Made by a program: the position numbers and the translations under genes. Below the pieces are notes generated by a model. The model saw only the letters and a list, made by a program, of their open reading frames with translations. It was not told the DNA's origin and made no database searches. Shown in pieces: positions 1-64,000 of a stretch of 64,000 nt of DNA. How positions within the stretch are numbered: position 1 is the first letter of the stretch; every line of letters starts with the position of its first letter. Source of the stretch: Candidatus Aldehydirespirator sp. (GTDB lineage Bacteria; Actinomycetota; Acidimicrobiia; Acidimicrobiales; Aldehydirespiratoraceae); contig OZ241903.1 in the NCBI GenBank assembly GCA_965203635.1, forward strand, positions 2,690,918 to 2,754,917, in the 5' to 3' direction.

Positions 1-199
1 CCTTGAGGGGGCCTCCAACGGCCGGGCCGCGGGGCAGCCAGCCGTTGTGCTGCACCACCGCGCCCGCGATCAGGCCCGCGAGCACGCCCAGCGAGGCTGT
101 GAAGGCGGGCCAGCGGCTCCGGACACTGTCCACGGCGCGGTTCGCGCCGATGAACACCACCGCGGACACCAGGAGCGCCCCGGCGACGCTCACGAGCAT
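1..199 (-). CDS. N-terminal part of a membrane protein, probably the first permease of the sugar ABC operon (continues off the left edge)
   Basis: ATG at 199 (alternative GTG at 217) opens a minus-strand frame with no stop down to position 1: MLVSVAGALLVSAVVFIGANRAVDSVRSRWPAFTASLGVLAGLIAGAVV... It has hydrophobic helices and lies directly downstream of the binding-protein gene. It is absent from the ORF track because it is truncated. Confidence 0.4.
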   Translation of the reverse strand, partial: MLVSVAGALLVSAVVFIGANRAVDSVRSRWPAFTASLGVLAGLIAGAVVQHNGWLPRGPAVGGPLK

Positions 200-259
200 G
201 GTTACCAACTGGGCCACGGACCCCCCTGGGCTGCGGGTACCGGTGATCTATGTTGCCGG

Positions 260-299
260 AGCGGGACGGGGGGCGCCATGTGCGCCCCCCTGTCCCGCT
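260..299 (-). terminator. Intercistronic GC hairpin between the binding-protein gene and the permease gene
   Basis: AGCGGGACGGGGGGCGC / GCGCCCCCCTGTCCCGCT form a stem of about 17 bp with one bulge and a 5-nt loop, 10 nt downstream of the stop at 309. There is no U-tract. Confidence 0.5.
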
Positions 300-308
300 A
301 AGCGGCTG

Positions 309-1946
309 TCAGGACGGCCAGGCGCCCTCAGTGTCGTCGGCGAACTCCTGAGCGGTCTTGGAGCCCGACACGTAGTCGGTGCCCGACCGCCAGAACTCGC
401 CCGCTCCGACCTCGCCCGGCATCAGGTCGGAGGCGTCGAAGCGGAACGGGTTGGCGCTGACGAGGATCTCAGCGAGGCCCTGGTCGAACGAGGAGCTGTA
501 CAGCGACGTGTCATGGTCGCGGTTGGGCGACAGGAAGCCGCCCTTGTCCGACATGATGCGGGCGTTGGCGTACTCGGCTGTGCCGATGTACTCCAGCACC
601 GCCAGGGTCTCGGGCTTGTCGGTGAACGCCACGGCATGGGTCCCCGCTCCGAGCACCACCGTGCCGAACTCGTCGCTGATGGTCGGCAGGTAGAACACGT
701 TCACGTCGCCGTCGGGACCGAGCGACGATGCGCCGGCCTCGAGGTAGTGGGCGCCCGCGAAGTTGGCCTGGCGGTGCATCATGCACTCGCCGTTGAGGTG
801 GGCTGCCGCCATCTCGCGGAAGCTGCGCTGGGAGATCAGGTCGCGGCCGCCGCTCACGTTGCCCTCCGTGAACCAGATGCTGCCGACGAACTCGGCCACC
901 TCGACGACCCGGGGGTCGTTGAAGGGGATCTCGTGGCTGACCCACTGGTCGTACACGGCGGGCCCGTGGAGGCGGAGCATCATGTCCTCCATCCAGTCGG
1001 TGAAGGCCCAGCCGGTGGCCGCGCCGGACTCGATGCCGACGCACCACGGGGTGTGGCCGTTGCCCTTCATCTGCTCCATGAGCGCCTCGAGCTCGGCCCA
1101 GGACTGGGGGATCTCGTAGCCGTTGTCGGCGAAGCCCTGCGGGCTGTACCACACCAGGCTCTTCACGTCGCCCTTGTTGGGCACGCCGTAGACGTTGCCG
1201 CCGGTGGTGGCCAGGTCGAACCAGAACTGGTCGTAGGAGCCGCCGATGTTGGCCATGATCGAGTCGGGAATGGCGACCGCGTCGCCGGACTCGCCGAACT
1301 GGAGGATCCGGCCGGGCTGGGGGATTATGACGATGTCGGGCGGGTCGCCGGCCTCCACCGCCAGGTTCAGCTCGGTGGTGGCGTCGCGGGTGCCCGAGTA
1401 CCGGACGACGATCCCGGTGCGCTCACGCAGTGGCTCGAAACCGGCCAGGAAGCCCTCGGCCTCCGACCCGGTCTCGGGACCGAGAATGGTGACGACGCTG
1501 CCGGCCAGGCTCATCTCCATCTCCTGCATCGCCGCCTCGGCCTCGGCTGCTCTGGCGGCCGCCGCCTCGGCCTCGGCCTGAGCCTCGGCCATCTGGGCCT
1601 CGAGTTCGGCGACGACCTCTGGGTCTACCGCCCCCTCGCCCTCGGCCATGGCGGCCGCGAGCGCTGCCTCGGCGTCGGCTGCTCTGGCGGCCGCGGCGTC
1701 GGCTTCGGCCTGCGCTTCAGCGGCCGCGGCCTCCGCAGCCTCCGCCTCAGCGGCCGCGGCAGCGGCTTCAGCGGCCGCAGCCTCCGCCTCGGCCTCAGCG
1801 GCCGCAGCGTCGGCTTCTGCGGCTGCAGCCGCAGCGTCGGCGGCGCTGGTGTCCGCTACCGGCTCGTCGTCGCCGCATGCTGACGCCACGAGGGCGAGGC
1901 TGAGCAGCGCGCCGAGGATGAGCCATAGGCGCGAATGTGTCTTCAT
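309..1946 (-). CDS. Sugar ABC transporter substrate-binding lipoprotein with a long Ala/Glu spacer
   Basis: Signal peptide plus lipobox MKTHSRLWLILGALLSLALVASAC. This is followed by an Ala/Glu-rich spacer and then a family-1 solute-binding fold (WYSPQGFADNGYEIPQSWAELEALMEQMKGNGHTPWCVG...). GGGAGGGA lies just upstream of ATG 1946. The ORF-track start at 2000 is judged too early. Confidence 0.85.
   Translation of the reverse strand: MKTHSRLWLILGALLSLALVASACGDDEPVADTSAADAAAAAAEADAAAAEAEAEAAAAEAAAAAAEAEAAEAAAAEAQAEADAAAARAADAEAALAAAMAEGEGAVDPEVVAELEAQMAEAQAEAEAAAARAAEAEAAMQEMEMSLAGSVVTILGPETGSEAEGFLAGFEPLRERTGIVVRYSGTRDATTELNLAVEAGDPPDIVIIPQPGRILQFGESGDAVAIPDSIMANIGGSYDQFWFDLATTGGNVYGVPNKGDVKSLVWYSPQGFADNGYEIPQSWAELEALMEQMKGNGHTPWCVGIESGAATGWAFTDWMEDMMLRLHGPAVYDQWVSHEIPFNDPRVVEVAEFVGSIWFTEGNVSGGRDLISQRSFREMAAAHLNGECMMHRQANFAGAHYLEAGASSLGPDGDVNVFYLPTISDEFGTVVLGAGTHAVAFTDKPETLAVLEYIGTAEYANARIMSDKGGFLSPNRDHDTSLYSSSFDQGLAEILVSANPFRFDASDLMPGEVGAGEFWRSGTDYVSGSKTAQEFADDTEGAWPS
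1509..1844 (-). repeat. Low-complexity coding repeat (Ala/Glu/Asp, about 112 codons) inside the binding-protein gene
   Basis: AADAAAAAAEADAAAAEAEAEAAAAEAAAAAAEAEAAEAAAAEAQAEADAAAARAADAEAALAAAMAEGEGAVDPEVVAELEAQMAEAQAEAEAAAARAAEAEAAMQEMEMS. At the DNA level it is GCC/GCG/GAG-periodic. Confidence 0.85.
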
Positions 1947-1963
1947 TTCTTCCCTCCCAGGGA

Positions 1964-1977
1964 TGCAAACGTTTACA
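1964..1977. promoter_or_regulatory. LacI/GalR-type operator palindrome
   Basis: TGCAAACGTTTACA is a 14-bp near-perfect palindrome with a central CG (TGNAAACGTTTNCA). It lies 18-31 nt upstream of the binding-protein start and immediately downstream of the lacI-family gene. Confidence 0.6.
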
Positions 1978-2009
1978 GATTTGGAAGGTAGCGCGGCCAC
2001 CCCGCAGAA

Positions 2010-3020
2010 TCAACCCACTGGTGAAGTGGTCTCCCGCACCATCAGGGGCACATCCCAGGTGATGTCGCTGACGGGCTCGCCGTCGATCAGCGCCATCACG
2101 GTCTCCGCGGCCCGGACGCCCATCTCGTCCACCGCCTGGCGCATGGTGGTGAGCCCCAGCGCGCCGGCCAGATCATGGTCGTCGAAGCCGACCACGGAGA
2201 GGTCGCCGGGCGTGGCCAGACCGCGCGTCGCGGCGGCGCGCAGCACGCCGAAGGCCATCTCGTCGGACATGCAGAACACCGCGGTGGGCGGCCGTGCGCA
2301 TTCGAGGAGCCGCGACAGCGCGGCGGCGCCGCCGGTCGCGGTCCATTGGCCGCTGGTCGCCAGTTCGGGATCGACGGGCAGCCCTGCGGCTCGCAGGGCG
2401 TCCTCGTAGCCGAGGCGGCGCTGTTCGGGAACCGGCGTCGGGAGGTCCGGCAGATGCGGACCCGCTACGAGGCCGATGCGCTCATGGCCCAACTCGATGA
2501 GGTGCTCGACAGCTCGTCGGGCCGCAAGCCGGTTGTCGATCGTGATCGACGAGGCTCCGTCGAGCCGCTCCCCCACCGCCACGACCGGACGATCGAAGAA
2601 TGCCTCGGCGGAGTCCCCCTCGACGCTGACGAAGGTGTCGATGAGGACCAACCCGTCGACTCGCCGGCAGAAGGAGCGGGCATCCCTCAGGAAGCGCAGG
2701 CGGTCCCCGGGGGAGGTCATCATGGATACCAGCACGTCGTAGCCGGACTTGGCGAACACCGAGTTGATGCCGCCCAGGGCCCGGAACGGGAACCACGTCC
2801 CGAATTGGGGCGCCACCACCCCGATGGTCCAGGTCCGTCCCGACGCGAGGCGGGAGGCCTGGGGGTGGGCCTCGTACTCGAGCTCGGTGGCCGCCTCCAC
2901 CACCTTGGAGCGTGTCGCCGGCGCGACGTAGGGCAGATTGCGCAGGGCGCGGCTGACCGTGGCCACCGAGACTCCCGTCACCCTCGCGATGTCCTTGATG
3001 GTCGGACGGCTGTTCGACAC
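2010..3020 (-). CDS. LacI family transcriptional regulator
   Basis: N-terminal HTH IKDIARVTGVSVATVSRALRN followed by a periplasmic-binding-protein-like effector domain. GTG start. Confidence 0.9.
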   Translation of the reverse strand: MSNSRPTIKDIARVTGVSVATVSRALRNLPYVAPATRSKVVEAATELEYEAHPQASRLASGRTWTIGVVAPQFGTWFPFRALGGINSVFAKSGYDVLVSMMTSPGDRLRFLRDARSFCRRVDGLVLIDTFVSVEGDSAEAFFDRPVVAVGERLDGASSITIDNRLAARRAVEHLIELGHERIGLVAGPHLPDLPTPVPEQRRLGYEDALRAAGLPVDPELATSGQWTATGGAAALSRLLECARPPTAVFCMSDEMAFGVLRAAATRGLATPGDLSVVGFDDHDLAGALGLTTMRQAVDEMGVRAAETVMALIDGEPVSDITWDVPLMVRETTSPVG

Positions 3021-3044
3021 GGCTCGCGAACCTAATCGGTTCGG

Positions 3045-3755
3045 CTAGCCCATCCACTGACCGCCGTTGACGTCGATGGTGGCGCCGGTGATGTAGCCGG
3101 CGTGCGGTCCGCACAGGAACTCCACCATCGCGGCGAGGTCATCGGGGTCTCCCGGCGCGTCGCCGGGCACGGTGGCCAGAATGCGCTCGCGCCATGCGGG
3201 GTCGAGCGCCTGCCACATGGGCGTGTCGTGGGGTCCGGGGGCCACCGCGTTGACGGTGATGTTGTCGGCGGCGTGGTGCAGGGCCAGGAAACGGGTGAGG
3301 GTGATCAGCCCGCCCTTGCTGGCCGCGTAGGCCGGTCCCGACAGTGGCGATCCGCCGAAGCGGCCGTTGACCGACGCGATGTTGACGATCCTGCCCTCGC
3401 CGGCGGCCCGCATGCCCGCGATCACCTGGCGGGTGCACAGGTAGGCGCCGGTGAGGTTCACGTCGAGGATGCGGCGCCAGTCCTCGGGGCTCTCCTCCTC
3501 CACGCCCCCGGCGCCGGTGACGCCGGCGCTGTTGACCAGAACGGTGGGGTGGCCGTGCCGGTCGCGGATCGCGTCGAAGGCCGCGGTCACCGACCCGGCG
3601 TCGGATATGTCGCAGGCGATGGTCTCGACTGTGTCAGCGCTGGCGCCGGCCGCGGCATCGAGGCCGACGACCGCGTCGCCGCCCTCGCGGAGGCGCCTGC
3701 ACACCGCTGAGCCGATGGCGCCGGCCGCACCCGTCACCGCGGCCACCCGGCTCAT
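3045..3755 (-). CDS. Short-chain dehydrogenase/reductase (SDR)
   Basis: MSRVAAVTGAAGAIGS Rossmann motif, NIASV...YAASKGG catalytic motif and a typical C-terminal ITGATIDVNGG. ATG 3755 overlaps the glpK stop (ATGA). The 633-aa ORF-track version is an in-frame Arg/Gly/Pro-rich extension lying over glpK. Confidence 0.85.
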   Translation of the reverse strand: MSRVAAVTGAAGAIGSAVCRRLREGGDAVVGLDAAAGASADTVETIACDISDAGSVTAAFDAIRDRHGHPTVLVNSAGVTGAGGVEEESPEDWRRILDVNLTGAYLCTRQVIAGMRAAGEGRIVNIASVNGRFGGSPLSGPAYAASKGGLITLTRFLALHHAADNITVNAVAPGPHDTPMWQALDPAWRERILATVPGDAPGDPDDLAAMVEFLCGPHAGYITGATIDVNGGQWMG

Positions 3756-5236
3756 CCGCTCGCCCAGCCCTTGCTGCGGTCCACGGCGCGTTTCCAATCG
3801 GCATAGGCGGCATCGGCGGCGCCCCTCGGCCCGCTGGGCACAGCCTCGAAGTCGAGCTCCCAGTGACCGGAGACGGCCTCCAGCGACGGCCAGACGTCGG
3901 TGGCCAGTCCGGCCAGATAGGCGGCGCCGAGAGCGGTCGCCTCCTGGAGCTTGGGGCGCTGGACGGCCACCCCGAGCTGGTCGGCCTGGAGCTGCAGCAT
4001 GGAGTCCATCACCGATGCGCCCCCGTCGACCCGCAGGTTGCGAACCGGCGTGCCGGTGGCGGCCGCCATCGCCTCGACGACGTCGCGGGTCTGGTAGGTC
4101 ATGGCCTCCACCGCGGCTCGGGCGATCTCCGGCCGCCCGGTGCCCCGGGTGAGGCCGATGACGGCGCCGCGGGCGTAGGGATCCCAGTGCGGGCTGCCGA
4201 GACCGGCGAAGGCCGGGACCAGGAACACCCCGCCCGTGGAGTCGCACTGCTGGGCGAGTCCCTCGATCTCCGCGGCCTCCGCGATGATCCCGAGGCCGTC
4301 TCGAAGCCACTGGACGGCTGCTCCGGTGGCGAATATGGCTCCCTCCAGCGCGTACGCGAGGGTCGGACCCTGCGGGGTGTCCAGCAGCCAGGCGATCGTG
4401 GTGAGCAGGCCGTCGGCGGGCGCTGGCAGCTCGGCCCCCACGTTCATCAGCACGAACGAGCCGGTGCCGTAGGTGTTCTTGGCGTCGCCCGGCGCGAACG
4501 CAGCCTGTCCGAAGAGGGCGGCGTGCTGGTCGCCGGCGATGCCGGAGATCGGAACGCCCGCGCCGCAGGCGGCGTCCGGGCTCGTGGCCCCGAACGTTCC
4601 GCTGGAGGGCCGCACCTGCGGCAGGGCCTCGATCGGGACGCCGAACAGCGAGCACAGATCCGGGTGCCACCGCAGCGCCCCGATGTCGAACAGCATGGTG
4701 CGGCTGGCGTTGGTGGCGTCGGTGGCGTGGACCTCGCCGCCGGTCAGGTTCCACACGATCCAGCTGTCGACTGTTCCCAACGCGAGGTCGGGGCCGTCGG
4801 CTACTCCGCCCTCGGTGAGCATCCACTCGAGCTTGGAGGCCGAGAAGTACGGGTCGAGCACCAGCCCGGTGCACTCGCGCACCATGGGCAGCGCACCGTC
4901 CTGTTCCAGCTGCGTGCAGCGCGCCGCGGTGCGGCGGTCCTGCCACACGATGGCCCGATGGACCGGCTCGGAGCGCTCCCGGCTCCAGGCCACCACCGTC
5001 TCGCGCTGGTTGGTGACGCCGATGGCAGCCGGCGCCTCATCCAGGCTGCCGACCACCTCGCCGAGCGTCGACTGCACCGCGGCCCAGATCTCGGCCGCGT
5101 CGTGCTCGACACGCCCCGGCATCGGGAAGTACTGGGGGAATTCACGCTGGGCCGACGCCACCATCCGCCCGGAGTCGTCGAAGGCGATGGTGCGCACGCT
5201 GGTCGTGCCGGCGTCGATGGCCAGTACAACGGTCAT
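3752..5236 (-). CDS. glpK: Glycerol kinase
   Basis: Full-length FGGY kinase: MTVVLAIDAGTTSVRTIAFD, NQRETVVAW, IVWQDRRTA, GDQHAALFGQ, LRVDGGASVMDSMLQLQADQLG. The start is taken at MTVV. Confidence 0.95.
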   Translation of the reverse strand: MTVVLAIDAGTTSVRTIAFDDSGRMVASAQREFPQYFPMPGRVEHDAAEIWAAVQSTLGEVVGSLDEAPAAIGVTNQRETVVAWSRERSEPVHRAIVWQDRRTAARCTQLEQDGALPMVRECTGLVLDPYFSASKLEWMLTEGGVADGPDLALGTVDSWIVWNLTGGEVHATDATNASRTMLFDIGALRWHPDLCSLFGVPIEALPQVRPSSGTFGATSPDAACGAGVPISGIAGDQHAALFGQAAFAPGDAKNTYGTGSFVLMNVGAELPAPADGLLTTIAWLLDTPQGPTLAYALEGAIFATGAAVQWLRDGLGIIAEAAEIEGLAQQCDSTGGVFLVPAFAGLGSPHWDPYARGAVIGLTRGTGRPEIARAAVEAMTYQTRDVVEAMAAATGTPVRNLRVDGGASVMDSMLQLQADQLGVAVQRPKLQEATALGAAYLAGLATDVWPSLEAVSGHWELDFEAVPSGPRGAADAAYADWKRAVDRSKGWASG

Positions 5237-5247
5237 GCCGCGCCATT

Positions 5248-5294
5248 CCCGCTCTTGTTCGCTGCGCTCACGGGCCGCTCGGGCCACGGCCTCG
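5248..5294 (+). repeat. 47-nt intergenic repeat, family C, copy 1
   Basis: CCCGCTCTTGTTCGCTGCGCTCACGGGCCGCTCGGGCCACGGCCTCG lies between the glpD stop and the glpK start. Its reverse complement recurs at 8920..8966 with one mismatch. Confidence 0.85.
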
Positions 5295-5315
5295 CTCGGC
5301 CGGTTGCGAAGGCTC

Positions 5316-6932
5316 TCATGACTTGCTCCCCGTCCACTCGGCCTCTGGCCCGAACAGGAGACTCTCGGCGCGTTCCACTCCGGGATCGCGGCTCAGCGTC
5401 TCGGGCGTCTCGAGCATGGCGAGCATGGTACGGCGCCTCAGGAAGTCGTCCATGGACAGGATGTGCTCGTGGCGGGCCATGACCATGACCTCCGCGGCCG
5501 AGCACTCGACGAGGTCGCTGAGGGGCTCGCCCAGCTCGGGCGTCTCCTCCACCAGGTCGGTGACCTCAAGGGCCCGGCGGCCGTGCCGGCGCCACAACCT
5601 CGCCGCCGCGGGCTCGTCGATGCCGGCCCGGACGGCGCTGCGATGGAAGCGGTCCTGCACGCCGGCAGGCGGTTCGCCGTACCAGGCACGGTCCGGGACC
5701 CCGGGTGCCAGTCCACACTTGCGGGCCGCGGTCACCACCTCCTGTCCCACGTTGAGACAGTCGCTCAGCTTGCCCCCGAGGATGGAGATGGTCGCCCGCT
5801 GCTGGTCTGCCTCCACGGCGTGGCGGCGGGACAGCTCGGTCCAGTCGCGGTCGGTGTCCTCGCTCTCGTCGACCACCAGGGCTCGGACGCCGCAGCGGTA
5901 CGCGATCACGTCGTCCTGGAGGAGTGGCCGGGGCAGCCGGAGCCGGGCGTTGGCCTGTTCGAGCAGGAAGTCGCGATCGTCGTGGGTTATCGACGCCTCC
6001 GCTTCCTCGACCCGGGTGTCGGTCGTGCCGATGAGGGACCGGTGGCCCATCGGGATGACGTAGAACAGCCGCTGATCGTCGTCGAAGAACGCCAGCACCC
6101 GCCCCGATTCGGTCACCTGGGGCACGACGATGTGCGCTCCCTTCGAGTAGCAGAGGGCCTGGCGGAGGGCGGTGCCGGTGAGCGCGGCTAGTTCGGTGGC
6201 CCGCGGGCCGGCCGCATTGACCAGCACCGCGGCCTCCACGGTGTGCCGGTCGCCGGTCAGCCGGTCGATCACCTCGGCCCGCCAGCCGCCGCCGGCCCGC
6301 TCGGCGCCGTCGAGCCGCATTCTGGACACCGCGACCGCTCCGCTGTCGACGGCGTCGAGCAGGAGCTGGAGGACGAAGCGGGCGTCGTTGTCGGCCAGCA
6401 GGTAGTCGGAGTACTCGACGGCGCCCTGGACGTCGGCCGAATCGATGGTGGGCTCGGCCGTCGCCAGCGAACGGGACGAGAGGAGCCGGGGACGGCCGGT
6501 CGCGAACCGCCCCAGGGCCCAGTAGGCGTGCGCTCCCAGTGCCGCGTAGGCGGGCGAGTACGGCGATGTGGATCCCAGCGCGGCCAGGAACCGGACCTCC
6601 TGGACGCGGCTGGCGTACGAGCGGGCCAGCAGATTGCGGGAGCGGCACAACCCCGCGACCAGCGCCACGTCGTAGGTCTGCAGGTACTTGAAGCCGCCCC
6701 AGATGAGGTTGGACGACTCCTGGCTCACCCCCGAGGCGAAGTCCTCGGAGTCGATCAGCGCGACGCGCAGCCCGTGGTTGGCCAGGGCCAGAGCCGAGAT
6801 GGCTCCGTTGATGCCCCCGCCGACGATGAGCACGTCATGATCTCGCTCCGTCAGGCGCTCCAGGTTCCCGTCTCTCACCGCGGCTGTGTGGGGCGCACCG
6901 TTGGAGGGCGCAGCCGGGCCAGGAGCGCTCAT
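5316..6932 (-). CDS. glpD: FAD-dependent glycerol-3-phosphate dehydrogenase
   Basis: DVLIVGGGINGAISALALANHG FAD fold, SQESSNLIWGGFKYL, and a C-terminal helical GlpD-type domain. ATG 6932 overlaps the IclR stop (ATGA). The 1028-aa ORF-track version is a spurious upstream extension. Confidence 0.9.
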   Translation of the reverse strand: MSAPGPAAPSNGAPHTAAVRDGNLERLTERDHDVLIVGGGINGAISALALANHGLRVALIDSEDFASGVSQESSNLIWGGFKYLQTYDVALVAGLCRSRNLLARSYASRVQEVRFLAALGSTSPYSPAYAALGAHAYWALGRFATGRPRLLSSRSLATAEPTIDSADVQGAVEYSDYLLADNDARFVLQLLLDAVDSGAVAVSRMRLDGAERAGGGWRAEVIDRLTGDRHTVEAAVLVNAAGPRATELAALTGTALRQALCYSKGAHIVVPQVTESGRVLAFFDDDQRLFYVIPMGHRSLIGTTDTRVEEAEASITHDDRDFLLEQANARLRLPRPLLQDDVIAYRCGVRALVVDESEDTDRDWTELSRRHAVEADQQRATISILGGKLSDCLNVGQEVVTAARKCGLAPGVPDRAWYGEPPAGVQDRFHRSAVRAGIDEPAAARLWRRHGRRALEVTDLVEETPELGEPLSDLVECSAAEVMVMARHEHILSMDDFLRRRTMLAMLETPETLSRDPGVERAESLLFGPEAEWTGSKS

Positions 6933-7741
6933 TCGAGCACGACAGGGTCCGACGAGGGCAGCGGGAAGTCCCACTGCCCTCCCAGGATCTCCGACAGGGT
7001 CTTGGCTGCCGAGCACACCAGCACAGCGCACCTTCCTATCGTCTCGGCGTCGAGGCGCGTCGCCGGGCCCGAGATTCCGATGGAGGCCCGGATGTTCCCG
7101 CCGATGTCCACCACCGGCGACGCCACACAGCGGACACCGATGCTCAGCTCCTCGTTGTCGAGCGCGAAGCCCCGCTCGGCGGTTGCCGCCAAGTCGCTGA
7201 GCAGTGCCTGGCGGTCGGTGATGGTGTGCTCGGTGAACCGCTCCAGCGCCTCCCAGTCGACGACCTCGCCGAGCATCTCGACCGGGTCGCGGCAGTAGAG
7301 GGCTTTGCCCGTCGAGGTGGCGTGGACGACGACCGGAGACCCGATCTCGGTCTCCACCGTGACCCGGCGGGCCAGGCGCTCGCGAGCCAGGTACACGCCG
7401 CCGCCGACCGTGCGGTGGGCGAGGTGGACGGACTCGCCGGTGACGTTCATCAGCTCCCGCATCAGCGGCCGGGCCTCGTTCACCAGGTCCATGTTCCGCA
7501 GCAGCGAGCCGGCCAGCTGCACCACCCCGGCGCCCAGGATGTAGGTCTTGTTGGACTCGTCGCGCTGCACGTATCCCCGCTTGGTGAGCACGGCCAGGAG
7601 CCGGTGCACGTGGCCGTTGTCGGCGTCGAGCACCCGGGCCAGCTCGCTGAGCCCGATCGGTCCCCGAGCCGACCCGAGCGCCTCGAGCACGTCGAGGCCG
7701 GTCATGAGGGCGCCGCCCACCCGAGGCTCGCCCGCGGCCAT
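6929..7741 (-). CDS. IclR family transcriptional regulator
   Basis: Winged HTH (IGLSELARVLDADNGHVHRLLAVLTKRGYV) plus an IclR effector domain. Confidence 0.9.
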   Translation of the reverse strand: MAAGEPRVGGALMTGLDVLEALGSARGPIGLSELARVLDADNGHVHRLLAVLTKRGYVQRDESNKTYILGAGVVQLAGSLLRNMDLVNEARPLMRELMNVTGESVHLAHRTVGGGVYLARERLARRVTVETEIGSPVVVHATSTGKALYCRDPVEMLGEVVDWEALERFTEHTITDRQALLSDLAATAERGFALDNEELSIGVRCVASPVVDIGGNIRASIGISGPATRLDAETIGRCAVLVCSAAKTLSEILGGQWDFPLPSSDPVVLE

Positions 7742-8914
7742 CTAAGCGCCTCCTGGCGCGTCGTGGCCGCCCGGGGGAGCCCATGCCACCAGGTCGGACC
7801 TCACGGCCCCAAACGACCGGCCGACCGGGTCCTGCACGCCGACGACTGCGCCCTCGGCTGCCGACCGCTGCGCGGCGAGAGCGGCCGCGAGCACGTCGCG
7901 GCCCTCGGCCAGGGTGAGGATCGGCTCGCGGCCCGCGGCGATGGTGTCGAGCAGGCTGCGGGTGGCCCCGATGAACGAGTGCTCCCAGCCCGTCGGGCAC
8001 GGGTAGGTCTCCACCTGTCCTTCGGCGTAGCTGACGACCGGTGGAACCTCGCCGATCTGCCCGTGGCCCCGGTTGACCCAGATGACACCTCTGGTGCCGG
8101 TGATCTCCATCCGGTCGTCCTGCGCGTAGTGCTCGGTGCCCTCGATGAGCAGCTCCTGGGAGTACACGACCTCCAGGTTGGCGATCGCGCCGGACTCGTA
8201 GCGCATCGAGACCAGCGACGGGGAGTCCAGCTCGAAAGACAGCACGTAGGTCGACCCGATCCAGGCGTGCACCTCCGACGGCTGCCCCAGGACGATCCAG
8301 GCCAGCGAGAACTTGTGGTGGCCGTCGTCGAACACCAGCGGCCCGCCGCCGCACTCGTCGGGGTTGTGGCGCCACAGCAGCGCCTCCAAGGGTATGTCCC
8401 ATGCACTCGGGCTGTACCCGGCGTTGCTCTTGAGCCGCACCGACAGGGGGTCGCCGATGAGGCCCTGCTCGATGAGCTCCAGCGCCTTCAGGACGGGCGG
8501 GTAGAACAGGAAGTTCTCGTAGAGGCGCACCACCTTCGACGTCTCGCGGGCCGCGCCCAGGAGGCGGTCGGCGTCATCGAGGTTCAGCGACATCGGCTTC
8601 TGCAGCGACACGTGCAGGTCGCAGCCGATGGCGAACGCGGCGATCTCGTGGTGGAGGTGGTGCGGGACGATTATCTCGACCAGGTCGACCTGGCCCGACT
8701 GGCACAGTTCGCGGTAGTCCTCGAAGACCGTGGCGTCGGGCAGCCCCCATTGGCGCCGTTTGGCCGCCGCGTTCTCCGGCTCGACGTCGCACAGTGCGAC
8801 GACGGCCGCGTCGTCGCGGTCCCGGTACCCGAGAACGTGCAGGTCGGAGATGCGCCCGCAACCGATGATCCCGACGCGCAGAGGCCGAGCCGGCGGGCGA
8901 GTGAATCGGCTCAT
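7742..8914 (-). CDS. Gfo/Idh/MocA family oxidoreductase
   Basis: N-terminal Rossmann motif LRVGIIGCGRISDLHVLGY and a Gfo/Idh/MocA-like C-terminal domain. The start is taken at MSRFTRPP (8914). The stop abuts the IclR start. Confidence 0.85.
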   Translation of the reverse strand: MSRFTRPPARPLRVGIIGCGRISDLHVLGYRDRDDAAVVALCDVEPENAAAKRRQWGLPDATVFEDYRELCQSGQVDLVEIIVPHHLHHEIAAFAIGCDLHVSLQKPMSLNLDDADRLLGAARETSKVVRLYENFLFYPPVLKALELIEQGLIGDPLSVRLKSNAGYSPSAWDIPLEALLWRHNPDECGGGPLVFDDGHHKFSLAWIVLGQPSEVHAWIGSTYVLSFELDSPSLVSMRYESGAIANLEVVYSQELLIEGTEHYAQDDRMEITGTRGVIWVNRGHGQIGEVPPVVSYAEGQVETYPCPTGWEHSFIGATRSLLDTIAAGREPILTLAEGRDVLAAALAAQRSAAEGAVVGVQDPVGRSFGAVRSDLVAWAPPGGHDAPGGA

Positions 8915-8919
8915 ACGGA

Positions 8920-8966
8920 CGAGGCCGTGGCCCGAGCGGCCCGTGAGCGAAGCGAACAAGAGCGGG
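8920..8966 (-). repeat. 47-nt intergenic repeat, family C, copy 2 (inverted)
   Basis: CGAGGCCGTGGCCCGAGCGGCCCGTGAGCGAAGCGAACAAGAGCGGG is the reverse complement of 5248..5294 at 46 of 47 positions. Confidence 0.85.
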
Positions 8967-8978
8967 TTGATAGCACGT

Positions 8979-9881
8979 TCACTCCTTCAGGGCCCCGGAC
9001 AGCAGGCCCCGGACGAAGTGCTTCTGGAAGACGAAGAAGATGACGACGGTGGGAATACTGGCGATGACCGCCAGCGAGGCCTGGGTCCCGTAGGCCACCG
9101 TGAACTGGCCCTTCACGTTGAGCAGCCCCAGCATGATGGTGGCCACGTCGTCCCGGGCGCTGGTGAACACCAGCGGGTAGAGGAAGTCGTTCCAGATGAA
9201 CGTGAACTGAAGTGTGGCCAGCGCGGCCAGCGCGGGTCGGGCCAGCGGCAGCATGACCCGCCAGAAGACCTCGCCCTCGCTGGCGCCGTCGATCAGGGCT
9301 GCGTAGCGCAGCGAGTCGGGGATCTGCTCGAAGAAGTTCCGCATCACCAGGGTGCACACCGAGAACCCCACCGCGGAGTGGATCAGGATCATGGGCCACA
9401 GGGTGTTGAGGAGGTCGAAGCTCCTGAACATCGTGAACAGGGGCACCAGCAGCACCTGGGGCGGGACGAACAGGCCCGAGACGATGACCAGCTGTATGGC
9501 GGTGCCGCCTCTGGGCCTGAACTTGGCCAGGGCGTATCCGATGAGCGTGCCGCCGGCGATGGAGACGACCACCGCCGGAATGGCCACCTGGAACGAGTTG
9601 ATCAGGTAGCGGACGGTGTTGGCCGTGCTCCACACGTCGACGTAGTTGGCCAGGGTGAGCTTGCCGGTCAGCGCCCAGATGCCGCGTTCGGCGATCTCGG
9701 CGTTGGTCTTGAGCGAAGTCGACAGCACGCCGGCCACCGGCACCAGGTACAACGCCACGAACACGGCGATCAGCACCATCCCGGCGCGCCGTCGCAGCGT
9801 GCGGACCCGGCGGCCTGCGCTGTGTTCGGGCACGGTGCGGTCGGCCCTGTCGGTGGCCTCAGAGGCGGTGCTAGTCGACAT
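8979..9881 (-). CDS. Carbohydrate ABC transporter permease (MalG-like)
   Basis: Multi-TM protein with the EAA loop AALIDGASEGEVFWRVMLPLARPALAA. Confidence 0.9.
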   Translation of the reverse strand: MSTSTASEATDRADRTVPEHSAGRRVRTLRRRAGMVLIAVFVALYLVPVAGVLSTSLKTNAEIAERGIWALTGKLTLANYVDVWSTANTVRYLINSFQVAIPAVVVSIAGGTLIGYALAKFRPRGGTAIQLVIVSGLFVPPQVLLVPLFTMFRSFDLLNTLWPMILIHSAVGFSVCTLVMRNFFEQIPDSLRYAALIDGASEGEVFWRVMLPLARPALAALATLQFTFIWNDFLYPLVFTSARDDVATIMLGLLNVKGQFTVAYGTQASLAVIASIPTVVIFFVFQKHFVRGLLSGALKE

Positions 9882-10746
9882 AGCTGCCTCGCCTGCCCCA
9901 CCAGGTCAGACCGCCGATCACGACCAGGGTCATGGCGAACAGGATCAGCGACACCGCGCTGGCCAGCCCCTGCTCGTGCTGGCGGAACAGGATGCGCCAC
10001 ACCAGCATGGGCATCGTCTCGGTCTCGCGGACCGGCCCGCCCTGCGTCATGGCGAACACCAGGTCGAAGTTGCGCAGCGAGTTGATGGCGATCAGCGACA
10101 GCACCACCGTCGTGATGGGCCGTAGCAGCGGCAGGATCACCCGGCGGAACACCTGGAATTGGCCGGCGCCGTCGACCCTGGCCGCCTCGACCAGCTCTCC
10201 GGGGATGGACGTGAGCCCGGCCAGGTAGAGGATCATGGACAGCACGGCCTGCTGCCACGCCCAGGCGATGAACACTGCCCACAGGGCGGTGGAGCGGTTG
10301 GCCAGCCAGGCGTTCTCGAGGCTCTCGAGCCCGACCAGGCCCAGAAGCTGGTTGATCAGGCCGTCGCCGGGCTGGTAGATCCAGATCCACACCTGGCCGA
10401 CCACCACCAGGCTGATGGAGATCGGCACGAACAGCGCCGACTTCATGATCGCCGCGAAGCGGGTGTTGGCTTGCAGCATCATGGCGATGCCCAGTCCCAG
10501 CGCGGGCGGGATCAGCGCGCCGAACAGCGTCCACACCAGCGTGATGCGGATCGACTTTCGAACGTGCTGGTTGGTGAAGGCCTCGACGAAGTTGTCGAAG
10601 CCGATCCACTGGCTGGTCTGCCCCAGGATGTTGGCGTCGGTGAAGCTGAGCCGCAGGGCCATGGCCGTGGGCACCACCACGATGGCGGTGAACAGCAGTA
10701 TGGGCGGTCCCATGAAGAGGATGGCCCAGCGGGTTGTCGGCCTCAT
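9871..10746 (-). CDS. Carbohydrate ABC transporter permease (MalF-like)
   Basis: Multi-TM protein with the EAA loop EAARVDGAGQFQVFRRVILPLLRPI. It overlaps the downstream permease by 11 nt. Confidence 0.9.
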   Translation of the reverse strand: MRPTTRWAILFMGPPILLFTAIVVVPTAMALRLSFTDANILGQTSQWIGFDNFVEAFTNQHVRKSIRITLVWTLFGALIPPALGLGIAMMLQANTRFAAIMKSALFVPISISLVVVGQVWIWIYQPGDGLINQLLGLVGLESLENAWLANRSTALWAVFIAWAWQQAVLSMILYLAGLTSIPGELVEAARVDGAGQFQVFRRVILPLLRPITTVVLSLIAINSLRNFDLVFAMTQGGPVRETETMPMLVWRILFRQHEQGLASAVSLILFAMTLVVIGGLTWWGRRGSYVD

Positions 10747-10816
10747 GCGCCGTCTCCTAGACGATGCCTAGCGGGAAACTATCGACCGACCGCCGACGGC
10801 GGGGCAGCCGGCGGCG

Positions 10817-10842
10817 CCGGACCCGTGGGGGACGGGGTCCGG
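10817..10842 (-). terminator. Intercistronic hairpin after the binding-protein gene
   Basis: CCGGACCCG-TGGGGGA-CGGGGTCCGG, inside the 181-nt gap between the binding-protein stop (10928) and the permease start (10746). Confidence 0.4.
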
Positions 10843-10927
10843 CACCGCCGGTGGAACCGGTTCGAGCCGGCCAGGAGGGCGGCCGGATGCCGTCAGATTG
10901 CGGCCGGCGCCCTTACGGCTCGACGCG

Positions 10928-12202
10928 CTAGCCCGCGAAAGCGGCCTGGGCGTCCGACTGGGCGCTCGACAGGAGGTCGGCGTAGCCCGACGGGTCGTCC
11001 ATGAAGGCCTGGAACATGTCCAGGCCGACCTCGGCCACGGGCGGAGGTGTGGCCAGGTCGTAGTTGAACGAGTAGGAGTCGGCCTTGCCCACTTCCACCA
11101 GCGCCTTGGCCATGACCGGGTTGAGCTGCGTGGTGTCGGCGTTGGAGTTCGGCGGCAGCGCCCCCTGCTCCAGTGCCCAGGTGAGCTGGTTGCCGGGGTC
11201 GGCGTAGTGCTCCAGCAGCAGCATGGCGCCCTCGGCATTGGCCGCGTCGGCCGACAGGGCCCATCCGTCGATCGGCCCCAGCGCGGCGTTCTCGACGGCG
11301 GGATCCAGCACCGGGAAGTTGAAGAAGTCGTAGTCGGCGACGGGTTCGAGGCCGATGCCGTTCCAGTAGCCGGTGATCCACGTGCCCATCAGGGTCATGG
11401 CCGCCTCCCCGTTGGCGACCTGGTCGGCGGCGTCGGTCCAGGTGTAGGCGTTGGCGTCGTCGACGAAGAAGCCGGCGTCCACGAGGTCCTTCCAGAGCTC
11501 CATCGCTGCGACGACCTCGGGATCGGTGTACGACGCCTCGCCCGACATCAGCTTGGCCCTGTAGTCCGGCCCGGCCGTGCGCAGGATGAGGAAGTCGAAC
11601 CAGAACTGGGCCGGCCAGCGGTTCATCGAGCCCAGAGCGATGGGCTTGACGCCGCTGGCGGCGATCTGCTCGGCCGCCGCGAAGAACTCAGCGCTGTTGG
11701 TGGGCATCGCGGTGACCCCGGCCGCCTCCATCACGTGGGGGTTGTAGAAGAAGGCCACGTAGTGGAACCCGAACGGCAGCAGGTGGGGCTCGCCGCCGTG
11801 GATCCCGGCGTCGACCAGGGCCTGCGGGAAGTTGTTCCAGACGTCGGCGTTGTCGAAGACCTGAGTGATCGGCTGGAGATGGCCGTTCTCGAACACGGAC
11901 TGGGTCCGGGCCCCGGCCCAGTAGGAGAACACGTCGGGCGGCTCGCCGCCAGCCAGGGCGACGAGGATCTGGTCCTTGAACGCCTCGTGCTCAATGGGGC
12001 TGACGACGGCCTCGCCGGCCTCGAACGTGGCGTTGACGTCGAGGATCCCCTGCTGGCCGAGGTCAGATCCGTAGTAGTGGGCGACTTCGACTTGGCCGGC
12101 GCCTGGGTCCTCGCTGGTGCCGCTGCACGCGGCGGCCACGAGGGCGACTATCGCGATGAGAGCGAGCGCGTAGCTACGTCGAATCTTGGTCAGTCTGGTC
12201 AT
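10928..12202 (-). CDS. Sugar ABC transporter substrate-binding lipoprotein
   Basis: MTRLTKIRRSYALALIAIVALVAAAC lipobox followed by an extracellular solute-binding family-1 fold. The start is taken at ATG 12202. Confidence 0.9.
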   Translation of the reverse strand: MTRLTKIRRSYALALIAIVALVAAACSGTSEDPGAGQVEVAHYYGSDLGQQGILDVNATFEAGEAVVSPIEHEAFKDQILVALAGGEPPDVFSYWAGARTQSVFENGHLQPITQVFDNADVWNNFPQALVDAGIHGGEPHLLPFGFHYVAFFYNPHVMEAAGVTAMPTNSAEFFAAAEQIAASGVKPIALGSMNRWPAQFWFDFLILRTAGPDYRAKLMSGEASYTDPEVVAAMELWKDLVDAGFFVDDANAYTWTDAADQVANGEAAMTLMGTWITGYWNGIGLEPVADYDFFNFPVLDPAVENAALGPIDGWALSADAANAEGAMLLLEHYADPGNQLTWALEQGALPPNSNADTTQLNPVMAKALVEVGKADSYSFNYDLATPPPVAEVGLDMFQAFMDDPSGYADLLSSAQSDAQAAFAG

Positions 12203-12221
12203 GTGTTCCCCTCTTGGAATC

Positions 12222-12252
12222 GGTCCAGGCGCGGCCTCCCCCGCGCTGGACC
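12222..12252 (-). other. Hairpin in the short leader of the binding-protein gene
   Basis: GGTCCAG(G)CGCG-GCCTCCCC-CGCGCTGGACC, 20 nt upstream of ATG 12202. It may terminate or attenuate read-through from the aldehyde dehydrogenase gene. Confidence 0.35.
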
Positions 12253-12342
12253 GGACTCTAGCAAGTGGTGCCAAATAGTCAATGCTGTTGCGAGATGATC
12301 AACCGAACCGGGATGTTGTCGGGTGGATGCCGCCGGTGACGG

Positions 12343-13812
12343 TCACGCGGGCGCGACGTTGATGTACTTGACGACGGTGAACTCGGCCACGCCCTCGGCG
12401 CCGCCCTCACGGCCGAAGCCGCTGTGCTTGATCCCGCCGAAGGGCGCCTCGGCCAGCGCGATGGCGAAGTCGTTGATGCCGACCATGCCCACCTCGAGGC
12501 GGTCGGCCACGTCCAGGCATCGCTGCAGCGACCCGCCCAGCACGAAGCCGGCCAGCCCGAAGTCGGTGTCGTTGGCGATGCGCACCGCATCGTCGAGGTC
12601 GTCGTAGGCGCGGATCGGTGCGATGGGCCCGAACGGCTCGGCCACCATGATCTCGGTGCCGAGGTCCACGTTGGTGAGCACGGTGGGCTCGAACCACCAG
12701 CCGGCGTCCCGTTCGATCCTCCGGCCCCCGGACTCGACGACCGCTCCGTCGCTCACCGCGGAGGCCACCAGCTGCTCCATGGCCTGAAGGCGCCGCTCGT
12801 TCTGCAAGGGGCCGATGTCGCAGGACGGGTCGTCGCCGGGGCCCATGGCCAGCGCCTCGGTGGCGGCCACGAAGCTGGCCACGAACCGGTCGTGCAGGGC
12901 TGTGGGCACCAGGAACCGGCTGGGAGAGATGCACACCTGCCCGGCGTTGCGGAACTTGCCCCTCGCCGCGGCCTCACCGGCCCACTCGGGGTCGGCGTCG
13001 TCGAGCACGATCACCGGCGAGTGGCCCCCCAGCTCAAGCGACACCGACTTCAGTTGCTTGGACGCCTCCTCCATGATGTGGCTGCCCAACGGAACCGAGC
13101 CGGTGAGGGTCACCTTGCGCACCCGGGAGTCGCTGAGGATCATCTCGGAGATCATCGCCGGGTCGCCCACCAGCACGTTGACGACCCCGGCCGGGATGCC
13201 GGCGGCCTCGGCCGCCTTGGCCAGCCACAGGGCCGCGGTGGGCGTCTCCTCGGCCGGCTTGACGATGATCGTGCAGCCGGCCGCGGTGGCTGCGGCGATC
13301 TTGCGGGCCGGCAGCAGCGCCGGGAAGTTCGACGGAGCGAACGCTCCCACCACTCCCACCGGCTCGCGCTGCACCAGCAGGCGCCGGCCGGCGCCCCGGG
13401 CCGGGATCACCCGTCCGTAGATGCGGCGGGCCTCGTCGGCGCACCAGTCGAACTGGTCGGCCGCGCCCGCAACCTCGCCCTCGGCCTGGGCCAGCGGCTT
13501 GCCCTGCTCGGCGGTCACCGACGCCGCGATGTCGGCGAGATGGTCGCGGATGTAGGCGGCCGCATCCCGCAAGTGCTGCGAGCGGGCCCACGGGTCGGTG
13601 TTGCGCCAGGACTGGAGAGCGCGGGCGGCGGCGTCGAGGGTCTCGGCGACCTCGGTGGGCGTGACCGTTGCGACGGAGGCGGCCGTTGAGCCGTCCGCCG
13701 GGTTGACCACTGCGAGACGCGGGCCGCGGCCGCCCCATTCACCGCGTAGATATGACGAGTCCGGCGCGGCCGCCGTATCGGGGTCCGAGTGCGAGTCGTT
13801 GCGTTCTGTCAC
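12343..13812 (-). CDS. NAD(P)-dependent aldehyde dehydrogenase (succinate-semialdehyde dehydrogenase-like)
   Basis: ALDH motifs FAPSNFP, VKPAEETP, SLELGGHSP and FRNAGQVCISPSR (catalytic Cys). Confidence 0.9.
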   Translation of the reverse strand: MTERNDSHSDPDTAAAPDSSYLRGEWGGRGPRLAVVNPADGSTAASVATVTPTEVAETLDAAARALQSWRNTDPWARSQHLRDAAAYIRDHLADIAASVTAEQGKPLAQAEGEVAGAADQFDWCADEARRIYGRVIPARGAGRRLLVQREPVGVVGAFAPSNFPALLPARKIAAATAAGCTIIVKPAEETPTAALWLAKAAEAAGIPAGVVNVLVGDPAMISEMILSDSRVRKVTLTGSVPLGSHIMEEASKQLKSVSLELGGHSPVIVLDDADPEWAGEAAARGKFRNAGQVCISPSRFLVPTALHDRFVASFVAATEALAMGPGDDPSCDIGPLQNERRLQAMEQLVASAVSDGAVVESGGRRIERDAGWWFEPTVLTNVDLGTEIMVAEPFGPIAPIRAYDDLDDAVRIANDTDFGLAGFVLGGSLQRCLDVADRLEVGMVGINDFAIALAEAPFGGIKHSGFGREGGAEGVAEFTVVKYINVAPA

Positions 13813-13834
13813 CGGCCCATTCTGCCGTGGCCGG

Positions 13835-14668
13835 CTAGCCCGCGGGCGCGCTGTCCATAGCCCGGGGCGCCTCGGGGTCGGTGATCCACTCGGTCCAGGA
13901 TCCGTCGTAGACGGCTACGTCGTCGTGACCGGCGATGGCGTAGGCCAGCGCGGTTCCGCAGGCCCCGACCCCGCCGCGGCAGTAGGCGATGGTGGGCTCG
14001 GGGGCGCAGGCGCCGGCGGCGGCGAGGCGCCGGCGGGCTTCCTCGGGCTCGGCCCAGGTGCCGTCGGCACCGGTGAATTCGATGCCGGGCGCGGTGATGC
14101 TCCCGGGGATGGCACCGCCGTCGGCCTCGCGGGCCCCGGCCATGCGCCCGTCCACCAGGCGTGTCGGTGTGCCCAGGGCCGCGAGCACGTCCTGGTGGGT
14201 CGCGTAGAGGCTCGGGTCGTAGCGGGGCGTGAACTGCGCCCGCGGGTGGTGGGGCACCGTGTCGTCGGTGGGGCGTCCCTCGGCTTGCCATTTGTTGATC
14301 CCGCCGTCGAGCACGGCTACGCCGGTGTGGCCGTACACCCGCAGCGCCCACCACACCCGGGCCGCCACCGTCACGTGCTGGTCGTCGTAGGTCACCACGA
14401 AGGTGTCGTCCCCGATGCCGCGGGAGGCCATGGCGTCGGCGAAGCGGTCGGGACCGGCCAGCATCCACAGGTCGGGCCGCTCAGGATCGGCGAGATCGGT
14501 GTCCCAGCGGGCGTGCACCGCGCCCGGTATGTGGGCTCGGGCGTACTCGTCGTCGCCGTTGCGCATATCGAAGGGGCGCAGGTACCAGCGGCAGTCCAAG
14601 ACCCTCACGCCGGCGTCGTCGAGGTGCTCGGCCAGCCACTGCGTCGATACCAGAGGTCCTTCAGGCAT
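13835..14668 (-). CDS. Thiosulfate/3-mercaptopyruvate sulfurtransferase (tandem rhodanese)
   Basis: Two rhodanese domains with the active-site loop AYCRGGVGA. Confidence 0.9.
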   Translation of the reverse strand: MPEGPLVSTQWLAEHLDDAGVRVLDCRWYLRPFDMRNGDDEYARAHIPGAVHARWDTDLADPERPDLWMLAGPDRFADAMASRGIGDDTFVVTYDDQHVTVAARVWWALRVYGHTGVAVLDGGINKWQAEGRPTDDTVPHHPRAQFTPRYDPSLYATHQDVLAALGTPTRLVDGRMAGAREADGGAIPGSITAPGIEFTGADGTWAEPEEARRRLAAAGACAPEPTIAYCRGGVGACGTALAYAIAGHDDVAVYDGSWTEWITDPEAPRAMDSAPAG

Positions 14669-14727
14669 CGGTCCTACTCTCGCAGATCATCGGTGCGGCC
14701 GTCATCTCCGGTGGCGGCGGCGAGCGG

Positions 14728-15744
14728 TCACGAGCCGACCACGGCGGGGCGGACCTGTTCGGCCAGCAGGCGTATCCCGGCGTCGCGGTCGGGTCCGAAC
14801 GTGTACCAGGCCAGCGGCAGGTCGAGGCCGGCGTCCGCGAAGGGCATGAGCCCCTCGATCACGTCATCGGGAGTGCCGGCCACCCCGAACACGTCCACCA
14901 GGCTGTCGCTGAGAACCTCTGCGCCGGCCTGCTCGCCGCCCTCGGCGACCGCGGCCCGGACCGCGGCCACCGCGTCGGGGTCGGCGCCGGCCTCGTCGAC
15001 CACCACGCCCTCGACCCGGGCCAGGTAGTAGGCCAGCACCTCCTTGACCGCGTTTCGGGCCTCGCGCCGGTCGGGGCCGACGCTGGTGAGCACGTTGGCG
15101 CTCAGCAGCAGATCGTCGACGTCTCGACTGGCTCGCGCCGCGCCGGCCGCGAGCCGCTCACGGGCCCATCGGGTGTAGCCGACGCTGGTTATGGCGCCGA
15201 GTTGGACGCCGTCGGCGAACTCACCCGAGACCTCCATCATCCGCCGGCTGACCGCGCCCACATCCACCGGAACAGGTATCGGCGCCGGCCGGTCCAGGCG
15301 CAGGCCCGGTGCCACCGAGAACGTCGTCGGGACGAAGTCCAACTCTTCGCCGGCGGTGAGGCGGCGCACCGCCCGCACCGCCTCGACGGTGTTGGTGAGG
15401 GGGCGCCAGCCGGGGGGATCCATGCCGAAGCGCCGGACCGTCCACTCGGCTGCGCCCAGTCCGTATCGCAGCCGGCCCGGCCCGATGTCGGCCAGCGTGG
15501 CCGCCTCGAGGGCCAGCAACACTGGGTGGCGGAACACGGGGTTGGCCACCCCGATGCGCACGATGACTCGCTGCGTGGAGTGCAGCGCCGCGGCCGCCAC
15601 CGGCATCACCGAGTTGAACAGCCGGCTCTCGGGCAGCGACACCTCCTCGAAGCCGAGGCGGTCTGCCGCAGCCACCACGGCTAGCGTGTCGGCGACGGGA
15701 TCCTCGTTGGACAGCGAAAGGCCTAGGCCGCGGAACCCGTTCAT
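14728..15744 (-). CDS. Luciferase-like (LLM class, probably F420-dependent) oxidoreductase
   Basis: TIM-barrel LLM pattern: GLGLSLS..., LGFEEVSLPES, IGVANPVFRHPVLLA, and a C-terminal GTPDDVIEGL. The start is taken at MNGFRGLG. Confidence 0.8.
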   Translation of the reverse strand: MNGFRGLGLSLSNEDPVADTLAVVAAADRLGFEEVSLPESRLFNSVMPVAAAALHSTQRVIVRIGVANPVFRHPVLLALEAATLADIGPGRLRYGLGAAEWTVRRFGMDPPGWRPLTNTVEAVRAVRRLTAGEELDFVPTTFSVAPGLRLDRPAPIPVPVDVGAVSRRMMEVSGEFADGVQLGAITSVGYTRWARERLAAGAARASRDVDDLLLSANVLTSVGPDRREARNAVKEVLAYYLARVEGVVVDEAGADPDAVAAVRAAVAEGGEQAGAEVLSDSLVDVFGVAGTPDDVIEGLMPFADAGLDLPLAWYTFGPDRDAGIRLLAEQVRPAVVGS

Positions 15745-15778
15745 TTTCCTCGCGATCGTCAGGCGACAGGAGTTGCGA

Positions 15779-16357
15779 ATGTGGATCTCCACGATTCCAT
15801 ACGACGAGGCTGAGGGCGAGTTGAGGGCCCACTACGACCGTCAGGCCCGAGCGCTCGGCGAGCCCACCGAGATGACCATGGCCGGATCGCTTCACCCCGC
15901 GCTGGTGGCGGCCCGCCTGGACCTGTACGCCGCCACCGAGAAGTGCCCGTCGCGGTTGACGCCCCATCAGCGCAACCTGATCAGCTTCGTGACATCGGCC
16001 ATCAACGGCACGGTGCACTGCATGAGCCAGGTCACGATCAAGCTGCGCCAGACCGGTCTCGACGGCGAGGCCATCGCCAAGCTGGCCGCCGACCCGGACT
16101 GCTTCGAGTCGCTGGGTCTGTCGCCGGCCGATGCGGCGGTGGTGGGCTACGCGGTGAAGCTCACCCGCTCCCCCGCCTCGGTGACCGAGGCCGATGTCGA
16201 GGAGCTGCGGGCGGCCGGCTTCGACGACCTCGACATCGTGGACGCCAACTCCCAGTGCGCTCACCTCAATTACGTGAACCGGGTGGCGATGGGGTTGGGG
16301 ATCCACTCCGTCGTGGACCCGGACTTTCCCGCTTACTCGGCCATACCGCAGGCCTAG
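15779..16357 (+). CDS. Carboxymuconolactone decarboxylase (AhpD-like) family, peroxidase-related protein
   Basis: MWISTIPYDEAEGELRAHYDRQ... is a typical N-terminus for this family, followed by a CMD domain. The upstream part of ORF 15191..16357 is antisense to the LLM gene. Confidence 0.75.
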   Translation: MWISTIPYDEAEGELRAHYDRQARALGEPTEMTMAGSLHPALVAARLDLYAATEKCPSRLTPHQRNLISFVTSAINGTVHCMSQVTIKLRQTGLDGEAIAKLAADPDCFESLGLSPADAAVVGYAVKLTRSPASVTEADVEELRAAGFDDLDIVDANSQCAHLNYVNRVAMGLGIHSVVDPDFPAYSAIPQA

Positions 16358-16484
16358 CTTCCCGGACTGGGTCGGCCCGGCCGGCGGGTCCTGTCGCCGG
16401 GCTCCGTCCGACCGACGGGGCTTCGCCCCATTGTCGGTCGCCCGGACCCGTCGCCACCCCCCGGCCTCTCGGGACGCGCCGCAA

Positions 16485-16600
16485 CAGATCTCGGGTTGGT
16501 CTTGTGCACTGGGTGCAGAAAACTCGCACCAAGAAATCGCCTGACCAGATCTCGGGTTGGTCTTGCGCGCTGGGTGCACACAACTCGCACCAAGAAATCG
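16485..16600 (-). repeat. Family A palindromic intergenic element, two tandem copies (61-nt period)
   Basis: CAGATCTCGGGTTGGTCTTG(T/C)GC(A/G)CTGGGTGCA(G/C)A(A/C)AACTCGCACCAAGAAATCG occurs twice, at 16485..16539 and 16546..16600, between convergent genes. Confidence 0.85.
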
Positions 16601-16613
16601 GCGGGGCCGCCCG

Positions 16614-17540
16614 CTACGCGGCGTCGAAGATCTTTGCGCTGGCTTGGATGTGGTCGGCTGAGGTGGCTTCGTCGTTCATGGGGAGCATGAAGATGTCGAA
16701 GCAGTCGCGGAGTTCGCCGATCTGGGCCGAGACTTCGGCTGGGGTGCCGGCCACGCCGTAGCGGTCCACTAGGGCGTCGGGCAGCAGCTCGGCCGCCTTG
16801 TCCATGCGTCCGGCCAGCATCAGGCGGCGGACCTCGGCGGTGGTGGCGTCGTCCAGGCCGTCGGCCTCCCTCACATCGGCGGGCGCGTCCACGGCCATGT
16901 AGGAGAAGTGGGGCAGGACCCGGCGGCGTTCGGTGTCGTTGTAGGCCAGATAGGCCGACCAGGCGATCCTGGCGGAGCCCGAGCTCCTGATCCGTTCGGC
17001 GGCGGCCGGGAGGTGAGCCGGGGGCGCGGCCGACAGGATCACGCAGTCGGAGTGCTCGGCCGCGAGGCGCTGGACCCTGGGGCCGCGCCCGGCCACTGCG
17101 ATGGGCATGGGCCGGTCGGGGCGGTACCACGGGAGGGACGCCTCCCCTACCGTCTCTCCCGCCAGCAGGCGCCGGTTGAGTTCGAACGTCTCCCGCAGAG
17201 CCGTGAAGGGACGTTCCGGGTCCATCCCGAGCGGCTGGAGCACCCGGCTGCCGCCCACGCCCAATCCGTGCATCACCCGGCCCGGTGCCAGCTCGGCGAG
17301 GGTGGCGATGGCCGCCGCGGTGGCCACCGGATGGCGGCTGAAGGGGTTGGTGATGGCCGGCGCCACAGTGAGGCCGGTGGCCTCGACGATGGCCGTCAGC
17401 GCGACGTACACGTCTCGTTCGGTGCCCTCGTCGGCCACGAAGCACATCTCGGCTCCCAGCGACTCGCCCAGGCGGGCCAGTTCGACCAGGCGGCGAACCG
17501 GCTGGGTCGGCTCGAACCAGACTCCCCAGGGGACACTCAC
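16614..17540 (-). CDS. Luciferase-like (LLM class, probably F420-dependent) oxidoreductase
   Basis: VSVPWGVWFEPTQPVRRLVELARLGESLGAEMCFVADEG..., ITNPFSRHPVATA, and a C-terminal GTPAEVSAQIGEL. GTG 17540 overlaps the pgsA-like stop (GTGA). The upstream 210 aa of the ORF-track model are a shadow over pgsA. Confidence 0.8.
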   Translation of the reverse strand: MSVPWGVWFEPTQPVRRLVELARLGESLGAEMCFVADEGTERDVYVALTAIVEATGLTVAPAITNPFSRHPVATAAAIATLAELAPGRVMHGLGVGGSRVLQPLGMDPERPFTALRETFELNRRLLAGETVGEASLPWYRPDRPMPIAVAGRGPRVQRLAAEHSDCVILSAAPPAHLPAAAERIRSSGSARIAWSAYLAYNDTERRRVLPHFSYMAVDAPADVREADGLDDATTAEVRRLMLAGRMDKAAELLPDALVDRYGVAGTPAEVSAQIGELRDCFDIFMLPMNDEATSADHIQASAKIFDAA

Positions 17541-18139
17541 GAGGCTTGCTCCTCCCGCTCGGCCCGTCCCTGGCGCAGGGACTCGCGGCCCAGCGGTATG
17601 TACTGGATTGCGGACAGGTAGCTGTACACCAGCGAGGGAACCGCGCACACCCAGCCCGCGATCCGGAAGCCCTCGGCGACGCCCAGATCGGAGGCGCCGG
17701 CCAGCAGCAGCGGGAAGCAGAAGTACAGGCCGAAGGTGGCGCACTTGCCCCACCAGGTCACGTCGATCGGCTTGGCCCCCAACGACAGGAGCACCAGCCC
17801 GACGACGGCGACGATCCCCTCCCGGGCCAGGGTGAGGATCACCAGCCACCACGGCACCGAGCCGTCGATGCCGACCGCGAAGACTCCGACGAGCAGCACG
17901 GCCCGGTCGGTGATGGGGTCGAGCATCTTGCCGACCTTGCTGACCGAGTTGAAGCGGCGGGCCCACCAGCCGTCCACCCAGTCGGTGGCGCCGAGCGCTC
18001 CCCACAGCAGCGCCGCCCCCCAGCGGTCCCCGGAGCTGAACAGCAGCCACAGGAACCAGGGAATGCAGGCCAGCCGGGCCGCCGAGATCAGGTTGGGGAC
18101 GGTGAGGATCCGGTCCTCGCCGGTGCTCGGGTCGGCCAT
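17537..18139 (-). CDS. CDP-alcohol phosphatidyltransferase (PgsA-like)
   Basis: Complete signature DWVDGWWARRFNSVSKVGKMLDPITD (D-x2-DG-x2-AR-x8-G-x3-D-x3-D) within several TM helices. Confidence 0.85.
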   Translation of the reverse strand: MADPSTGEDRILTVPNLISAARLACIPWFLWLLFSSGDRWGAALLWGALGATDWVDGWWARRFNSVSKVGKMLDPITDRAVLLVGVFAVGIDGSVPWWLVILTLAREGIVAVVGLVLLSLGAKPIDVTWWGKCATFGLYFCFPLLLAGASDLGVAEGFRIAGWVCAVPSLVYSYLSAIQYIPLGRESLRQGRAEREEQAS

Positions 18140-18163
18140 GGGTCTTCAGCCTACGATCAGGGG

Positions 18164-18568
18164 ATGCCCACAATCTTCACCCGGATCATCGACGGAGAGA
18201 TACCCGGCCGGTTCGTCTGGCGCGACGACACCTGCGTCGCGTTCATGGACGTGCGGCCCCTCAACCGGGGCCACGTGCTGGTGGTGCCCAGAGCGGAGGT
18301 CGACCACTGGGTGGACCTCGACGGCGACACCGTGGCCCATCTGATGGCGGTGGCCCATCGGGTGGCTGAAGCCCAGCAGGCCGCCGGGCTCGCTCCGGAC
18401 CGGGTGGGCCTGATGATCGCCGGCTTCGAGGTGCCCCACGTGCACGTCCACGTCGTGCCCATCTCGACCATGGCCCATCTCGACTTCTCGAGTGCCGACA
18501 CCAACCCTGACCCCGACGACCTGGACGCGGTCGCCGCCCTGCTCCAGGCCGAATTGGCCGGAGACTGA
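18164..18568 (+). CDS. HIT family nucleotide hydrolase
   Basis: MPTIFTRIIDGEIPGRFVW... and the histidine triad VPHVHVHVVP. Confidence 0.9.
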   Translation: MPTIFTRIIDGEIPGRFVWRDDTCVAFMDVRPLNRGHVLVVPRAEVDHWVDLDGDTVAHLMAVAHRVAEAQQAAGLAPDRVGLMIAGFEVPHVHVHVVPISTMAHLDFSSADTNPDPDDLDAVAALLQAELAGD

Positions 18569-18588
18569 CGGCACACCCCCCGCTTCAG

Positions 18589-18640
18589 CGAAATTGATGC
18601 CGATAATGGGCCTCAGCGGGCCGAATCCGCATCAATTTCG
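18589..18640 (+). repeat. Family B palindromic intergenic element (about 52 nt)
   Basis: CGAAATTGATGCCGATAATGGGCCTCAGCGGGCCGAATCCGCATCAATTTCG has outer arms GAAATTGATGC/GCATCAATTTC and lies between convergent genes. Confidence 0.85.
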
Positions 18641-18646
18641 GGGGGA

Positions 18647-19369
18647 TCAGCTGCTGAAGATGTCGAGCGGTTCGGCCGGCTCGATGAGGTGGGCGCCGTT
18701 GTTGCGGGCGCTGTTCACCTCGGTCGACACCGGGTGCATCCGGATCAGGCCCGGCGGCGCGGGGACGAGCAGGCTGGTCGCGGCCCCGGCATCGCGGTTG
18801 GCGGGGTCCAGCCAGAGGTCCCAGGCGCCGGGCGGCAGCACCACCGGCATCCGGTCGTGCACTTTGGCCATGGCCTCGTTGGCCTCGCAGGTGATGATGG
18901 TGCACGAGTGCAGTTCGAAGGGCTCGCCGTCGTCGCCGGGGTTGTCCTTGTCGCGCCACTGCTCCCACAGGCCCGCGAAGGCGAAGGGCTCGCCGTCGGG
19001 ACGGCTGATGAACATGGGCTGCTTGTGCTTGGAGCCCTCCAGGCGGCGCCATTCGTAGAAGCCGTCGGCCGGGATGATGCAGCGCCGGCGGGTGAGGGCC
19101 ACCCTGAAGGCGTTCTTGGTGGCCACCGTCTCGGCCCGGGCGTTGATCATCCGGTTGCCGATCTTGGGGTCCTTGGCCCAGAACGGCACCAGCCCCCAGT
19201 GCAGCGCGTCGAGGCTGCGGGCCCCGTCCCGCTCACGCACGGCGTACACGGTCTGGGTCGGCGCGACGTTGTGGTTGGGCGCAAGAGTCAGGTCGGGGGA
19301 TGGGGCCGCGGCACCGAAGTACTTGGCCAACTCGTCGGGCGGGGTGGCCGCCACATAACGCCCGCACAT
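18647..19369 (-). CDS. SOS response-associated peptidase (SRAP/YedK family, abasic-site processing)
   Basis: N-terminal MCGRY with catalytic Cys2, NVAPTQ, HWGLVPFWAKD and PADGFYEW. Confidence 0.9.
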   Translation of the reverse strand: MCGRYVAATPPDELAKYFGAAAPSPDLTLAPNHNVAPTQTVYAVRERDGARSLDALHWGLVPFWAKDPKIGNRMINARAETVATKNAFRVALTRRRCIIPADGFYEWRRLEGSKHKQPMFISRPDGEPFAFAGLWEQWRDKDNPGDDGEPFELHSCTIITCEANEAMAKVHDRMPVVLPPGAWDLWLDPANRDAGAATSLLVPAPPGLIRMHPVSTEVNSARNNGAHLIEPAEPLDIFSS

Positions 19370-19380
19370 GGGACCGGAAG

Positions 19381-20451
19381 CTAGCTGGGCCGCGGCGGAG
19401 CGATCCGGTCGAGGGCCTCGACGGCCTCGACCACGATGCGGTCGATCAGCTCGGCGCACGTGGGCAGGTCGTCGACGACGCCCACGCACTGGCCGGTGGG
19501 CAGGACGCCGGCATCGACATCGCCGTCCACCATGGTGGCTCGGGTGAGCATGGGGGCGTTGGCCGCCATCGCCATCTGGCTCCAGGTCAGTCCCTGGCTG
19601 CGGCGCATGGCCAGCCCCTCTCGCAGCATCTCCGGGACCGACATGCCGGTGACGCCCCGGAACCGCCAGGCGTTGGCCAAGGCCCGCACCATCCGGGTGA
19701 GTCGGGCCGACTCCAGCGATTCGACCAGGCGGGTGCGGATCACCCGCTGCGGCTTGCCGTCGATGCTGCTCGACACCACGGTTCCGGTGACCGGCGTGCC
19801 GAGGTAGACCGCCTTGACCGTGTCGGGCACCTTCGACTCGGCGGTGAGCAGGAAGCGGGTGCCCATGGCCACACCGTCGGCGCCCCACGCCAGGGCCGCG
19901 GCCAGGCCCCGCCCGTCGTGGAAGCCGCCCGCGGCGATCACCGGCACATCCACCGCGTCGAGCACCTGGGGCAGCAGCAGGGAAGTGGGGATTGAGCCGG
20001 TGTGGCCGCCGCCTTCCCCGCCCTGGCACAGGATGACGTCCGCACCGAGTTCGGCCATCTTGGTGGCGTGCCGGCGGGCGCCCACCGTCGGCATGACCAG
20101 CACACCGCCGTCCCGCAGCCGCTGCACCACATGAGCCGGAGGGGGACCGGCGAAGCTGGCCACCCGCACGCCCGCGTCCACCAGGCGGTCCGCCCGGGCG
20201 TCCAGGTCGGCGGCGTCGGGGCGCAGGTTCACCCCGAAGGGCTGATCGGTGCGGGACCGGACCTCGCCGATGGCGGCGTCCATCTCGTCGAGGGTCATGG
20301 TGGCCGAGGCCAGGATCCCGAGTCCGCCCGCTTCGGCAGTGCCGGTCACCAGCGACGGGCCGGCCACCCATCCCATCCCGGTCTGCACGATCGGGTAGTC
20401 GACCCCGAACAGCTCCGTGACCTGGGTCCGGAGCCGCTGGTCGACACTCAC
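19381..20451 (-). CDS. Nitronate monooxygenase / FMN-dependent enoyl reductase-like (NMO family)
   Basis: YPIVQTGMGWVAGPSLV, QGGEGGGHTG, PVIAAGGFHDGRGLAAALAWGADGVAMGTRF. Confidence 0.85.
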   Translation of the reverse strand: MSVDQRLRTQVTELFGVDYPIVQTGMGWVAGPSLVTGTAEAGGLGILASATMTLDEMDAAIGEVRSRTDQPFGVNLRPDAADLDARADRLVDAGVRVASFAGPPPAHVVQRLRDGGVLVMPTVGARRHATKMAELGADVILCQGGEGGGHTGSIPTSLLLPQVLDAVDVPVIAAGGFHDGRGLAAALAWGADGVAMGTRFLLTAESKVPDTVKAVYLGTPVTGTVVSSSIDGKPQRVIRTRLVESLESARLTRMVRALANAWRFRGVTGMSVPEMLREGLAMRRSQGLTWSQMAMAANAPMLTRATMVDGDVDAGVLPTGQCVGVVDDLPTCAELIDRIVVEAVEALDRIAPPRPS

Positions 20452-20575
20452 GGCTGCACCCTACCGGCCGCTCCCGATCGCCTCGGCTGGCTCGCGCCGC
20501 CGTCCCCGGCGTCGTGCGGCCCGCCTATCCTGCGGATGCCTCTACAAACGGTGCGCACGGAAGGGGGTGGACGCG

Positions 20576-21610
20576 ATGGCCCGAAGGCTCACAGAGTTCA
20601 GCCACGGCGCTGGTTGAGCCTGCAAGATCGCTCCCGGCGATCTCGCGCGCGTGGTGCGCGACCTGACCCCTGATCCCCCGCCTGAGCTGGTTGTCGGCCT
20701 GGCCACCGGCGACGACGCCGCGGTGTGGCGGATCGCCCGCGGGCGGGCCCTGGTGTTCACCGCCGACTTCATCACGCCGGTGGTGGACGACGCGCGCACC
20801 TGGGGCCGCATCGCGGCCACCAACGCGGTGTCCGACGTGTACGCCATGGGCGGGCGGCCCCTGCTGGCGCTGAACCTGGTGGCCTGGAACTCCGAGGAGC
20901 TGTCCAACGACCTGCTCGCCGAGGTGCTGGCCGGCGGCGAGGACGCCGCCCGGGCCGGCGGTTTCGTGGTGGGCGGCGGCCACACGGTCGACGATCCCGA
21001 GCCGAAGTACGGGATGGCCGTGGTGGGCGAGGTCGACCCGCGGCGCATGCTCACCAACACCGGTCTGCGGCCCGGCAACGCGCTGGTGCTCACCAAGCCG
21101 CTGGGCTCGGGGGTGATCTCGACCGCCATCAAGCGGGATGAAGCCCACGCCGAGGTGGTGGATCGAGCTGTCGCGGAGATGACCCGGTCCAACGCCACCG
21201 CGGCCACGGCCGCGATGCGTCACGGCGCCACCGCCGCCACCGACGTCACCGGGTTCGGCCTGCTGGGCCACGGCCTGCGCATGGCCCAGGAGTCGGGTGT
21301 CGACCTGGAGATCTCGGTGGGCGAGGTTCCGATAATCGCGGGCGCCCGGGGGCTGGCCGCTCTGGGCGTGGTCCCCGGCGGCACCCAGCGCAACCTCGAC
21401 TGGGTGTCGCCTCATCTCGATACCGGTGACGCAAGCGACTCGTCGGTGACTCTGCTGGCCGACGCTCAGACCTCGGGAGGGCTGCTGTTGGGAATGGTCA
21501 GCCGCGACGCCGGCCTGGCCGTCGTCACCGAGCTGAGGTTCGCCGGCCACGAGGCCGCCATCATCGGCGAGGTCACCGAGGGCTCCGGCCGCATCCGCCT
21601 CCAACCCTGA
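20576..21610 (+). CDS. selD: Selenide, water dikinase (selenophosphate synthetase) with an in-frame TGA read as selenocysteine
   Basis: ATG 20576 gives MARRLTEFSHGAG, then TGA (20615..20617), then ACKIAPGDLARVV. This runs in-frame into ORF 20651..21610 (GDDAAVW, RIAATNAVSDVYAMGG, TDVTGFGLLGH, QTSGGLL). The TGA aligns with the catalytic Cys of the E. coli SelD SHGAGCGCK loop. Confidence 0.9.
20625..20643 (+). promoter_or_regulatory. SECIS-like hairpin downstream of the selD UGA
   Basis: AGATCGC-TCCCG-GCGATCT is a perfect 7-bp stem with a 5-nt loop, starting 8 nt after the UGA. Confidence 0.5.
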
Positions 21611-21633
21611 TGGCGGCGGCCCCGACGCTCGGC

Positions 21634-21686
21634 CCAAATTGAGGGCGATATTGGGCCTCTACGGGCAGAATCGGCATCAATTTCGG
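21634..21686 (+). repeat. Family B palindromic intergenic element
   Basis: CCAAATTGAGGGCGATATTGGGCCTCTACGGGCAGAATCGGCATCAATTTCGG lies between convergent selD and the aldolase gene. Confidence 0.85.
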
Positions 21687-21724
21687 ACGGCCTGGCCGCG
21701 GAGAGGACCGCGGGTCAGTCGAGG

Positions 21725-22528
21725 TCAGTCGAGGAGGTCGGGCTGCTCGCGGGCTATCTCGGTGTAGAGGGGCTGGAACGTGAACCACATGGCCAGGCCC
21801 GAGCCGACCATGGAATAGGTGTGGCGGGCGACTTCGTCACCGATGTCGATCGGGTCGCCGGCGGCCTCGGCCAGCAGCTGGGAATGGCAGGCCCGGTCCA
21901 TGGCCACGAACGCGCCCGCTGCCGCGTCCACCGAGGCGCCCACCGTCAGCAGGCCGTGGTTCTGGAGGATGGCGGCCTTGCAGTCGCCCAGCGCGGCCGC
22001 GATGCGCTTGCCCTCGTCCAGCTCCATCACCACGCCGCTGTAGCCGTCGAAGATGACGTGGTCGTCGTAGAAGGCGCAGGCGTCCTGGGTCAGCGGCCGC
22101 AGCGGCCGTCCCAGCGCGGAGAACGACTTGCCGTGCATCGAGTGGCTGTGGGCCGCGGCCACCACGTCGGGGCGGGCCGCGTGGATCTGGGAGTGGATGG
22201 CGAAAGCGGCGCCGTTGAGGAGCGCGCCCTCACCGTCGACCATGTTGCCGTCGGAGTCCACCCGGATCAGGCTCGAGGCCGTGATGTGGGAGAACGGCAC
22301 GCCCCACGGGTTGACCCAGAACGTCTCGGGATCCTCGGGATCGCGCACAGTGACGTGGCCGGCCGCGCCCACCGCGCCGTCCTCGAACCCGAGCTTGGCG
22401 AAGATCCGGTAGGTGGCGGCCAGGCGCTGCTTGCGGTGCAGCCGCTCCTCCTCCACCGTGTCGAAGGTGGGCAGGTACCACAGCGAGTCCCGATCGGGTC
22501 CGCTGCCTTCGTTCTGCTCGGAGCTCAT
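21725..22528 (-). CDS. Class II aldolase/adducin family protein
   Basis: GHVTVRDPEDPETFWVNP, IHSQIHAARPDVVAAAHSHS (metal His cluster), LQNHGLLTVG. Confidence 0.85.
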   Translation of the reverse strand: MSSEQNEGSGPDRDSLWYLPTFDTVEEERLHRKQRLAATYRIFAKLGFEDGAVGAAGHVTVRDPEDPETFWVNPWGVPFSHITASSLIRVDSDGNMVDGEGALLNGAAFAIHSQIHAARPDVVAAAHSHSMHGKSFSALGRPLRPLTQDACAFYDDHVIFDGYSGVVMELDEGKRIAAALGDCKAAILQNHGLLTVGASVDAAAGAFVAMDRACHSQLLAEAAGDPIDIGDEVARHTYSMVGSGLAMWFTFQPLYTEIAREQPDLLD

Positions 22529-22589
22529 GGCCGGATGGTAGCCCCGGCCGGTCGGCGGTTCCCCGGGGGTCGGGCAGAGACGGAGACGG

Positions 22590-23708
22590 TCAGCGGTTCG
22601 GTAGGGGTCGGGCCACGGTCCGGGTGGTGAACACGCCGACGGCGGCCGCGAGCATCAGCCCGCTGCCGACGATGCCGAGCACAGTGGCTCCCGCGGTGTC
22701 GAGGAGCAGGCCGCCCAGCAGCGGCCCTCCGGCGCGGCCTGCTGCCATCAGCGCCTGGGCGTCGCCGACCCGCTCCTCGGGGTAGCGGGACCGGCTGGCC
22801 AGCACCTCGAACACGCCCGGTATCGCGGCCCAGAAGAAGAACCCCCACACCACCAGGGCAGTCAGGAACAGCCATCGGTAGTCGGTGGTGGCCACCACGA
22901 TCGCGCAGACCGCGGTCGCGGCCATCCACGGGCTCGGGATGCGTCGGATGGCCCTGATGCGGGACGCGGGGATCGCCACCACCGCGTTGAGGCTGAACCC
23001 GGCCGCGACGAGCGCGACCGACAGCCCCGGGTCACCCGTTCCCAGCACCACCGCGTAGATGAAGACCGCAGATCCGCCCAGGGTGAACAGGCCCAGGCAG
23101 ACCAGCAGCACCCGAGCTGCGGTGACCGCCCGGTGGCGCACCCTGTCCCTGGGGAGTTCTGCCACCTCGCTGCGGTAGCCGAACGCCAGCGGGACCAGCG
23201 ACACCGCGGCCAGTCCGGCGAACACGAGCCGGGGTCCGCCCGCTTCCAGCAGCACCGACACCAGGGGTGCGGCGATCACCCCGACCACGGGCCCGGCCAC
23301 GGCCACGTCGCCCATGCGGCGGTCGTCGCCGAAGGCCTGCACCCAGCCGTACCAGGCCAGCAGGCCCAGAGCGACGCCGCTGACGAGGCGCAGCGGCACC
23401 AGCAGAGCGAAGGCGGGCAGGGCCGCGGAGGCGAGGTTGGCGGCCGATGCGGCCAGCAGCGCAGTCACGAAGACCCGGTCTCTGGGCTGGAGCCATCGTC
23501 CGGCGCCCCAGGAGGCGATCACGAACCCGCCCAGCTGGAACACACCGATCATCGATGCCACACCGAGGCTTATGCCGTAATGGGCTGCGATCTCGGGCAG
23601 CAGGAACGGCGTGGACACGAAGGCCAGCACGCTGAAGCCGACCGCGAGCAGGATCCCGACCTTGACGGTGGGTCGCAGCAGGTAGACGAGCCGAACCGGA
23701 CTTTGCAC
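22590..23708 (-). CDS. MFS transporter
   Basis: About 12 predicted hydrophobic helices, with a GAGRWLQPRDR-type loop between TM2 and TM3. Confidence 0.8.
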   Translation of the reverse strand: MQSPVRLVYLLRPTVKVGILLAVGFSVLAFVSTPFLLPEIAAHYGISLGVASMIGVFQLGGFVIASWGAGRWLQPRDRVFVTALLAASAANLASAALPAFALLVPLRLVSGVALGLLAWYGWVQAFGDDRRMGDVAVAGPVVGVIAAPLVSVLLEAGGPRLVFAGLAAVSLVPLAFGYRSEVAELPRDRVRHRAVTAARVLLVCLGLFTLGGSAVFIYAVVLGTGDPGLSVALVAAGFSLNAVVAIPASRIRAIRRIPSPWMAATAVCAIVVATTDYRWLFLTALVVWGFFFWAAIPGVFEVLASRSRYPEERVGDAQALMAAGRAGGPLLGGLLLDTAGATVLGIVGSGLMLAAAVGVFTTRTVARPLPNR

Positions 23709-23847
23709 CAGTCGAAGCTACCGTCGCGGGTCCGGACGACTCGTGTTGCGCCGGGTGACATCGGCCACACAGCGCCGCTCGGACTCTGTGCGGCCGCGAT
23801 GGTGCGAGACTGGCCGAACCAGGAGTCGTGCCTACAGGAGAGTGGCG

Positions 23848-24765
23848 ATGTCTCAGCGGCTGTGCGAGGGGCAGGTGGCGCTCGTCACCGGCGCCAGCAA
23901 GGGAGGCACGGGCACCGCCATAGCACTGCGCCTGGCCGCCGAGGGAGCCAGGGTGGCGATCACGGCCCGCAGCGTCGACGGCCTGAACGACACGCAGTCA
24001 CGCATCCGCGAGCTGGGCGGCGAGTGCCTGGTGCTGCCGTCGGATCTGAGCGACCCTCGGGGGGCCCGGACGGAGCTGGTGGAGCGGACCGAGGCCGCGC
24101 TCGGCCCAGTCGACGTCCTGGTCAACAACGCCGCGGCCGGCGGTTACGGCGCTTTCGAGTCGGTCGGTCCCGAGCGCCTGGAGCGGGCCCTTCAGGTGAA
24201 CCTGTGGGCGCCGTGGGAGCTGATGGCTGAGGTTGTCGGCGGGATGCGCGACCGGGGCCGGGGGGCGATCGTGAACATCACGACGTTCTCGGCCGAGTTC
24301 CCGCCGGGTCCGCCGTTCCCGACCAACAAGCCGTCGAAGGCCGGCGCCATGTACGGGGCGAGCAAGGCCGCCCTGAACCGGCTCACCGTGTCGGTGGCCA
24401 GCGAGTGCGAGGGCCAGGGCATCGCCGTGAACGCGCTGGCTCCCCAGGGGGCTATCGCCACCCCCGCGCTGGTGGCCGCGGGATGGGTCGAAGGCGTGAT
24501 GTTCGAGCCGTTGGAGACGATGGCCGAGGCGACGCTGGCGTTGTGCACGGCTGATCCTGCGGTGCTCACCGGGCGGATCGCGTTCAGCCTGCAGCTGCTG
24601 GTGGAATTGCAGCGCCCGGTGCTCGACCTGTGGGGTGAGGATCTGGTGGAGGGCTGGCAGCCCGAGGATCTTCCCGGCATCATCGCTCGCCAGGAGGAGA
24701 GCCTCGCCGGCCGAGGCTGGCCCAACGCCTACCACTTCGGCCGGAGCCACAGCCCTAGGCCATGA
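23848..24765 (+). CDS. SDR family oxidoreductase with a C-terminal extension
   Basis: VALVTGASKGGTGTAIA, NNAA, YGASKAAL. The start is taken at MSQRLCEG. Confidence 0.85.
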   Translation: MSQRLCEGQVALVTGASKGGTGTAIALRLAAEGARVAITARSVDGLNDTQSRIRELGGECLVLPSDLSDPRGARTELVERTEAALGPVDVLVNNAAAGGYGAFESVGPERLERALQVNLWAPWELMAEVVGGMRDRGRGAIVNITTFSAEFPPGPPFPTNKPSKAGAMYGASKAALNRLTVSVASECEGQGIAVNALAPQGAIATPALVAAGWVEGVMFEPLETMAEATLALCTADPAVLTGRIAFSLQLLVELQRPVLDLWGEDLVEGWQPEDLPGIIARQEESLAGRGWPNAYHFGRSHSPRP

Positions 24766-24796
24766 TGGTCACTAGACGTTGCTGCAGAGGAGTCGC

Positions 24797-25534
24797 ATGT
24801 TCGAGCTGAGTGGGCGCACCGCCTTGGTGACCGGCGCCGGCAAGAACATCGGTGCCGGCATCGCCCGCGGCCTGGCCGCCCAGGGTGCCCATGTCGTCGT
24901 CAACGACTACTTCGCCGACCGGGCCCAGGCAACGGCCGACGAGATCCTGGCGACGGGCGGGAGCGCGGTTCCCAGCGTCTTCGACGTGACCGACCTGGAC
25001 GCGGTCACGGAGGCCGTGACCGGGATAGGCACCGTCGACATTCTGGTGAACAATGCCGGTCTGGCCGGCCCGACCGACATGAAGGCCGAACAGTTCTGCG
25101 ACATGGACCCGGCCGACTGGCGGGCCCCGGTGGACGTGAACCTCTACGGGGTCATGAACTGCTGCCACGCCGTGATCGACGGCATGTGCGAGCGGGGTTG
25201 GGGCCGCATCATCACCATCTCGTCGGCCGCGGGAACCCACGGCGTGCACATCGGGGTGGCGCCCTACAGCGCGGGCAAGGGCGGCGGGCTTGCCTTCACC
25301 CGCACGCTGGCGCTGGAAGTGGCCCGCTTCGGCGTGACCGCCAACACGCTGGCGCTAGGGCTCTTCGAGCGCAAGAACCACGAGATCACCGAGCGCTTCG
25401 CTAGGGCGATCCCGGTGGGCCGCACGGGTAGGCCCTCCGACGTGGCCGCAGCCTGCGTGTGGCTCGCCTCTGACGAGGCGGAGTGGGTCACCGCCCAGAC
25501 GATCGGCATCAACGGCGGCTCACTGACCAGCTGA
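24797..25534 (+). CDS. SDR family oxidoreductase (FabG-like)
   Basis: TALVTGAGKNIGAGIA, NNAG, YSAGKGG, and a C-terminal QTIGINGG. Confidence 0.9.
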   Translation: MFELSGRTALVTGAGKNIGAGIARGLAAQGAHVVVNDYFADRAQATADEILATGGSAVPSVFDVTDLDAVTEAVTGIGTVDILVNNAGLAGPTDMKAEQFCDMDPADWRAPVDVNLYGVMNCCHAVIDGMCERGWGRIITISSAAGTHGVHIGVAPYSAGKGGGLAFTRTLALEVARFGVTANTLALGLFERKNHEITERFARAIPVGRTGRPSDVAAACVWLASDEAEWVTAQTIGINGGSLTS

Positions 25535-25636
25535 CCGCGAGAAGGGAGCGGCTATGAGACTCGAGCCGGTGACCTCGACGAGGGAATCAGCAGGCAACGG
25601 GCCAACCGCGAGAAGGGAGCGGCCATGAGACTCGAG
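25534..25636 (+). repeat. 32-nt direct duplication of the RBS and start codon of the next SDR gene (71-nt period), creating a 24-codon uORF
   Basis: ACCGCGAGAAGGGAGCGGC(T/C)ATGAGACTCGAG occurs at 25534..25565 and 25605..25636. The uORF 25554..25628 (MRLEPVTSTRESAGNGPTARRERP) ends in a TGA that overlaps ATG 25625. Confidence 0.8.
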
Positions 25637-26395
25637 GGCAAGGTGGCGCTGATCACTGGGACGGCCAGCGGCATCGGGCGTGCCACCGCGCTGCGGTTCG
25701 CTGAGGAGGGCGCCCGGGTGGTGGCGGCGGACATCGTCGAGGCCAACGACGAGACGGTCGAGATGATCCGGGCGGCCGGGGGCGAGGCCACCGCGGTCCA
25801 TGCCGATGTGTCCGACGACGCCGAGGTTGCGCTGGCGGTGAAGACTGCGGAGGCCACCTACGGGCGGTTGGACATCGCCTTCAACAATGCCGGGATCATG
25901 CTGGCCGACGACGCCGACGCCATGGCCACGAGCGAGGAGACCATCGACAAGACCCTGGCCGTGAACCTGAAGGGCGTGCTGTACGGCTGCCGCCACCAGA
26001 TCCCGGCCATGCGCCGGGCCGGCGGGGGCTCGATCATCAACACCGCTTCGTTCGTGGCCTCGGTGGGCGCGGCCACGCCTCAGATCGCCTACACCGCCTC
26101 CAAGGGGGCGGTGCTGTCGCTGACCCGCGAGCTGGCGGTGATCCACGCCCGGGAGAACATCAGGGTCAACGCGCTGTCGCCTGGACCGCTGCGCACCGAG
26201 CTGCTGATGTCGTACCTCGACACCGACGAGAAGCGTCAGCGCCGCTTGGTGCACGTGCCCATGGGCCGCTTCGGCGAGGCCACCGAGATGGCTTCGGCCG
26301 CCCTGTTCCTGGCCTCCGACGACTCGTCGTACATGACCGGCGCCAACCTCCTGGTCGACGGCGGCCTGACCGCCGCCTACGTCACCCCCGAGTAG
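25625..26395 (+). CDS. SDR family oxidoreductase (glucose 1-dehydrogenase-like)
   Basis: VALITGTASGIGRATA, NNAG, YTASKGAV, and a C-terminal LLVDGG. Confidence 0.9.
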   Translation: MRLEGKVALITGTASGIGRATALRFAEEGARVVAADIVEANDETVEMIRAAGGEATAVHADVSDDAEVALAVKTAEATYGRLDIAFNNAGIMLADDADAMATSEETIDKTLAVNLKGVLYGCRHQIPAMRRAGGGSIINTASFVASVGAATPQIAYTASKGAVLSLTRELAVIHARENIRVNALSPGPLRTELLMSYLDTDEKRQRRLVHVPMGRFGEATEMASAALFLASDDSSYMTGANLLVDGGLTAAYVTPE

Positions 26396-26413
26396 GCCCA
26401 GGCCGCCCCCTCG

Positions 26414-26553
26414 CCCATCCCACCTCAAATCTCGGGTTTGTATTGCGCACCAGGCCCACAGAACCAACCCGAGATTGACCGGGCCCATCCCTCCCCAAAT
26501 CTCGGGTTTGTCTTGTGCACCAGGCCCACAGAACCAACCCGAGATTGACCGGG
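26414..26553 (-). repeat. Family A palindromic element, two tandem 70-nt copies
   Basis: CCCATCCC(A/T)CC(T/C)CAAATCTCGGGTTTGT(A/C)TTG(C/T)GCACCAGGCCCACAGAACCAACCCGAGATTGACCGGG occurs twice. The core arms AATCTCGGGTT/AACCCGAGATT are perfect. Confidence 0.9.
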
Positions 26554-26581
26554 CGGGCGGGCAGGACGGACCGCGGCGGCG

Positions 26582-27694
26582 CTAACGAGGTTCGCGGGGT
26601 AGGCCGAGGATGCGTTCGGCGATGATGTTGCGCATGATGGCTGACGTACCGCCCTGGATGGTGTAGGCGGGGGCGTAGCAGACGGCGGTGGGCACGGCGT
26701 CGCCCACGGTGGCGGCCGGGCCCAGCACCCGGGCCGCGAACTCGGCCACCCGCTGCTCGTGCTCGGTGCAGAAGGCCTTGGTGCCTGCGCTGTAGTCGGC
26801 GGAGCCCTCGCCCAGCGCGCCCCGGTACACCATGAGCCGCCCCAGCCGGTAGCCGGTCTCGATGGCCGCGATCTCCTGGCGGGTCAGGGAATCAGTGAGA
26901 TCGGCGTGCTCGAGGGCCAGGTCGTACAGGGGCCGGTTGGACACCAGCCGGTCGATGCCTCCCCGCTCGTAGCCGAGCTGGATCATGGTCTGCTTGAACG
27001 CCCCGCCCTCGGTGCCCACGAGGTTGGTGACCGGCACTTGCACGTCGGTGAAGAAGATCTCGCAGAAGTGCGAGTTGCCGACCATGTCGCGCACCGGCCG
27101 TACCTCGATGCCGTCGAGGTCCATGGGCACGATCAGCTCGCTCAGGCCCCGATGGGGAGGACCCTCGCGGCTGGTGCGGCAGATCACGTAGCAGTACTCG
27201 GCGCTGGCCGCGCCGCTGGTCCAGATCTTCTGGCCGTTGACGACGTAGTGGTCGCCGTCACGGTCCGCGGAGGTCTTGAGCGAGGCCAGGTCGGAGCCGG
27301 CGTCGGGCTCGCTCATCCCGATGCACCAGGACGTCTCCCCCGACAGCATCCCGGGCAGGAACGCGGCTTTCTGGGCCTCGGTGCCGTATGTGTAGATGGA
27401 GGGGCCCATCTGGCGGTCGGCGAACCAGCTGGCCGCGATGGGTGCGCCCGCGCTGATCATCTCCTCGGCCATGATGATGCGCTCGATCCCGGGCCGCCCT
27501 CCCCCGCCGTACTCGGCCGGCCAGGTCATGCCGATGAAGCCCTCGGCCGCCAGCACCTTGGAAAACTGCTTGGAGTGCCCGTTGATCCACGAGTCGCTCC
27601 ACCGGCCGTAGTCGGCCACGCCCTGCTCGGCCACGGCCCGAGCCCGGGCCCGCAGCGCCTCCCACTCGGGGCGCATGGAGAAGTCGAGGCTCAC
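26582..27694 (-). CDS. Acyl-CoA dehydrogenase
   Basis: ACAD pattern: GFIGMTWPAEYGGGG, WCIGMSEPDAGSDLASL, QKIWTSGA, and a C-terminal YTIQGGTSAIMRNIIAERILGLP. The start is set at GTG 27694 (VSLDFSMRPEW, GTGA overlap with the upstream stop). ATG 27676 is an alternative. Confidence 0.85.
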   Translation of the reverse strand: MSLDFSMRPEWEALRARARAVAEQGVADYGRWSDSWINGHSKQFSKVLAAEGFIGMTWPAEYGGGGRPGIERIIMAEEMISAGAPIAASWFADRQMGPSIYTYGTEAQKAAFLPGMLSGETSWCIGMSEPDAGSDLASLKTSADRDGDHYVVNGQKIWTSGAASAEYCYVICRTSREGPPHRGLSELIVPMDLDGIEVRPVRDMVGNSHFCEIFFTDVQVPVTNLVGTEGGAFKQTMIQLGYERGGIDRLVSNRPLYDLALEHADLTDSLTRQEIAAIETGYRLGRLMVYRGALGEGSADYSAGTKAFCTEHEQRVAEFAARVLGPAATVGDAVPTAVCYAPAYTIQGGTSAIMRNIIAERILGLPREPR

Positions 27695-28707
27695 GACAGC
27701 CTGTATATCCGGGTGGCGGTGCCCGAGAACAGATCCTCCTGCTCGGCGTGGCTGTAGCCGGCGGCCATGATCTGGAGCGCGTTCCACAGCACCGGGTAAG
27801 GCAGCGTCTGGCGGTCGACCGGGAAGTTGGACTCGAACATGCACCGCTCGGGGCCGAAGGAGTCGATGCAGAACCGCACGTCGTCGCCCCAGTGCGCGGC
27901 CACCTCCTCGGAGCCCGGCGGTGCGTCCCGTTTCGTCCAGCCCATTCCGTAGTACATGTCCATGCCGATGCCGCCCACCTTGAGCACCACGTTTCCGCAG
28001 CCCGCTACCAGCCGCACCGATGCCCTCCAGTCGGCCCGGACCCGGTCGCCGTCATGGCGGTAGGGGCCGATCCTGAGCGGTCCGCCCAGATGGTTGAGCA
28101 CGATCGTCAACTCGGGCACGGCCTCGGCCAGCGCGACCAGTTCCGGAAGCTGGGGGTGGTACAGCCAGGCGTCGAAGCTGAACCCCATCGCCGCCAGCCG
28201 CCGGGCCCCGGCCCGGAACTCCGATGCGCTCATCATGTGCTCGAAGGGGTTGCTGTGGCTGTTGTGGACGTCGTCGCTGGCGTCCCAGCCGGTGGCGTGG
28301 CGGATCCCCCGGAACCGGCCCCCACCGGCGGCGTCGTGGGCGGCCAGGACCTCCTCGACCGCGTCACCGAGCATTAGATCGGCGTGTCCGACGATCCCCG
28401 CGATGGTCGGACCGCCCGCGGCATCGAGCGCTTCGGCTTGGCCGGCCACGAACCTGGTCTCCCCCACCGGCTTCAGGTGCTCGGCGCAGCCGGTGTCGTA
28501 GTTCGACATGCAGTCGACGAACACCGTCTTGACGACGTTGTGGCTGCCGGTCAGATCCTCCAGCAGCTCGGCCGCCAGATAGGTGCCCAGACCTCCCCGC
28601 CATTGATGACCGTCCCACAGATGGTGGTGCGGATCGACGATCACCCGGCCCGGGTCGACAGCATCCTCATGCCGCAGCGCCAGCCACTCGGTGCGGTTCA
28701 GGTCCAT
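27691..28707 (-). CDS. Amidohydrolase-2 family metal-dependent hydrolase (lactonase/decarboxylase-like)
   Basis: IVDPHHHLWD metal motif, VLNHLGGP, and ESNFPVD near the C-terminus. Confidence 0.85.
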   Translation of the reverse strand: MDLNRTEWLALRHEDAVDPGRVIVDPHHHLWDGHQWRGGLGTYLAAELLEDLTGSHNVVKTVFVDCMSNYDTGCAEHLKPVGETRFVAGQAEALDAAGGPTIAGIVGHADLMLGDAVEEVLAAHDAAGGGRFRGIRHATGWDASDDVHNSHSNPFEHMMSASEFRAGARRLAAMGFSFDAWLYHPQLPELVALAEAVPELTIVLNHLGGPLRIGPYRHDGDRVRADWRASVRLVAGCGNVVLKVGGIGMDMYYGMGWTKRDAPPGSEEVAAHWGDDVRFCIDSFGPERCMFESNFPVDRQTLPYPVLWNALQIMAAGYSHAEQEDLFSGTATRIYRLS

Positions 28708-28736
28708 CCAGCCCTCCTAGGGCGTGATCGGACGGG

Positions 28737-29930
28737 TCAGCTGCCCGAACCGCTCCAGGCGGCCCGGGGCAGTTGCTTCTCCTTGTCGACGAACGGGAGG
28801 GTGTCGACGGTGGATTCGTGGGGCTTTCCGTCGCGGTCGTGCAGCCAAACCGTCTTGCCGTTCCAGTCGTCGCCTGCCAGGGGCTGGTCGAAGCGCACGT
28901 AGCCGATCCCGGCGTCGAGCGTCGGCGACCACGACCCGGAGGTCATGTGGCCGACCGGGCCGTCATCGAAATGGACGCGCATGTCGGCCTCGGGCGTGGC
29001 GGTGGAGCACACCAGGCCGAACAGCAGCTGGCTGCGATCAGCGGTCTCCAACGCCGCCCGGCCGATGAAGTCGCCCTTGTCGAGCTTGACGAACTGCCCG
29101 AGGCCGGCCGCGTAGGGCGTCAACCCGGGCTCGATGTCGGTGCCGTTGTCGAGGATCCCCGACTCGATGCGCCGCAGACCCATCGACGACGACGAGCTGA
29201 ACTCCATCCCGAAGGGCTCCCCGCAGGCGAGCAGGCCGTCCCAGAGGGCGTCGTGGTCGGTGGGCTCCGGGCCGCTGTTGCAGTAGATCTCGATCCCCGC
29301 CTCCCCCGTCCACCCGGTGCGGGACACCCACAGCCGCTGCCCGCAGACGTCGAAGAAGCCGGCGTGGAAGTACTTGAAGTCCTCCGACAGCCCGCCGCCG
29401 ATGGCCGCGTCGAGCACATGGAGCGACTTCGGTCCCTGGATCTGCAGCACCCGCGAATCCGGGTCCGAGACCCTGACGTCGCGACCGATGGCGTTGGCCT
29501 CTAGCCAGCTCTGGAACTCGCCGTTGGCCTTGACGTACCAGAACCGGTCACCGGCCAGCCGCATCACCACCCCGTCCATCAGGACGGTGCCGTCGGAATG
29601 GCAGGCCAGGCCGTAGCGGGCCCGCCCGACCGGGAGCGCCTCGATCCGGCAGGTGAGGACCTTCTCGAGCAGCCGGCTCGCATCGGGGCCGACGATCTCC
29701 AGCGGCTTCTCCGGGACGTCGTACAGCATGACGCCGCGGCGCAGCTTCCAGTAGTTGGGGACGGGGTCCTCGTCGGCGGTCATCTTCACCGCGTAGAGGC
29801 GGTCGCAGTACAGGCAGAAGATCGTCTCATCGGTCACGTAGCGGTGGGCGAACGGGGACTGCCCGATGCGGAACGCGCTCAGCTCGACCGTGCCGAACGA
29901 CTCGATGTAGTAGTGCCTGTCAATGGTCAT
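28737..29930 (-). CDS. Aminomethyltransferase (GcvT) family protein, probably a tetrahydrofolate-dependent demethylase
   Basis: GcvT fold: LEIVGPDASRLLEKV, LQIQGPKS, VSRTGWTGEAGIEIY, RIESGILDNGTD, and a C-terminal barrel GHMTSGSWSPTLDAGIGYV. The start is taken at MTIDRHYY (29930). Confidence 0.85.
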   Translation of the reverse strand: MTIDRHYYIESFGTVELSAFRIGQSPFAHRYVTDETIFCLYCDRLYAVKMTADEDPVPNYWKLRRGVMLYDVPEKPLEIVGPDASRLLEKVLTCRIEALPVGRARYGLACHSDGTVLMDGVVMRLAGDRFWYVKANGEFQSWLEANAIGRDVRVSDPDSRVLQIQGPKSLHVLDAAIGGGLSEDFKYFHAGFFDVCGQRLWVSRTGWTGEAGIEIYCNSGPEPTDHDALWDGLLACGEPFGMEFSSSSSMGLRRIESGILDNGTDIEPGLTPYAAGLGQFVKLDKGDFIGRAALETADRSQLLFGLVCSTATPEADMRVHFDDGPVGHMTSGSWSPTLDAGIGYVRFDQPLAGDDWNGKTVWLHDRDGKPHESTVDTLPFVDKEKQLPRAAWSGSGS

Positions 29931-29991
29931 CGATACCTCAAGCGCTGGGCGGGCCGGCTCAGGGTAGCCACCCAACCCGTGTGCAACGATT

Positions 29992-31341
29992 GTGGGCATG
30001 GTCGACACCGCGCCCCCGGACGAGGCCGAGATTCTCGGCACGGCGGTCACCGCCTCGGGCCTGGCTGCGGAGGCCCCGGTGCGGATCCCGGTGCAGCGCT
30101 ACATCTCGGCCGGGTTCGCCGAGTTGGAGCATGAGCGGCTGTGGCCCAGGGTGTGGCATGTGGCCTGCACCGTCGACCACGTCGCCAGCCCTGGCGACTG
30201 GTTCGAGCACCGGCTGGGCCGGTACTCGGTGCTGCTGGTGCGGGGCGACGACGGTGTGCTGCGGGGCTTCCAGAACGTCTGCCGCCACCGGGGCAACACC
30301 ATCTGCCAAGGATCCGGCCATGGTGCGACCGAGCTGCGCTGCCCGTATCACCGGTGGGCGTGGGATCTGGCCGGACGGCTGCGCGAGGTTCCGTCGCGGC
30401 GGGGCTTCGGGCCGCTGCGCAACGACGACCTCGGGCTGGTGCCGGTGCGGGTGGACACCTGGGCCCGTCTGGTGTTCGTGAACCTGGACCTCGACGCCGA
30501 GCCGCTGGACGACTGGCTGGAGGGCGTCCCCGACGACATCGCCTGGGCCAACCTGGACGAGTTCCGGTGCGACTACTCGACCGTCACCCCGGTCAACAGC
30601 AACTGGAAGGTGGTCAACGACGGCTTCTCGGAGACCTACCACGTGCAGGGCCTGCACCGCGAGATGCTGGCCAGCATCGACGATGTCAACGCTCCCCAGC
30701 AGATCTGGAACCGCCACAGCGCCTCATACCAGCGCTACGGCGTGCCCAGCCCCCGCCTGGGCCGCAACGTCGACGACCAGGCGGTTTGGGACTCTTTCGT
30801 CATCACCGAGGGCGGGCGGATGGGGCCGGCCTACCGCGAGCCCTGCGACGCCCCTGACGTCCGTGACGGCCGGACCCTCCAGGACGTGATCGCCCAGAAG
30901 ATCCGCGACCACCAGGCCACCCTCGGAGTGGACTTGTCGCCCTACGACACCCACCAGATCATGAGCCTCAGCCAGTACAACCTGTTCCCCAACGCCACCG
31001 TGCTGGTCAGCGCTGACCTGTTCACCGTGATGACCGCCCGACCCGGCCCCAGCCCCGACGAGGGCGAGCTGGCCGTCATCAACCTGCGCCGGATGCCGTC
31101 GGCCGACGCTGCGGCCCCGCCGCCGGTGCATGTCACCGTGCCCATGGACCAGGCCGACTTCGGGTTCGTGCTCAATCAGGACCTGAGCGTGATCCGCACC
31201 ATGCAGGCCGGCCTTCACCAGCCGGGCTGCACTCATGTGCTGCTGTCGGGCGAGGAGTGCCGCATCATCAACATGAACCGCCACCTGGAGCTCTACCTGG
31301 GCCTGCAACCCGGCGGCTGGGAGCCCGTCCCGGCCGAGTGA
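29992..31341 (+). CDS. Rieske [2Fe-2S] aromatic-ring-hydroxylating/demethylating oxygenase, alpha subunit
   Basis: Rieske motif CRHRGNTICQGSGHGATELRCPYHRWAW and the mononuclear-iron motif NDGFSETYHVQGLH. It is divergent from the GcvT-like gene. No reductase or ferredoxin gene is adjacent. Confidence 0.85.
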   Translation: MGMVDTAPPDEAEILGTAVTASGLAAEAPVRIPVQRYISAGFAELEHERLWPRVWHVACTVDHVASPGDWFEHRLGRYSVLLVRGDDGVLRGFQNVCRHRGNTICQGSGHGATELRCPYHRWAWDLAGRLREVPSRRGFGPLRNDDLGLVPVRVDTWARLVFVNLDLDAEPLDDWLEGVPDDIAWANLDEFRCDYSTVTPVNSNWKVVNDGFSETYHVQGLHREMLASIDDVNAPQQIWNRHSASYQRYGVPSPRLGRNVDDQAVWDSFVITEGGRMGPAYREPCDAPDVRDGRTLQDVIAQKIRDHQATLGVDLSPYDTHQIMSLSQYNLFPNATVLVSADLFTVMTARPGPSPDEGELAVINLRRMPSADAAAPPPVHVTVPMDQADFGFVLNQDLSVIRTMQAGLHQPGCTHVLLSGEECRIINMNRHLELYLGLQPGGWEPVPAE

Positions 31342-31363
31342 GCCGTCCGGCACGGCCAGCTCG

Positions 31364-32530
31364 TCAGTACGGGATCAGCGCCATCGGGAAGGTGTCGAGC
31401 AGTTCGGTGCCGTCGCTGGTCACGTAGACCTGGTTCTCGAGCTTCACGCCCTCGTGCCCGTCCGGCTCGCCCACGAATACCTCCAGGCACATGACCACGC
31501 CGTCCTCGATGACACCGTCGTAGCCGTAGGCGTCCCAGTCCTCGATGTCGTAGATCATCGGGTACTCGGTCGACAGGCCCAGGCCGTGGGCGATGTCCGC
31601 GTACCGGTTGGCCAGGTAGGGCTCAGGCAGCTGGTAGCTGCGCTGGGCGAACTCCCTGAACGTCAGGCCGGGTTGGAGGAGGGCGCGGTTGTGGGCGAGG
31701 ACGTCGCGGGCGAGGCCGTGCAGTGAGCGCTGCTGCGCGGTCGGCTCGCGGCCCGGTGTGACCCAGGCGCGGGACATGTCGCACGCGTAGCCGTAGGGGC
31801 CGATCAGGTCGGTGTCGAAGCTGACGAGATCGCCGGCCTCGATCATCCGGTGGGAGCACTCCGCGAACCACGGGTTGGTGCGGGGCCCGCTCGACAGCAG
31901 CCGGGTCTCGACCCACTCTCCGCCGCGGGCGATGTTGCCGGCCTGCAGGTACGCCCATAGCTGGGCCTCGGTGATCCCGGGCTCCAGCGCCCGCCACATC
32001 TCCTGCATGGCCTGCTGGGTGCTGTGGACGGCCCGGCGCATGGCCACGATCTCCTCGGGATGCTTGCGGTAGCGGGCCAGCTCGGCGAAGCGCATGGTCG
32101 CGATGGGCGTGAGGCCGCGGCGCTCCAGGGCGGCGAGCCCGAGCCCCTCGCACTTGTCGAGGGCAATGCGCCGGCTGCCTCCGCCGTGCAGCCGGACGAG
32201 GTCGGCGATCTCTGCGGCCCATCGGTCGGCTGCCTCTGCTTCTCGGGGGCCGTTCTCGAAGTAGAACCAGCCGGTCGCGGGCCTGACCTCGTCGATCAGC
32301 GGCAGGTGGTCGCTGAGGTGGTCGCAGCGGGCCAGGTCGAACAGGACTACGGGGCCGTCGGTGGCGACGAAGGCGTAGCGCACCGGGTTGTGGGTGGTCC
32401 ACACCTGCATGTTGGTGGCGTCGACGGCGTACCGGATGTTGAGCGGGTCGAACAGCACGATGCCGGCCACATCCTCGGCCTCGAGTTGCTTGCGGAGCTG
32501 CTGGAGCCGCCACGAGCGAACGGCGTCCAT
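31364..32530 (-). CDS. M24 family metallohydrolase (creatinase/Xaa-Pro peptidase/ectoine-hydrolase-like)
   Basis: Creatinase-type N-domain followed by a pita-bread fold (DLVSFDTDLIGPYGYACDMSR, AHGLGLS, MCLEVFVGE). The start is taken at MDAVRSW (32530). Confidence 0.8.
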   Translation of the reverse strand: MDAVRSWRLQQLRKQLEAEDVAGIVLFDPLNIRYAVDATNMQVWTTHNPVRYAFVATDGPVVLFDLARCDHLSDHLPLIDEVRPATGWFYFENGPREAEAADRWAAEIADLVRLHGGGSRRIALDKCEGLGLAALERRGLTPIATMRFAELARYRKHPEEIVAMRRAVHSTQQAMQEMWRALEPGITEAQLWAYLQAGNIARGGEWVETRLLSSGPRTNPWFAECSHRMIEAGDLVSFDTDLIGPYGYACDMSRAWVTPGREPTAQQRSLHGLARDVLAHNRALLQPGLTFREFAQRSYQLPEPYLANRYADIAHGLGLSTEYPMIYDIEDWDAYGYDGVIEDGVVMCLEVFVGEPDGHEGVKLENQVYVTSDGTELLDTFPMALIPY

Positions 32531-32618
32531 GTCGGGGCCCGCAGTCCCGCAGCCTCCCACTCAGCCACCGCGGGATTGGACTCAGCCCCGGGATCGATGT
32601 CGAGCACGGAACCGCCGG

Positions 32619-33422
32619 TCATCGGATGGCGAGGCGTAGCGTTAGTTCGTAGATGCCGTCGCCTAGCCACTTGCGGACGAACAGGGCCGGTCGGCCCAGC
32701 ATCCCCTTGACATAGCGGCGGCGCGGCTTGCCGGTGGTCGCCGCCTCTACGAACACCTCGGCCTTGGTGCCGCGGTCCTTGACACGGCCGTCGTCCCTCA
32801 TCTTGAGGAGCGGCGCTACCTGAGCCCGGTAGGCGCCGTCGCCGTACTTCCTCAGCTGCTCGGCGGCCACGTCGCCGAAGTCGGTCCTGATGAGGCCCGG
32901 CTGGACGAGGACGACCTGGATGTTGAACGGCGCGGCCTCGAGGCGCAGGCAGTCCGACCAGCCCTCCAGGGCGTGCTTGGTGGCGTGGTACCACGACCCG
33001 AAGGGCGAGAAGACCTTGCCCCCGACCGAGGAGATGTTCACGATGCGGCCCGAGCCCTGCGCCCTCATGTGGGGCATCACGAGCTGGGTGAGGTGGGCCA
33101 CGCCGAACAGGTTCACCTCGAACTGGTACCTGGCGTCGTCGAGCGGGATCTCCTCGACCGGCCCGTACAGGCCGAAGCCCGCGTTGTTGATCAGCACGTC
33201 GATGCGTCCGGTGGCATCGACGATCTGGTTCACGACCCGCTCGTTGTCGTCGCTGTTGGTGACGTCCAGCTCGACCGGAGTGACACCGTGGTCGGCCAGG
33301 TCCGCCATGCGGTCCATGCGGCGGGCGCCGGCGTAGACCCGGTGGCCGCCCCTGGCCAGCAGGATGGCGGCCTCGCGCCCCATGCCCGCCGATGCTCCGG
33401 TGATCAGTACAACCTTGCTCAT
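32619..33422 (-). CDS. SDR family oxidoreductase
   Basis: VVLITGASAGMGREAA, NNAG, YHATKHAL. Confidence 0.9.
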   Translation of the reverse strand: MSKVVLITGASAGMGREAAILLARGGHRVYAGARRMDRMADLADHGVTPVELDVTNSDDNERVVNQIVDATGRIDVLINNAGFGLYGPVEEIPLDDARYQFEVNLFGVAHLTQLVMPHMRAQGSGRIVNISSVGGKVFSPFGSWYHATKHALEGWSDCLRLEAAPFNIQVVLVQPGLIRTDFGDVAAEQLRKYGDGAYRAQVAPLLKMRDDGRVKDRGTKAEVFVEAATTGKPRRRYVKGMLGRPALFVRKWLGDGIYELTLRLAIR

Positions 33423-33474
33423 TGCTTCGCTCCTGATGAACGAGGCTCGCAGCCTCTACCCTGCCGGGCACTCT

Positions 33475-34446
33475 ATGGAGACCGATGACGCCGCCATCCA
33501 CGACGACGGTTTCCGGCTGGCCAACGGCCTGGGCGGCGAGGCGCTGACGATCCCGTCGGCCAACCCCAGGAACTTCCATCAGGCCATCTCCGACACCGGC
33601 GCCATGCCGGGCCAGGACCTGCGGGCCAAGCTGTTCCTGCCCGAGGGACCGGGGCCGTTCCCGGTGGTGATCATCGCTCCGGGCAGTCTCGGGCTCCAGC
33701 ATCACCACATGGCCATCGCGGCGGCCGTCACCGACGCCGCCATCGCGGCCTGCGCCATCGACCCGTTCAGCACCCGGCGGGTCGTCACCACCGTCCACAA
33801 CCAGGTCCAGTTCTCGTTCGCGGCCAGCGCCTGGGACGTTCTCGCCGCGGCCGGGGTCCTCGCGGCCCGCCCCGACATCGACCCGGCCCGGATCGGCGCC
33901 CAGGGCCACAGCCGGGGCGGCTCGGCCGTGCTGAACGCGGCGTCGGTGCATTTGGCCGCGGCCGCCGGCGACCCCAAGCTGGTCGGGGTGTACGCCGCCT
34001 ACCCCTGGTCGGGGCAGCAGTTCCTCGATCCCGACGTGGGTGCCACCCGGGTCCGGGCCATCATCGGCGACCGCGACGACTGGTGCCCGCCGGTGCAGGT
34101 CCAGGCCCACATCCAGGCCATACGGGCCTCCGGGGGCGACGCAACGGTGCGGATCGTGCCCGGCGCCAACCACAGCTTCGACCGCACAACCCCCCTGGAG
34201 CACATACCCGAGGCCTCAGTCACACCGGGGGCGCCAACCGTCTACATAGCCGACGACGGCGCCTTCATCCTCCCCACCTCCGACGAGCCCGATCCCGATC
34301 TGGTCGACCGCGACGGCTTCCTCTACGCCATCGAGGCCGGTTTCGGGGTGCGCGGCGCCCACATCTCCGGCAACCCCGAACTCGTGCCGCTCTTCTACGA
34401 GGACATGATGGCGTTCTGGACCGATGTCATGTCACCGGCCCCGTGA
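33475..34446 (+). CDS. Alpha/beta hydrolase (dienelactone hydrolase family)
   Basis: PVVIIAPGSLG, nucleophile elbow GAQGHSRGGS, and DRDDW...NHSF late in the protein. The start is uncertain (ATG 33475 or ATG 33436). Confidence 0.7.
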   Translation: METDDAAIHDDGFRLANGLGGEALTIPSANPRNFHQAISDTGAMPGQDLRAKLFLPEGPGPFPVVIIAPGSLGLQHHHMAIAAAVTDAAIAACAIDPFSTRRVVTTVHNQVQFSFAASAWDVLAAAGVLAARPDIDPARIGAQGHSRGGSAVLNAASVHLAAAAGDPKLVGVYAAYPWSGQQFLDPDVGATRVRAIIGDRDDWCPPVQVQAHIQAIRASGGDATVRIVPGANHSFDRTTPLEHIPEASVTPGAPTVYIADDGAFILPTSDEPDPDLVDRDGFLYAIEAGFGVRGAHISGNPELVPLFYEDMMAFWTDVMSPAP

Positions 34447-34458
34447 GCCGTCGTCTCA

Positions 34459-34510
34459 CGAAATTGATGACGGATCGGACCGTATAGGTCCAATATCGCC
34501 ATCAATTTGG
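34459..34510 (-). repeat. Family B palindromic intergenic element (inverted orientation)
   Basis: CGAAATTGATGACGGATCGGACCGTATAGGTCCAATATCGCCATCAATTTGG. Its reverse complement aligns position by position with the copy at 21634. Confidence 0.85.
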
Positions 34511-34522
34511 AGTGGATCGATT

Positions 34523-37268
<2,746 letters not shown>

Positions 37269-37354
37269 CGCCCCGGCAGGCCTGAGGCTGGCCCAATCAC
37301 GCGGAAATCGGCGACGATCAGGGCCCTAGTAGGCCGTCCATCGATGTTCGCCGG

Positions 37355-37407
37355 TGTCCGGACGAAAATCTCGGTGCGACTTTTGTGTAGCCACCACACA
37401 ATTTCGT
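37355..37407 (+). repeat. Family A palindromic element, single copy
   Basis: AAAATCTCGGTGCGACTTTTGTGTAGCCACCACACAATTTCGTCCCGAGATCT has nested stems ATCTCGG/CCGAGAT, GAC/GTC and TTGTGT/ACACAA. It lies downstream of katG. Confidence 0.85.
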
Positions 37408-37450
37408 CCCGAGATCTATAGGAGCCGTTGCCGGTGGCACGCCTACCCTT

Positions 37451-38212
37451 GTGGCAATGCAGGACGGCAGGATCGCGCTGGTGACCGGCGCCGGCTCCGG
37501 TGTGGGCCGTGCCGCCGCAGTGGCCCTAGCCCGCAACGGCTGGCATGTGGTGGCCGTCGGCAGGCGGGCCGACCCGCTCGCCGAGACCGTCGCCGACTGC
37601 GAGAGCGCCGACGGCTCGGGCTCGGCCGTGACGGCCGATGTGAGCGACCCGGCCGCGGTAGAGACCCTCTTCGAGAGGGTGCGCGCCGATCACGGCCGTC
37701 TCGACCTGCTGTTCAACAACGCGGGCACGGCCGCGCCTCCGGTGCCGGTCGACGAGCTCGACGTCGAGCACTGGCAGCGGGTGGTGGACGTGAACCTCAC
37801 CGGCTCGTTCCTGTGCGCCCGGCAGGCGTTCGGACTGATGAAGGCCCAGGACCCGTCCGGGGGGCGGATCATCAACAACGGGTCGGTGTCGGCCCATGTG
37901 CCCCGGCTCAACAGCGCGCCGTACACGGCCACCAAGCACGCCATCACCGGGCTGACCAAGTCGCTGGCGCTCGACGGCCGGCCCTTCGGCATCACCTGCG
38001 GCCAGATCGACATCGGCAACGCCCTCACCCCTCTCACCACCCGGATGCCTGAGGGGGTGCTACAGGCCGACGGCAGTATCCGACCCGAGCCGACCATGGA
38101 CGCCGCCGATGTCGGCCGGGCGGTGGCCTACATGGCCAGCCTGCCCGCCGGCACCAACGTGCTCACCATGACGGTGATGGCCAGCGGCATGCCGTTCATC
38201 GGCCGGGGCTGA
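37451..38212 (+). CDS. SDR family oxidoreductase
   Basis: [28 protein letters not shown]. Confidence 0.9.
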
Positions 38213-38306
38213 CGTGGCCCTGGTGGTCAATCGCTCGGCCCTGAACGGCCGGAGCTGACGTTGAGCCCGACAGTCAACCGCTCGCCCCTGGTCGGCCGGG
38301 GCTGAC
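38197..38306 (+). repeat. Roughly 46-nt tandem repeat (about 2.5 units) that copies the 3' end of the SDR gene
   Basis: GGCCGG(G/A)GCTGAC occurs at 38201, 38248 and 38294. GTCAA(T/C)CGCTCG(G/C)CCCTG occurs at 38227 and 38273. The first unit contains the SDR stop codon. Confidence 0.75.
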
Positions 38307-38310
38307 TCCG

Positions 38311-39273
38311 GTGCGGGTCCTCATCACCGGCGGCGCGGGCATGCTCGGCCGCAAGCTGACCGGGCGGCTGTTGGAGCGGGGCCGTCTGCGGGGTGAGCGC
38401 ATCGACGCCATCGACCTGGTCGACCTGGTCGAGGCCTCGATCGAGTCCGAGCTTTGCACCGCCCATGTCGCCGACCTGTCCCGCCCGGGCGAGGCCGAGA
38501 CGCTGGTCGCGCTGGAACCCGACGTGGTGTTCCATCTCGCCGCGGTGGTCTCCGCCGAGGCCGAGGCCGACTTCGACAAGGGCATGGCGGTCAACCTCGA
38601 CGGCACCCGGCAGCTGTTCGACGCCATCCGCCTCTCCCCCATCACACCCCGGGTGGTCTACACCTCGTCGATCGCGGTGTTCGGCGCGCCGTTCCCCGAT
38701 CCCATTCCCGACGACTTCCATCCCACCCCGCTCACCTCCTACGGCACCCAGAAACTGATCGGCGAGGCCCTGCTGGCCGACTACTCCCGGCGCGGGTTCT
38801 TCGACGGCATCGGGATCCGGCTCCCTACCGTCAGCGTCCGTCCCGGCGCGCCCAACGCGGCCGCGTCGAGCTTCTTCTCCGGCATCATCCGCGAGCCCCT
38901 TCACGGCCTGGAGGCCGAGCTGCCGGTGAGCCGCGACGTGCGCCATCCACACGCCAGCCCCCGGGCCGCGGTCGGGTTCCTGGTCCATGCCGCCGAGATC
39001 GACACGTCACGGCTGGCCGACCGCCCCAACCTCACCATGCCGGGCGTGTCGGCCACGGTCGGCGAGCAGATCGAGGCCCTCGGCCGGGTGGCCGGCCCCG
39101 ACGCCGCGGCGCTGATCACCGAGTCCCCCGACCCAGTCGTCGCGGGAATCGTCGCCGGGTGGCCCCAGCGCTTCGACACCGCCCGCGCCGACGCCCTCGG
39201 GTTCACGGCCGACGACAGCTACGACGACATAATCCGGGCCTACATCGAAGACGACTTTCCCGGGCGCGATTGA
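38311..39273 (+). CDS. NAD-dependent epimerase/dehydratase family protein
   Basis: MRVLITGGAGMLGRKL Rossmann motif, SSIAVFG, and YGTQKLIGE (YxxxK). GTG start. Confidence 0.85.
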   Translation: MRVLITGGAGMLGRKLTGRLLERGRLRGERIDAIDLVDLVEASIESELCTAHVADLSRPGEAETLVALEPDVVFHLAAVVSAEAEADFDKGMAVNLDGTRQLFDAIRLSPITPRVVYTSSIAVFGAPFPDPIPDDFHPTPLTSYGTQKLIGEALLADYSRRGFFDGIGIRLPTVSVRPGAPNAAASSFFSGIIREPLHGLEAELPVSRDVRHPHASPRAAVGFLVHAAEIDTSRLADRPNLTMPGVSATVGEQIEALGRVAGPDAAALITESPDPVVAGIVAGWPQRFDTARADALGFTADDSYDDIIRAYIEDDFPGRD

Positions 39274-39280
39274 GCCGCCG

Positions 39281-39541
39281 TCACGCTCGACGGGAACCCG
39301 CTTCGACGATCGCGGTGACGGTCTTGCGGCCGAGCCCCGACGTCTCGGCGATCTGCCTCAGCGAGGCGCCCACGCGGTGGGCGGCGCGGATCATGTCATC
39401 GCGGATGGCGATCTCCTTGTCGGCCCGCTCCGCACTCAAGCCGACCACGGCCAGCGCAACGCCGACCTCGTAGTCGAGGCCGGACCGGTACTTGTCCATC
39501 GCCGCGATCGCTGCGGAGACTTCGGCTTCCGTGTAGCTCAT
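39281..39541 (-). CDS. Small (86 aa) helix-turn-helix protein of unknown function
   Basis: C-terminal HTH-like ASLRQIAETSGLGRKTVTAIV. High third-position GC. The start ATG overlaps the stop of an upstream 53-codon ORF (ATGA). Confidence 0.6.
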   Translation of the reverse strand: MSYTEAEVSAAIAAMDKYRSGLDYEVGVALAVVGLSAERADKEIAIRDDMIRAAHRVGASLRQIAETSGLGRKTVTAIVEAGSRRA

Positions 39542-39699
39542 AGACCCTCCCGCAGGCTGCCAGCCAGCTTGTCGCGGATGCCCAGGAGGGTCGCGACGCG
39601 CGGCGACAGATCGCCGGACGCTTCGGCGATGTTGAGATGGGCGGCGACCATCCCCAGCAGCTCCAGGGCTTCGATCCGCTCCAACTCAACCCGCACCAT
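39538..39699 (-). CDS. Small (53 aa) helical ORF, translationally coupled to the HTH protein; not in the ORF track
   Basis: MVRVELERIEALELLGMVAAHLNIAEASGDLSPRVATLLGIRDKLAGSLREGL. 45 of 53 codons end in G or C, as in real genes here. It has a 4-nt overlap with the downstream gene. Confidence 0.45.
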   Translation of the reverse strand: MVRVELERIEALELLGMVAAHLNIAEASGDLSPRVATLLGIRDKLAGSLREGL

Positions 39700-39737
39700 T
39701 GGTCCATATCGTACCACTATTGGCCCCTACTGGACCA
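39700..39737. promoter_or_regulatory. Inverted and direct repeats directly upstream of the small two-ORF module
   Basis: TGGTCCA-N24-TGGACCA. ATTGGTCC (39698) and ATTGGCCC (39719) are spaced 21 nt apart. A TACGAT -10-like hexamer lies 8 nt upstream of ATG 39699 on the minus strand. Confidence 0.4.
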
Positions 39738-39757
39738 CCTGCGGGAAGGGTTGTGGC

Positions 39758-40045
39758 CTAGCTGCGGGGTCGCTTGTGCTCGGAGTCGTAGACGGCTTCG
39801 CGGTGGCGGGTTGCCGGGCAGCGCGTGCCGTACACGTCGATAGTGAAGCCGGTTTCGACAGCCGCGTAGCGTCCCTCGACGTAGCCGAGACAGACCCGGG
39901 TGCCAGTCCGGAAGCCCGTGCCGGCCGAGACTGCGTTGGGCAGCCCGAGCGTGTTGAGCAGTTGGGCCGCAGCGGCGGAGGCCATCGCGGCCTCCCCTCC
40001 CCCGCCGGTCATGGCTCCGGTGCGCAGGTCCGACACGAACGGCAT
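39758..40045 (-). pseudogene. Stand-alone GcvT C-terminal-barrel-like fragment (remnant or small domain protein)
   Basis: ...AVSAGTGFRTGTRVCLGYVEGRYAAVETGFTIDVYGTRCPATRHREAVYDSEHKRPRS resembles the C-terminal barrel of aminomethyltransferases (xLGYV ... A ... YD ... KR-R). There is no N-terminal folate-binding part. Any upstream extension would overlap the dehydratase gene. Confidence 0.3.
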
Positions 40046-40149
40046 GAAGGCGTGGATGGCCGGGTGGCCCGGCTTGATGGCGTCGATCAGCACGACGGCG
40101 GCCAGGATCTCGGCCAGCCCCCCGGCTCCGGCGCCTGGCCATCGGCGGG

Positions 40150-42021
40150 TCAGTGGTTGTGGCGGGGAAGGTCCTTGGTGCGGGAGGTGTCCTGGTACTT
40201 CAGGGCGGGGCGCAGGACCATGCCCTCGTCCATCTGGGTCACCATCGACCGCTGGATCTCCTGCCAGGGAGTGTGCGACTCCGGCACCGGGTAGCCGCCC
40301 GAGGCCTCGAGTTCGGCCCGGCGCCGCTCGATCTCGGCCTCGTCGACGAGCATGTCGGCCCGGCCGCGGCGCAGGTCGATGCGGATCCGGTCGCCGGTTC
40401 GCAGCAACGCCAGCCCGCCGCCGGCCGCGGCCTCGGGCGAGGCGTTGAGGATCGAGGGCGACCCGGAGGTGCCCGACTGGCGGCCGTCGCCGATGCACGG
40501 CAGCGAGTGCACCCCTCGCACCAGCAGCGCGGCCGGGGGCTGCATGTTGACCGCCTCGGCCGCGCCGGGGTAGCCGATCGGCCCGACCCCGCGCACGATG
40601 AGCATGCAGTGCTCGTCGATGTCGAGGTCGGGGTCCTCGATGCGGGCCCGGTAGTCCTCGGGCCCGTCGAACACGATGGCCCGCCCCTCGAACGCGTCGG
40701 GGTCGTCGGGGTCGGACAGGTAGCGCTGCCGGAACTCGTCGGAGATGACGCTGGTCTTCATGATGGCGCTGTCGAACAGGTTGCCCGACAGGTGCACGAA
40801 GCCGGCGTCCTCCAGCAGCGGCTCGTCGGTGGTGCGGATCACGGCGGGATCGGCGATGCCCGCCTCCCCGCAGTTCTGTCCGATGGTGCGGCCGTTGGCG
40901 GTGATCGCGTCGGGATGGGGAAGCAGCCCGCCCCGCATGAGCTCGCCCACCACCGCGGGGACCCCTCCGGCGTGGTGGAAGTCCTCTCCCAGGTACTCCC
41001 CCGCGGGCATGAGGTTCACCAGCAGCGGCACGGCCAGCCCGTGCTTCTGCCAGTCGTCGTTGTCGAGGGCGACGCCGAGGTGCGCGGCGACCGCGTTGAG
41101 GTGGATCGGGGCGTTGCTCGATCCGCCGATGGCGGAGTTCACCACGATGGCGTTCTCGAAGGCCTGCCGGGTCATGATGTCGGAGGGGCGCAGGTCCTCC
41201 CGCACCATCTCGACGATGCGCACCCCGGTGCGGTAGGCCATCTGGCCCCGCTCCCGGTGCGGCGCGGGGATGGCGGCCGAGCCCGGCAGCTGCATCCCCA
41301 GCGCCTCGGTCAGGCTGTTCATGGTGGTGGCGGTGCCCATGGTGGAGCAGTAGCCCACCGACGGCGCGGCCGAGGCCACCAGGTCGACGAAGCCGGTCTC
41401 GTCGACCTCGCCGGCGGCGTAGAGCTCGCGGGCCTTCCAGATGATGGTGCCCGAGCCGGTGCGCCGGCCCTCGTGCCAGCCGCTGAGCATGGGGCCCACC
41501 GACAGCGCGATGGCGGGCAGGTTGACGGTGGCCGCGGCCATCAGGCATGCCGGGGTGGTCTTGTCGCAGCCGATGGTGAGCACCACCCCGTCGAGGGGAT
41601 AGCCCTGGAGCACCTCGACGATGCTGAGGTAGGCCAGGTTGCGGTCGAGCGCGGCGTTGGGCCGCTTGCCGGTCTCCTGGATGGGGTGCACGCCGAACTC
41701 GAAGGCGATCCCGCCCGCCTCCCGGATGCCCTCGCGGACCCGTTTGGCCAGTTCCAGGTGGTGCCGGTTGCACGGCGACAGGTCCGAGCCGGTCTGGGCG
41801 ATCCCGATCATGGGCTTGCCGGACTGGAGCTCCTCGCGGGTGAGTCCGTAGTTGGCGTAGCGCTCGAGGTAGATCCCCGACATGAGCGGATCGTCCACGA
41901 TGTCGAACCAGGCCGCCGACCGCAGCCCGCCCCGGCCGGGCCCCGGATCGGGACGGGACGGGCCGGACGGGTGCAGCGGGCGGGGTTCGCCGGATCCGGG
42001 GGAAGCAGTCATCGCAGCCAC
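40150..42021 (-). CDS. IlvD/Edd family dehydratase (sugar-acid dehydratase-like)
   Basis: [68 protein letters not shown], and a C-terminal LPRHNH. The start may be a few codons later. Confidence 0.9.
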
Positions 42022-42048
42022 GCTAGGCGCTGGCCGGCGAGTTGGGGC

Positions 42049-43359
42049 TCAGCGGGAGGCCTCGTCGAGCACGCGGTCCAGGACGCCCACGAAGCGGTGG
42101 ATGTCGGTGAACGAGTTGTACAGGGGCACCGGCGCGGCCCGGATCACGTCGGGGTAGCGCCAGTCGCAGACGACGTCGGCGTCCTCCAGTGCCTGATGCA
42201 CGGCCCGGCCGTCGACGCCGGGCATCTTGACCCGCAGCGCGTACTGGCAGCCCCGCTCGGCCGGCGCGGTCGGTGTGATGGTTTCCACCCGGTCGCCGAT
42301 CACCTCGGCCAGGAGCATGTCCAGGTATTCGATCTGCCGTTGCGACTTGGCCCGCAACGGCTCCATTCCGCCGGCCCGGTCGAACACGTCGAGCGACGCC
42401 CGCAGGGCGGCCATGGTGAGGATGGGCGGGTTGGAGAGCTGCCACGACTCGACCGTGCCGATGGGATCGAAGACGGTGCCCATCTCGAAGCGGATGTCGG
42501 GGCGCTGGCCCCACCATCCCAGGAACTTGGGCAGCGACCGGTCGCCGGCGTGGCGGTCGTGCACGAAGGCGCCGCCGACGGTGCCCGGGCCGCCGTTGAG
42601 GTACTTGTAGCTGCACCAGGCTGCGAAGTCGACGTTCCAGTCGTGCAAGGCCAGCGGGATGTTGCCCACCGCGTGGGCGAGGTCGAAGCCGACCCGGGCG
42701 CCGGCGTCGTGGGCTGCGGCCGCGATCTCCGCCATCGGGAGCACCTGGCCGGTGTAGTACTGGACTCCGGGGAGCATCACCAGCGCCAGCTCAGGGCCGT
42801 GCTCGGCTATGAGGGCCAGCAGGTCGTCGGGCCGCAGCGTCTCCGAGCCTGCCCGCGGGCGGGCGACAACCAGCGACTCGGCCGGATCGTGGCCCCGCTG
42901 GCGGATCTGGCTCTCGACCGCGAAGTGGTCGCTGGGGAAGGCGTGGTCCTCGATGAGGATCTTGTGCCGCTCGGGGGTGGGGTCGTAGAAGCTCACCATC
43001 AGCAGGTGCAGGTTGACGGTGAGCGAGTTCATGGCGACGACCTCGTTGGGGCGCCCGCCGACGAGCCGCCCCAGCGAGCCGGTCAGCAGCTCGTGATAGG
43101 GCAGCCACGCCAGCTCGCCCTCGAAGTGAGCGGCCGCGCCGAGTCGGGCCCACCGTTCCAGCTCGGCGTTCACGTAGCCGGCCGCGGCCCGGGGCACGGC
43201 TCCCAGAGAGTTCCCGACGAGGTAGACCTGCGGCGACCCGTCCCGACCCTCCGGAAGGTGGAACTCGTCGCGGAACGAGGCCAGCGGATCGGCCGCGTCC
43301 AGGGCCGCCGCGGTCTCGGCGCCGGTAGTGAGCACGATGCCCGAACCGGTCATGAGCAC
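42049..43359 (-). CDS. kynU: Kynureninase
   Basis: FHLPEG...VYLVGNSLG, FPSDHFAVESQ, and DLAHAVGNIPLALHDWNVDFAAWCSYKYLNGGPG (PLP lysine motif). Confidence 0.92.
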   Translation of the reverse strand: MLMTGSGIVLTTGAETAAALDAADPLASFRDEFHLPEGRDGSPQVYLVGNSLGAVPRAAAGYVNAELERWARLGAAAHFEGELAWLPYHELLTGSLGRLVGGRPNEVVAMNSLTVNLHLLMVSFYDPTPERHKILIEDHAFPSDHFAVESQIRQRGHDPAESLVVARPRAGSETLRPDDLLALIAEHGPELALVMLPGVQYYTGQVLPMAEIAAAAHDAGARVGFDLAHAVGNIPLALHDWNVDFAAWCSYKYLNGGPGTVGGAFVHDRHAGDRSLPKFLGWWGQRPDIRFEMGTVFDPIGTVESWQLSNPPILTMAALRASLDVFDRAGGMEPLRAKSQRQIEYLDMLLAEVIGDRVETITPTAPAERGCQYALRVKMPGVDGRAVHQALEDADVVCDWRYPDVIRAAPVPLYNSFTDIHRFVGVLDRVLDEASR

Positions 43360-43383
43360 CCACCCCAGGCGTCGCGGTCCAAC

Positions 43384-44091
<708 letters not shown>

Positions 44092-44093
44092 GG

Positions 44094-44843
44094 TCAGCTC
44101 TCCGTGTCATCGCGCAGATACAGGCGGTGAACGTCTGGATCGGCTCGGATGTCGTCGGGATCGCCCGAAGCGATGAGCGAGCCCTGGTGCAGCACCGATA
44201 TGCGGTCGGCGACGGAGAACACGACGTCCATGTCGTGCTCCACCAGCAGCACCGCGATGGTCTCCGCCAGGCCCCGGATCAACTCGGCCAGCCGGCCCGC
44301 CTCGTCGGGGGCCATGCCCGCCATGGGCTCGTCCAGCAGGAGCACCTGGGGGTCCGAGGCCATGGCCATGGCGATCTCCAGCTGGCGGGTCTGGCCGTGG
44401 GACAGCCGCTGGGTCGACACGGTGGCCTCCTCCCCCAGGCCGACCTGGTCGAGGAGAACCTCCGCCCGTTCGACGCGTCCCGCATTCCGGGCTGCCGGGC
44501 GAAAGAACCTGAAGCTGTGGCGGTCCATCGCCTGGAGGGCGAGCTCGACGTTCTCTCTCGCCGTGAAGTCCCGGAAGACGGAGGACACCTGGTAGCTGCG
44601 GGCGACGCCCGCGTGGACCCGCTGCGGGAGGCTCAACTCCGTGATGTCCGCACCGTCGAGCCATACCGTCCCGGCGTCGGGCCGCAGCTCGCCCGAGAGC
44701 TGGGCCAGCGCGGTGGTCTTTCCCGCTCCGTTTGGGCCGATGAGCGCGTGGATCTCGCCCGACGCCACCGACAGCGCCAGGTCGTCGGTGACCACCAGCC
44801 CGCCGAAGGCCTTCTGCAGTCCCCGGCACGACAGCTCAGTCAT
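44094..44843 (-). CDS. livG: Branched-chain amino acid type ABC transporter, ATP-binding protein (LivG-like)
   Basis: Walker A GPNGAGKTT, signature LSHGQTRQLE, Walker B LLLDEP. Confidence 0.9.
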   Translation of the reverse strand: MTELSCRGLQKAFGGLVVTDDLALSVASGEIHALIGPNGAGKTTALAQLSGELRPDAGTVWLDGADITELSLPQRVHAGVARSYQVSSVFRDFTARENVELALQAMDRHSFRFFRPAARNAGRVERAEVLLDQVGLGEEATVSTQRLSHGQTRQLEIAMAMASDPQVLLLDEPMAGMAPDEAGRLAELIRGLAETIAVLLVEHDMDVVFSVADRISVLHQGSLIASGDPDDIRADPDVHRLYLRDDTES

Positions 44844-45885
44844 GGCTCCGCCTCGAGCCGAGCAGCGTTCCGGTCAGTCCCCTGGGCGCTCCCAGCACTA
44901 TCGCGAGCAGGCCGACGCCGACAAAGAACTGCCAGTTGTCGGTGACGTCTATCGAGAGCTCCTCCAGCAGGAACAGCGCGCCGGCGCCGATCACGCCGCC
45001 GATCAGGCTGCCCAGCCCGCCAACGATCACCATGACCAGCAACTCGCCCGACTCGGTCCACTCGGCGAACGACGGCGACAGGAACTGCGACTCGGTCACG
45101 GCCATGGCGCCGGCCAGCGAGGTGATGGCGGCGGACAGGGCGAAGGCGGCCAGCCGGTACCGGTAGGTCTGGTAGCCGAGCGCGGCCATGCGCGCCATGT
45201 TGCTGCGGCAGCCTCGCACCACCCGGCCGAACGGTGATCTGACCACCAGGTTCAGGATCACCGTGAAGGCCACCAGCACGGCGAAACACACGTAGAAGAA
45301 GACGGTGTCGTCCGACGCGTCGAGCGGTCCGATGGCTCGGCGGGCCGCGAACAGCCCGACGCCGTCGTCGCCGCCGTAGATCTCGAGCGCGTTGAACAGG
45401 AAGTAGATCATCTGGTTGAACGCCAGGGTCGCCATGATGAAGTAGACGCCCTTGGTGCGCAGGCTCAGCCCGCCGATCACCAGCCCCAGCAGCGCGCCGA
45501 CAACCGTGGCCAGGGGCCAGGTCACGAGCGCCTGGTCCGTTCCGGGAATCCCGAGGAGCCGGGAACCGTCCAGGCTGTGGTATGTCAGCGCGCCCGCGGT
45601 GTATGCGCCGGCGCCGAGGAACGTCGCGTGGCCCAGGCTGACCATCCCCCCGTATCCCATGACGAAGTCGAGACTCATCGCGGCCAGCCCGAAGATGACC
45701 ACCCGGGTGAGCACGGTCACCAGATAGCCCCGACCGCCGGCATCGACCCACAGCGGCGCCACCGAAAGCAGCGCCAGGAATACCACGGTCAGCCCGATGT
45801 GCCATCGGGAGGGGCCCCACGCCCAGAATCCGAGGCGGATGCCGGTGCGCCCGGGGCTCGACCGGGCGGTCTGCGGATCACTCAT
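44836..45885 (-). CDS. livM: Branched-chain amino acid type ABC transporter permease (LivM-like)
   Basis: Polytopic membrane protein with DFVMGYGGMVSLGHATFLGAGAY, typical of LivM. Confidence 0.9.
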   Translation of the reverse strand: MSDPQTARSSPGRTGIRLGFWAWGPSRWHIGLTVVFLALLSVAPLWVDAGGRGYLVTVLTRVVIFGLAAMSLDFVMGYGGMVSLGHATFLGAGAYTAGALTYHSLDGSRLLGIPGTDQALVTWPLATVVGALLGLVIGGLSLRTKGVYFIMATLAFNQMIYFLFNALEIYGGDDGVGLFAARRAIGPLDASDDTVFFYVCFAVLVAFTVILNLVVRSPFGRVVRGCRSNMARMAALGYQTYRYRLAAFALSAAITSLAGAMAVTESQFLSPSFAEWTESGELLVMVIVGGLGSLIGGVIGAGALFLLEELSIDVTDNWQFFVGVGLLAIVLGAPRGLTGTLLGSRRSHD

Positions 45886-46795
45886 CGGCCAGGCCGAACA
45901 GGCCGTTGGGCTTGACTACCAGCACGACGACCATCACCAGGTAGATGCTGGCCGACGCCACCGAGGCGCCGGCCGTGGCCGCGGTGCTCGGGTCGACGAA
46001 CCGCCCGAAGAGGTCGGGCAGGTAGGTGCGGGCCCAAGTGTCGGCCAGACCCAGCATCAGCGAGCCGTACAGGGCTCCCTTGAGCGATCCGATGCCGCCG
46101 ACCACGATCACCACGAAGCTCAGGATCAGGAAGTGATCGCCGATGCCCGATTCCACCGACAGGAACGGCGCGGCCACCACGCCGGCCAGTCCCGCGAGGC
46201 CCGCTCCTACCGCGAACACCAGGGTGTAGAGCAGCCGGACGTTCACTCCGAACGCGCCCAGCAGTTCCCGGTGCGTCCGGCCGGCCCGTATCCACATGCC
46301 GACCCGGGTGCGTTCCACCAGCAGGTGCAGGAAGACGATGACCGCGATCCCGGTCGCGGTGATGGCCAGCCGGTAGGCCGGGTAGGGCAGGCCGGGCAAC
46401 ACCGGCACCGTGCGATCCAGGAACGCGGGGGCCGAGACGCTCCTCGGCGTCGCGCCCCAGACCATCTGCACAGCCTGGTTGGCGATCAGCACCAGCGCGA
46501 ACGTGGCCAGGACTTGATACAGGTGATCGCGGTCGTACAGGCGCCTGATCAGGCCCAACTCGACGATCAGGCCGGCAACCGCCGCCCCGGCTATGCCGGC
46601 CAGCAGGGCCAGCAGGTAGTTGCCGGTACGGCCCCCCACGTCCGCGGCCACGAACGCCCCGACCATGAACAACGAGCCATGGGCCAGGTTGATGATGTTC
46701 ATGATCCCGAATATCAGCGTGAGCCCCGCTGAGACCATCAACAGGGTGAAACCCAGCTGGAGCCCGTTCAGGGTCTGCTCAATGAACAGGTTCAT
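45878..46795 (-). CDS. livH: Branched-chain amino acid type ABC transporter permease (LivH-like)
   Basis: MNLFIEQTLNGLQLGFTLLMVSAGLTLIFGIMNIINLAHGS is a typical LivH N-terminus. Confidence 0.9.
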   Translation of the reverse strand: MNLFIEQTLNGLQLGFTLLMVSAGLTLIFGIMNIINLAHGSLFMVGAFVAADVGGRTGNYLLALLAGIAGAAVAGLIVELGLIRRLYDRDHLYQVLATFALVLIANQAVQMVWGATPRSVSAPAFLDRTVPVLPGLPYPAYRLAITATGIAVIVFLHLLVERTRVGMWIRAGRTHRELLGAFGVNVRLLYTLVFAVGAGLAGLAGVVAAPFLSVESGIGDHFLILSFVVIVVGGIGSLKGALYGSLMLGLADTWARTYLPDLFGRFVDPSTAATAGASVASASIYLVMVVVLVVKPNGLFGLADE

Positions 46796-46827
46796 GCTGT
46801 CGCCGCGCCGATAGTCGGGAATGGATC

Positions 46828-46868
46828 GGGCCGGTCCGCCAGAGCGCGAGCATCCGGCGGACCGGCCC
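46828..46868 (-). terminator. Intercistronic 13-bp perfect hairpin after the binding-protein gene
   Basis: GGGCCGGTCCGCC-N15-GGCGGACCGGCCC, between the binding-protein stop (46884) and the livH start (46795). Confidence 0.55.
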
Positions 46869-46883
46869 GAACGTAGCCGACGT

Positions 46884-48266
46884 TCAGCCGGTCAAGGGAC
46901 AATCGGAGGCGTAGGCGTCCGCGTGATCCTCCAGGATCGTGGCCACGATCGTGTTGGTCAGGTCTCCGTGGACCGGGTCCCTCACAACCTCGAGGAGGTA
47001 CCAGTCCTGGATCGGGTGATTGTTGGTGTTGAAGCTGAAGTTGCCGCGGACGCTGTCGAAGTCGGCCGCCTTGAGCGCCTCGCGCATGCCGGCCGTGTCG
47101 CCGGCGGAGCCCCCGTTGGCGTCCAGCGCGGAGATCAGCAGCAGCGCGGTGTCGTAGCCCTGGGCCGCGTAGGACGTCGGGGTGCTGCCGTACTTCTCGC
47201 GGTAGGCCTCGACGAAGATCCGGTTGGCCTCGTTGTCCATGTCGGGTGCCCAGAACGAGGAGTTGACCAGGCCCAGGGCCGCGTCGCCGATGGCGTCCAC
47301 GAGGAACTCGTCGAACGATGACACCGGACCGAATATCGGAATCTCAAGGCCGGACGCCTGGTACTGCTGGATGAAGGCGATGCCCATCCCGCCCGGGTAG
47401 AAGAAGTACACCGCATCGGGGTCCGCTTCCCGGATCTGAGCGATGGCCTGGGCGTAGTCGGTCGCCCCCAGCTCGGTGTAGATCTCCTCTTCGACGTCGC
47501 CGTAGAACCGCTTGAAGCCGGCCACCATGTCGTGGCCAGCCTGGTAGTTCGGGGCCAGCGCGACCGCGCTCTCGTAGCCTTCGTCGGCCACGTATACGCC
47601 GATCGCCTCGGACTGGTTGTCGTTCTGCCAGGACGCCACGAAGTAGTTCTCGTGACACTGGGCGCCCGCGAACGGCGACGGTGCCGCGTTGGGGCTGATG
47701 TAGATGGTTCCCGCGTTGACGACCTGCGGCACGACCGCGCCGGCAACGTTCGAGAAGACGATCCCGGTCATCACGTCGACCTCGTCCCTGGTGAGCATGC
47801 GGTCGGCCAGCTGCTGGGCGAAGGCCGGATCGCGGCCGTCGTCCTCGACAACGAGATCGAGCTCGTAGCGGCCGTCGATCTCGAAGGCCAGCTGGAAGGC
47901 GTCGCGGATTCCCTCGCCGAGGTACGCCGCCCCGGTCGAGAGGGTCGTGATCATGCCGACCTTGACCTTCCCGCCGACCACCTCGGGCTCTTCGGCCTCT
48001 TCGGGCTCCTCGGCCGGCTCGGGCTCGGCCTCCTCGGCCGGTTCAGGGGCCTCTTCGGGCTCCTCGGCCGGCTCAGGCTCGGGCGCAGCCTCGGGCTCCT
48101 CGGCCGGCTCGGGCTCGGGCGCTGCCTCTGCCGGCTCGGCCGGTGTCGCATCCTCGCTGTCATCGTCGCCGCAGGCGGCGGCCAGGATGCCGAATGTGGC
48201 CACAATCGCCACCGCACGCCAAAGCCACCATGACCGCGTGCGGGTCAAGTTCGTGGTTCCTCCCAT
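46884..48266 (-). CDS. LIV-family ABC substrate-binding lipoprotein with an acidic Pro/Glu spacer
   Basis: Lipobox ILAAAC, a PEPEPAEE-type spacer, then a type-I periplasmic binding fold (KVKVGMITTLSTGAAYLG...). Confidence 0.9.
   Translation of the reverse strand: MGGTTNLTRTRSWWLWRAVAIVATFGILAAACGDDDSEDATPAEPAEAAPEPEPAEEPEAAPEPEPAEEPEEAPEPAEEAEPEPAEEPEEAEEPEVVGGKVKVGMITTLSTGAAYLGEGIRDAFQLAFEIDGRYELDLVVEDDGRDPAFAQQLADRMLTRDEVDVMTGIVFSNVAGAVVPQVVNAGTIYISPNAAPSPFAGAQCHENYFVASWQNDNQSEAIGVYVADEGYESAVALAPNYQAGHDMVAGFKRFYGDVEEEIYTELGATDYAQAIAQIREADPDAVYFFYPGGMGIAFIQQYQASGLEIPIFGPVSSFDEFLVDAIGDAALGLVNSSFWAPDMDNEANRIFVEAYREKYGSTPTSYAAQGYDTALLLISALDANGGSAGDTAGMREALKAADFDSVRGNFSFNTNNHPIQDWYLLEVVRDPVHGDLTNTIVATILEDHADAYASDCPLTG
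47979..48170 (-). repeat. Low-complexity Pro/Glu/Ala coding repeat (about 64 codons) with DNA-level tandem units
   Basis: GDDDSEDATPAEPAEAAPEPEPAEEPEAAPEPEPAEEPEEAPEPAEEAEPEPAEEPEEAEEPE. The unit CTTCGGGCTCCTCGGCCGGCTC(G/A)GGCTCGG recurs. Confidence 0.8.
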
Positions 48267-48310
48267 TTGCCCTCCTTGATTACGCGGGACCGTACCTATC
48301 CCGGTAACGC

Positions 48311-48322
48311 GAATCTAGATTC
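48311..48322. promoter_or_regulatory. Perfect 12-bp palindrome in the promoter region of the LIV operon
   Basis: GAATCTAGATTC lies 45-56 nt upstream of ATG 48266. Read on the minus strand it contains a TAGATT -10-like hexamer. Confidence 0.4.
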
Positions 48323-48404
48323 CGGAACCTGGCCCCGCCAGTGCCGACTAGGACCATAGACATATCAATTGAGGTATGCATCTTGGGATACCGCGTCGGC
48401 GGCG

Positions 48405-49927
<1,523 letters not shown>

Positions 49928-49951
49928 TTGGCGGCGCGCAGCCCCCTGTGG

Positions 49952-51397
49952 CTAGACGATCGAGATGCTGTGGGAGACGTTCTTGACGACCATGTAGTTG
50001 TGCAGGCCCTCTACTCCCCCTTCGCGGCCGTACCCGCTGGACTTGACGCCGCCGAAGGGCGTCTCGGGCACCGACGCCTCGAGCGTGTTGATCGACAGGT
50101 TCCCGGCCTGCACCCGCTCGACCATCCGGTCGGCGTAGTCGGCGCGGTTGGTGAACCCGTAGGCGGCGAGCCCGAAGGGCACCGAGTTGGCGCACTCGAT
50201 GGCCTCGTCGAGCGAGCCCACCCGGTTGACGATGGCCACCGGCCCGAAGGGCTCCTCCCGCATCACCCGGGCGTCGTCGGGGACGTCGGCGAGCACGGTG
50301 GGCTCGAAGAAGTAGCCCGACGTCCCGATCCGGGATCCGCCGGTGGCAACCTCCGCGCCCTTGTCTCGGGCGTCGGCCACGAACTCGGTGATGGCGGCCA
50401 GCCGGCGGTCGTTGGCCAACGGCCCCATCTCCACGCCGGGCTCCATGCCGTCGCCGACCACCGTGGCCGCGGCCCGCTCGGTGAACACGTTGAGGAAGTC
50501 CCGGTAGATGCTGTCGTGGACGAAGAAGCGCGTCGGGGAGGTGCACACCTGCCCGGCGTTGCGCATCTTGCGCACCGCGGAGGTGACCGCGGCCGCCCGC
50601 GTGTCGGTGTCCTCGCACACGATCACCGGCGCGTGCCCGCCGAGTTCCATCAGCACCGGCGTCATGTGGTCCGAGGCCAGGCCGGTGAGATGCCGCCCCA
50701 CCGCGGTCGAGCCGGTGAAGGCGACCAGGCGGATCGACTCGTGCGGGATCAGGTACTCGGAGATCTCCGACGGCACGCCGTACACCAGGTTCAGCACCCC
50801 CGGCGGCAGGCCGGCGTCGTGGAAGGCCCGGGCGATGTGCATGGCGCCGGCGGGGGTCTCCTCGGCCGGCTTGAGGATGATGGAGCATCCCGCCGCGATC
50901 GCGCCGGCCACCTTGCGGGCGGGCTGGCTCATCGGGAAGTTCCACGGCGAGAACGCGGCCACCGGGCCGATGGGCTGATGGTGGACGATGTAGTTGATGC
51001 CGGGCTCGCTGGGGATGACCCGGCCGTAGGTGCGCACCGCCTCGCCGGCGTCCCATTCGAAGAACTCGGCGCCCCGGATGACCTCCAGCTTGGCCTGCGG
51101 GTACGGCTTGCCCAGCTCCAGGGTGATGTCCCGCCCGATCTCGGCCTGACGCTCGCGCATGATGGCCGCGGCCCGGCGCAGCACGTCGGCCCGATCCTTG
51201 GGCGCAGTCCGGCTCCAGACCTCGAACCCCTTGGCGGCGGCCTCCAGCGCGTCGTCGAGGTCCTGGCGGCCGGCCCGGGCCAGCCGCCCGATGACCTGCT
51301 CGTCGGCCGGGTTGACCACCGGCAGGTCGTCCGCGGTGGTGCGCCAGGTGCCGCCGATGTAGAGCCCGACGTCGGGATAGTCAGTCATAGCCCGCAT
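49952..51397 (-). CDS. NAD(P)-dependent aldehyde dehydrogenase (semialdehyde dehydrogenase-like)
   Basis: FSPWNFP, LKPAEETP, MELGGHAP, MRNAGQVCTSPTR. It is a paralogue of 12343..13812. The start is ATG 51397 or 51388. Confidence 0.9.
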   Translation of the reverse strand: MRAMTDYPDVGLYIGGTWRTTADDLPVVNPADEQVIGRLARAGRQDLDDALEAAAKGFEVWSRTAPKDRADVLRRAAAIMRERQAEIGRDITLELGKPYPQAKLEVIRGAEFFEWDAGEAVRTYGRVIPSEPGINYIVHHQPIGPVAAFSPWNFPMSQPARKVAGAIAAGCSIILKPAEETPAGAMHIARAFHDAGLPPGVLNLVYGVPSEISEYLIPHESIRLVAFTGSTAVGRHLTGLASDHMTPVLMELGGHAPVIVCEDTDTRAAAVTSAVRKMRNAGQVCTSPTRFFVHDSIYRDFLNVFTERAAATVVGDGMEPGVEMGPLANDRRLAAITEFVADARDKGAEVATGGSRIGTSGYFFEPTVLADVPDDARVMREEPFGPVAIVNRVGSLDEAIECANSVPFGLAAYGFTNRADYADRMVERVQAGNLSINTLEASVPETPFGGVKSSGYGREGGVEGLHNYMVVKNVSHSISIV

Positions 51398-51402
51398 GGC
51401 AA

Positions 51403-51414
51403 GAATCTAGATCT
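51403..51414. promoter_or_regulatory. Second copy of the GAATCTAGAT motif, directly upstream of the aldehyde dehydrogenase start
   Basis: GAATCTAGATCT shares 10 of 12 positions with 48311..48322. On the minus strand, TAGATT ends 6 nt before ATG 51397 (leaderless geometry). Confidence 0.35.
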
Positions 51415-51479
51415 TCGCCCGACCGGACTCGATTGCCGAGTTTCGGGGTCCACATACCAGCCGTGGTAATTCCTCAATC

Positions 51480-52421
51480 TCACTCGTCACCCTCAGACCG
51501 GACGCGGGCTGCGTGTCGCAGCGCCTCGATCAGCCTGTGAGCGCTGGCGGGCAGCTCGCCACCCGATCGGGTGATGATCCCGACCGGGACCGATGTGCCC
51601 TCTATTTCGACCTTGAGCGACACCAACGCGTCGCGATCGAGGTCGTCGCCGAATATTCCCGACGGGACGACGGCCAGATGCTCGCCCCGTAGCACAAGCG
51701 CTCTCAGAGGCACGGGCGCGACGCACTCGGTGACGTTGTGCGGTGCTCGACTGCACTCCCGGATGAAAGCGGCTTCGATCTGATGGCGCAGCGAGGTGTC
51801 GCGTGGCGGCAGGATCCAGGCGTCGTCCACGAGTTCGGCCAGGCTTCCCCGGTGCCCGGACCGGAGGTGTCTCGGGGTGCAGACGACCTGCACGTCATCG
51901 TCGAACAGCGGCTCGACGTCCACGCCCGGCATCGAGGCCAGAGGGGTCACACGCCCTACCACGAAGTCGACCTGGCCCGACATCAGATCCTCGTGGAGCC
52001 GATCGGGGGTCCCTTCGGAGATCGCGACGCCCACGCCCGGATGACGGCGGGTGACCTCGAACACCGCAGCCGGCAGGATGTCCGCGGTACCGGCGAGGAG
52101 CGTGCCCACTCGCACCTCTCCCCGTTCGCCGTCGACGATCTCGTCGGCGTGGCGGAGCAGCGAGCCCACCTCGGAGGTCACGAGCTGCATATGAGTGATG
52201 AGCGGCGCGCCGGCCGCGGTGACCGTCATGCCCTTGGGTCCCCGGTCGAACAGCTGCACGCCGAGGATCCGCTCGAGCTCGGCCAGCGAGCGAGACATCG
52301 CGGGCTGGGTCAGGTGCAGCACCGCGCTGGCCTCGCGGATCGATCCGCGGTGGGCGATCGTCGCCGCCACGATCATGTGGCGGAGCCTGATCTGCCGTGA
52401 CAGCAGCTCGGCCGGCCGCAC
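51480..52421 (-). CDS. LysR family transcriptional regulator
   Basis: HTH IRLRHMIVAATIAHRGSIREASAVLHLTQPAMSRSLAELE plus a LysR substrate-binding domain. The start is placed at GTG 52421, because the ORF-track start at 52490 would translate through an AT-rich palindromic promoter-like segment. Confidence 0.85.
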   Translation of the reverse strand: MRPAELLSRQIRLRHMIVAATIAHRGSIREASAVLHLTQPAMSRSLAELERILGVQLFDRGPKGMTVTAAGAPLITHMQLVTSEVGSLLRHADEIVDGERGEVRVGTLLAGTADILPAAVFEVTRRHPGVGVAISEGTPDRLHEDLMSGQVDFVVGRVTPLASMPGVDVEPLFDDDVQVVCTPRHLRSGHRGSLAELVDDAWILPPRDTSLRHQIEAAFIRECSRAPHNVTECVAPVPLRALVLRGEHLAVVPSGIFGDDLDRDALVSLKVEIEGTSVPVGIITRSGGELPASAHRLIEALRHAARVRSEGDE

Positions 52422-52430
52422 ATCATAATG

Positions 52431-52440
52431 ATATCGATAT
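52431..52440. promoter_or_regulatory. Perfect 10-bp palindrome in the lysR/marR divergent region
   Basis: ATATCGATAT sits within the AT-rich stretch CATCATAATGATATCGATATGTGCTATG, 10 nt upstream of the proposed lysR start. Confidence 0.35.
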
Positions 52441-52610
52441 GTGCTATGCCGAGTCCCGTCGCTTTTGCTAGGCCCTTCGTCGCAGTTCATCTCAGAAGCG
52501 AGCGTCTCTCTACTCGACTTCGCTCGGCGCTACTCGAAGATCGACGCGAAGTGGTGCCTGTTGGCTCGGATTCTGAGACGCTGTCCTCGTGGTATATCGT
52601 GCCCGGCTGA

Positions 52611-53129
52611 ATGAGCGCAGAGCAGGGTCGATGGTTCGAGCGCCGGGCGGCGCACCTGATCGAGCGGGACCTCCCCGAGGCCGACACCGAGGTTTTCTCT
52701 TTGTTCTTCAACCTTCTGAGTGCCTCGAACGCAGCATCGTCGGTCATAGAGGCGAGGGCCTTTCGTCCCAAGGGCTTGACGTGGGGCAGTTTCCGAACCC
52801 TCTTCACGCTCATGGTCCTAGGAGACCTGAACCCCAATGAGATCGCCTCACGCTCCGGAGTGAGCGACGCGGCCGTGTCGGGGGTCCTCAAGACGTTGGA
52901 GCGGCAGGGCCACCTGGAACGCACGGTCGATGACTCGGATCGTCGCCGAGTGCGGGTGTCGATCACTGAATCCGGTCGCCACCTTGTACTGGCCGCCTAC
53001 GGCGATCAGAACAGGGTCGAGCGCGAGGTCGTCGGCTTGCTGAAAGATGACGAGCGAGCAGTGCTGGAGGCGGCCTCCCGCCGCCTGCTTCTCGCACTGC
53101 GTCCCGATAAGACCACGGACGATACATAA
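52611..53129 (+). CDS. MarR family transcriptional regulator
   Basis: Winged HTH NPNEIASRSGVSDAAVSGVLKTLERQGHLERTVDDSDRRRVRVSITESG. Confidence 0.9.
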   Translation: MSAEQGRWFERRAAHLIERDLPEADTEVFSLFFNLLSASNAASSVIEARAFRPKGLTWGSFRTLFTLMVLGDLNPNEIASRSGVSDAAVSGVLKTLERQGHLERTVDDSDRRRVRVSITESGRHLVLAAYGDQNRVEREVVGLLKDDERAVLEAASRRLLLALRPDKTTDDT

Positions 53130-53166
53130 TACCTAGGGAGTTGACTATTAGGTCCTTAGGTATTAT
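53126..53166 (+). promoter_or_regulatory. 10-bp perfect inverted repeat bracketing a promoter: candidate MarR operator
   Basis: ATAATACCTA-N21-TAGGTATTAT, with TTGACT (53141..53146) in the spacer and TATACA 17 nt downstream of it. The RBS AAGGAGGAG precedes ATG 53204. Confidence 0.5.
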
Positions 53167-53203
53167 ACATGGTGCATCCGTCCGCGTGCGAAGGAGGAGC
53201 ACC

Positions 53204-54559
53204 ATGAAGCGGGTCAAGTTTGGATGCCTGGCTGTGTTGGCAGCGTTCGCGCTGATCGTCTCGGCCTGCGGTGACGATGACGAGGCGTCGCCGATCCCGA
53301 CGCAGCCGCCAAGCGAGGACGCGTCCGACGCCCAAGCGGCACCGGAACCAGCCGAGTCGGAGACTGAGCCGGAATCCGAACAGGCGCCCGCGGCGACAGA
53401 GGCACCCGAGGCCACTGATCCGGAGGTGCCGACCGAGGAGACGCCGGACGAAGGCGAGACCGAGCCGTCTGCCGGCCCGGTGACGATCGGGCTCCTGTAC
53501 TCGAACTCGGGCCCCGGAGGCGTGCTTGGGCCGCCGGCCGAGCGGGCGCTACGGCTTGCAGTGGAGGACATCAACGCTGCTGGCGGGGTCAACGGCTCCG
53601 AGGTGCGGATCGAACTGGCCGACACCGCTACCGACCCCGCGGTGGGACGCGATGCCATGGAACGGCTGGTGTCGGAGGCCGCAGTGGACGTCGTGATCGG
53701 CATCCACTCCTCCGCTACCCGTGAGGCGGCCAGGCCACTGGCCGAGGAGTTCGACACGCTCTATCTCTACGGCTCCCTCTACGAGGGAGGGGAATGCTCT
53801 GCTGCGATGTTCAACTCCGGCGAGGTTCCGGCCCAGCATCTCGGCCCGGCCATTCCCTGGATCATGGAGCGCACTGGCGGAACCCGGTGGTTCCTGCTCG
53901 GCAACGACTACGTGTGGCCCCGGAAGAGCTTCGAGGCCGCCAAGAGGATCATTGAGGACGCAGGCGGCGAGATTGTGGGCGAGCAGTACGTGCCTCTCGG
54001 CACCCAGGACTTCGGCGATGTGCTCGCTGACCTAGCCGCGGCAGACGCCGATCTGATCCTGCCTGCCCTCGTGGGCGGAGACGCCATCGCGTTCGAACTC
54101 CAGGCCCCCGACTTTGGCGCGGGCCAGGACGAAGTGGCCCGTCTGGCCAACATCTACGAGGAAGGGGTGCTGGGCGCCATCGGGCCAGAACTCACCGCGG
54201 GCATGATCGTGACGCTGGGATACGTCAAGGAGGTCGACACCGCCGCCAACCGTTCCTTCGTGGAGAGGTACGTCTCGGAGTTCGGCCAGGACTTCCCGCC
54301 CAACACCTTCGCAGCCCACGTGTATGAACTCGCTCTCCTGTGGGCAGCCGCGGCCAACGATGCAGGAACCGTAGCGGCGGGAGACGTGAGCGCTGCGCTC
54401 AAGGGCCGGTCTATCGACTCCGTACGCGGTACCGTGACCGTGACCGAGTCGCGCCATCTGGCCCAGCCGATGTTCCTAGTCGAGATAACCCCCGACGGAG
54501 AGCAAGTCATCGTGGAGTCCTTCGAGTCCCTGGATCCCGAAGAAGGCTGCACGCTGTGA
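53204..54559 (+). CDS. LIV/AmiC-family ABC substrate-binding lipoprotein with an acidic spacer
   Basis: MKRVKFGCLAVLAAFALIVSAC lipobox, an acidic Pro/Glu/Thr spacer of about 68 aa (53270..53473), then a type-I binding fold (VTIGLLYSNSGPGGVLG...). Confidence 0.9.
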   Translation: MKRVKFGCLAVLAAFALIVSACGDDDEASPIPTQPPSEDASDAQAAPEPAESETEPESEQAPAATEAPEATDPEVPTEETPDEGETEPSAGPVTIGLLYSNSGPGGVLGPPAERALRLAVEDINAAGGVNGSEVRIELADTATDPAVGRDAMERLVSEAAVDVVIGIHSSATREAARPLAEEFDTLYLYGSLYEGGECSAAMFNSGEVPAQHLGPAIPWIMERTGGTRWFLLGNDYVWPRKSFEAAKRIIEDAGGEIVGEQYVPLGTQDFGDVLADLAAADADLILPALVGGDAIAFELQAPDFGAGQDEVARLANIYEEGVLGAIGPELTAGMIVTLGYVKEVDTAANRSFVERYVSEFGQDFPPNTFAAHVYELALLWAAAANDAGTVAAGDVSAALKGRSIDSVRGTVTVTESRHLAQPMFLVEITPDGEQVIVESFESLDPEEGCTL

Positions 54560-54577
54560 CCACCGCTCCGGCGGTGG
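54560..54577 (+). terminator. Intercistronic hairpin immediately after the binding-protein stop
   Basis: CCACCGC-TCCG-GCGGTGG is a perfect 7-bp stem starting 1 nt after the TGA. Confidence 0.5.
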
Positions 54578-54614
54578 CGGGCCTCGCTAGAGGTGCGATT
54601 GCCCAATTCCATCA

Positions 54615-55460
54615 GTGCTGCATGTACTCAACGCTCTCAGCCTCCTAGCGACTCTCGGCCTCACCGCGCTCGGGCTATGGATCGTCTTCGGGCTGATGAA
54701 CGTAGTGAACGTCGCCCATGGCGAGTTCGCCATGCTGGGCGCCTACTCGATGGTCGTGCTGACCGAGGCGGGACTCAATCATTGGGTCGCGGTGGCCATC
54801 ACGCCCGGGCTCCTGCTGCTGGTCGGCGCCGCATGCGAGCTGACGGTGTTCCGGCGGCTGCGAACCAGGCGGGAGGTCAGCCTGCTGGCCGCCTTCGGAC
54901 TCTCGATAGTCATCCGCGAAGTGGTCCAGTTGGTGTTCGGGCGGCAGCAGCGATCGATCCCGAACCCGCTGCGGGGCGGGACGGAGATCCTCGGCGTCAC
55001 GTACCCCAGATACCAGCTCCTCGTGATCGCGATCGCCATCGGGGTGCTCCTGGCAGCATGGCTCGTGTTGCGCTACAGCCGGGCTGGACTGGTCATGAGA
55101 TCAGTGGTCGCCGACCGGGACCTGGCCGAGACGCTGGGGATCCGAGCGGCGCGGGTGGACACCGTCGCCATGGCGGTGGGAGCAGCGTCGGCCGGCTTGG
55201 CGGGAGCCCTGCTCGCGCCCCGAATCTCAATAGAGCCCACCGCGGGCCTGAACCTGCTGCTCGGCGCATTCCTCGTGGTGATCGTGGGCGGCTTCCGCAG
55301 GGCGAGTGCGGTGGTGCTCGGCGCGGCTGCCGTCGCGGCCATCACCACAGTGGTGGCCCTCTGGTACGACGCAGTCTGGGGGCAGGTGGCCGCGGTGGCC
55401 GCGGCCGCACTCGTGCTCCAGACCCGGGTGGAGACCGGGCTGAGAGGGGTGGTGCGGTGA
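54615..55460 (+). CDS. LIV-type ABC permease (LivH-like)
   Basis: MLHVLNALSLLATLGLTALGLWIVFGLMNVVNVAHGE is a LivH-type N-terminus on a polytopic protein. Confidence 0.9.
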   Translation: MLHVLNALSLLATLGLTALGLWIVFGLMNVVNVAHGEFAMLGAYSMVVLTEAGLNHWVAVAITPGLLLLVGAACELTVFRRLRTRREVSLLAAFGLSIVIREVVQLVFGRQQRSIPNPLRGGTEILGVTYPRYQLLVIAIAIGVLLAAWLVLRYSRAGLVMRSVVADRDLAETLGIRAARVDTVAMAVGAASAGLAGALLAPRISIEPTAGLNLLLGAFLVVIVGGFRRASAVVLGAAAVAAITTVVALWYDAVWGQVAAVAAAALVLQTRVETGLRGVVR

Positions 55461-57196
55461 GACTGGAGCTTCGCCGGCCGGTGCGGGCAGCGTTGATCGT
55501 CGGGGCCGCAGTCGTGGCGGTGGCCGCGCTCCAGAACCAGACGGGCTTCTACGCGGACCAGATCGCGCAAGCGGCAACGCTGGCCCTGTTGGCCGTGAGC
55601 CTCGACATCGTGTGGGGCCACGGAGGCATCGTCAGCCTGGGCCAGACGGTCCCGTTCGGTGTCGCCGCCTACCTGACGGCTCGGCTCACCATGGAAGCGC
55701 CGAACATGACGATCCCGATCATTGTGCTGGCCGCCGTGGCGGGATCCGTCGTCGGCTTGCTAATGGGCATGGTGCTCCTGCGCCGGAGACGGTCGGCCAT
55801 GACCATCGCCCTGTTCACGATGATGCTGTCGCTTCTGGCGGAGCGGCTCGCCGCCAAGCTCCAGATCATCGGCGGATTCAACGGCCTCGGCGGGGTGCCC
55901 CCCTTCCACCTCGGACCGATCGAGCTGTCGAGCGCCACCCGGGACCTGCTGATCGTCGGGGTATGCGCGGCGACCGTTGTGGGGACATGGTCGTTGTTGC
56001 GGCGCCCGGTGGGGGGCGTGCTCCTGGGAGTGCGCGACTGCGAGCCGCGAATGGCCGCTTCCGGCTACCACACCATCGCCGTGAAGATCGCCGCAATGGC
56101 GGCAGGGGGCGCCGTTGCCGGACTCGGAGGCGCCCTCTACGCGATGCAGGCCGGGTTCGTGTATCCCGGAGTGTTCGGCTTCGGGTTCATCGCTGACACC
56201 TTGCTGTGGACCCTCATCGGCGGATTCGGGACTCTTGTCGGGCCGGTTGCGGCGACGGTCGGGTTGACCCTGCTCGAGGAGTACCTCGCCAGCGAGGCGA
56301 TCGAGTACTGGCTCCTGCTCACGGGGCTCTCCTTCCTTCTTCTGGTGATGTTTGTCGAGGGCGGCCTAGCCATGCAGTTCCGCCGCTGGCTGGGGCGAGG
56401 CCCGCGGACGCCCAACCAGGTCGAGCTAGCCCCGAGGGAGCAGAGCCGAAGGGATCCGTCCCGCTTGCGTGCAGTGTCCCTGAGTTCCAGTTTCGGTGCC
56501 TTTCGAGCTCTGAACGGTGTCGACCTGGATGTGGCCGATCCTGGCGTCTACTGCCTCATCGGGCCCAACGGCGCGGGCAAGACGACGCTGCTCGACACAT
56601 TGTGCGGGTTCCAGCGGATCACCTCCGGTCGGGTCGAATTCGACGGCACGGACCTGACCGATCAGCGGCCCTGGAGGTTCGCCCGTATGGGCCTCGCACG
56701 GAAGTTCCAGACCCCCCATGTGATGGGCTCGCTCACGGTGTCCGAGAACGTTGCCCTGGCCGCGTTCGCTAACGGCCAGAGGGCGGGTTGGATGTGGAGC
56801 CGCACCTGGCACGCGGAGGTCCCATCCGAAGCCATGAACGCGCTGACATCAGCAGGACTGAACGAGCGCCTCGACGCTCTGGCCGGGGACCTTTCTCACG
56901 GCGAGCAGCAGTGGCTCGAGACGGTGCTAGCGCTGTGCACCCGACCCCGTGTTGTCCTGCTCGATGAGCCCACCGCGGGAATGACGGCCACCGAGAGCCG
57001 CCACGCCGCCCGGCAGCTCCGAGCCATCGCCGCGAGCCAACGAATCCCCCTCATCGTCGTGGAGCACGACACAACCTTCATCAAGGAGGCTTCCGACCAT
57101 GTCACGGTGCTCGCCGGAGGCGAAGTGATCGCCGAGGGAACAGTCGAGGAGATCGAAGCGGACCCGCGAGTCAAGGACCTCTACTTTGCGCAATGA
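55457..57196 (+). CDS. Fused LIV-type permease (LivM-like) and ATP-binding (LivG-like) protein
   Basis: The N-terminal half is polytopic, with SLDIVWGHGGIVSLGQTVPFGVAAY. The C-terminal half has Walker A GPNGAGKTT, signature LSHGEQQWLE and Walker B VLLDEP. GTG 55457 overlaps the livH-like stop (GTGA). Confidence 0.85.
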   Translation: MRLELRRPVRAALIVGAAVVAVAALQNQTGFYADQIAQAATLALLAVSLDIVWGHGGIVSLGQTVPFGVAAYLTARLTMEAPNMTIPIIVLAAVAGSVVGLLMGMVLLRRRRSAMTIALFTMMLSLLAERLAAKLQIIGGFNGLGGVPPFHLGPIELSSATRDLLIVGVCAATVVGTWSLLRRPVGGVLLGVRDCEPRMAASGYHTIAVKIAAMAAGGAVAGLGGALYAMQAGFVYPGVFGFGFIADTLLWTLIGGFGTLVGPVAATVGLTLLEEYLASEAIEYWLLLTGLSFLLLVMFVEGGLAMQFRRWLGRGPRTPNQVELAPREQSRRDPSRLRAVSLSSSFGAFRALNGVDLDVADPGVYCLIGPNGAGKTTLLDTLCGFQRITSGRVEFDGTDLTDQRPWRFARMGLARKFQTPHVMGSLTVSENVALAAFANGQRAGWMWSRTWHAEVPSEAMNALTSAGLNERLDALAGDLSHGEQQWLETVLALCTRPRVVLLDEPTAGMTATESRHAARQLRAIAASQRIPLIVVEHDTTFIKEASDHVTVLAGGEVIAEGTVEEIEADPRVKDLYFAQ

Positions 57197-57758
57197 AAGC
57201 CCACTGCTGATCCCCTACCGGGGCGCGGTGCCCACCATCGGCAAGAACGTGTACATCGCCCCCAACGCCGCGGTCATCGGCGATGTCGTCATCGGCGACG
57301 AGTCCAGCATCTGGTTCGGAGCGACGGTGCGGGGCGACTTCGGTCCGATCCGCATCGGGGAGCGATGCTCGGTGCAGGACAGTGCCACCGTCCACGTGTT
57401 CCACACCGACTCGGGCCCGGTACCTACACAGATCGGCGACGACGTCACGATCGGCCACGGAGCGGTGATAGAAGGCTGCGTTGTGGGCGACGGGGTGCTG
57501 ATCGGCGCCAACGCCGTGCTGCTTCCGGGGGTGTCGGTGGGCGACGGATCGATCGTGGCTGCGTCGGCGCTGGTCAAAGGGGGCGAGCAGGTGCCCTCCG
57601 GTCACGTGGTCGCGGGTGTACCGGCCAAGGTGATCGGGCCGACCAGCGCCGAGTCGCGGTCTCTTGCCCGGTTCTCGGCCGCGGAGTATGTGGAGCTGCA
57701 GGCGGCCTATCGAGCCGGACAGAGCAGCCGGAATGCCATCGGGGGCCGCGGAGAATGA
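57186..57758 (+). CDS. Gamma-carbonic-anhydrase/PaaY-like hexapeptide-repeat protein
   Basis: Left-handed beta-helix repeats (VYIAPNAAVIGDVVIGDESSIWFGATVRGD...IGDDVTIGHGAVIEGCVVGDGVLIGANAVL). TTG start overlapping the upstream gene by 11 nt. Confidence 0.85.
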   Translation: MRNESPLLIPYRGAVPTIGKNVYIAPNAAVIGDVVIGDESSIWFGATVRGDFGPIRIGERCSVQDSATVHVFHTDSGPVPTQIGDDVTIGHGAVIEGCVVGDGVLIGANAVLLPGVSVGDGSIVAASALVKGGEQVPSGHVVAGVPAKVIGPTSAESRSLARFSAAEYVELQAAYRAGQSSRNAIGGRGE

Positions 57759-59098
57759 GCGGCGCGGGCCACTGGTCCAAAGCGGAGTCGATGGAGCCCG
57801 AGGAACTGCGCTGCCTCCAGGAAGAGAAGCTGAGAGCACAGCTCGCAAGGTTGTACCGGACCTCCGCCTTCTATCGCCGCAAGTTCGATGACGCCGGCGC
57901 AACGCCGTGCGACATCGTGACCTTCGAGGACCTCTCCGGCTTTCCTTTCACCGAGAAGCAGGAACTGAGGGACAGCCAGCGCGATCACCCGCCGTTGGGG
58001 GCGCACGCCGGCGTGGCCATGGCCGATGTAGCGAGAATCCATGCCACATCCGGAACTACGGGCACGCCCAGCTACATCGGCGTGACCGAGCACGACAGCG
58101 CGCTGTGGCGGGAGGCGGTGGCCCGCGCCTACTTCGCCCAGGGGGTCAGGTCCTCCTCGGTGGTGGTGATCGGCTTCGGCATCGGATTCTTCGTCGGGGG
58201 GCTGCCGGTGCCGCAGGCACTGGCAGCCATCGGGGCTACCGCGATCCCGGTGGGTGTCGGGGCCACCGACCGGCTCGTCAGTGCAGTCGCCGACCTGACG
58301 GCCGATGTGCTCACCTGCACACCGTCCTACGCCGCCCACATCGCCGATCACATCGCTTCTCACCGCGGAACGGACCCCTCGGAACTCGGGCTGAAGCGCA
58401 TCCTTGTGGGCGCCGAGCCGGGCGGGAGCATCCCGGCTGTGCGGGCCGCGCTCGAGCAGGCATGGAACGCCAAGGTCACCGAATCCGTCGGCAACGGCGA
58501 CGTGATCCCGATCCATTCGGGCGAGTGCGAGGCGCAGACCGGAAACCACTTCCTGGTGCCCGACATGGTGCTGCCCGAGATCATCGACCCCCACAGCGGC
58601 GCAGTCGTGGATGTCGGCTGCCGCCCGGTATGCGGAGAGCTGGTGCTCACCCACCTGGACCGACAGTGCGGAGCGCTGGTTCGGTTCCGAACCCGTGACC
58701 ATGTCGAGGTCCGTGGCGACCGGTGCGAGTGCGGCCGGACCGGCCCCAGAATGGTCTGTATCGGCCGGACCGACGACATGCTGCTGGTGCGGGGCGTCAA
58801 CGTGTGGCCGTCCGCGATCAAGGACGTCGTCACCGGTTTCGCGCCCCGGGTCACCGGCCATCTCCGGATCGCGCTCGACGGCGACGGGCATCATCACGAA
58901 CCTCCGCTGCATGTGGTCGTCGAAGCCGACCCCGACGCAATCAATCCCAGCGAGATCGAGGCAGCGCTGCGGGCGAGGCTGGTCGCGACCTGCTCTGTCT
59001 CCTTCGTCGCGCCCGGAACATTCCCCCGAACCCACGCCAAGGAGAGGCTCCTATGGCGACGCGACCTGGATCCCGACCCTCGCCGAGCCGGAGCGTGA
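57755..59098 (+). CDS. Phenylacetate-CoA ligase (PaaK)/F390-synthetase family adenylating enzyme
   Basis: FYRRKFDDAG, FPFTEKQELR and HATSGTTGTPS (adenylation P-loop), with length and layout typical of PaaK-like enzymes. ATG overlaps the upstream stop (ATGA). Confidence 0.85.
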   Translation: MSGAGHWSKAESMEPEELRCLQEEKLRAQLARLYRTSAFYRRKFDDAGATPCDIVTFEDLSGFPFTEKQELRDSQRDHPPLGAHAGVAMADVARIHATSGTTGTPSYIGVTEHDSALWREAVARAYFAQGVRSSSVVVIGFGIGFFVGGLPVPQALAAIGATAIPVGVGATDRLVSAVADLTADVLTCTPSYAAHIADHIASHRGTDPSELGLKRILVGAEPGGSIPAVRAALEQAWNAKVTESVGNGDVIPIHSGECEAQTGNHFLVPDMVLPEIIDPHSGAVVDVGCRPVCGELVLTHLDRQCGALVRFRTRDHVEVRGDRCECGRTGPRMVCIGRTDDMLLVRGVNVWPSAIKDVVTGFAPRVTGHLRIALDGDGHHHEPPLHVVVEADPDAINPSEIEAALRARLVATCSVSFVAPGTFPRTHAKERLLWRRDLDPDPRRAGA

Positions 59099-59102
59099 AC
59101 CG

Positions 59103-60284
59103 ATGACCGCCATGACCTTCGACAATGTGCGGATCCTTGACCGCAGCTACTGGTCGAGCCCCTTCCACCGCTGGCAGGGCGCATTCGCCGACGCGTCCCC
59201 GATCGAACTGGCAGCCGAGTGCGGCCGCAAGGCCGCTTCCTTGGGTCGCATCGACTTGGAGACCGTCGATCAACTCCACCTCGGCGTCACGATCCCCTCC
59301 CCCGCCGTCTTCTTCGGCGCGCCGCGCCTCGCTTCGCTGCTCGGCGCGCCCGCGACAGTCACCGGTCCCACCATCAGCCAGGCCTGTGCCACCTCGGCCG
59401 CAGTGCTGGCCAGCGCGGCTTCGGCCATCGACCTGGGAGACAGCCGCAGCGCGCTGGCGGTGTGCGCCGACCGAACCAGCAACGGACCCCACCTCTATTA
59501 CCCGCGCTCGTCGGCGGCCCCGGGCATCAGCGAGGACTGGGTGTGGGACAACTTCACCGATCCGGACCTGGGCCACCAGATGATCGCGACCGCCGAGAAC
59601 ATCGCGGCCGAGGGCGGCTTCACGCGACGTGACCAGGACCGGATGACCGTGCTGCGCCACGCCCAGTACGAGCAGGCTCTGGCGTCGGACCGGGCGTTCC
59701 AGCACCGCTACATGGTCGAGCCCGAAGTCGCTGCCAGCGGAGGCGCCGGCGGCGGCGACCGGGGACCCCGAGTGGCCACCGAGCAGACGGTCTCGGCCAA
59801 GAGATCGGTCGTGGCATCGGGAACGGTTACCCCACTGAGCCAGACGTTTCCCGCCGACGGCAACGCCGGCGTACAACTCGTCAGCAAAGATGTCGCCGCG
59901 GCCACTACTGGGACCAGCGTCCACTTGCTGGGCTACGCCACCGCCCGAGCCCGTCCGGCCTACATGGGCCAGGCGCCGGTCGCAGCCGCGCGCTCGCTGC
60001 TGGACCGGCTGTCGCTGGGTGCCGGCTCCATCGCCGCGGTCAAGACCCACAACCCCTTCGCAGTCAACGACGTCTACCTCTGCCGGGAACTCGACCTGGA
60101 ATGGGAGCAGGTGAACAACTACGGCAGCTCGCTCGTGTGGGGGCACCCGCAAGGACCAACCGGTCTGAGATCGGTGATCGAACTGATCGAGGAACTCCGC
60201 GCCGAAGGAGGCGGCTACGGGCTGTTCACCGGCTGCGCAGCCGGTGACACCGGAGCCGCGATCGTCGTGAGAGTCGATGCCTAG
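59103..60284 (+). CDS. Thiolase family protein (acetyl-CoA C-acyltransferase-like)
   Basis: Catalytic Cys context ISQACATSAAVL, GTVTPLSQTFPADGNAG, NNYGSSLVWGHPQGPTGLR (His) and FTGCAAGDTGAAIVV (second Cys). Confidence 0.8.
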   Translation: MTAMTFDNVRILDRSYWSSPFHRWQGAFADASPIELAAECGRKAASLGRIDLETVDQLHLGVTIPSPAVFFGAPRLASLLGAPATVTGPTISQACATSAAVLASAASAIDLGDSRSALAVCADRTSNGPHLYYPRSSAAPGISEDWVWDNFTDPDLGHQMIATAENIAAEGGFTRRDQDRMTVLRHAQYEQALASDRAFQHRYMVEPEVAASGGAGGGDRGPRVATEQTVSAKRSVVASGTVTPLSQTFPADGNAGVQLVSKDVAAATTGTSVHLLGYATARARPAYMGQAPVAAARSLLDRLSLGAGSIAAVKTHNPFAVNDVYLCRELDLEWEQVNNYGSSLVWGHPQGPTGLRSVIELIEELRAEGGGYGLFTGCAAGDTGAAIVVRVDA

Positions 60285-60978
60285 CGCCGCTGCCTCGCCG
60301 CTGCTGGTCGCCAGGAATCTGCGGGCCGCATACGGCCGTGTCCCGGTACTTCACGGCGTCTCGCTTCACGTGGGCCGGGCCGAGATCGTGGCGGTGATGG
60401 GACGCAACGGCGCGGGCAAGACGACGCTCGCCTCCGCGCTGGCGGGAACACTCCGGCCCAGCGCAGGCGAGGTTCTCCTCCACGGCCGGGACGTGACCGG
60501 CCACTCGGCCTCGGCCGTGGCCCGAGCCGGGATGGCCTGTGTACGCCAGGATCAGCCGCTGTTCGGCGAGCTCACGGTGGAGGAGAACCTGAGCCTGGCC
60601 GGTCTCGCCGGTTCCGCTAAGGAGGTCCTGTCGGTGTTTCCGGGAGTGTTCGAGGGCCGGGCTTCTCAGAGGGCGTCCACCCTTTCAGGGGGCGAGCAGA
60701 AGATGCTCGCCTCGGCGCGCTGCCTGTGTTCGGATCAGCCGCTCATGCTCTTCGACGAGCCGACCGAGGGTCTCCAGCCGGCCAACGTGTCCCACCTGAT
60801 GCGGCACATGGAAGCGGCACGGGCGAGGGGCTGCGGCGTGCTCCTGATCGAGCAGCACGCCGCGGCAGCGCTTGCGATCGCCGACCGCTACTGCGTCCTG
60901 GAGAAGGGCGAGATCGTTGCGGAGGGTGTCGCGGACGCCGAGGCGGCAGAGCACGTCTCGGCGCTACTGGCCGTGTAG
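60277..60978 (+). CDS. LIV-type ABC ATP-binding protein (LivF-like)
   Basis: Walker A GRNGAGKTT, signature LSGGEQKML, Walker B LMLFDEP. It overlaps the thiolase gene by 8 nt. Confidence 0.9.
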   Translation: MPSAAASPLLVARNLRAAYGRVPVLHGVSLHVGRAEIVAVMGRNGAGKTTLASALAGTLRPSAGEVLLHGRDVTGHSASAVARAGMACVRQDQPLFGELTVEENLSLAGLAGSAKEVLSVFPGVFEGRASQRASTLSGGEQKMLASARCLCSDQPLMLFDEPTEGLQPANVSHLMRHMEAARARGCGVLLIEQHAAAALAIADRYCVLEKGEIVAEGVADAEAAEHVSALLAV

Positions 60979-60986
60979 GGGCAGCC

Positions 60987-62345
60987 ATGACCGAACCATT
61001 CGAACTGCTGCTGGACGAGGCGCGGAGCATGCTGGACGCGGGCGAACTGTCGGCGCGGGAACTGACCGCCTCCTGTCTTGATCGAATCGAGGACCACGAA
61101 GCGGAGATAGGAGCCTTTGCCCGGGTGTTCGCCGACGAGGCCTTGGAACGCGCCGCCGAACTCGACGCGTCGCAGCCGCGTGGAACGCTGCACGGCATAC
61201 CGGTGGCGGTGAAGGACCTCATCGAGGTGGCCGGACATCCGACTGAGGCAGGCAGCCCGGCCTACTCGGGACACCTCTCCGGTGGTGACGCGGCAGTGGT
61301 GAGCATGCTCCGGCAGGCCGGCGCGATCATCATCGGCAAGACCAACACCCACGAGTTGGCCTTCGGCGTCTCGACCCCGTCCGCTCGCAATCCGTGGTCG
61401 CTTGACCGCATGACGGGCGGATCCTCCGGAGGCAGCGCAGCGGCCCTAGCCGCCGGGATGGTCCCGGCCGCTCTCGGCACCGACACGGGAGGATCGGTGC
61501 GCAACCCGAGCAGCTACTGCGGAACGGTCGGGCTGAAGACCACGCCCGGGCTGGTGTCACGCGACGGGCTGTTTATGCTCTCGACCCGCTACGACGTGAT
61601 CGGACCGATGACGCGCAGCTGTACCGACGCGCGCCGCTTGCTGACGGCGATGGTCGGCCCGAAGGCGGTCGGGCGGCTCGACGACCGCGGCGCGGGCGCT
61701 ACGGAGATTCTCGTCGGGTTGCCCGCGGCCCCATTCTACGAGGGCATGAACCTGGCCCCCGAGGTCGAGGCTGCGTACCAGAAGAAGGTCGAACAGCTGA
61801 TGACCACCGGCGCCTCGATGCGAGAGGTGTCTCCCCCCTCGCACTTGGAGCACAGCGGACCCGGCTCGGTGATAGTGGCTGCCGAGTCTCTCCATCAGCA
61901 CCGGCGCGTCCTCACTGAGACGCCTGAGCTGATTTCCGAGGACATCCTCGGGTTCATCTCGCTGGCCGACGGCTTGGCCGCAGCGGAGCTCGCAGCCGCC
62001 CATGCGGCCGTGAGCGGCTTGCAGCGGCAGTGGCTGAGCATCTTCGACGAAGTCGACTTCGTCGTCTGCCCGGTAACTCCCAACCATGTCCCGCCCCACG
62101 GTTTGAGCGAGCTGGCCGGCGTGCCGCTGATACCGGCCACCACACCGTTGACTTTCCCGATCAACGGCGCCGGGCTTGCCGCGCTGGCGATACCGGACGG
62201 GCCGGCCGGCGACGGCCTGCCCGTCGGGGTCCAGATCATCGGTCCGCCCGGCAGCGACCTCCGCCTGCTGGCCCTGGCCGAGCGACTGGAGCAGCAGGGC
62301 ATGATGTCGGCGCCGCTCGCCACTGTCGGAGGGAACTCCGGCTGA
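60987..62345 (+). CDS. Amidase signature (GatA-like) family amidase
   Basis: LHGIPVAVKDL, GKTNTHELAFG, and GGSSGGSAAALAAGMVPAALGTDTGGSVRNPSSYCG (Ser-cisSer-Lys signature). Confidence 0.9.
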   Translation: MTEPFELLLDEARSMLDAGELSARELTASCLDRIEDHEAEIGAFARVFADEALERAAELDASQPRGTLHGIPVAVKDLIEVAGHPTEAGSPAYSGHLSGGDAAVVSMLRQAGAIIIGKTNTHELAFGVSTPSARNPWSLDRMTGGSSGGSAAALAAGMVPAALGTDTGGSVRNPSSYCGTVGLKTTPGLVSRDGLFMLSTRYDVIGPMTRSCTDARRLLTAMVGPKAVGRLDDRGAGATEILVGLPAAPFYEGMNLAPEVEAAYQKKVEQLMTTGASMREVSPPSHLEHSGPGSVIVAAESLHQHRRVLTETPELISEDILGFISLADGLAAAELAAAHAAVSGLQRQWLSIFDEVDFVVCPVTPNHVPPHGLSELAGVPLIPATTPLTFPINGAGLAALAIPDGPAGDGLPVGVQIIGPPGSDLRLLALAERLEQQGMMSAPLATVGGNSG

Positions 62346-62379
62346 GATTGCGAGACTATTGGCAGACTTGGGCTGACTG

Positions 62380-63240
62380 ATGAGCGTTCCGTTCGATCAT
62401 CTCTCGCGTGCAGAACTGGACCGGCAGCTCTCGCCGAGCCTGTCGGCCCGGGACGCGGCCGGTGTCCTGCAGCGGCTCGAGACCGAGACGGCCGGCCTGT
62501 CCGGCGTGCCCGAGCTTGATTGCACGCTCGACATCGCCTACGGGCCCGGAGCGCGCCAACAGATGGACCTGTACCGGCCGACGGGCGCCGCCGGCCCGGT
62601 CGGCTGTCTCGTCTTCCTCCACGGCGGCTTCTGGCAGAGAGGCAGCAAGGCCTGGTCGGGCTTCCCGGCCCGCAGCCTGGCCGCCAACGGCTGGGCCCTC
62701 GCCGGGGTCGGCTACACCCTGGCCCCCGAGGCGAGCCTGGCCGCCATCGTCGATGAGGCCGCCCTGGCGCTCTCGACGCTCGCATCGAGAGCGGCCGAGT
62801 TCGGCCTCGACCGGGACCGGTTCGTGCTGGCCGGACACTCGGCCGGAGCCCATCTCACCGCCGCCGTTCTCACCGGTATGGGGGGCGAGCATGCCGCCCA
62901 GGTGCCGGTCAGAGCCCTGCTCGTCAGCGGCGTGTACGACCTCGCCCCCATTGCCGCGTCCTACGTCAACAACGCCGTCGGCATGGACGCGGCGGACGTC
63001 GCCCGGCTCTCACCGATCCACCGGCAGCCGCTGAAGGACCTGCCGGTGCGGCTGCTGATCGGCTCGGCGGAACCGGACGCGTTCCAGGCGCAGACCGAAG
63101 CGCTGCACACCGCTTGGAGCGAGCACCTGTCGCATCTGTCGGTGGAGGCCGTGGCGGGATGCGACCACTTCGACATCCTCGACCAGCTGAGCGACCCGGA
63201 CTCCCCCACCGGCCGGTTCATCCTGGACGACGAGCGCTAG
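62380..63240 (+). CDS. Alpha/beta hydrolase of the arylformamidase (AFMID/Bna7-type kynurenine formamidase) kind
   Basis: VFLHGGFWQRGSK oxyanion motif, nucleophile elbow AGHSAGAHL, and CDHFDI near the C-terminus. Confidence 0.7.
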   Translation: MSVPFDHLSRAELDRQLSPSLSARDAAGVLQRLETETAGLSGVPELDCTLDIAYGPGARQQMDLYRPTGAAGPVGCLVFLHGGFWQRGSKAWSGFPARSLAANGWALAGVGYTLAPEASLAAIVDEAALALSTLASRAAEFGLDRDRFVLAGHSAGAHLTAAVLTGMGGEHAAQVPVRALLVSGVYDLAPIAASYVNNAVGMDAADVARLSPIHRQPLKDLPVRLLIGSAEPDAFQAQTEALHTAWSEHLSHLSVEAVAGCDHFDILDQLSDPDSPTGRFILDDER

Positions 63241-63291
63241 TGGGTTGTCCATTGACGTTTCTTGGGACCGTGCCGGAAACCGGGCCATGTC

Positions 63292-63345
63292 GAGAATCTT
63301 GGTGCGACTTCTGCGGATGTGCCACACACTTTCGACCCGAGATCC
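63292..63345 (+). repeat. Family A palindromic element, single copy
   Basis: GAGAATCTTGGTGCGACTTCTGCGGATGTGCCACACACTTTCGACCCGAGATCC lies between convergent genes. Its reverse complement aligns with the 16.5-kb copies. Confidence 0.85.
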
Positions 63346-63379
63346 CTCAATCCGGGGTTCGTGGCCCGGCTGAGGCGGC

Positions 63380-64000
63380 TCAGAACGATGTGCGGATGGC
63401 CCAGAGGTCGGGGAACGCGGGCTGCATGATGGTGGTGCGCAGGTAGGCGGCCCCGTCTGAGCCGCCCGTGCCGTGCTTGGTGCCGATGGTGCGCTGCACC
63501 ATCATCACGTGGCGGTACCGCCACTCCATGAAGCCCTCGTCGAAGTCGGTCAGCAGCTCGCAGATCTCCAGCAGCGCCGGGTGGGACCGGTAGATCTCCA
63601 CCAGGGTGGCCTGCACCTCGGGCGAGGGCACGTGCGGGAGGGTCACGTCGCGCTCGACGACCTCCTCGGGGATGTCGAACCCGGCTCGGGCCAGGTAGCG
63701 CACGAAGGCGTCCCAGATGGTCGGCGCCTGAAGCCGGCGCTCCAGGCGCCGGCGGGCGTCCGGCTCGTGGTCGATGAGGTCGAGGTGGGCGGGGTCGAAC
63801 TGGCCGAGCAGCAGCTCGAGCTCTCGGAACTGCGACGACTGGAAGCCGCTGGCGCTCTCCAGGAACGGGCGGAAGGATGCGAACTCGAGCGGGGTCATGG
63901 TCTCGAGCACGTCGAGCTGGCTGACGAGGGTCTTGAGGATCTTGAGGACGCGCTTGAGCTGGTGGCTGCCTCTCGACGGAGCGTCGGCGCTGAGGTGGCG
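63380..64000 (-). CDS. kynA: Tryptophan 2,3-dioxygenase, C-terminal about 206 aa (N-terminus beyond the right edge)
   Basis: VLETMTPLEFASFRPFLESASGFQSSQFRELELLLG and WRYRHVMMVQRTIGTKHGTGGSDGAAYL. The frame stays open from 63910 up to position 64000 (...HQLKRVLKILKTLVSQLD). Confidence 0.9.
   Translation of the reverse strand, partial: RHLSADAPSRGSHQLKRVLKILKTLVSQLDVLETMTPLEFASFRPFLESASGFQSSQFRELELLLGQFDPAHLDLIDHEPDARRRLERRLQAPTIWDAFVRYLARAGFDIPEEVVERDVTLPHVPSPEVQATLVEIYRSHPALLEICELLTDFDEGFMEWRYRHVMMVQRTIGTKHGTGGSDGAAYLRTTIMQPAFPDLWAIRTSF

Follow-up and report, generated by a model that had tools for sequence, protein, structure and literature searches.

The selD locus of Ca. Aldehydirespirator raises the question of whether two open reading frames (ORFs) separated by a TGA are in truth a single gene, in which that codon is read as selenocysteine (Sec). 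In the window, by which we mean the whole 64-kb stretch of DNA that was analyzed, the ORF track gives a 66-aa ORF at 20417..20617, with the C-terminal end MARRLTEFSHGAG and closed by the TGA, and a 319-aa ORF that starts from the GTG at 20651 in the same frame. The two are bridged by the codons ACKIAPGDLARVV. A preliminary description of this DNA had joined them into a selD of 344 residues, and its coordinates, its frame and the length of the joined protein were all confirmed (Table 1). With the UGA modeled as Cys, the joined protein gave a full-length match to the selD profile TIGR00476 at 366.5 bits (cutoff 125) and scored 344.7 bits against NF002098 (cutoff 299). It aligned with the structure of E. 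coli SelD (3u0o) over residues 4-338 (E = 9e-74). In this alignment the TGA codon pairs with Cys17 of the E. coli protein, in RLTQYSHGAGCGCK, in agreement with the earlier placement of the codon at the catalytic cysteine. Lys20 is retained, and the loop reads SHGAG-U-ACK, compared to SHGAG-C-GCK in E. coli. The AIR-synthase-like N- and C-terminal domains (PF00586 and PF02769) are precomputed on homologues that are 80-99% identical to the window protein. The gene encodes SelD. Scans for promoter and terminator consensus sequences around selD gave no match.

Table 1. Features of the selD locus, in positions of the 64-kb window.
Feature	Position	Strand	Remarks
selD CDS, complete	20576..21610	+	344 residues; predicted Sec is residue 14; stop 21608-21610
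ATG start codon of selD	20576..20578	+	13 codons 5' of the Sec codon
Putative Shine-Dalgarno-like sequence, GGAAGGGGG	20559..20567	+	8 nt before the ATG; tentative
In-frame TGA, predicted Sec codon, at the E. coli Cys17 position	20615..20617	+	3u0o alignment; TGA in 46/46 genes
Hairpin 1	20625..20643	+	stem 20625-20632 with 20636-20643; loop CCC 20633-20635
Hairpin 2, SECIS-consensus	20644..20660	+	stem 20644-20650 with 20654-20660; apical loop GUG 20651-20653
Internal Val codon GTG, the apical loop of hairpin 2	20651..20653	+	start of the 319-aa ORF in the ORF track

The TGA is shared with the relatives of this gene. Among 80 SelD loci from GTDB species representatives, 47 have TGA at the codon for Cys17, and every relative above ~59% identity is among them. 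Our comparative set consisted of 46 TGA-type genes, namely the window selD and 45 from reference genomes. Within it the Cys17-position codon is TGA throughout, with neither another stop codon (TAA, TAG) nor a sense codon in its place. U is strongly preferred as the preceding nucleotide, with GGU found directly 5' of the UGA in 39 of the 46 genes, compared to 19% GGU gene-wide. The Sec-type SelDs of Acidimicrobiia (n = 42) form a single clade in the phylogeny.

The RNA that follows the UGA was analyzed in the same 46 genes. The preliminary description had pointed to one hairpin here, AGATCGC-TCCCG-GCGATCT (hairpin 1), as the SECIS element. That hairpin exists, is conserved and covaries, but a second and directly adjacent one (hairpin 2), which fits the bacterial SECIS (bSECIS) consensus better, had been overlooked. 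A single-hairpin SECIS was considered and not favored. Seven nucleotides separate the TGA from the stem of hairpin 1, which is extendable to 8 bp through a U-G pair, leaving the CCC loop; its minimum free energy in the window is -9.5 kcal/mol. Folding of the hairpin region alone (54 nt) gave z = -1.06, no better than chance in GC-rich DNA. Despite this chance-level folding of the single sequence, the comparison shows hairpin 1 to be real: its pairing across the 46 genes (92.7% of positions) exceeds that of synonymous-codon shuffles (76.9 +/- 1.8%). Changes on both sides were seen at 5 of its 8 pairs, as in AGAUCGC/GCGAUCU (Ile..Asp) and its compensated counterpart AGCUCGC/GCGAGCU (Leu..Glu). 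Hairpin 2 has a minimum free energy of -12.0 kcal/mol in the window and was predicted independently by RNAalifold. It pairs at 96.0% of positions in the 46 genes, compared to 61.6 +/- 2.1% in the shuffles, with both-side changes at 4 of its 7 pairs: the pair at its base is GC in 33 genes, CG in 11, AU in 1 and UA in 1, and the middle pair is GC in 35, UA in 5 and CG in 4.

For the two hairpins combined, 94.2% of positions pair, compared to 69.8 +/- 1.4% when synonymous codons are shuffled, and 9 of the 15 pairs have changed on both sides. In Cys-type selD genes these columns pair at 51%, which does not exceed the level in shuffles. The covariation score over both hairpins was 0.285, compared to 0.111 in the shuffles (0 of 500 reached 0.285), and it fell to 0.066 or less once the pairing partners were slid. 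As judged from the aligned genes, these values show both hairpins to be under selection at the RNA level.

Which of the two would be the SelB-binding element is a separate matter. The bSECISearch model (Zhang and Gladyshev 2005; summarized in PMC13188914, Fig. 2A) has an upper stem of 4-16 bp with an apical loop of 3-9 nt, a G at loop position 1 or 2 that is usually followed by G or U, a set range for the distance between UGA and loop, and a minimum free energy not above -7.5 kcal/mol. All four features are found in hairpin 2, with its G+C-rich stem of 7-8 bp, its loop of 3 nt (5 nt in some sequences) that reads GUN in 46/46 genes, and an energy of -7.5 kcal/mol or lower in 41 of the 46; its loop lies 33 nt from the UGA (20618-20650). 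Hairpin 1 agrees with the model in loop size and stem length (8 bp with a 3-nt loop) and in energy, but not in the loop G, because its loop is CCN in 45/46 genes. The distance from the UGA to its loop is 15 nt (20618-20632), just outside the bSECIS range. At the gathering threshold Rfam gave no match in the whole 64-kb window, and none of the Rfam searches matched a bacterial SECIS family. From its sequence features, hairpin 2 is more likely than hairpin 1 to be the SelB-binding element.

The opposite assignment, in which hairpin 1 is the SECIS bound by SelB, either alone or as a composite with hairpin 2, and hairpin 2 is accessory, strikes us as rather unlikely, though less so than the other alternatives. 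Hairpin 1 is conserved and covaries above the synonymous-shuffle null, as described above. It also begins nearer to the UGA than hairpin 2 does, and its 7 nt come close to the distance of ~11 nt in the minimal SECIS element of E. coli fdhF. The invariant G and U in the loop of hairpin 2 are at the same time codon positions 1 and 2 of a conserved Val, kept in Cys-type selD as well. Some bacterial SECIS elements depart from the consensus model (PMC13188914). On the other side, hairpin 1 pairs less well than hairpin 2, a mismatch at one pair occurs in 13 of the 46 genes, and it reaches -7.5 kcal/mol in only 32 genes. The selD bSECIS of Clostridiales, as described in the text of PMC4561486 (Supplement S6), is likewise a tandem, with stem2 downstream of stem1 rather than nested, and there it is stem2 alone that fits the consensus. 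The likeness to the window hairpins, as far as that text description carries it, is one of layout, the sequences being unrelated in composition.

Selenocysteine decoding calls for further components. Neither selA, selB nor tRNA-Sec was found within the 64-kb window, and the 10 kb on either side of selD in the closest relatives (L002-L016) yielded none of them either. A 90-nt "tRNA-Arg(cct)" called by ARAGORN at 48003-48092, suggestive of tRNA-Sec by its length, was a false positive; it was dropped because it lies inside a binding-protein gene, in a repeat rich in Glu, Pro and Ala, and is without Rfam support. Composition-based scans of the window for other TGA-interrupted genes returned ordinary gene ends only. 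They missed selD itself as well, owing to a GC3 of 0.67 over its 12 opening codons, and so are no valid guide to further selenoproteins. In another member of the same SelD clade (L017), selD(TGA), selA and selB follow one another on one contig. This arrangement, like the full machinery of the Actinomarinales (below), lends indirect support to the preliminary description, which had expected selA, selB and tRNA-Sec in the genome of the window. A search with the SelA of L017 as query gave at least 8000 matches, and the best 120 were all Ilumatobacter-like.

The failure to find Sec machinery in the 64-kb window could be taken to favor a UGA that is read as another residue, either Cys through a Sec-like tRNA or Trp through near-cognate decoding, in a genome that need not make selenoproteins. 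Some bacteria are reported to have naturally reassigned Sec codons to Cys. We nevertheless hold such decoding to be very unlikely here. The element 3' of the UGA matches the consensus of SelB-dependent bSECIS, selA and selB directly follow the TGA-type selD in L017, and a SelD has no known purpose absent selenium use. Furthermore, the Actinomarinales, which belong to the same class Acidimicrobiia, carry a selD that is itself a selenoprotein gene together with selA, selB and selC (bioRxiv 10.64898/2026.04.03.716425).

Two further readings deny that the UGA is translated at all, and they were confronted with the coding sequence around it. The preliminary description had named a start at the GTG at 20651 as one case that would speak against it. 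Initiation there or at the next GTG would yield a SelD of 318-319 aa without the glycine-rich loop and would leave 13 upstream codons untranslated. Gene callers chose this start for the window gene, and likewise for each of the 120 closest database homologues (clusters at 80-99% identity), which cover just 88-93% of the query; as called, these lack the catalytic N-terminus because gene callers stop at the UGA. One entry of 507 aa (P0005) was considered as a read-through or Cys variant, which its equally truncated start and a C-terminal run-on ruled out. The codon at 20651, however, is GTC in 20 of the 46 genes, GTG in 17, GTT in 8 and GTA in 1, so that 29 of them have no start codon here. An in-frame start is present 13-24 codons 5' of the TGA in all 46 genes, and the distance of 13 codons recurs in L002-L006, L008, L009, L011, L014, L018-L020 and L039. 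The ten codons 5' of the TGA encode RLTxFSHGAG in 46/46 genes with heavy synonymous turnover, involving six codons for Arg, five for Leu and four for Thr, and both AGY and TCN for Ser. The codons 3' of the TGA are likewise conserved with synonymous turnover, and SHGAG-U-xCK around it is invariant in all 46 genes while its encoding varies synonymously. This pattern shows purifying selection at the level of the protein on both sides of the UGA. A product of the downstream start would moreover lose the counterparts of Cys17 and Lys20, which are catalytic residues in the E. coli enzyme. Initiation 3' of the UGA is therefore highly improbable and, like a pseudogene, is excluded because RLTxFSHGAG is kept with synonymous turnover and the TGA is present in 46/46. 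A selD pseudogene made by a TGC-to-TGA nonsense mutation would take one base change, yet this least credible of the readings is refuted by the comparative data, the TGA being fixed in a clade that comprises 42 or more genomes at the species level and spans 59-98% protein identity, with intact frames of ~330 codons 3' of it, selection on both sides and an RNA structure that covaries and is confined to TGA-type genes.

That selD is a selenoprotein gene with a Sec-UGA at the Cys17 position, as the preliminary description had it, is strongly supported by the conserved TGA, the selection on both flanks and the covarying hairpins. We consider it very probable that the locus as a whole is explained by a Sec-type SelD whose UGA is recoded by means of the tandem hairpins downstream. 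Translation would begin at the ATG, and the ribosome would insert selenocysteine at the UGA with no termination, thereby placing Sec at the position that Cys17 occupies in the glycine-rich catalytic loop of the E. coli enzyme. The recoding would be steered by RNA structure within the coding sequence, that is, by the two adjacent hairpins. Three points of this account are inferred: the identity of the inserted residue as Sec, the binding of SelB to hairpin 2, and the presence of selA, selB and selC elsewhere in the genome. Hairpin 1 is probably a spacer or helper that positions hairpin 2, or it may hinder release factor 2.

A more elaborate version of this explanation joins these elements, and we offer it tentatively, as possible but doubtful. 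In an order-wide clade of Acidimicrobiia, Sec would have become fixed in SelD, and none of the 42 sampled species shows a return to Cys. The recoding signal of this clade would consist of two modules, in which the UGA-proximal hairpin, having no loop G, would serve a function of its own, distinct from that of the SelB-binding hairpin (a block to release factor 2 or ribosome pausing). The U on the 5' side of the UGA would be a third context element. If true, the two-module signal would amount to a variant of bacterial Sec recoding that is specific to this lineage and undescribed for Actinomycetota.

Sec-containing SelD is known in some bacteria, as the preliminary description had stated: Sec-type proteins make up ~19% of prokaryotic SelD, with the Sec always at the Cys17-equivalent position (PMC4561486). 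The proteins of Haemophilus influenzae and Aquifex aeolicus, and Sec-type bacterial SelD as covered in the survey of Mariotti et al. 2015 (PMC4561486), are of the same family (TIGR00476). They resemble the window selD in the UGA at the Cys17 equivalent, the Gly-rich loop and the U-x-x-K spacing, and also in a SECIS located inside the coding sequence directly downstream and in the truncation by gene callers. Unlike them, the window selD comes from a high-G+C genus of Acidimicrobiia, for which no published selD bSECIS model is known. The survey provides such models for Clostridiales, Campylobacter, Deltaproteobacteria and Pasteurellales only. Relative to the consensus bSECIS (PMC13188914), the window gene has an extra hairpin, conserved and covarying, that fills the spacer between the UGA and hairpin 2.

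Within the class, the Actinomarinales provide the nearest precedent, as gene callers miss UGA-containing ORFs there too (bioRxiv 10.64898/2026.04.03.716425). Their genomes are marine, of ~1.1 Mb and low G+C, and selD is Sec-type in only about half of them, whereas the clade of the window has high-G+C genomes of ~4 Mb with the TGA in every sampled member. That preprint searched eukaryote-type Rfam SECIS models only and left the bacterial SECIS undescribed. The orthologous Cys-type SelDs of Actinoplanes, Blastococcus, Pedococcus and others, at 54-58% identity, share the catalytic loop, there AHGGG-C-ACK. Their genes have TGC and not TGA, with no conserved hairpins at the same columns, and adjoin tRNA-Sec, selA and selB, whereas the window selD stands alone in the 64 kb, unlinked to selA, selB and selC.

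The corrected gene model spans the whole coding sequence in Table 1, with Sec at residue 14. Sec-type SelD is already known, including in Acidimicrobiia, and the window gene adds one more case; the current understanding of Sec decoding is unchanged by it. The alignment of the tandem hairpins from 46 sequences is a model of the actinobacterial selD SECIS, and it could seed a covariance model for selenoproteins of high-G+C Actinomycetota. Ca. Aldehydirespirator and related Acidimicrobiales are likely users of selenoproteins, for which the Sec-type SelD is the marker, and therefore other UGA-containing genes in these organisms are probably mis-called too.

The window's selD had been read, in the preliminary description, as a selenoprotein gene divided in two by the called ORFs, and the sequence is as described: a 66-aa ORF ends at a TGA, 11 open codons follow, and a 319-aa ORF begins in the same frame. 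Provided that the TGA is read, the frame opened by ATG 20576 and closed by the stop codon 21608-21610 yields 344 residues. When Cys is put in place of the TGA, the full-length product scores 366.5 bits against the SelD equivalog TIGR00476, whose cutoff is 125, and 344.7 bits against NF002098, whose cutoff is 299. Its alignment with the crystal structure of E. coli SelD (3u0o, E = 9e-74) runs from end to end. In this alignment the TGA falls on Cys17, as had been proposed, and the next Lys on Lys20 (SHGAG-U-ACK versus SHGAG-C-GCK). The second-best structure is 2yye, the SelD of A. aeolicus, which in its native form is a selenoprotein. The best 120 database homologues (80-99% identity) are nearly all 303-319 aa long and cover only 88-93% of the query (120/120), indicating that gene callers have lost the N-terminus in the homologues too. 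The 12 codons before the UGA (20579-20614) have a GC3 of 0.67, compared with 0.91 for the whole of selD; this low value accounts for the N-terminal segment having been missed by composition-based gene finders and by our own TGA scans.

Features of the selD locus and of the ABC-transporter region (window positions)
Feature	Position	Strand	Remark
Nitronate monooxygenase	19384-20451	opposite to selD	upstream of selD
SRAP peptidase, HIT protein, CDP-alcohol phosphatidyltransferase		opposite to selD	upstream of selD
66-aa ORF	20417..20617		end ...MARRLTEFSHGAG at TGA 20615-20617
Hairpin 1	20625-20632 paired with 20636-20643		from the alignment
Hairpin 2	20644-20650 paired with 20654-20660		from the alignment
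319-aa ORF	start GTG 20651		frame shared with 66-aa ORF
Class II aldolase	21728-22528	minus	downstream of selD
MFS transporter, three short-chain dehydrogenases			downstream of selD
First permease gene, branched-chain amino-acid ABC transporter	45881-46795	minus	start on other side of 46828-46868 repeat
Periplasmic binding-protein gene	46887-48266	minus	stop borders 46828-46868 repeat

Scanning the species-representative genomes of GTDB yielded 80 SelD loci; the best match lies on a Candidatus Aldehydirespirator MAG chromosome (OZ241894.1, 98%), and the next ones are in other Acidimicrobiales. The Cys17 codon is TGA in 47 of the 80, including all loci above ~59% identity together with two from Anaeromyxobacter, one from Gemmatimonadaceae and one other. 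The other 33 encode Cys (TGC, once TGT), 12 of them within the catalytic-loop variant AHGGG-C-ACK. Quantitative analyses were performed on the window gene and 45 TGA-type loci (46 genes), L071 being omitted for a motif variant outside the search pattern.

The stop at the Cys17 codon is TGA in all 46 genes, and the ten codons 5' of it invariably encode R-L-T-x-F-S-H-G-A-G, with synonymous turnover among six Arg, five Leu and four Thr codons and among AGC, AGT, TCC and TCG for Ser. An in-frame start lies 13-24 codons 5' of the TGA, and the ~330 codons downstream are open. Judged by this codon pattern, the segment before the TGA is under protein-level purifying selection. Initiation downstream of the TGA, at the GTG of the 319-aa ORF, had been raised as a case against a selenoprotein; it would place this selection on an untranslated segment, and the codon equivalent to that GTG is GTC, GTT or GTA in 29 of the 46 genes, so we reject it. 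That selD is a pseudogene is discounted by the conserved upstream peptide, the invariant TGA and the open downstream frame.

The hairpin noted earlier at 20625-20643 is present as the inverted repeat AGATCGC/GCGATCT (20625-20631 and 20637-20643), with a U-G pair extending the stem to 8 bp around a CCC loop. The 54-nt region alone folds no better than same-composition shuffles (z = -1.06); thus the hairpin in a single sequence is no evidence, and the case rests on comparison. The gap-free alignment of the 46 sequences, from -15 to +60 around the TGA, shows two adjacent helices, hairpin 1 (the hairpin noted earlier) and hairpin 2 immediately downstream, both of which RNAalifold predicts independently. 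For the combined structure, standard pairs occupy 94.2% of cells and both sides have changed in 9 of the 15 pairs. The structure scores 0.285 for covariation; column shuffles give 0.111 +/- 0.010 (0 of 500 reach 0.285), and sliding the partners by 1-3 columns gives no more than 0.066. In both hairpins some of the compensation is coupled and non-synonymous, with AUC..GAU (Ile..Asp) versus CUC..GAG (Leu..Glu) in hairpin 1, and GCG..CGC (Ala..Arg) versus GCU..AGC (Ala..Ser) and GCC..GGC (Ala..Gly) in hairpin 2. As a negative control, 21 Cys-type selD genes paired in 51% of cells at the same columns, with covariation not above shuffles and mean folds of -2.6 and -3.9 kcal/mol. When the same peptides were kept and codons redrawn from each gene's own usage (500 draws), pairing was 69.8 +/- 1.4% (maximum 73.6%); by helix, observed pairing was 92.7% versus 76.9% for hairpin 1 and 96.0% versus 61.6% for hairpin 2. 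The two controls point to RNA-level selection on the structure, confined to genes with TGA at this codon.

The bacterial SECIS consensus comprises an apical loop of 3-9 nt on a stem of 4-16 bp, a G at loop position 1 or 2, mostly with G or U after it, a UGA-to-loop distance of 16-37 nt, and an MFE of <= -7.5 kcal/mol (PMC13188914). Hairpin 2 agrees with it on four of four criteria: the loop lies 33 nt past the UGA, the window's own copy has an MFE of -12.0 kcal/mol, 41 of the 46 genes pass the energy rule, and the loop is GUN in 46/46. Hairpin 1, with a CCN loop in 45/46 genes located 15 nt past the UGA, breaks the loop-G rule and is marginal in its spacing. The preliminary description was therefore right that an RNA structure follows the UGA, but the consensus SECIS is hairpin 2 and not the hairpin that it had named. 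Hairpin 2 is also retained in Anaeromyxobacter and Gemmatimonadaceae, whose TGA-type genes stand apart in the phylogeny, and there is a direct precedent in the tandem stem1-stem2 bSECIS of Clostridiales selD, compared here by its text description (PMC4561486). On the strength of the consensus fit, this retention and the precedent, we favor hairpin 2, with moderate confidence, as the element bound by SelB. A caveat is that the G and U kept throughout in its loop also begin a Val codon, which Cys-type genes conserve too. Hairpin 1 may act as a spacer, a helper or in anti-termination.

The Gly codon just 5' of the UGA (20612-20614 in the window) is GGU in 39 of the 46 Sec-type genes, compared with 1 of the 21 Cys-type genes and with 19% of Gly codons gene-wide, the comparison counting genes regardless of phylogeny. 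This suggests selection for U directly before the UGA.

Neighbour joining groups all 42 TGA-type proteins of Acidimicrobiia, the window's among them, in a single clade, whose sister is a Cys-type Iamiaceae sequence. Outside this clade Sec and Cys alternate among close relatives, as in Gemmatimonadales, where L076 has TGA and its sister L054 TGC, and the distant TGA-type genes (L076; L062 and L081 of Anaeromyxobacter) keep both hairpins, with compensatory changes. These patterns suggest repeated Sec/Cys switching, or transfer of selD along with its SECIS. In one locus, L021 (from position 10031), the open selD frame after the Sec-UGA is 624 codons long instead of the usual ~330; it may encode a SelD fusion protein or have lost its stop codon in that MAG.

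No selA or selB was found in the 64-kb window with E. coli SelA and SelB as tblastn queries, and Rfam at gathering threshold gave no match over the whole window, hence no tRNA-Sec. The only ARAGORN call in the window, a 90-nt "tRNA-Arg(cct)" at 48003-48092, might be taken for tRNA-Sec or another long-arm tRNA. It has no Rfam tRNA support and is a false positive; the interval is a GGCTC/GGCCTC-rich repeat coding for a Glu/Pro/Ala-rich part of the binding protein near its N-terminus. SelA homology searches aimed at chromosomes with TGA-type selD gave, among the matches listed, other lineages only. Sec machinery presumably lies elsewhere in this genome, as the preliminary description had deduced, and has indirect support. 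Many selA-selB pairs from Acidimicrobiia are on record in databases. On L017, an Ilumatobacteraceae contig of the same Sec-SelD clade, selD(TGA) is directly followed by selA and selB (span 993-5413), and tRNA-Sec is absent from this 6.3-kb contig. Gene order was compared by type on L017, L060, L071, L072, L063, L080, L043 and L085: tRNA-Sec, selA and selB directly adjoin selD in Cys-type Actinomycetota, and selD of the Sec-type Acidimicrobiia clade mostly lies apart from these genes, with selD-selA-selB in L017 only. All 84 complete genomes of Actinomarina (class Acidimicrobiia) have selA, selB, selC and selD, the last itself a selenoprotein gene in about half of them (bioRxiv 10.64898/2026.04.03.716425). 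Where it cites Peng et al. 2016, the same preprint gives the selenouridine trait as lacking in sequenced Actinobacteria, so that SelD of the window's lineage is expected to serve Sec synthesis.

Within the window selD stands alone. Elsewhere are a branched-chain amino-acid ABC transporter, IlvD, a kynureninase-like protein, KatG, an aldehyde dehydrogenase and similar genes. The KatG-like catalase-peroxidase, with two peroxidase domains (34836-37265, plus strand), is consistent with an aerobic lifestyle of a Sec-using actinobacterium. A near-perfect inverted repeat of 18 bp, rich in G+C, occurs once in the window, at 46828-46868 of the minus-strand transcript (fold of 46800-46900, -65.3 kcal/mol; z = -6.3 versus shuffles), and may be an intercistronic hairpin that stabilises the mRNA or has an attenuating role.

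Sec-type SelD is textbook knowledge, and to our knowledge the dependence of SelD synthesis on its own selenophosphate, which the preliminary description had pointed out, is inherent in every Sec-type SelD/SPS2 enzyme. Few bacterial selenoprotein families are as widespread as SelD (PMC9312934), and, in line with the earlier remark that some bacteria have a Sec-containing form, ~19% of SelD genes in prokaryotes specify Sec, "always in the same position" (PMC4561486). The comparative evidence supports the reading of the window's selD as a Sec-type selenoprotein gene. What is specific here is the lineage, with TGA fixed across the whole Acidimicrobiia clade, together with a well-supported tandem-hairpin model of the actinobacterial selD SECIS and an apparent, marked preference for GGU, and hence for U, right before the UGA.

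Follow-up and report, generated by a model that had tools for sequence, protein, structure and literature searches.

Organization of the gene cluster

The window, i.e. the whole stretch of 64,000 nt that was analysed (Candidatus Aldehydirespirator sp., GCA_965203635.1, contig OZ241903.1, positions 2,690,918-2,754,917), comes from a marine actinobacterium. Between 40150 and 52490 it contains 11 co-directional genes, all on the minus strand (Table 1). The initial annotation had given their order as lysR, aldehyde dehydrogenase (ALDH), DapA-family enzyme, 3-HAO, binding protein, livH, livM, livG, livF, kynureninase and IlvD/Edd dehydratase; all 11 genes were found, in that order. Neighbouring genes overlap or stand 17-27 nt apart, with three exceptions: the gaps between the LysR and ALDH genes (82 nt), between the 3-HAO and binding-protein genes (138 nt) and between the latter and livH (88 nt). 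Because of these wider gaps, it is possible that the cluster holds at least two transcription units. The cluster does not represent the whole system, as further pathway genes are located in the window and just past its right end, where KMO, an aspartate-dehydrogenase-like (AspDH-like) gene and a second hydrolase gene are found.

Table 1. Genes and sequence elements of the cluster and its surroundings (window positions, except where contig or locus coordinates are given)
Feature	Position	Strand	Basis or remark
IlvD/Edd-family dehydratase, sugar-acid type	40150-42021	-	NF009560, 1006 bits (cut-off 684)
Kynureninase	42049-43359	-	TIGR01814, 428.5 bits (cut-off 246.4)
livF-like ATPase	43384-44091	-	PF00005
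livG-like ATPase	44094-44843	-	PF00005
livM-like permease	44836-45885	-	PF02653
livH-like permease	45878-46795	-	PF02653
Lipoprotein substrate-binding protein (Peripla_BP_6)	46884-48266	-	PF13458, 242 bits
138-nt spacer	48267-48404		AT-richer; palindrome GAATCTAGATTC at 48311-48322
3-hydroxyanthranilate 3,4-dioxygenase, 3-HAO (HAO/NbaC)	48405-48956	-	NF009763, 278.7 bits (cut-off 220); TIGR03037, 265.6 bits (cut-off 146)
DapA-like enzyme, divergent DHDPS fold	48974-49927	-	PF00701, only 99.7 bits
ALDH, KGSADH/SSADH type	49952-51397	-	PF00171, 517 bits
GAATCTAGATCT motif	51403-51414		6 nt upstream of ALDH start codon
LysR-type regulator	51480-52490	-	PF00126 (HTH_1) and PF03466 (LysR_substrate)
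Alpha/beta-hydrolase (Abhydrolase_3/BD-FAE)	62380-63240	+	Pfam; candidate kynurenine formamidase
Tryptophan 2,3-dioxygenase (TDO), cut by window end	63380-64000	-	97% identity to L007 TDO (tblastn); TIGR03036, E 2e-83
KMO, AspDH-like and Abhydrolase_6 genes	G000:C1:2755117-2758191 (L091:2118-5192)	-	Upstream of TDO

Regulator and candidate regulatory elements

Since the HTH of the LysR protein begins at residue 36, its true start is probably near 52421. The protein is PcaQ-like yet scores below the cut-off of that model (TIGR02424, 174 bits versus 304), and orthologues with 85-99% identity occupy the same position in loci L007, L009, L010 and L013. The sequence GAATCTAGAT occurs four times in the 3.54-Mb genome, two of the occurrences being the intergenic sites of the cluster, and the motif upstream of the ALDH gene recurs upstream of the L007 ALDH gene. 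The element in the 138-nt spacer is a perfect palindrome, which L009 and L013 also carry ahead of their binding-protein genes. The spacer may serve the importer genes as an internal promoter or operator; a sigma-70 scan of it gave no match. LysR and the common ATCTAGATTC element probably place enzyme and importer genes under joint control, and it is plausible that the whole cluster is under one LysR regulator.

ALDH and DapA-like genes are associated with 3-HAO

Synteny was counted in 53 loci flanked on both sides by 7 kb or more, 30 actinobacterial (Acidimicrobiales) and 23 alphaproteobacterial. The DapA-like gene is accompanied by an orthologous ALDH gene in 52 (98%) and by 3-HAO in 48 (91%) of them, the ALDH and DapA-like genes being nearly inseparable from 3-HAO in two phyla. 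Both are core members of this module, and we propose that the DapA-like enzyme acts on the ring-cleavage product via a Schiff base. The ALDH reached no NCBIfam equivalog cut-off; its best solved relative is the Azospirillum KGSADH 5x5t (481 bits, about half of the residues identical), and it shares just 32-34% identity with canonical 2-aminomuconate-semialdehyde dehydrogenase (AMSDH).

The DapA-like protein likewise met no NCBIfam cut-off (KdgD, 80 bits versus 374; no DapA model either). It is found at 74-97% identity in more than 566 genome stretches of Acidimicrobiales and Rhizobiales, and its AF2 model (pLDDT 95) gave Foldseek matches to DHDPS, NAL and KdgD at 19-25% identity. The Schiff-base lysine, Lys177, is retained; GTTGE is changed to GKQGE, Tyr133 to Trp150 and Tyr107 to Phe124, all of these changes being invariant. 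In place of the Tyr/Thr/Tyr relay there are invariant Trp150, Lys59/Gln60 and Phe124, along with additional invariant His and Lys residues. An active site of this kind fits a polycarboxylate substrate and a chemistry other than that of DHDPS.

Supply of 3-hydroxyanthranilate

Both 3-HAO (183 codons, ATG at 48956) and kynureninase are encoded by single-copy genes in the genome. At 211 aa, an Arg/Pro-rich ORF at 48280-48915 is the longest in the slot of 3-HAO; it has no family match and was rejected as an out-of-frame artefact. The alpha/beta-hydrolase near the right end of the window shares 90% identity with the product of the L007 gene located between TDO and LysR; its family is represented in 26 loci and is coupled to the AspDH-like gene in those of Bosea. 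This recurrent neighbour of the module is a candidate formamidase-like enzyme of the eukaryotic kynurenine formamidase type. KynU, KMO and TDO accompany the module in 22 of the 30 actinobacterial loci, and the region makes up most of a catabolic island for 3-hydroxyanthranilate (3-HAA) formed from tryptophan or kynurenine. Kynureninase is missing from three Bosea genomes that have clusters of importer, HAO, ALDH, DapA-like and AspDH genes, consistent with a module that is self-sufficient for 3-HAA.

All but one of the 23 alphaproteobacterial loci contain the importer. Its permeases and ATPases share 47-56% identity with the transporter of the Bosea cluster and 93-99% with those of L009 and L013. 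The binding protein, which has an acidic Pro/Glu linker, is 52% identical to the Bosea protein encoded directly after HAO, compared with 27.5% to its closest paralogue in the host, and scored 50 bits with the LivJ model NF011933 (cut-off 477). The system is a HAAT-family importer orthologous to that of the Bosea 3-HAO clusters. The best solved relatives of the binding protein are 4evq, 4ey3, 4evs and 4f06, which we take to be Rhodopseudomonas palustris proteins of the RPA0668/RPA0985 type. Proteins of this type bind benzoate derivatives (PMC3223731). Since the binding protein is closest to these solved benzoate-derivative binders, the ligand is probably 3-HAA or a close relative, and the system, earlier labelled a LIV importer, is more likely an aromatic-acid importer, judging from the Bosea orthology and the solved relatives.

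The AspDH-like partner

An AspDH-like gene occurs with the module in 40 of the 53 loci (75%). In the host it is located about 14 kb away, adjoining KMO and TDO, and was invisible to the initial annotation because it lies outside the window; it is this AspDH-family gene, not IlvD/Edd, that is the real third partner of the module. The protein scored 229 bits with NF009828 ('aspartate dehydrogenase' subfamily, cut-off 177), and the canonical N-x-H catalytic histidine was present in 31 of 31 AspDH-like sequences. In AspDH, this histidine adjoins C3 of the aspartate-like substrate (bioRxiv 10.64898/2026.06.05.730449). It occupies the canonical AspDH position in the module proteins, whereas in the metazoan reductase it lies two residues upstream. 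No Asp_DH_C gene was found in four of five genomes with ALDH, DapA-like and HAO genes, one of them a complete chromosome; the AspDH-like enzyme appears dispensable to the module, which favours a terminal, optional role.

Probable replacement of ACMSD

3-HAO would convert 3-HAA into 2-amino-3-carboxymuconate semialdehyde (ACMS), and the textbook step after ACMS formation is that of ACMS decarboxylase (ACMSD). No homologue of ACMSD, RidA-type deaminase, FAH or DmpG was found in 86 loci, and no orthologue in the host genome; other actinobacteria (L101 and L105) do carry canonical clusters with ACMSD, the deaminase, FAH and DmpG. Among 401 sampled Acidimicrobiia genomes, nine have HAO: five contain the DapA-like gene without ACMSD, and four contain ACMSD adjoining HAO without the DapA-like gene. 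ACMSD and the DapA-like gene are mutually exclusive among these 3-HAO-bearing genomes. Amidohydro_2 paralogues with 26-32% identity, present in some Acidimicrobiales, could conceivably decarboxylate ACMS. One of two possibilities raised earlier was that the IlvD/Edd, DapA and ALDH family members act on nitrogenous ring-cleavage products of 3-HAA; synteny with 3-HAO and the exclusion of ACMSD support this for ALDH and its DapA-like partner, but not for IlvD/Edd. The host genome (a single contig, 96% estimated completeness) contained no nadA, no nadC and no nadB above the cut-off, and four relatives with complete chromosomes that carry the module likewise yielded no nadC. Since neither nadA, nadC nor an ACMSD orthologue was found, the route is catabolic and not one of NAD synthesis.

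Proposed pathway

Tryptophan would be converted to 3-HAA by TDO, the formamidase-like hydrolase and KMO, encoded at or past the right end of the window, and then by the kynureninase of the cluster; alternatively, 3-HAA or a close relative may be taken up as such through the HAAT-type ABC system with its binding protein of the benzoate-derivative class. The ACMS formed by 3-HAO would be handled by the conserved pair of KGSADH-like ALDH and divergent DHDPS-fold enzyme in place of ACMSD, assisted in most genomes by the AspDH-family reductase. From gene association and residue conservation, we regard an ACMSD-independent branch built on this pair as probable. A specific order of ALDH, DapA-like and AspDH-like reactions is put forward tentatively, being rather doubtful in its details. 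The ALDH would oxidize ACMS to 2-amino-3-carboxymuconate, thereby blocking cyclisation to quinolinate. This product, a 3-substituted iminoaspartate, would be hydrated by the DapA-like enzyme with its Schiff-base lysine and then cleaved between C3 and C4, giving iminoaspartate or oxaloacetate plus malonate semialdehyde. The AspDH-like enzyme would reduce iminoaspartate to L-aspartate using the NAD(P)H from the ALDH step; where it is absent, iminoaspartate would hydrolyse to oxaloacetate and ammonia. With a Schiff base at C2 of a 3-carboxy-2-oxo acid, however, decarboxylation would be as favoured as retro-aldol cleavage, and the ALDH, being about half identical to a 2-oxoglutarate semialdehyde dehydrogenase, could take a saturated omega-oxo acid from the DapA-like enzyme instead of ACMS. 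No published characterisation of the module was found in the literature searched, and the pairing of 3-HAO with an uncharacterised ALDH and DapA-like enzyme, without ACMSD, points to an undescribed end of tryptophan breakdown.

Alternative explanations

The grouping of IlvD/Edd, DapA and ALDH as one trio would imply that a sugar-acid route of the Weimberg or hydroxyproline type had been shuffled into genes of the kynurenine pathway and of an amino-acid importer, the pathways being unrelated. The non-phosphorylative pentonate route does use an IlvD/Edd dehydratase, a DapA-family dehydratase and KGSADH, the ALDH resembles the Azospirillum KGSADH, and the IlvD/Edd protein is very near solved sugar-acid dehydratases (7m3k, 987 bits; Caulobacter xylonate dehydratase 5oyn, 782 bits), the genuine ilvD (811 bits) being located elsewhere in the genome. 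However, IlvD/Edd occurs with the module in only 2 of the 53 loci (4%), so the trio is not a unit, and orthologues with 78-86% identity stand in unrelated contexts. The DapA-like protein, besides its partnership with ALDH and HAO, falls below the KdgD/DapA cut-offs and has lost the catalytic Tyr of the family, and no sugar-acid gene was found in the module loci, nor any sugar dehydrogenase, lactonase or sugar transporter. We consider a sugar-acid trio very unlikely, and IlvD/Edd is probably a passenger, a lineage-specific neighbour outside the module. De novo NAD synthesis is more improbable still. It would lead from tryptophan to quinolinate via 3-HAO, with the AspDH-like enzyme as a NadX giving iminoaspartate for a second quinolinate route; TDO, KMO, KynU and HAO are indeed the bacterial tryptophan-to-quinolinate set, and the AspDH-like protein passes its subfamily cut-off. 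Against this stand the nad genes not found in the host and its relatives and the absence of the upper pathway from the Bosea clusters, and the ALDH, the DapA-like enzyme and the importer would be left unexplained.

A closer competitor, though still unlikely, is a parallel to the metazoan pathway, in which the DapA-like enzyme would be a Schiff-base decarboxylase replacing ACMSD, the ALDH would be an AMSDH, and the AspDH-like enzyme would be a 2-aminomuconate-type reductase leading through aminohexenedioate to the 2-oxoadipate route; in a variant, reduction would come first, followed by the DapA-like enzyme and then the ALDH. Enzymes are well known to decarboxylate beta-imino and beta-keto acids via lysine Schiff bases, and the mutual exclusion of ACMSD and the DapA-like gene is consistent with one decarboxylase having been exchanged for another. 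In humans, ASPDH reduces 2-aminomuconate, acting after ACMSD and AMSDH (bioRxiv 10.64898/2026.06.05.730449), and three quarters of the module loci have an AspDH-like gene. But the catalytic histidine is at the canonical AspDH site, the identity of the ALDH to canonical AMSDH is low, and an obligatory reduction is hard to reconcile with the genomes in which AspDH-family genes were not found. As for the DapA-like enzyme of the ACMSD-independent branch favoured here, a 46% identical relative is encoded next to TRAP and LIV-type transporters in a locus lacking HAO, so the family as a whole extends beyond 3-HAA.

Gene content and layout of the cluster

The genome carrying the cluster is a single contig of 3.54 Mb with a G+C content of about 69%, from an actinobacterium of the Acidimicrobiia whose nearest relatives are marine and sponge-associated MAGs. 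The gene order proposed in the initial annotation was confirmed, with eleven genes lying head to tail on the minus strand at 40150-52490. Kynureninase (TIGR01814, 428 bits) and 3-hydroxyanthranilate dioxygenase (3-HAO; NF009763, 278.7 bits against a cut-off of 220) scored above their equivalog cut-offs, and the five importer genes are inserted between the two. An ORF of 211 codons at 48280-48915, which overlaps the 3-HAO gene, was considered as an alternative and rejected in favour of 48405-48956: it has no family match, its translation is Arg/Pro-rich, and it lies in the wrong frame, an artefact of the high G+C content. Since the true dapA (275 bits) and ilvD (811 bits) genes are located elsewhere in the genome, the DapA-like and IlvD/Edd genes of the cluster are paralogues with other roles.

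Features of the cluster and its flanks (window coordinates, unless a contig or locus is named)
Feature	Position	Strand	Remarks
LysR-type regulator gene	51480-52490	-
GAATCTAGAT	51403-51414		motif upstream of ALDH start
Aldehyde dehydrogenase (ALDH) gene	49952-51397	-
DapA-like gene	48974-49927	-
3-HAO gene	48405-48956	-
GAATCTAGATTC	48311-48322		palindrome in 138-nt spacer before SBP gene
Binding protein (SBP) gene	46884-48266	-
Repetitive DNA of SBP linker	47979-48170
Importer permease and ATPase genes	43384-46795	-
Kynureninase gene (kynU)	42049-43359	-
IlvD/Edd dehydratase gene	40150-42021	-
MarR-headed operon	53141-63240
Formamidase-like alpha/beta-hydrolase gene	62380-63240	+	right end of window
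TDO gene	from 63380	-	right end of window; E 2e-83, 280 bits, cut-off 391
KMO, AspDH-family and second hydrolase genes	just past right window end	-	locus L091
Cytochrome P450 gene	G000:C1:2758112-2759629 (L091:5113-6630)	+	just right of window

By tblastn of the whole genome, further pathway genes were located to the right of the cluster (locus L091). The genome contains the set leading from tryptophan to 3-hydroxyanthranilate (3-HAA) and its ring cleavage, i.e. TDO, formamidase, KMO, kynureninase and 3-HAO, with the KMO and formamidase assignments resting on family plus synteny only. In the closest relative found (L007, 94–99% identity), the group of hydrolase, TDO, KMO and AspDH-like genes directly abuts the LysR gene. 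Relative to L007, the 10-kb MarR-headed operon, which encodes amide uptake, a ligase and a thiolase, is an insertion that divides the kynurenine regulon into two parts, and its last gene is the orthologue of the hydrolase gene located between TDO and LysR in L007. The P450 gene is divergent from the hydrolase-AspDH-KMO-TDO operon.

Conserved neighbours of the DapA-like gene

The DapA-like protein was found at 74–97% identity in more than 566 stretches of a species-representative genome collection, its carriers being Acidimicrobiales and Rhizobiales (Bosea, Rhizobium and Mesorhizobium). The proteins of the window were mapped onto 80 DapA-like loci, and counts were taken from the 53 that had 7 kb or more of flanking sequence on each side. 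An orthologous ALDH was found beside the DapA-like gene in 52 of the 53 loci, 3-HAO in 48, the AspDH-like gene in 40 and IlvD/Edd in only 2 (4%). KynU, KMO and TDO were neighbours in 22, 21 and 22 loci, respectively, all within the 30 non-alphaproteobacterial ones, and the orthologous importer in 22 of the 23 alphaproteobacterial loci and 1 of the 30 others. The typical Acidimicrobiales operon reads HAO-KynU-KMO-TDO-ALDH-DapA-like-AspDH, often behind a MarR gene, and the typical Bosea cluster LysR<>ALDH-DapA-like-HAO-SBP-LivHMGF-hydrolase-AspDH. De novo clustering of the locus ORFs revealed no other widely shared family except an Abhydrolase_3 hydrolase (26 loci).

In Bosea (L042:16279-18233 and other loci), the gene for this Abhydrolase_3/BD-FAE hydrolase overlaps the start of the AspDH-like gene in genomes without kynureninase, and the enzyme may have a role other than that of a kynurenine formamidase. 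In one lineage of Actinomycetota (L001:12379-15167; also L002-L004 and L019), the ALDH-DapA-like-HAO-AspDH block adjoins a gene of the NicX family (2,5-dihydroxypyridine dioxygenase-like) and an alpha/beta-hydrolase gene, which places two ring-cleavage systems for N-heteroaromatic or aminoaromatic compounds side by side.

The module is patchy within the Acidimicrobiia, three genomes of the same family being without 3-HAO. The alphaproteobacterial DapA-like proteins group together among the actinobacterial ones in a quick maximum-likelihood tree (SH-aLRT 99). This is compatible with a single transfer between phyla, in either direction; rooting with distant outgroups was discarded because their branches are far too long. 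Relatives of 35–46% identity, two on short contigs without context and one without HAO, were rejected as a clue to mechanism. The relative in L106 (8001-16752; 46% identity) lacks HAO, ALDH and AspDH and has two transport systems as neighbours, the TRAP transporter DctQM and a complete LIV-type ABC importer, together with a BD-FAE-type hydrolase; it may represent a sister system for a different substrate.

Proposed replacement of the ACMSD branch

In the canonical bacterial lower pathway for 3-HAA, 2-nitrobenzoate and 2-aminophenol (NbaC-D-E-F, AmnC-E), 3-HAO is followed by ACMSD, the decarboxylase of the 3-HAO product 2-amino-3-carboxymuconate semialdehyde (ACMS), and then by AMSDH, 2-aminomuconate deaminase, 4-oxalocrotonate decarboxylase, a hydratase and DmpFG. 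Such a textbook cluster surrounds 3-HAO in two other actinobacterial loci, L101 and L105, with an AMSDH-type ALDH, FAH-family enzymes, a RidA-type deaminase, ACMSD and DmpFG. When the L101 and L105 proteins were used as queries, no match to ACMSD, RidA, FAH or DmpG was obtained in 86 module loci. No ACMSD orthologue was detected in the genome studied here either, the best match to the L105 protein being 26% identical (E 8e-7) and its Amidohydro_2 paralogues only 23–26% identical to the ACMSD query; for RidA, FAH and DmpG, only weak, distant matches were obtained. An Amidohydro_2 gene within the window (27691-28707) was considered as a hidden ACMSD and rejected, as it is dissimilar to true ACMSD; its solved relatives are solely weak, generic 'Amidohydrolase 2' entries.

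The module begins with the same 3-HAO reaction as the Nba/Amn pathway, includes an ALDH-family step and would serve the same purpose, the disposal of ACMS as carbon and nitrogen. It differs in lacking ACMSD, the RidA-type deaminase, the FAH-type decarboxylase/hydratase and DmpFG, whose places are taken by a DHDPS-fold enzyme and, in most cases, one of the AspDH family. Of 401 evenly sampled Acidimicrobiia genomes, 9 contain 3-HAO. Five of these (the genome studied here, G212, G335, G683 and G743) have a DapA-like orthologue and yielded no ACMSD match at E 1e-20, whereas the other four (G674, G728, G782 and G661) have an ACMSD of 40–48% identity directly beside 3-HAO and no DapA-like orthologue. 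The exclusion is complete in the nine genomes, which span several families but are related and hence are not nine independent trials.

The DapA-like enzyme and the ALDH

The DapA-like protein matches PF00701 with only 99.7 bits and falls far under every curated DapA, NanA and KdgD model, scoring 77 bits on TIGR00674 (DHDPS; cut-off 206), 80 on TIGR03249 (KdgD; cut-off 374) and 61 on TIGR02313 ('HpaI-NOT-DapA', homoprotocatechuate route; cut-off 397). Its structure was predicted as a confident DHDPS-type barrel (pLDDT 95), for which Foldseek returned DHDPS, NAL, YagE, MosA and KdgD as equidistant neighbours at 19–25% identity, with KdgD ranked under DHDPS and NAL. Since these neighbours do not discriminate function, the structural search was discarded as a functional test.

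Compared with DHDPS proper, the protein retains the Schiff-base lysine (Lys177, motif AIKYS) but has replaced the Tyr133/Thr44/Tyr107 relay: the carboxylate motif GTTGE has become GKQGE, with Lys59/Gln60 at the Thr44 site, Trp150 (LWSHP) occupies the position of the catalytic Tyr133, and His123-Phe124 that of Tyr106/Tyr107. These substitutions, Lys177 and a C-terminal HxHQKYW motif are invariant among 56 sequences from two phyla, as are 156 of all 317 positions. Judging from the sequence, the extra Lys and His residues would suit a polycarboxylate substrate. The TIGR02313 aldolase, a DapA-family enzyme recruited to an aromatic meta-cleavage pathway, and the NahE-type hydratase-aldolases, members of the NAL/DHDPS superfamily, provide a precedent for the cleavage of a ring-fission product by a DHDPS-fold Schiff-base enzyme beside an SSADH- or HpaE-like ALDH; however, the catalytic Tyr that they use is replaced in the DapA-like protein.

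The ALDH reaches no equivalog model, with 352 bits on NF042993 (cut-off 770) and 341 on NF052305 (cut-off 750). It is about half identical to the 2-oxoglutarate-semialdehyde dehydrogenase of Azospirillum (KGSADH; 5x5t, 481 bits) and 32–34% identical to AMSDH (TIGR03216, 297 bits, cut-off 693).

The AspDH-like enzyme and the proposed chemistry

The AspDH-like gene of the genome scores 229 bits on NF009828 (cut-off 177) and encodes NAD_binding_3 and Asp_DH_C domains. The catalytic His is at the canonical position (N-x-H) in all 31 AspDH-like sequences. At this position the His adjoins C3 of the aspartate-like substrate; in the metazoan 2-aminomuconate reductase it is shifted by two residues, and prokaryotic ASPDH has been treated as an enzyme of NAD biosynthesis (bioRxiv 10.64898/2026.06.05.730449). 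Such a NadX role is unsupported here, since the partner NadA is absent from the genome. Of five genomes in which the ALDH, DapA-like and HAO genes occur without an AspDH gene beside them, four, including one complete chromosome, yielded no Asp_DH_C gene, suggesting that the reductase is an accessory rather than an obligatory early step.

The main rival explanation keeps the module but would make the DapA-like protein a decarboxylase and the AspDH-like protein a 2-aminomuconate-type reductase, by analogy with animals. The parallel with the metazoan branch (bioRxiv 10.64898/2026.06.05.730449) lies in the association of an AspDH-family enzyme with the 3-HAO/kynurenine pathway instead of NAD synthesis, and in an ALDH producing the reduced cofactor which that enzyme plausibly consumes. 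Unlike their metazoan counterparts, the bacterial proteins keep the canonical His position, operate without ACMSD and are dispensable in some carriers. We lean slightly towards another reading, namely that bacteria of at least two phyla complete the catabolism of 3-HAA through an ACMSD-independent branch in which a KGSADH-like ALDH and a DHDPS-fold enzyme with a remodelled active site dismantle ACMS as a 3-substituted iminoaspartate and an AspDH-family enzyme captures the nitrogen as aspartate.

The chemistry of this ACMSD-independent branch would exploit the imine tautomer of ACMS, which can be written as iminoaspartate bearing a 3-oxopropenyl group on C3. It is proposed that i) the aldehyde would be oxidised by the ALDH, blocking cyclisation to quinolinate, a compound useless to these cells, ii) the product would be hydrated and then cut at C3-C4 by the DapA-like enzyme to yield iminoaspartate/oxaloacetate and malonate semialdehyde, and iii) where present, the AspDH-like enzyme would use the NAD(P)H of the first step to reduce iminoaspartate to aspartate, spontaneous hydrolysis taking its place elsewhere. 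This scheme is balanced in mass and redox, and would account both for the optional nature of the reductase and for its retention of an AspDH-type site.

There is nothing unusual in the upper pathway, the ABC architecture or the IlvD/Edd enzyme. A post-HAO branch of ALDH, DapA-like and AspDH-like enzymes was not found described in the literature searched outside subscription journals. The bacterial steps after ACMS (ACMSD, AMSDH, deaminase) have been regarded as settled, and those of animals were completed, with ASPDH, only in 2026. If the proposal is true, a textbook pathway would gain new reactions through a second bacterial solution that is mutually exclusive with the first, and the association of the ASPDH family with the kynurenine pathway, a recent finding in metazoa, would be old and widespread in prokaryotes. 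Characterising the module would give a function to a highly conserved DapA-like family that is abundant among bacteria from marine, sponge, wastewater and soil habitats, and a non-NAD role to many 'aspartate dehydrogenases'. Pipelines at present name the proteins of the cluster 'dihydrodipicolinate synthase family protein', 'aldehyde dehydrogenase', 'branched-chain amino acid ABC transporter' and 'dihydroxy-acid dehydratase'. The hypothesis is directly testable in cultured carriers, among them Bosea (B. lupini LMG 26383), Rhizobium and Mesorhizobium (M. composti).

Catabolism and NAD synthesis

The route through the module is catabolic and does not serve NAD synthesis. The genome lacks nadA and nadC and has no nadB that scores above the cut-off, the control genomes having matched as expected; for NadC, TIGR00078 had no match in it and matched in 12 of 14 control genomes. 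Nor did nadC have a match in four complete Acidimicrobiales chromosomes carrying the module (G401-G404). These five genomes presumably depend on the salvage of NAD precursors. The presence of nadC is not tied to that of the module, as the gene was detected in G683, G743 and Bosea, whereas none was found in G212 and G335. Since kynureninase is absent from the whole of three Bosea genomes with module and importer, their substrate must arrive as 3-HAA or a very near relative.

The importer and the IlvD/Edd dehydratase

The importer, annotated initially as a LIV system, indeed has the five-component architecture of the HAAT (LIV-type) family, with a binding protein, two BPD_transp_2 permeases and two ATPases (Pfam); a LivJ-type specificity was not borne out, the binding protein scoring 50 bits on the LivJ model NF011933 (cut-off 477). 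It is 52% identical to the Bosea binding protein that follows 3-HAO and 27.5% to its best paralogue in its own genome. Its nearest solved relatives (about 156 bits) are 4evq, 4ey3, 4evs and 4f06, which we take to be Rhodopseudomonas palustris proteins of the RPA0668/RPA0985 type crystallised with benzoate derivatives; 3-HAA is itself a substituted benzoate. Proteins of this type bind benzoate, 4-hydroxybenzoate and salicylate (PMC3223731). The importers of R. palustris HbaE (RPA0668)/RPA0985 type share the five-component HAAT-family architecture, but the binding protein of the cluster differs in being a Gram-positive lipoprotein and in carrying a long linker. This acidic Pro/Glu/Ala linker of about 60 residues follows the lipobox and is encoded by repetitive DNA. 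The importer is orthologous to that of Bosea and, judging from these sequence comparisons, probably of an aromatic-acid type.

The IlvD/Edd protein scores 1006 bits on NF009560 (cut-off 684); among solved structures it matches 7m3k, an entry deposited as 'galactonate dehydratase', with 987 bits and 5oyn, the IlvD/Edd dehydratase of Caulobacter, with 782 bits. Its orthologues of 78–86% identity come from Candidatus Poriferisodalis, open-ocean metagenomes and Stappia. Their three gene contexts are unrelated, and neither kynurenine genes nor an evident sugar-acid route is present in any of them. In the cluster, L007 and L009 the gene follows kynU by 27 nt, a spacing suggesting that it may be co-transcribed in a narrow clade. 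In two unrelated lineages (L087:9858-10802 and L088:9808-10734), the gene after the IlvD/Edd orthologue encodes a membrane protein of the Na_Ca_ex family.

The non-phosphorylative (Weimberg-type) L-arabinose route of Azospirillum brasilense employs the IlvD/Edd dehydratase AraC, the DapA-family L-KDA dehydratase AraD and the KGSADH AraE, and the glucarate (KdgD) and hydroxyproline (LhpC) routes are related. The cluster has the same three protein families, with an IlvD/Edd enzyme very close to solved xylonate- and galactonate-type dehydratases; however, its DapA-like protein is no closer to KdgD than to DHDPS/NAL and has lost the catalytic Tyr. The locus contexts examined contained no genes for a sugar dehydrogenase, a lactonase or a sugar transporter. 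The suggestion that the three enzymes form a Weimberg-type unit was abandoned in view of the rarity of IlvD/Edd among the loci, the failure of the DapA-like protein on the KdgD model and the lack of nearby sugar genes. The other suggestion, that all three act on nitrogenous ring-cleavage products, is retained for the ALDH and the DapA-like protein, which accompany HAO, the DapA-like gene and ACMSD being mutually exclusive in the genomes sampled, and dropped for IlvD/Edd on account of the same rarity. IlvD/Edd is probably a passenger, no functional tie to the module having been found.

A shared motif upstream of the ALDH and SBP genes

The motif GAATCTAGAT occurs in 4 copies in the genome, two of them intergenic within the cluster, 6 nt upstream of the ALDH start and 45–56 nt upstream of the SBP start; the second of these is a perfect palindrome, GAATCTAGATTC. 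A scan for promoter and terminator consensus sequences yielded nothing beyond chance. The third copy, before another Amidohydro_2 gene, was rejected as a regulon marker and is taken to be coincidental, since it is part of the coding sequence, near the end of the ORF upstream (...GKNLDR...). The fourth copy lies in locus L093. Sites of the GAATCTAGAT type recur in the same place upstream of the ALDH gene in L007 and of the SBP gene in L009 and L013.

What the first reader, a model, noticed from the sequence alone, without database searches (positions are those of the whole stretch)
53204..63240. MarR-headed operon interleaving a LIV-type ABC importer with PaaY-like, PaaK-like, thiolase, amidase and kynurenine-formamidase genes
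Ten co-directional genes run from 53204 to 63240 with tiny gaps or overlaps (GTGA at 55457, an 11-nt overlap at 57186, ATGA at 57755, an 8-nt overlap at 60277). In order they are:
1. binding lipoprotein
2. LivH-like permease
3. LivM-LivG fusion
4. gamma-CA/PaaY-like protein
5. PaaK-family adenylating enzyme
6. thiolase
7. LivF-like ATPase
8. amidase-signature amidase
9. AFMID-type arylformamidase

The second ATPase of the importer therefore sits after three CoA-thioester enzymes. This argues that transport and CoA activation are expressed as one unit, i.e. uptake-coupled thioesterification.

The PaaY/PaaK/thiolase trio resembles the activation, rescue and final-thiolysis steps of phenylacetate catabolism. 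However, no ring-epoxidase (paaABCDE), isomerase or hydrolase genes are present. The amidase and formamidase, together with the convergent kynA, tie the operon to tryptophan-derived amides or aryl acids such as N-formylkynurenine, anthranilate or indole-3-acetamide/acetate-like compounds.

I do not recognise this gene combination as a described pathway.
Basis: partly seen in the sequence, partly recalled or inferred. Interest (0 to 1): 0.75.

Follow-up and report, generated by a model that had tools for sequence, protein, structure and literature searches.

The report
Amide-uptake operon feeding a ligase–thiolase pair
A marine actinobacterium carries a conserved, uncharacterised operon that probably imports an amide, hydrolyses it to an acid, attaches coenzyme A and splits the product with a dedicated thiolase; the same ligase–thiolase pair is attached to several different feeder enzymes in bacteria from several phyla.

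Summary
Ten co-directional genes lie at the stated coordinates with the stated overlaps. The same order recurs in relatives at 64-95% protein identity.

The interpretation needs revision on four points:
- **Transporter.** It is closest to the urea/amide (Urt/AmiC) branch, not the Liv amino-acid branch.
- **Position of the second ATPase.** It is lineage-specific. In a sister genome it follows the first ATPase. In proteobacteria the transporter and amidase form a separate divergent operon. Gene order therefore does not support uptake-coupled thioesterification.
- **"Formamidase".** It is absent from a 94.6%-identical relative and from 104 related loci. It belongs with the flanking kynurenine genes.
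- **"Paa" trio.** All three proteins fall far below the paa family cut-offs.

The ligase belongs to a distinct subfamily. Most often it sits immediately after acetophenone-carboxylase genes, in the position of benzoylacetate-CoA ligase. The thiolase belongs to a clade also found in indoleacetate (iaa-type) clusters, where the last step cleaves 2-aminobenzoylacetyl-CoA.

Around this ligase-thiolase core the feeder enzymes are swapped: amidase, nitrilase with aldoxime dehydratase, amine oxidase with aldehyde dehydrogenase, and carboxylase.

Best reading: amide → 3-oxo acid (aroylacetate type) → CoA ester → aroyl-CoA + acetyl-CoA. The substrate is inferred, not shown. I rate this a new variant of known kinds.

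The parts
52611..53129 (+). MarR-family regulator, directly upstream of the structural genes
   Evidence: Pfam MarR 50 bits. It matches no specific NCBIfam equivalog. It is conserved at the same place in L003, L008/L091, L010, L093 and L094.
53119..53173 (.). AT-rich imperfect palindrome (ATAATACCTAGG...CCTTAGGTATTAT) overlapping a TTGACT-N17-TATACA promoter-like site in the marR-sbp spacer. It is a candidate promoter and MarR operator for the nine structural genes.
   Evidence: Inverted repeat I1: 21-nt arms, 81% complementary. The motif is conserved in L091, L010, L094 and L003, and duplicated in L010/L094. Its function is inferred.
53204..54559 (+). Substrate-binding lipoprotein of the urea/amide (UrtA/AmiC/FmdD-like) branch of the HAAT family
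   Evidence: Peripla_BP_6 298 bits and Peripla_BP_5 251 bits. UrtA model 231 bits against a cut-off of 493; LivJ-type model 38 bits. Best solved relatives are 8TG1, urea-binding proteins and AmiC.
54615..55460 (+). Permease (UrtB/LivH-like)
   Evidence: BPD_transp_2. UrtB model 179 bits against a cut-off of 250.
55457..57196 (+). Fused permease-ATPase (UrtC-UrtD/LivM-LivG-like)
   Evidence: BPD_transp_2 plus ABC_tran. UrtD model 233 bits, UrtC model 125 bits. The same fusion occurs in L001, L003, L005, L007 and L091.
57186..57758 (+). Hexapeptide-repeat protein (gamma-carbonic-anhydrase/PaaY/CaiE-like); presumed acyl-CoA thioesterase
   Evidence: Hexapep. PaaY model 112 bits against a cut-off of 320; gamma-carbonic-anhydrase model 140 against 250. 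34% identical to E. coli PaaY. The clade has GHGAV(I/V)EGC where PaaY has GHSAILHGC.
57755..59098 (+). PaaK-family adenylating CoA ligase of a distinct subfamily; proposed 3-oxo-acid (aroylacetate-type) CoA ligase
   Evidence: PaaK models 262-304 bits against cut-offs of 646-700. 33% identical to E. coli PaaK. Orthologues at about 52-54% identity directly follow or precede acetophenone-carboxylase genes in at least 25 loci. His300, Cys305, Cys324 and Cys326 are invariant in the subfamily alignment and absent from E. coli PaaK.
59103..60284 (+). Thiolase of a distinct, widespread clade; proposed aroylacetyl-CoA (3-aryl-3-oxopropionyl-CoA) thiolase
   Evidence: Thiolase_N and Thiolase_C. All NCBIfam thiolase models score below their cut-offs. 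Cys95, His348 and Cys378 are kept; the motif reads HNPF where a solved thiolase (3SS6) has NEAF. More than 578 species genomes carry the clade. Ten loci pair it with IaaF-type (GGG) acyl-CoA dehydrogenases.
60277..60978 (+). Second ATPase of the importer (UrtE/LivF-like)
   Evidence: ABC_tran. UrtE model 184 bits against a cut-off of 286. This position after the thiolase is seen only in the window-type relatives; in L001 the gene follows the fusion protein.
60987..62345 (+). Amidase-signature amidase
   Evidence: Pfam Amidase 324 bits. Best NCBIfam models (indoleacetamide hydrolase 261 against 532; AtzE 246 against 461) all score below their cut-offs. The GGSSGGS motif is present. It is co-conserved with the transporter in at least five ligase clades.
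62380..63240 (+). Alpha/beta hydrolase of the AFMID/hormone-sensitive-lipase type; accessory and strain-variable, probably a kynurenine formamidase serving the neighbouring kynA
   Evidence: Abhydrolase_3 and BD-FAE. HGGFW and GHSAG motifs are present. Solved relatives are 2PBL and Drosophila kynurenine formamidase 4E11, E 3e-15. It is absent from the 94.6%-identical relative and from all 104 related loci.
63380..64000 (-). Neighbour, not a member: convergent tryptophan 2,3-dioxygenase (kynA), cut by the window end
   Evidence: Trp_dioxygenase 144 bits. The full orthologue in L091 is followed by a kynurenine-3-monooxygenase-like gene. The L-Trp-binding residues are kept except Tyr113Phe.

Best explanation
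This is a MarR-controlled catabolic operon for an imported primary amide. The proposed steps are below.

1. **Import (inferred from family).** A urea/amide-type ABC importer takes up the amide. It consists of the binding lipoprotein, the permease, the permease-ATPase fusion and the second ATPase.
2. **Hydrolysis (inferred from family).** The amidase-signature enzyme hydrolyses the amide to a carboxylic acid and ammonia.
3. **Activation (inferred).** A PaaK-family ligase of a separate subfamily converts the acid to its CoA thioester.
4. **Cleavage (inferred).** The thiolase encoded 4 nt downstream cleaves the thioester to acetyl-CoA and a shorter acyl-CoA. No dehydrogenase or hydratase is needed in between, because the acid is already a 3-oxo acid. 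The most likely type is an aroylacetate, that is, benzoylacetate or a ring-substituted relative.
5. **CoA rescue or product release (inferred).** The PaaY-like hexapeptide protein probably acts as a thioesterase that frees trapped CoA or releases the aroyl product.
6. **Regulation (inferred).** MarR probably represses a promoter in the marR-sbp spacer until a pathway intermediate binds.

**Shown:** gene content, gene order, conservation and family assignments.
**Inferred:** every reaction and the substrate.
For: **Family assignments**
- All ten proteins were assigned by Pfam and NCBIfam.
- The transporter proteins score best against the Urt models. The binding protein's nearest solved relatives are urea-binding proteins and the amide sensor AmiC.

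**Ligase context**
- In a metagenome sample of 80 loci, 20 carry the full set of acetophenone-carboxylase genes next to this ligase subfamily. The order matches apcABCDE-bal. About nine shorter contigs carry the adjacent ApcE-sized gene.
- The same arrangement is found in Thermogemmatispora, an Ardenticatenaceae genome, Rubrobacter xylanophilus and Paradesulfitobacterium aromaticivorans.
- The Thermogemmatispora subunits are true acetophenone-carboxylase orthologues. They score 927 and 561 bits to 5L9W, against 156 and 180 bits to acetone carboxylase.
- In Aromatoleum, apcA-E lie in one operon with benzoylacetate-CoA ligase. Benzoylacetyl-CoA is then thiolysed by a thiolase that is still unidentified (PMC4729919, PMC5214803).

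**Thiolase context**
- The thiolase lies immediately downstream of the ligase in 23 of 50 metagenome loci with enough flank. It lies elsewhere in the locus in 5 more.
- Ten loci of the same thiolase clade lie beside acyl-CoA dehydrogenases that carry GGG in place of YEG. GGG is the hallmark of IaaF (PMC8360864). These loci also encode a B12 mutase, a CoA transferase and a hydantoinase.
- That pathway proceeds from 2-aminocinnamoyl-CoA by beta-oxidation (PMC8360864). From general knowledge of the pathway, its last step would be thiolysis of 2-aminobenzoylacetyl-CoA.

**Feeder swapping**
- Feeder enzymes are swapped on one ligase subfamily. Amidase plus ABC occurs in at least four clades. The window's sister locus (77% identity) uses aldoxime dehydratase plus nitrilase instead.

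**Regulation**
- A conserved palindrome and promoter-like site lie in the marR-sbp spacer.
Against: - No enzyme of this ligase subfamily or thiolase clade has been characterised, as far as I could find.
- I could not check whether Aromatoleum Bal itself belongs to the subfamily. No hit named as Bal appeared among the best 120.
- Natural primary 3-oxo-amides and 3-oxo-nitriles are rare.
- Three of the feeder types have arylacetic acids as their textbook products, not 3-oxo acids. These are aldoxime dehydratase plus nitrilase, copper amine oxidase plus aldehyde dehydrogenase, and amidase.
- One nitrilase-type locus lies beside 4-hydroxyphenylacetate genes.
- At about 50% identity, ligases in different contexts could have different substrates.
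- The thiolase is missing from 22 of 50 loci with enough flank.
- The structure prediction of the binding protein failed (pLDDT 42). There is therefore no information on the binding pocket.
Confidence: 0.45

Rival explanations
1. Arylacetamide route. The operon imports phenylacetamide, 4-hydroxyphenylacetamide or indole-3-acetamide. The amidase makes the arylacetic acid and the ligase makes arylacetyl-CoA. The thiolase acts only later, after steps encoded elsewhere in the genome.
For: - The ligase is a PaaK-family enzyme.
- The amidase's top NCBIfam model is indoleacetamide hydrolase.
- Alternative feeders are the classic arylacetate-forming sets: aldoxime dehydratase plus nitrilase (L001, L089), and copper amine oxidase plus aldehyde dehydrogenase (L125, L171).
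- L089 lies beside homoprotocatechuate-pathway genes.
- From general knowledge, MarR regulators head known auxin-catabolic loci.
Against: - It gives the thiolase no direct role. Yet the thiolase is the ligase's commonest immediate neighbour, and no dehydrogenase, hydratase or ring-oxygenase gene is conserved with the pair.
- It does not explain the dominant acetophenone-carboxylase context.
- The PaaK and IaaH model scores are less than half the cut-offs.
- PaaK-like genes found in two loci that carry this thiolase clade (L015, which is iaa-type, and L018) are only 33-37% identical to this ligase.
Confidence: 0.25
2. Two unrelated modules that happen to be adjacent. One is a nitrogen-scavenging importer for urea-like or small amides, with its amidase. 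The other is a separate ligase-thiolase module.
For: - In proteobacteria the two halves are separate divergent operons.
- Most loci of the ligase subfamily lack the transporter and amidase.
- The transporter scores best against urea-transporter models.
Against: - The two halves co-occur in at least five separate ligase clades from different phyla.
- In the window family they are interleaved with overlapping stop and start codons.
- All Urt scores are below the urea-transporter cut-offs.
- In L001 the same transporter is joined to nitrilase plus aldoxime dehydratase instead of the amidase. This fits a shared carbon skeleton rather than nitrogen scavenging.
Confidence: 0.12
3. Uptake-coupled thioesterification (vectorial acylation). 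The ligase works physically with the transporter, and this is why the second ATPase gene sits after the CoA enzymes.
For: Only the interleaved gene order and translational coupling in the window family.
Against: - The interleaving is absent from the sister locus L001 and from all proteobacterial versions.
- The imported compound must first be hydrolysed by a soluble amidase, so the ligase cannot act on the transported molecule itself.
- The same ligase works with feeders that need no transporter.
Confidence: 0.05

Closest known systems
Acetophenone pathway of Aromatoleum aromaticum (apcABCDE-bal, followed by a thiolase)
   Same: The downstream logic is the same: a 3-oxo acid (benzoylacetate) is made, activated by a CoA ligase and thiolysed to benzoyl-CoA plus acetyl-CoA (PMC4729919, PMC5214803). 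Orthologues of the window's ligase occupy the bal position after true Apc orthologues.
   Different: The window has no carboxylase. Its feeder is an amide importer plus an amidase. Whether Bal is of the PaaK type could not be checked here. The Aromatoleum thiolase is unidentified.
Aldoxime-nitrile-amide pathway with acyl-CoA synthetase (Pseudomonas chlororaphis B23 type; from general knowledge)
   Same: An amide, nitrile or aldoxime is converted to an acid and then to an acyl-CoA by genes in one cluster. The sister locus L001 and locus L089 carry aldoxime dehydratase plus nitrilase.
   Different: In the window the ligase is of the PaaK family and is followed by a dedicated thiolase. An ABC importer is built in, and there is no nitrile hydratase.
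Phenylacetate catabolon (paaK, paaY, paaJ)
   Same: The same three protein families stand side by side: an adenylating ligase, a hexapeptide thioesterase-like protein and a thiolase.
   Different: Identity to the E. coli proteins is 33%, 34% and 28%. All equivalog scores are below the cut-offs. No paaABCDE, paaG or paaZ genes are in the region examined.
Anaerobic indoleacetate (iaa) cluster
   Same: The thiolase clade is shared. Iaa-type loci with IaaF-like (GGG) dehydrogenases carry it. A MarR-type regulator and a PaaK-family ligase are also part of that system (from general knowledge; PMC8360864 describes iaaR only as a transcriptional regulator).
   Different: The window has no mutase, CoA transferase, molybdenum enzyme or IaaF. 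PaaK-like genes found in two loci that carry this thiolase clade (L015, L018) are only 33-37% identical to the window's ligase.
Urea (UrtABCDE) and short-chain amide (FmdDEF/AmiC) systems
   Same: The transporter proteins match these best, and the binding protein belongs to Peripla_BP_5.
   Different: All scores are below the urea-transporter cut-offs. The UrtC-like and UrtD-like proteins are fused. The partner genes are CoA-thioester enzymes, not urease or formamidase.

Membership tests
Phenylacetate catabolon (paa) | Ligase reaches the PaaK equivalog score | tested here: not met
   TIGR02155 262 bits against a cut-off of 646; NF041878 304 against 700. 33% identical to E. coli PaaK.
Phenylacetate catabolon (paa) | Hexapeptide protein reaches the PaaY equivalog score | tested here: not met
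   TIGR02287 112 bits against a cut-off of 320. 34% identical to E. coli PaaY, and the second His of the GHxAxxHGC motif is Glu.
Phenylacetate catabolon (paa) | Thiolase is of the PaaJ/PcaF type, and ring-epoxidase genes paaABCDE are present | tested here: not met
   TIGR02430 108 bits against a cut-off of 597. 28% identical to PaaJ. No such genes among the neighbours scanned between 28.7 and 64 kb.
Urea ABC transporter UrtABCDE | All five components reach the equivalog scores | tested here: not met
   UrtA 231 against 493, UrtB 179 against 250, UrtC 125 against 296, UrtD 233 against 304, UrtE 184 against 286. These are the best matches but all are below the cut-offs.
Branched-chain amino-acid transporter LivJHMGF | Components reach the Liv equivalog scores | tested here: not met
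   LivJ-type 38 against 477, LivH 63 against 379, LivG 147 against 362, LivF 168 against 441. Membership of the wider HAAT superfamily is met (Peripla_BP_6, BPD_transp_2, ABC_tran).
Amidase-signature family | Amidase domain with the Gly/Ser-rich signature | tested here: met
   PF01425 324 bits over the whole length. GGSSGGS is present.
Indoleacetamide hydrolase (IaaH) | Reaches the equivalog score | tested here: not met
   NF005688 261 bits against a cut-off of 532. AtzE and GatA score almost the same, so the ranking is not discriminating.
Thiolase (Cys-His-Cys) | Nucleophilic Cys, catalytic His and acid/base Cys are conserved | tested here: met
   Cys95, His348 and Cys378 are invariant in six orthologues and align with 3SS6. 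The motif that reads NEAF in 3SS6 reads HNPF here.
Acetophenone carboxylase - benzoylacetate-CoA ligase - thiolase pathway | Carboxylase genes apcABCDE are present | tested here: not met
   None in the window region. They are present next to ligase orthologues elsewhere.
Acetophenone carboxylase - benzoylacetate-CoA ligase - thiolase pathway | Ligase is an orthologue of the characterised Bal enzyme | not testable with these tools
   The Bal sequence was not retrievable. No hit named as Bal appeared among the best 120 of either search. The papers that describe it are not held.
Anaerobic indoleacetate (iaa) cluster | IaaF-type dehydrogenase, B12 mutase and CoA transferase are present | tested here: not met
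   Absent from the window. Present beside the same thiolase clade in L011, L013-L015, L020, L026, L041, L049, L058 and L085.
AFMID-type kynurenine formamidase | Alpha/beta hydrolase with HGGxW and GxSxG motifs, similar to known formamidases and conserved with kyn genes | tested here: inconclusive
   The motifs are present. It matches 4E11 at E 3e-15, but other esterases score better. It is absent from the closest relative, which has the same kyn genes.

The most novel reading that the evidence does not exclude
The ligase-thiolase pair may be the hub of an undescribed pathway for 2-aminobenzoylacetate, yielding anthraniloyl-CoA and acetyl-CoA. Each feeder would deliver a different tryptophan- or quinolone-derived precursor:
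- amidase: 2-aminobenzoylacetamide;
- acetophenone-type carboxylase: 2-aminoacetophenone;
- hydantoinase-like lactamase: 2,4-dihydroxyquinoline;
- copper amine oxidase plus aldehyde dehydrogenase: kynuramine.

This reading would account for three observations:
- the thiolase clade is shared with indoleacetate clusters;
- in Aldehydirespiratoraceae the operon is embedded among kynurenine and 3-hydroxyanthranilate genes;
- the PaaY-like protein would have a role, releasing anthranilate for that lower pathway.
Probability: 0.15. Interest if true: 0.75.

Novelty: new variant of a known kind. Interest (0 to 1): 0.5.

Why it matters
- **Two large, generically named families would gain a concrete role.** These are the "phenylacetate-CoA ligase family protein" subfamily and a thiolase clade present in more than 578 species genomes. 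The role would be a two-enzyme funnel turning 3-oxo acids into acyl-CoA plus acetyl-CoA.
- **It would supply a candidate for a missing enzyme.** The benzoylacetyl-CoA thiolase of the ethylbenzene/acetophenone pathway is still unidentified (PMC4729919).
- **It would show modular pathway evolution.** Amides, nitriles, aldoximes, amines and methyl ketones would be routed into one funnel by swapping feeder modules.
- **It bears on marine and sponge-associated Acidimicrobiia.** It points to organic amides as a source of carbon and nitrogen for these bacteria.

Tried and rejected
- **kynA cleaving indole-3-acetate or indole-3-acetamide instead of tryptophan.** Not supported. The orthologue keeps His55, Arg117, His240 and Thr254 of Xanthomonas TDO; only Tyr113 is Phe.
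- **An amino-acid 2-monooxygenase making the amide (L056).** Rejected. That flavoprotein is phytoene-desaturase-like.
- **Plasmid-borne homologues as annotated models.** The best plasmid hits are at most 44% identical. The one context examined (H3) is an unrelated acyl-CoA carboxylase/HMG-CoA lyase cluster.
- **Internal terminators.** The simple scan found none in 52.3-64 kb, against 3.4 expected in shuffles. This says little in a 68% G+C actinobacterium.
- **Structure of the binding protein.** The single-sequence model had pLDDT 42 and was not used.
- **PDB entry 8TG1**, the nearest solved relative of the binding protein. No paper was found.
- **Papers that could describe Bal or the iaa genes** (PMC3370604, PMC545613, PMC2650882). 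Not held.
- **Literature searches** for this gene combination and for a PaaK-type benzoylacetate ligase. Nothing was returned.

Full report
**1.

The region lies in a genome of about 68% G+C. Translation and family scans confirm ten co-directional genes:

| Gene | Coordinates |
|---|---|
| MarR | 52611-53129 |
| Binding lipoprotein | 53204-54559 |
| Permease | 54615-55460 |
| Permease-ATPase fusion | 55457-57196 |
| Hexapeptide protein | 57186-57758 |
| PaaK-family ligase | 57755-59098 |
| Thiolase | 59103-60284 |
| ATPase | 60277-60978 |
| Amidase-signature amidase | 60987-62345 |
| Alpha/beta hydrolase | 62380-63240 |

- A convergent tryptophan 2,3-dioxygenase gene begins at 63380.

**2. What the proteins are, and are not**

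No protein reaches the curated score of any specific NCBIfam model.

- **Transporter.** It belongs to the HAAT superfamily. Its best models are the urea transporter components UrtA-E, not LivJHMGF. The binding protein hits Peripla_BP_5 strongly. Its nearest solved relatives are 8TG1, three urea-binding proteins and the amide sensor AmiC.
- **Ligase, hexapeptide protein and thiolase.** They are 33%, 34% and 28% identical to E. coli PaaK, PaaY and PaaJ.
- **Ligase subfamily.** His300, Cys305, Cys324 and Cys326 are invariant across the subfamily alignment. E. coli PaaK lacks them.
- **Hexapeptide clade.** It has Glu where PaaY has the second His of GHxAxxHGC.
- **Thiolase.** It keeps Cys95, His348 and Cys378. 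The motif reads HNPF where a solved thiolase (3SS6) has NEAF.

**3. Source and local variation**

The closest genome is a Candidatus Aldehydirespirator sp. chromosome (Acidimicrobiia). It is 94.6% identical in DNA over window 48406-62343.

- Identity stops at the amidase stop codon and resumes at kynA. The relative lacks the alpha/beta hydrolase gene and keeps only its last codons.
- No homologue of that gene occurs in any of 104 loci holding the ligase. It is therefore a strain-variable accessory gene.
- Its motifs and a match to Drosophila kynurenine formamidase make a formamidase role beside kynA plausible but unproven.

In this bacterial family the operon sits inside a kynurenine/3-hydroxyanthranilate gene island:

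- Upstream lie kynureninase, 3-hydroxyanthranilate dioxygenase, a DHDPS-like protein, an aldehyde dehydrogenase and LysR.
- Downstream lie kynA and a kynurenine-monooxygenase-like gene.
- The adjacency survives three different arrangements: window/L091, L092 and L001.
- Outside the family, one further locus has a single such gene: L088 (Tectomicrobia) carries a 3-hydroxyanthranilate dioxygenase homologue (47% identity) about 3 kb from its ligase. None of the other 99 loci has any.
- kynA itself looks like an ordinary L-tryptophan enzyme.

**4. Conservation and modularity**

The full order from MarR to amidase recurs at 64-95% identity. Other arrangements show that the interleaving is local:

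- In the sister locus L001 (ligase 77% identical) the second ATPase directly follows the fusion protein. The amidase is replaced by a nitrilase-family protein plus a haem aldoxime dehydratase.
- In Ruegeria, a Paracoccaceae genome and two other loci, amidase plus transporter form a divergent operon. It faces hexapeptide-ligase-thiolase or GntR-ligase-thiolase.

The interleaved ATPase is therefore a local rearrangement, not evidence of mechanistic coupling.

**5. The thiolase clade**

Two motifs of this thiolase match more than 578 species genomes from many bacterial phyla and from Thermoplasmata.

- Most of these loci lack the ligase. They carry short-chain dehydrogenase, MaoC hydratase, acyl-CoA dehydrogenase, CoA transferase, B12 mutase, molybdenum hydroxylase or indolepyruvate-oxidoreductase-like genes.
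- In ten loci the neighbouring acyl-CoA dehydrogenase has GGG in place of the YEG active-site motif. That is the stated hallmark of benzylmalonyl-CoA dehydrogenase IaaF of the indoleacetate pathway (PMC8360864).
- That pathway proceeds from 2-aminocinnamoyl-CoA by beta-oxidation (PMC8360864). From general knowledge, its last step would be thiolysis of 2-aminobenzoylacetyl-CoA.

**6. The ligase subfamily**

A metagenome scan with a subfamily alignment returned 80 loci.

- *Acetophenone-carboxylase context.* Twenty loci carry two Hydantoinase_A proteins, a gamma subunit, a Hydantoinase_B protein and a roughly 310-residue URO-D-like protein next to the ligase. About nine shorter contigs show the adjacent URO-D-like gene.
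- *Match to Aromatoleum.* The sizes and order match apcA-E of Aromatoleum, which are followed there by the benzoylacetate-CoA ligase gene (PMC5214803).
- *Orthology.* The Thermogemmatispora proteins score 927 and 561 bits to the acetophenone carboxylase structure 5L9W. They score only 156 and 180 bits to acetone carboxylase.
- *Cultured carriers.* They include Rubrobacter xylanophilus and Paradesulfitobacterium aromaticivorans.
- *Other recurrent partners:*
  - aldehyde dehydrogenase plus copper amine oxidase;
  - Amidohydro_3 proteins;
  - gamma-less hydantoinase pairs;
  - nitrilase plus aldoxime dehydratase in L001 and L089;
  - amidase plus transporter.
- *Thiolase adjacency.* The thiolase lies immediately downstream of the ligase in 23 of 50 loci with enough flank, and nearby in 5 more.
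- *Tree.* In a neighbour-joining tree the feeder types are interspersed on one subfamily, far from E. coli PaaK.

**7. Mechanism**

Two independent contexts point to the same chemistry.

- The ligase stands where benzoylacetate-CoA ligase stands.
- The thiolase clade serves a pathway whose last intermediate is an aroylacetyl-CoA.

A ligase followed directly by a thiolase, with no dehydrogenase or hydratase, is sufficient only if the acid is already a 3-oxo acid. I therefore propose these steps:

1. Amide import.
2. Hydrolysis to a 3-oxo acid of the aroylacetate type.
3. CoA activation.
4. Thiolysis to aroyl-CoA plus acetyl-CoA.

The PaaY-like protein would act as a thioesterase. MarR would act at a conserved palindrome that overlaps a TTGACT-N17-TATACA site in the marR-sbp spacer. 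All reactions and the substrate are inferred.

**8. Weaknesses and rivals**

- Primary 3-oxo-amides and 3-oxo-nitriles are uncommon in nature.
- The nitrilase, amine-oxidase and amidase feeders classically yield arylacetates. L089 lies beside 4-hydroxyphenylacetate genes. An arylacetamide route with the thiolase acting later remains a serious rival.
- A chance juxtaposition of a nitrogen-scavenging module is less likely, because the two halves co-occur in several ligase clades.
- Uptake-coupled thioesterification is the least supported reading.
- I could not establish whether Aromatoleum Bal belongs to this subfamily.

**9. Novelty**

All members found carry generic names. My literature searches found no description of this gene combination. 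The parts are known kinds. The combination, and the recurring ligase-thiolase funnel with exchangeable feeders, appear undescribed. I rate it a new variant of a known kind, of moderate interest.

Noticed in passing
window 43384-48314 (- strand): A second, complete LIV-type ABC transporter is present: two ATPases, two permeases and a binding protein. It is inserted between kynureninase (42049-43359) and 3-hydroxyanthranilate dioxygenase (48405-48956). In the 94.6%-identical relative these two genes are adjacent.
   Followed up: partly
window 40150-51397 (- strand): The kynurenine island combines kynureninase and 3-hydroxyanthranilate dioxygenase with an IlvD/Edd-family dehydratase, a DHDPS-like protein and an aldehyde dehydrogenase. 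No ACMS decarboxylase or aminomuconate deaminase gene was seen. The lower pathway may therefore be unusual.
   Followed up: no
L091 15127-15930 (orthologue of window 63380-64000): The tryptophan 2,3-dioxygenase has Phe at the position of Tyr113 of the Xanthomonas enzyme, a residue that contacts the substrate carboxylate. The other substrate-binding and haem-binding residues are kept.
   Followed up: partly
L008 13242-13768: In the close relative, the place of the alpha/beta hydrolase gene holds a short minus-strand fragment of a different alpha/beta hydrolase. The last codons of the window's gene are also there. This marks a decaying or recombining spot.
   Followed up: partly
window 58652-58732 (ligase residues 300-326): His300, Cys305, Cys324 and Cys326 are invariant in the ligase subfamily and absent from E. 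coli PaaK. They may form a metal site.
   Followed up: no
L010 1660-1846 and L094 5335-5521: The promoter/palindrome motif of the marR-sbp spacer is present twice in tandem in these relatives. Part of the ribosome-binding site and start region is duplicated as well.
   Followed up: no
L174 (Rubrobacter xylanophilus CP000386.1 1867471-1886820): Two PaaK-like ligase genes flank the acetophenone-carboxylase-like genes, one on each side. A 4-hydroxyphenylacetate-hydroxylase-like gene lies upstream.
   Followed up: no
window 29992-31341 and 34836-37268: A Rieske ring-hydroxylating oxygenase alpha subunit and a large haem peroxidase (catalase-peroxidase-like) lie upstream of the island. This fits an aromatic-compound lifestyle.
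   Followed up: no
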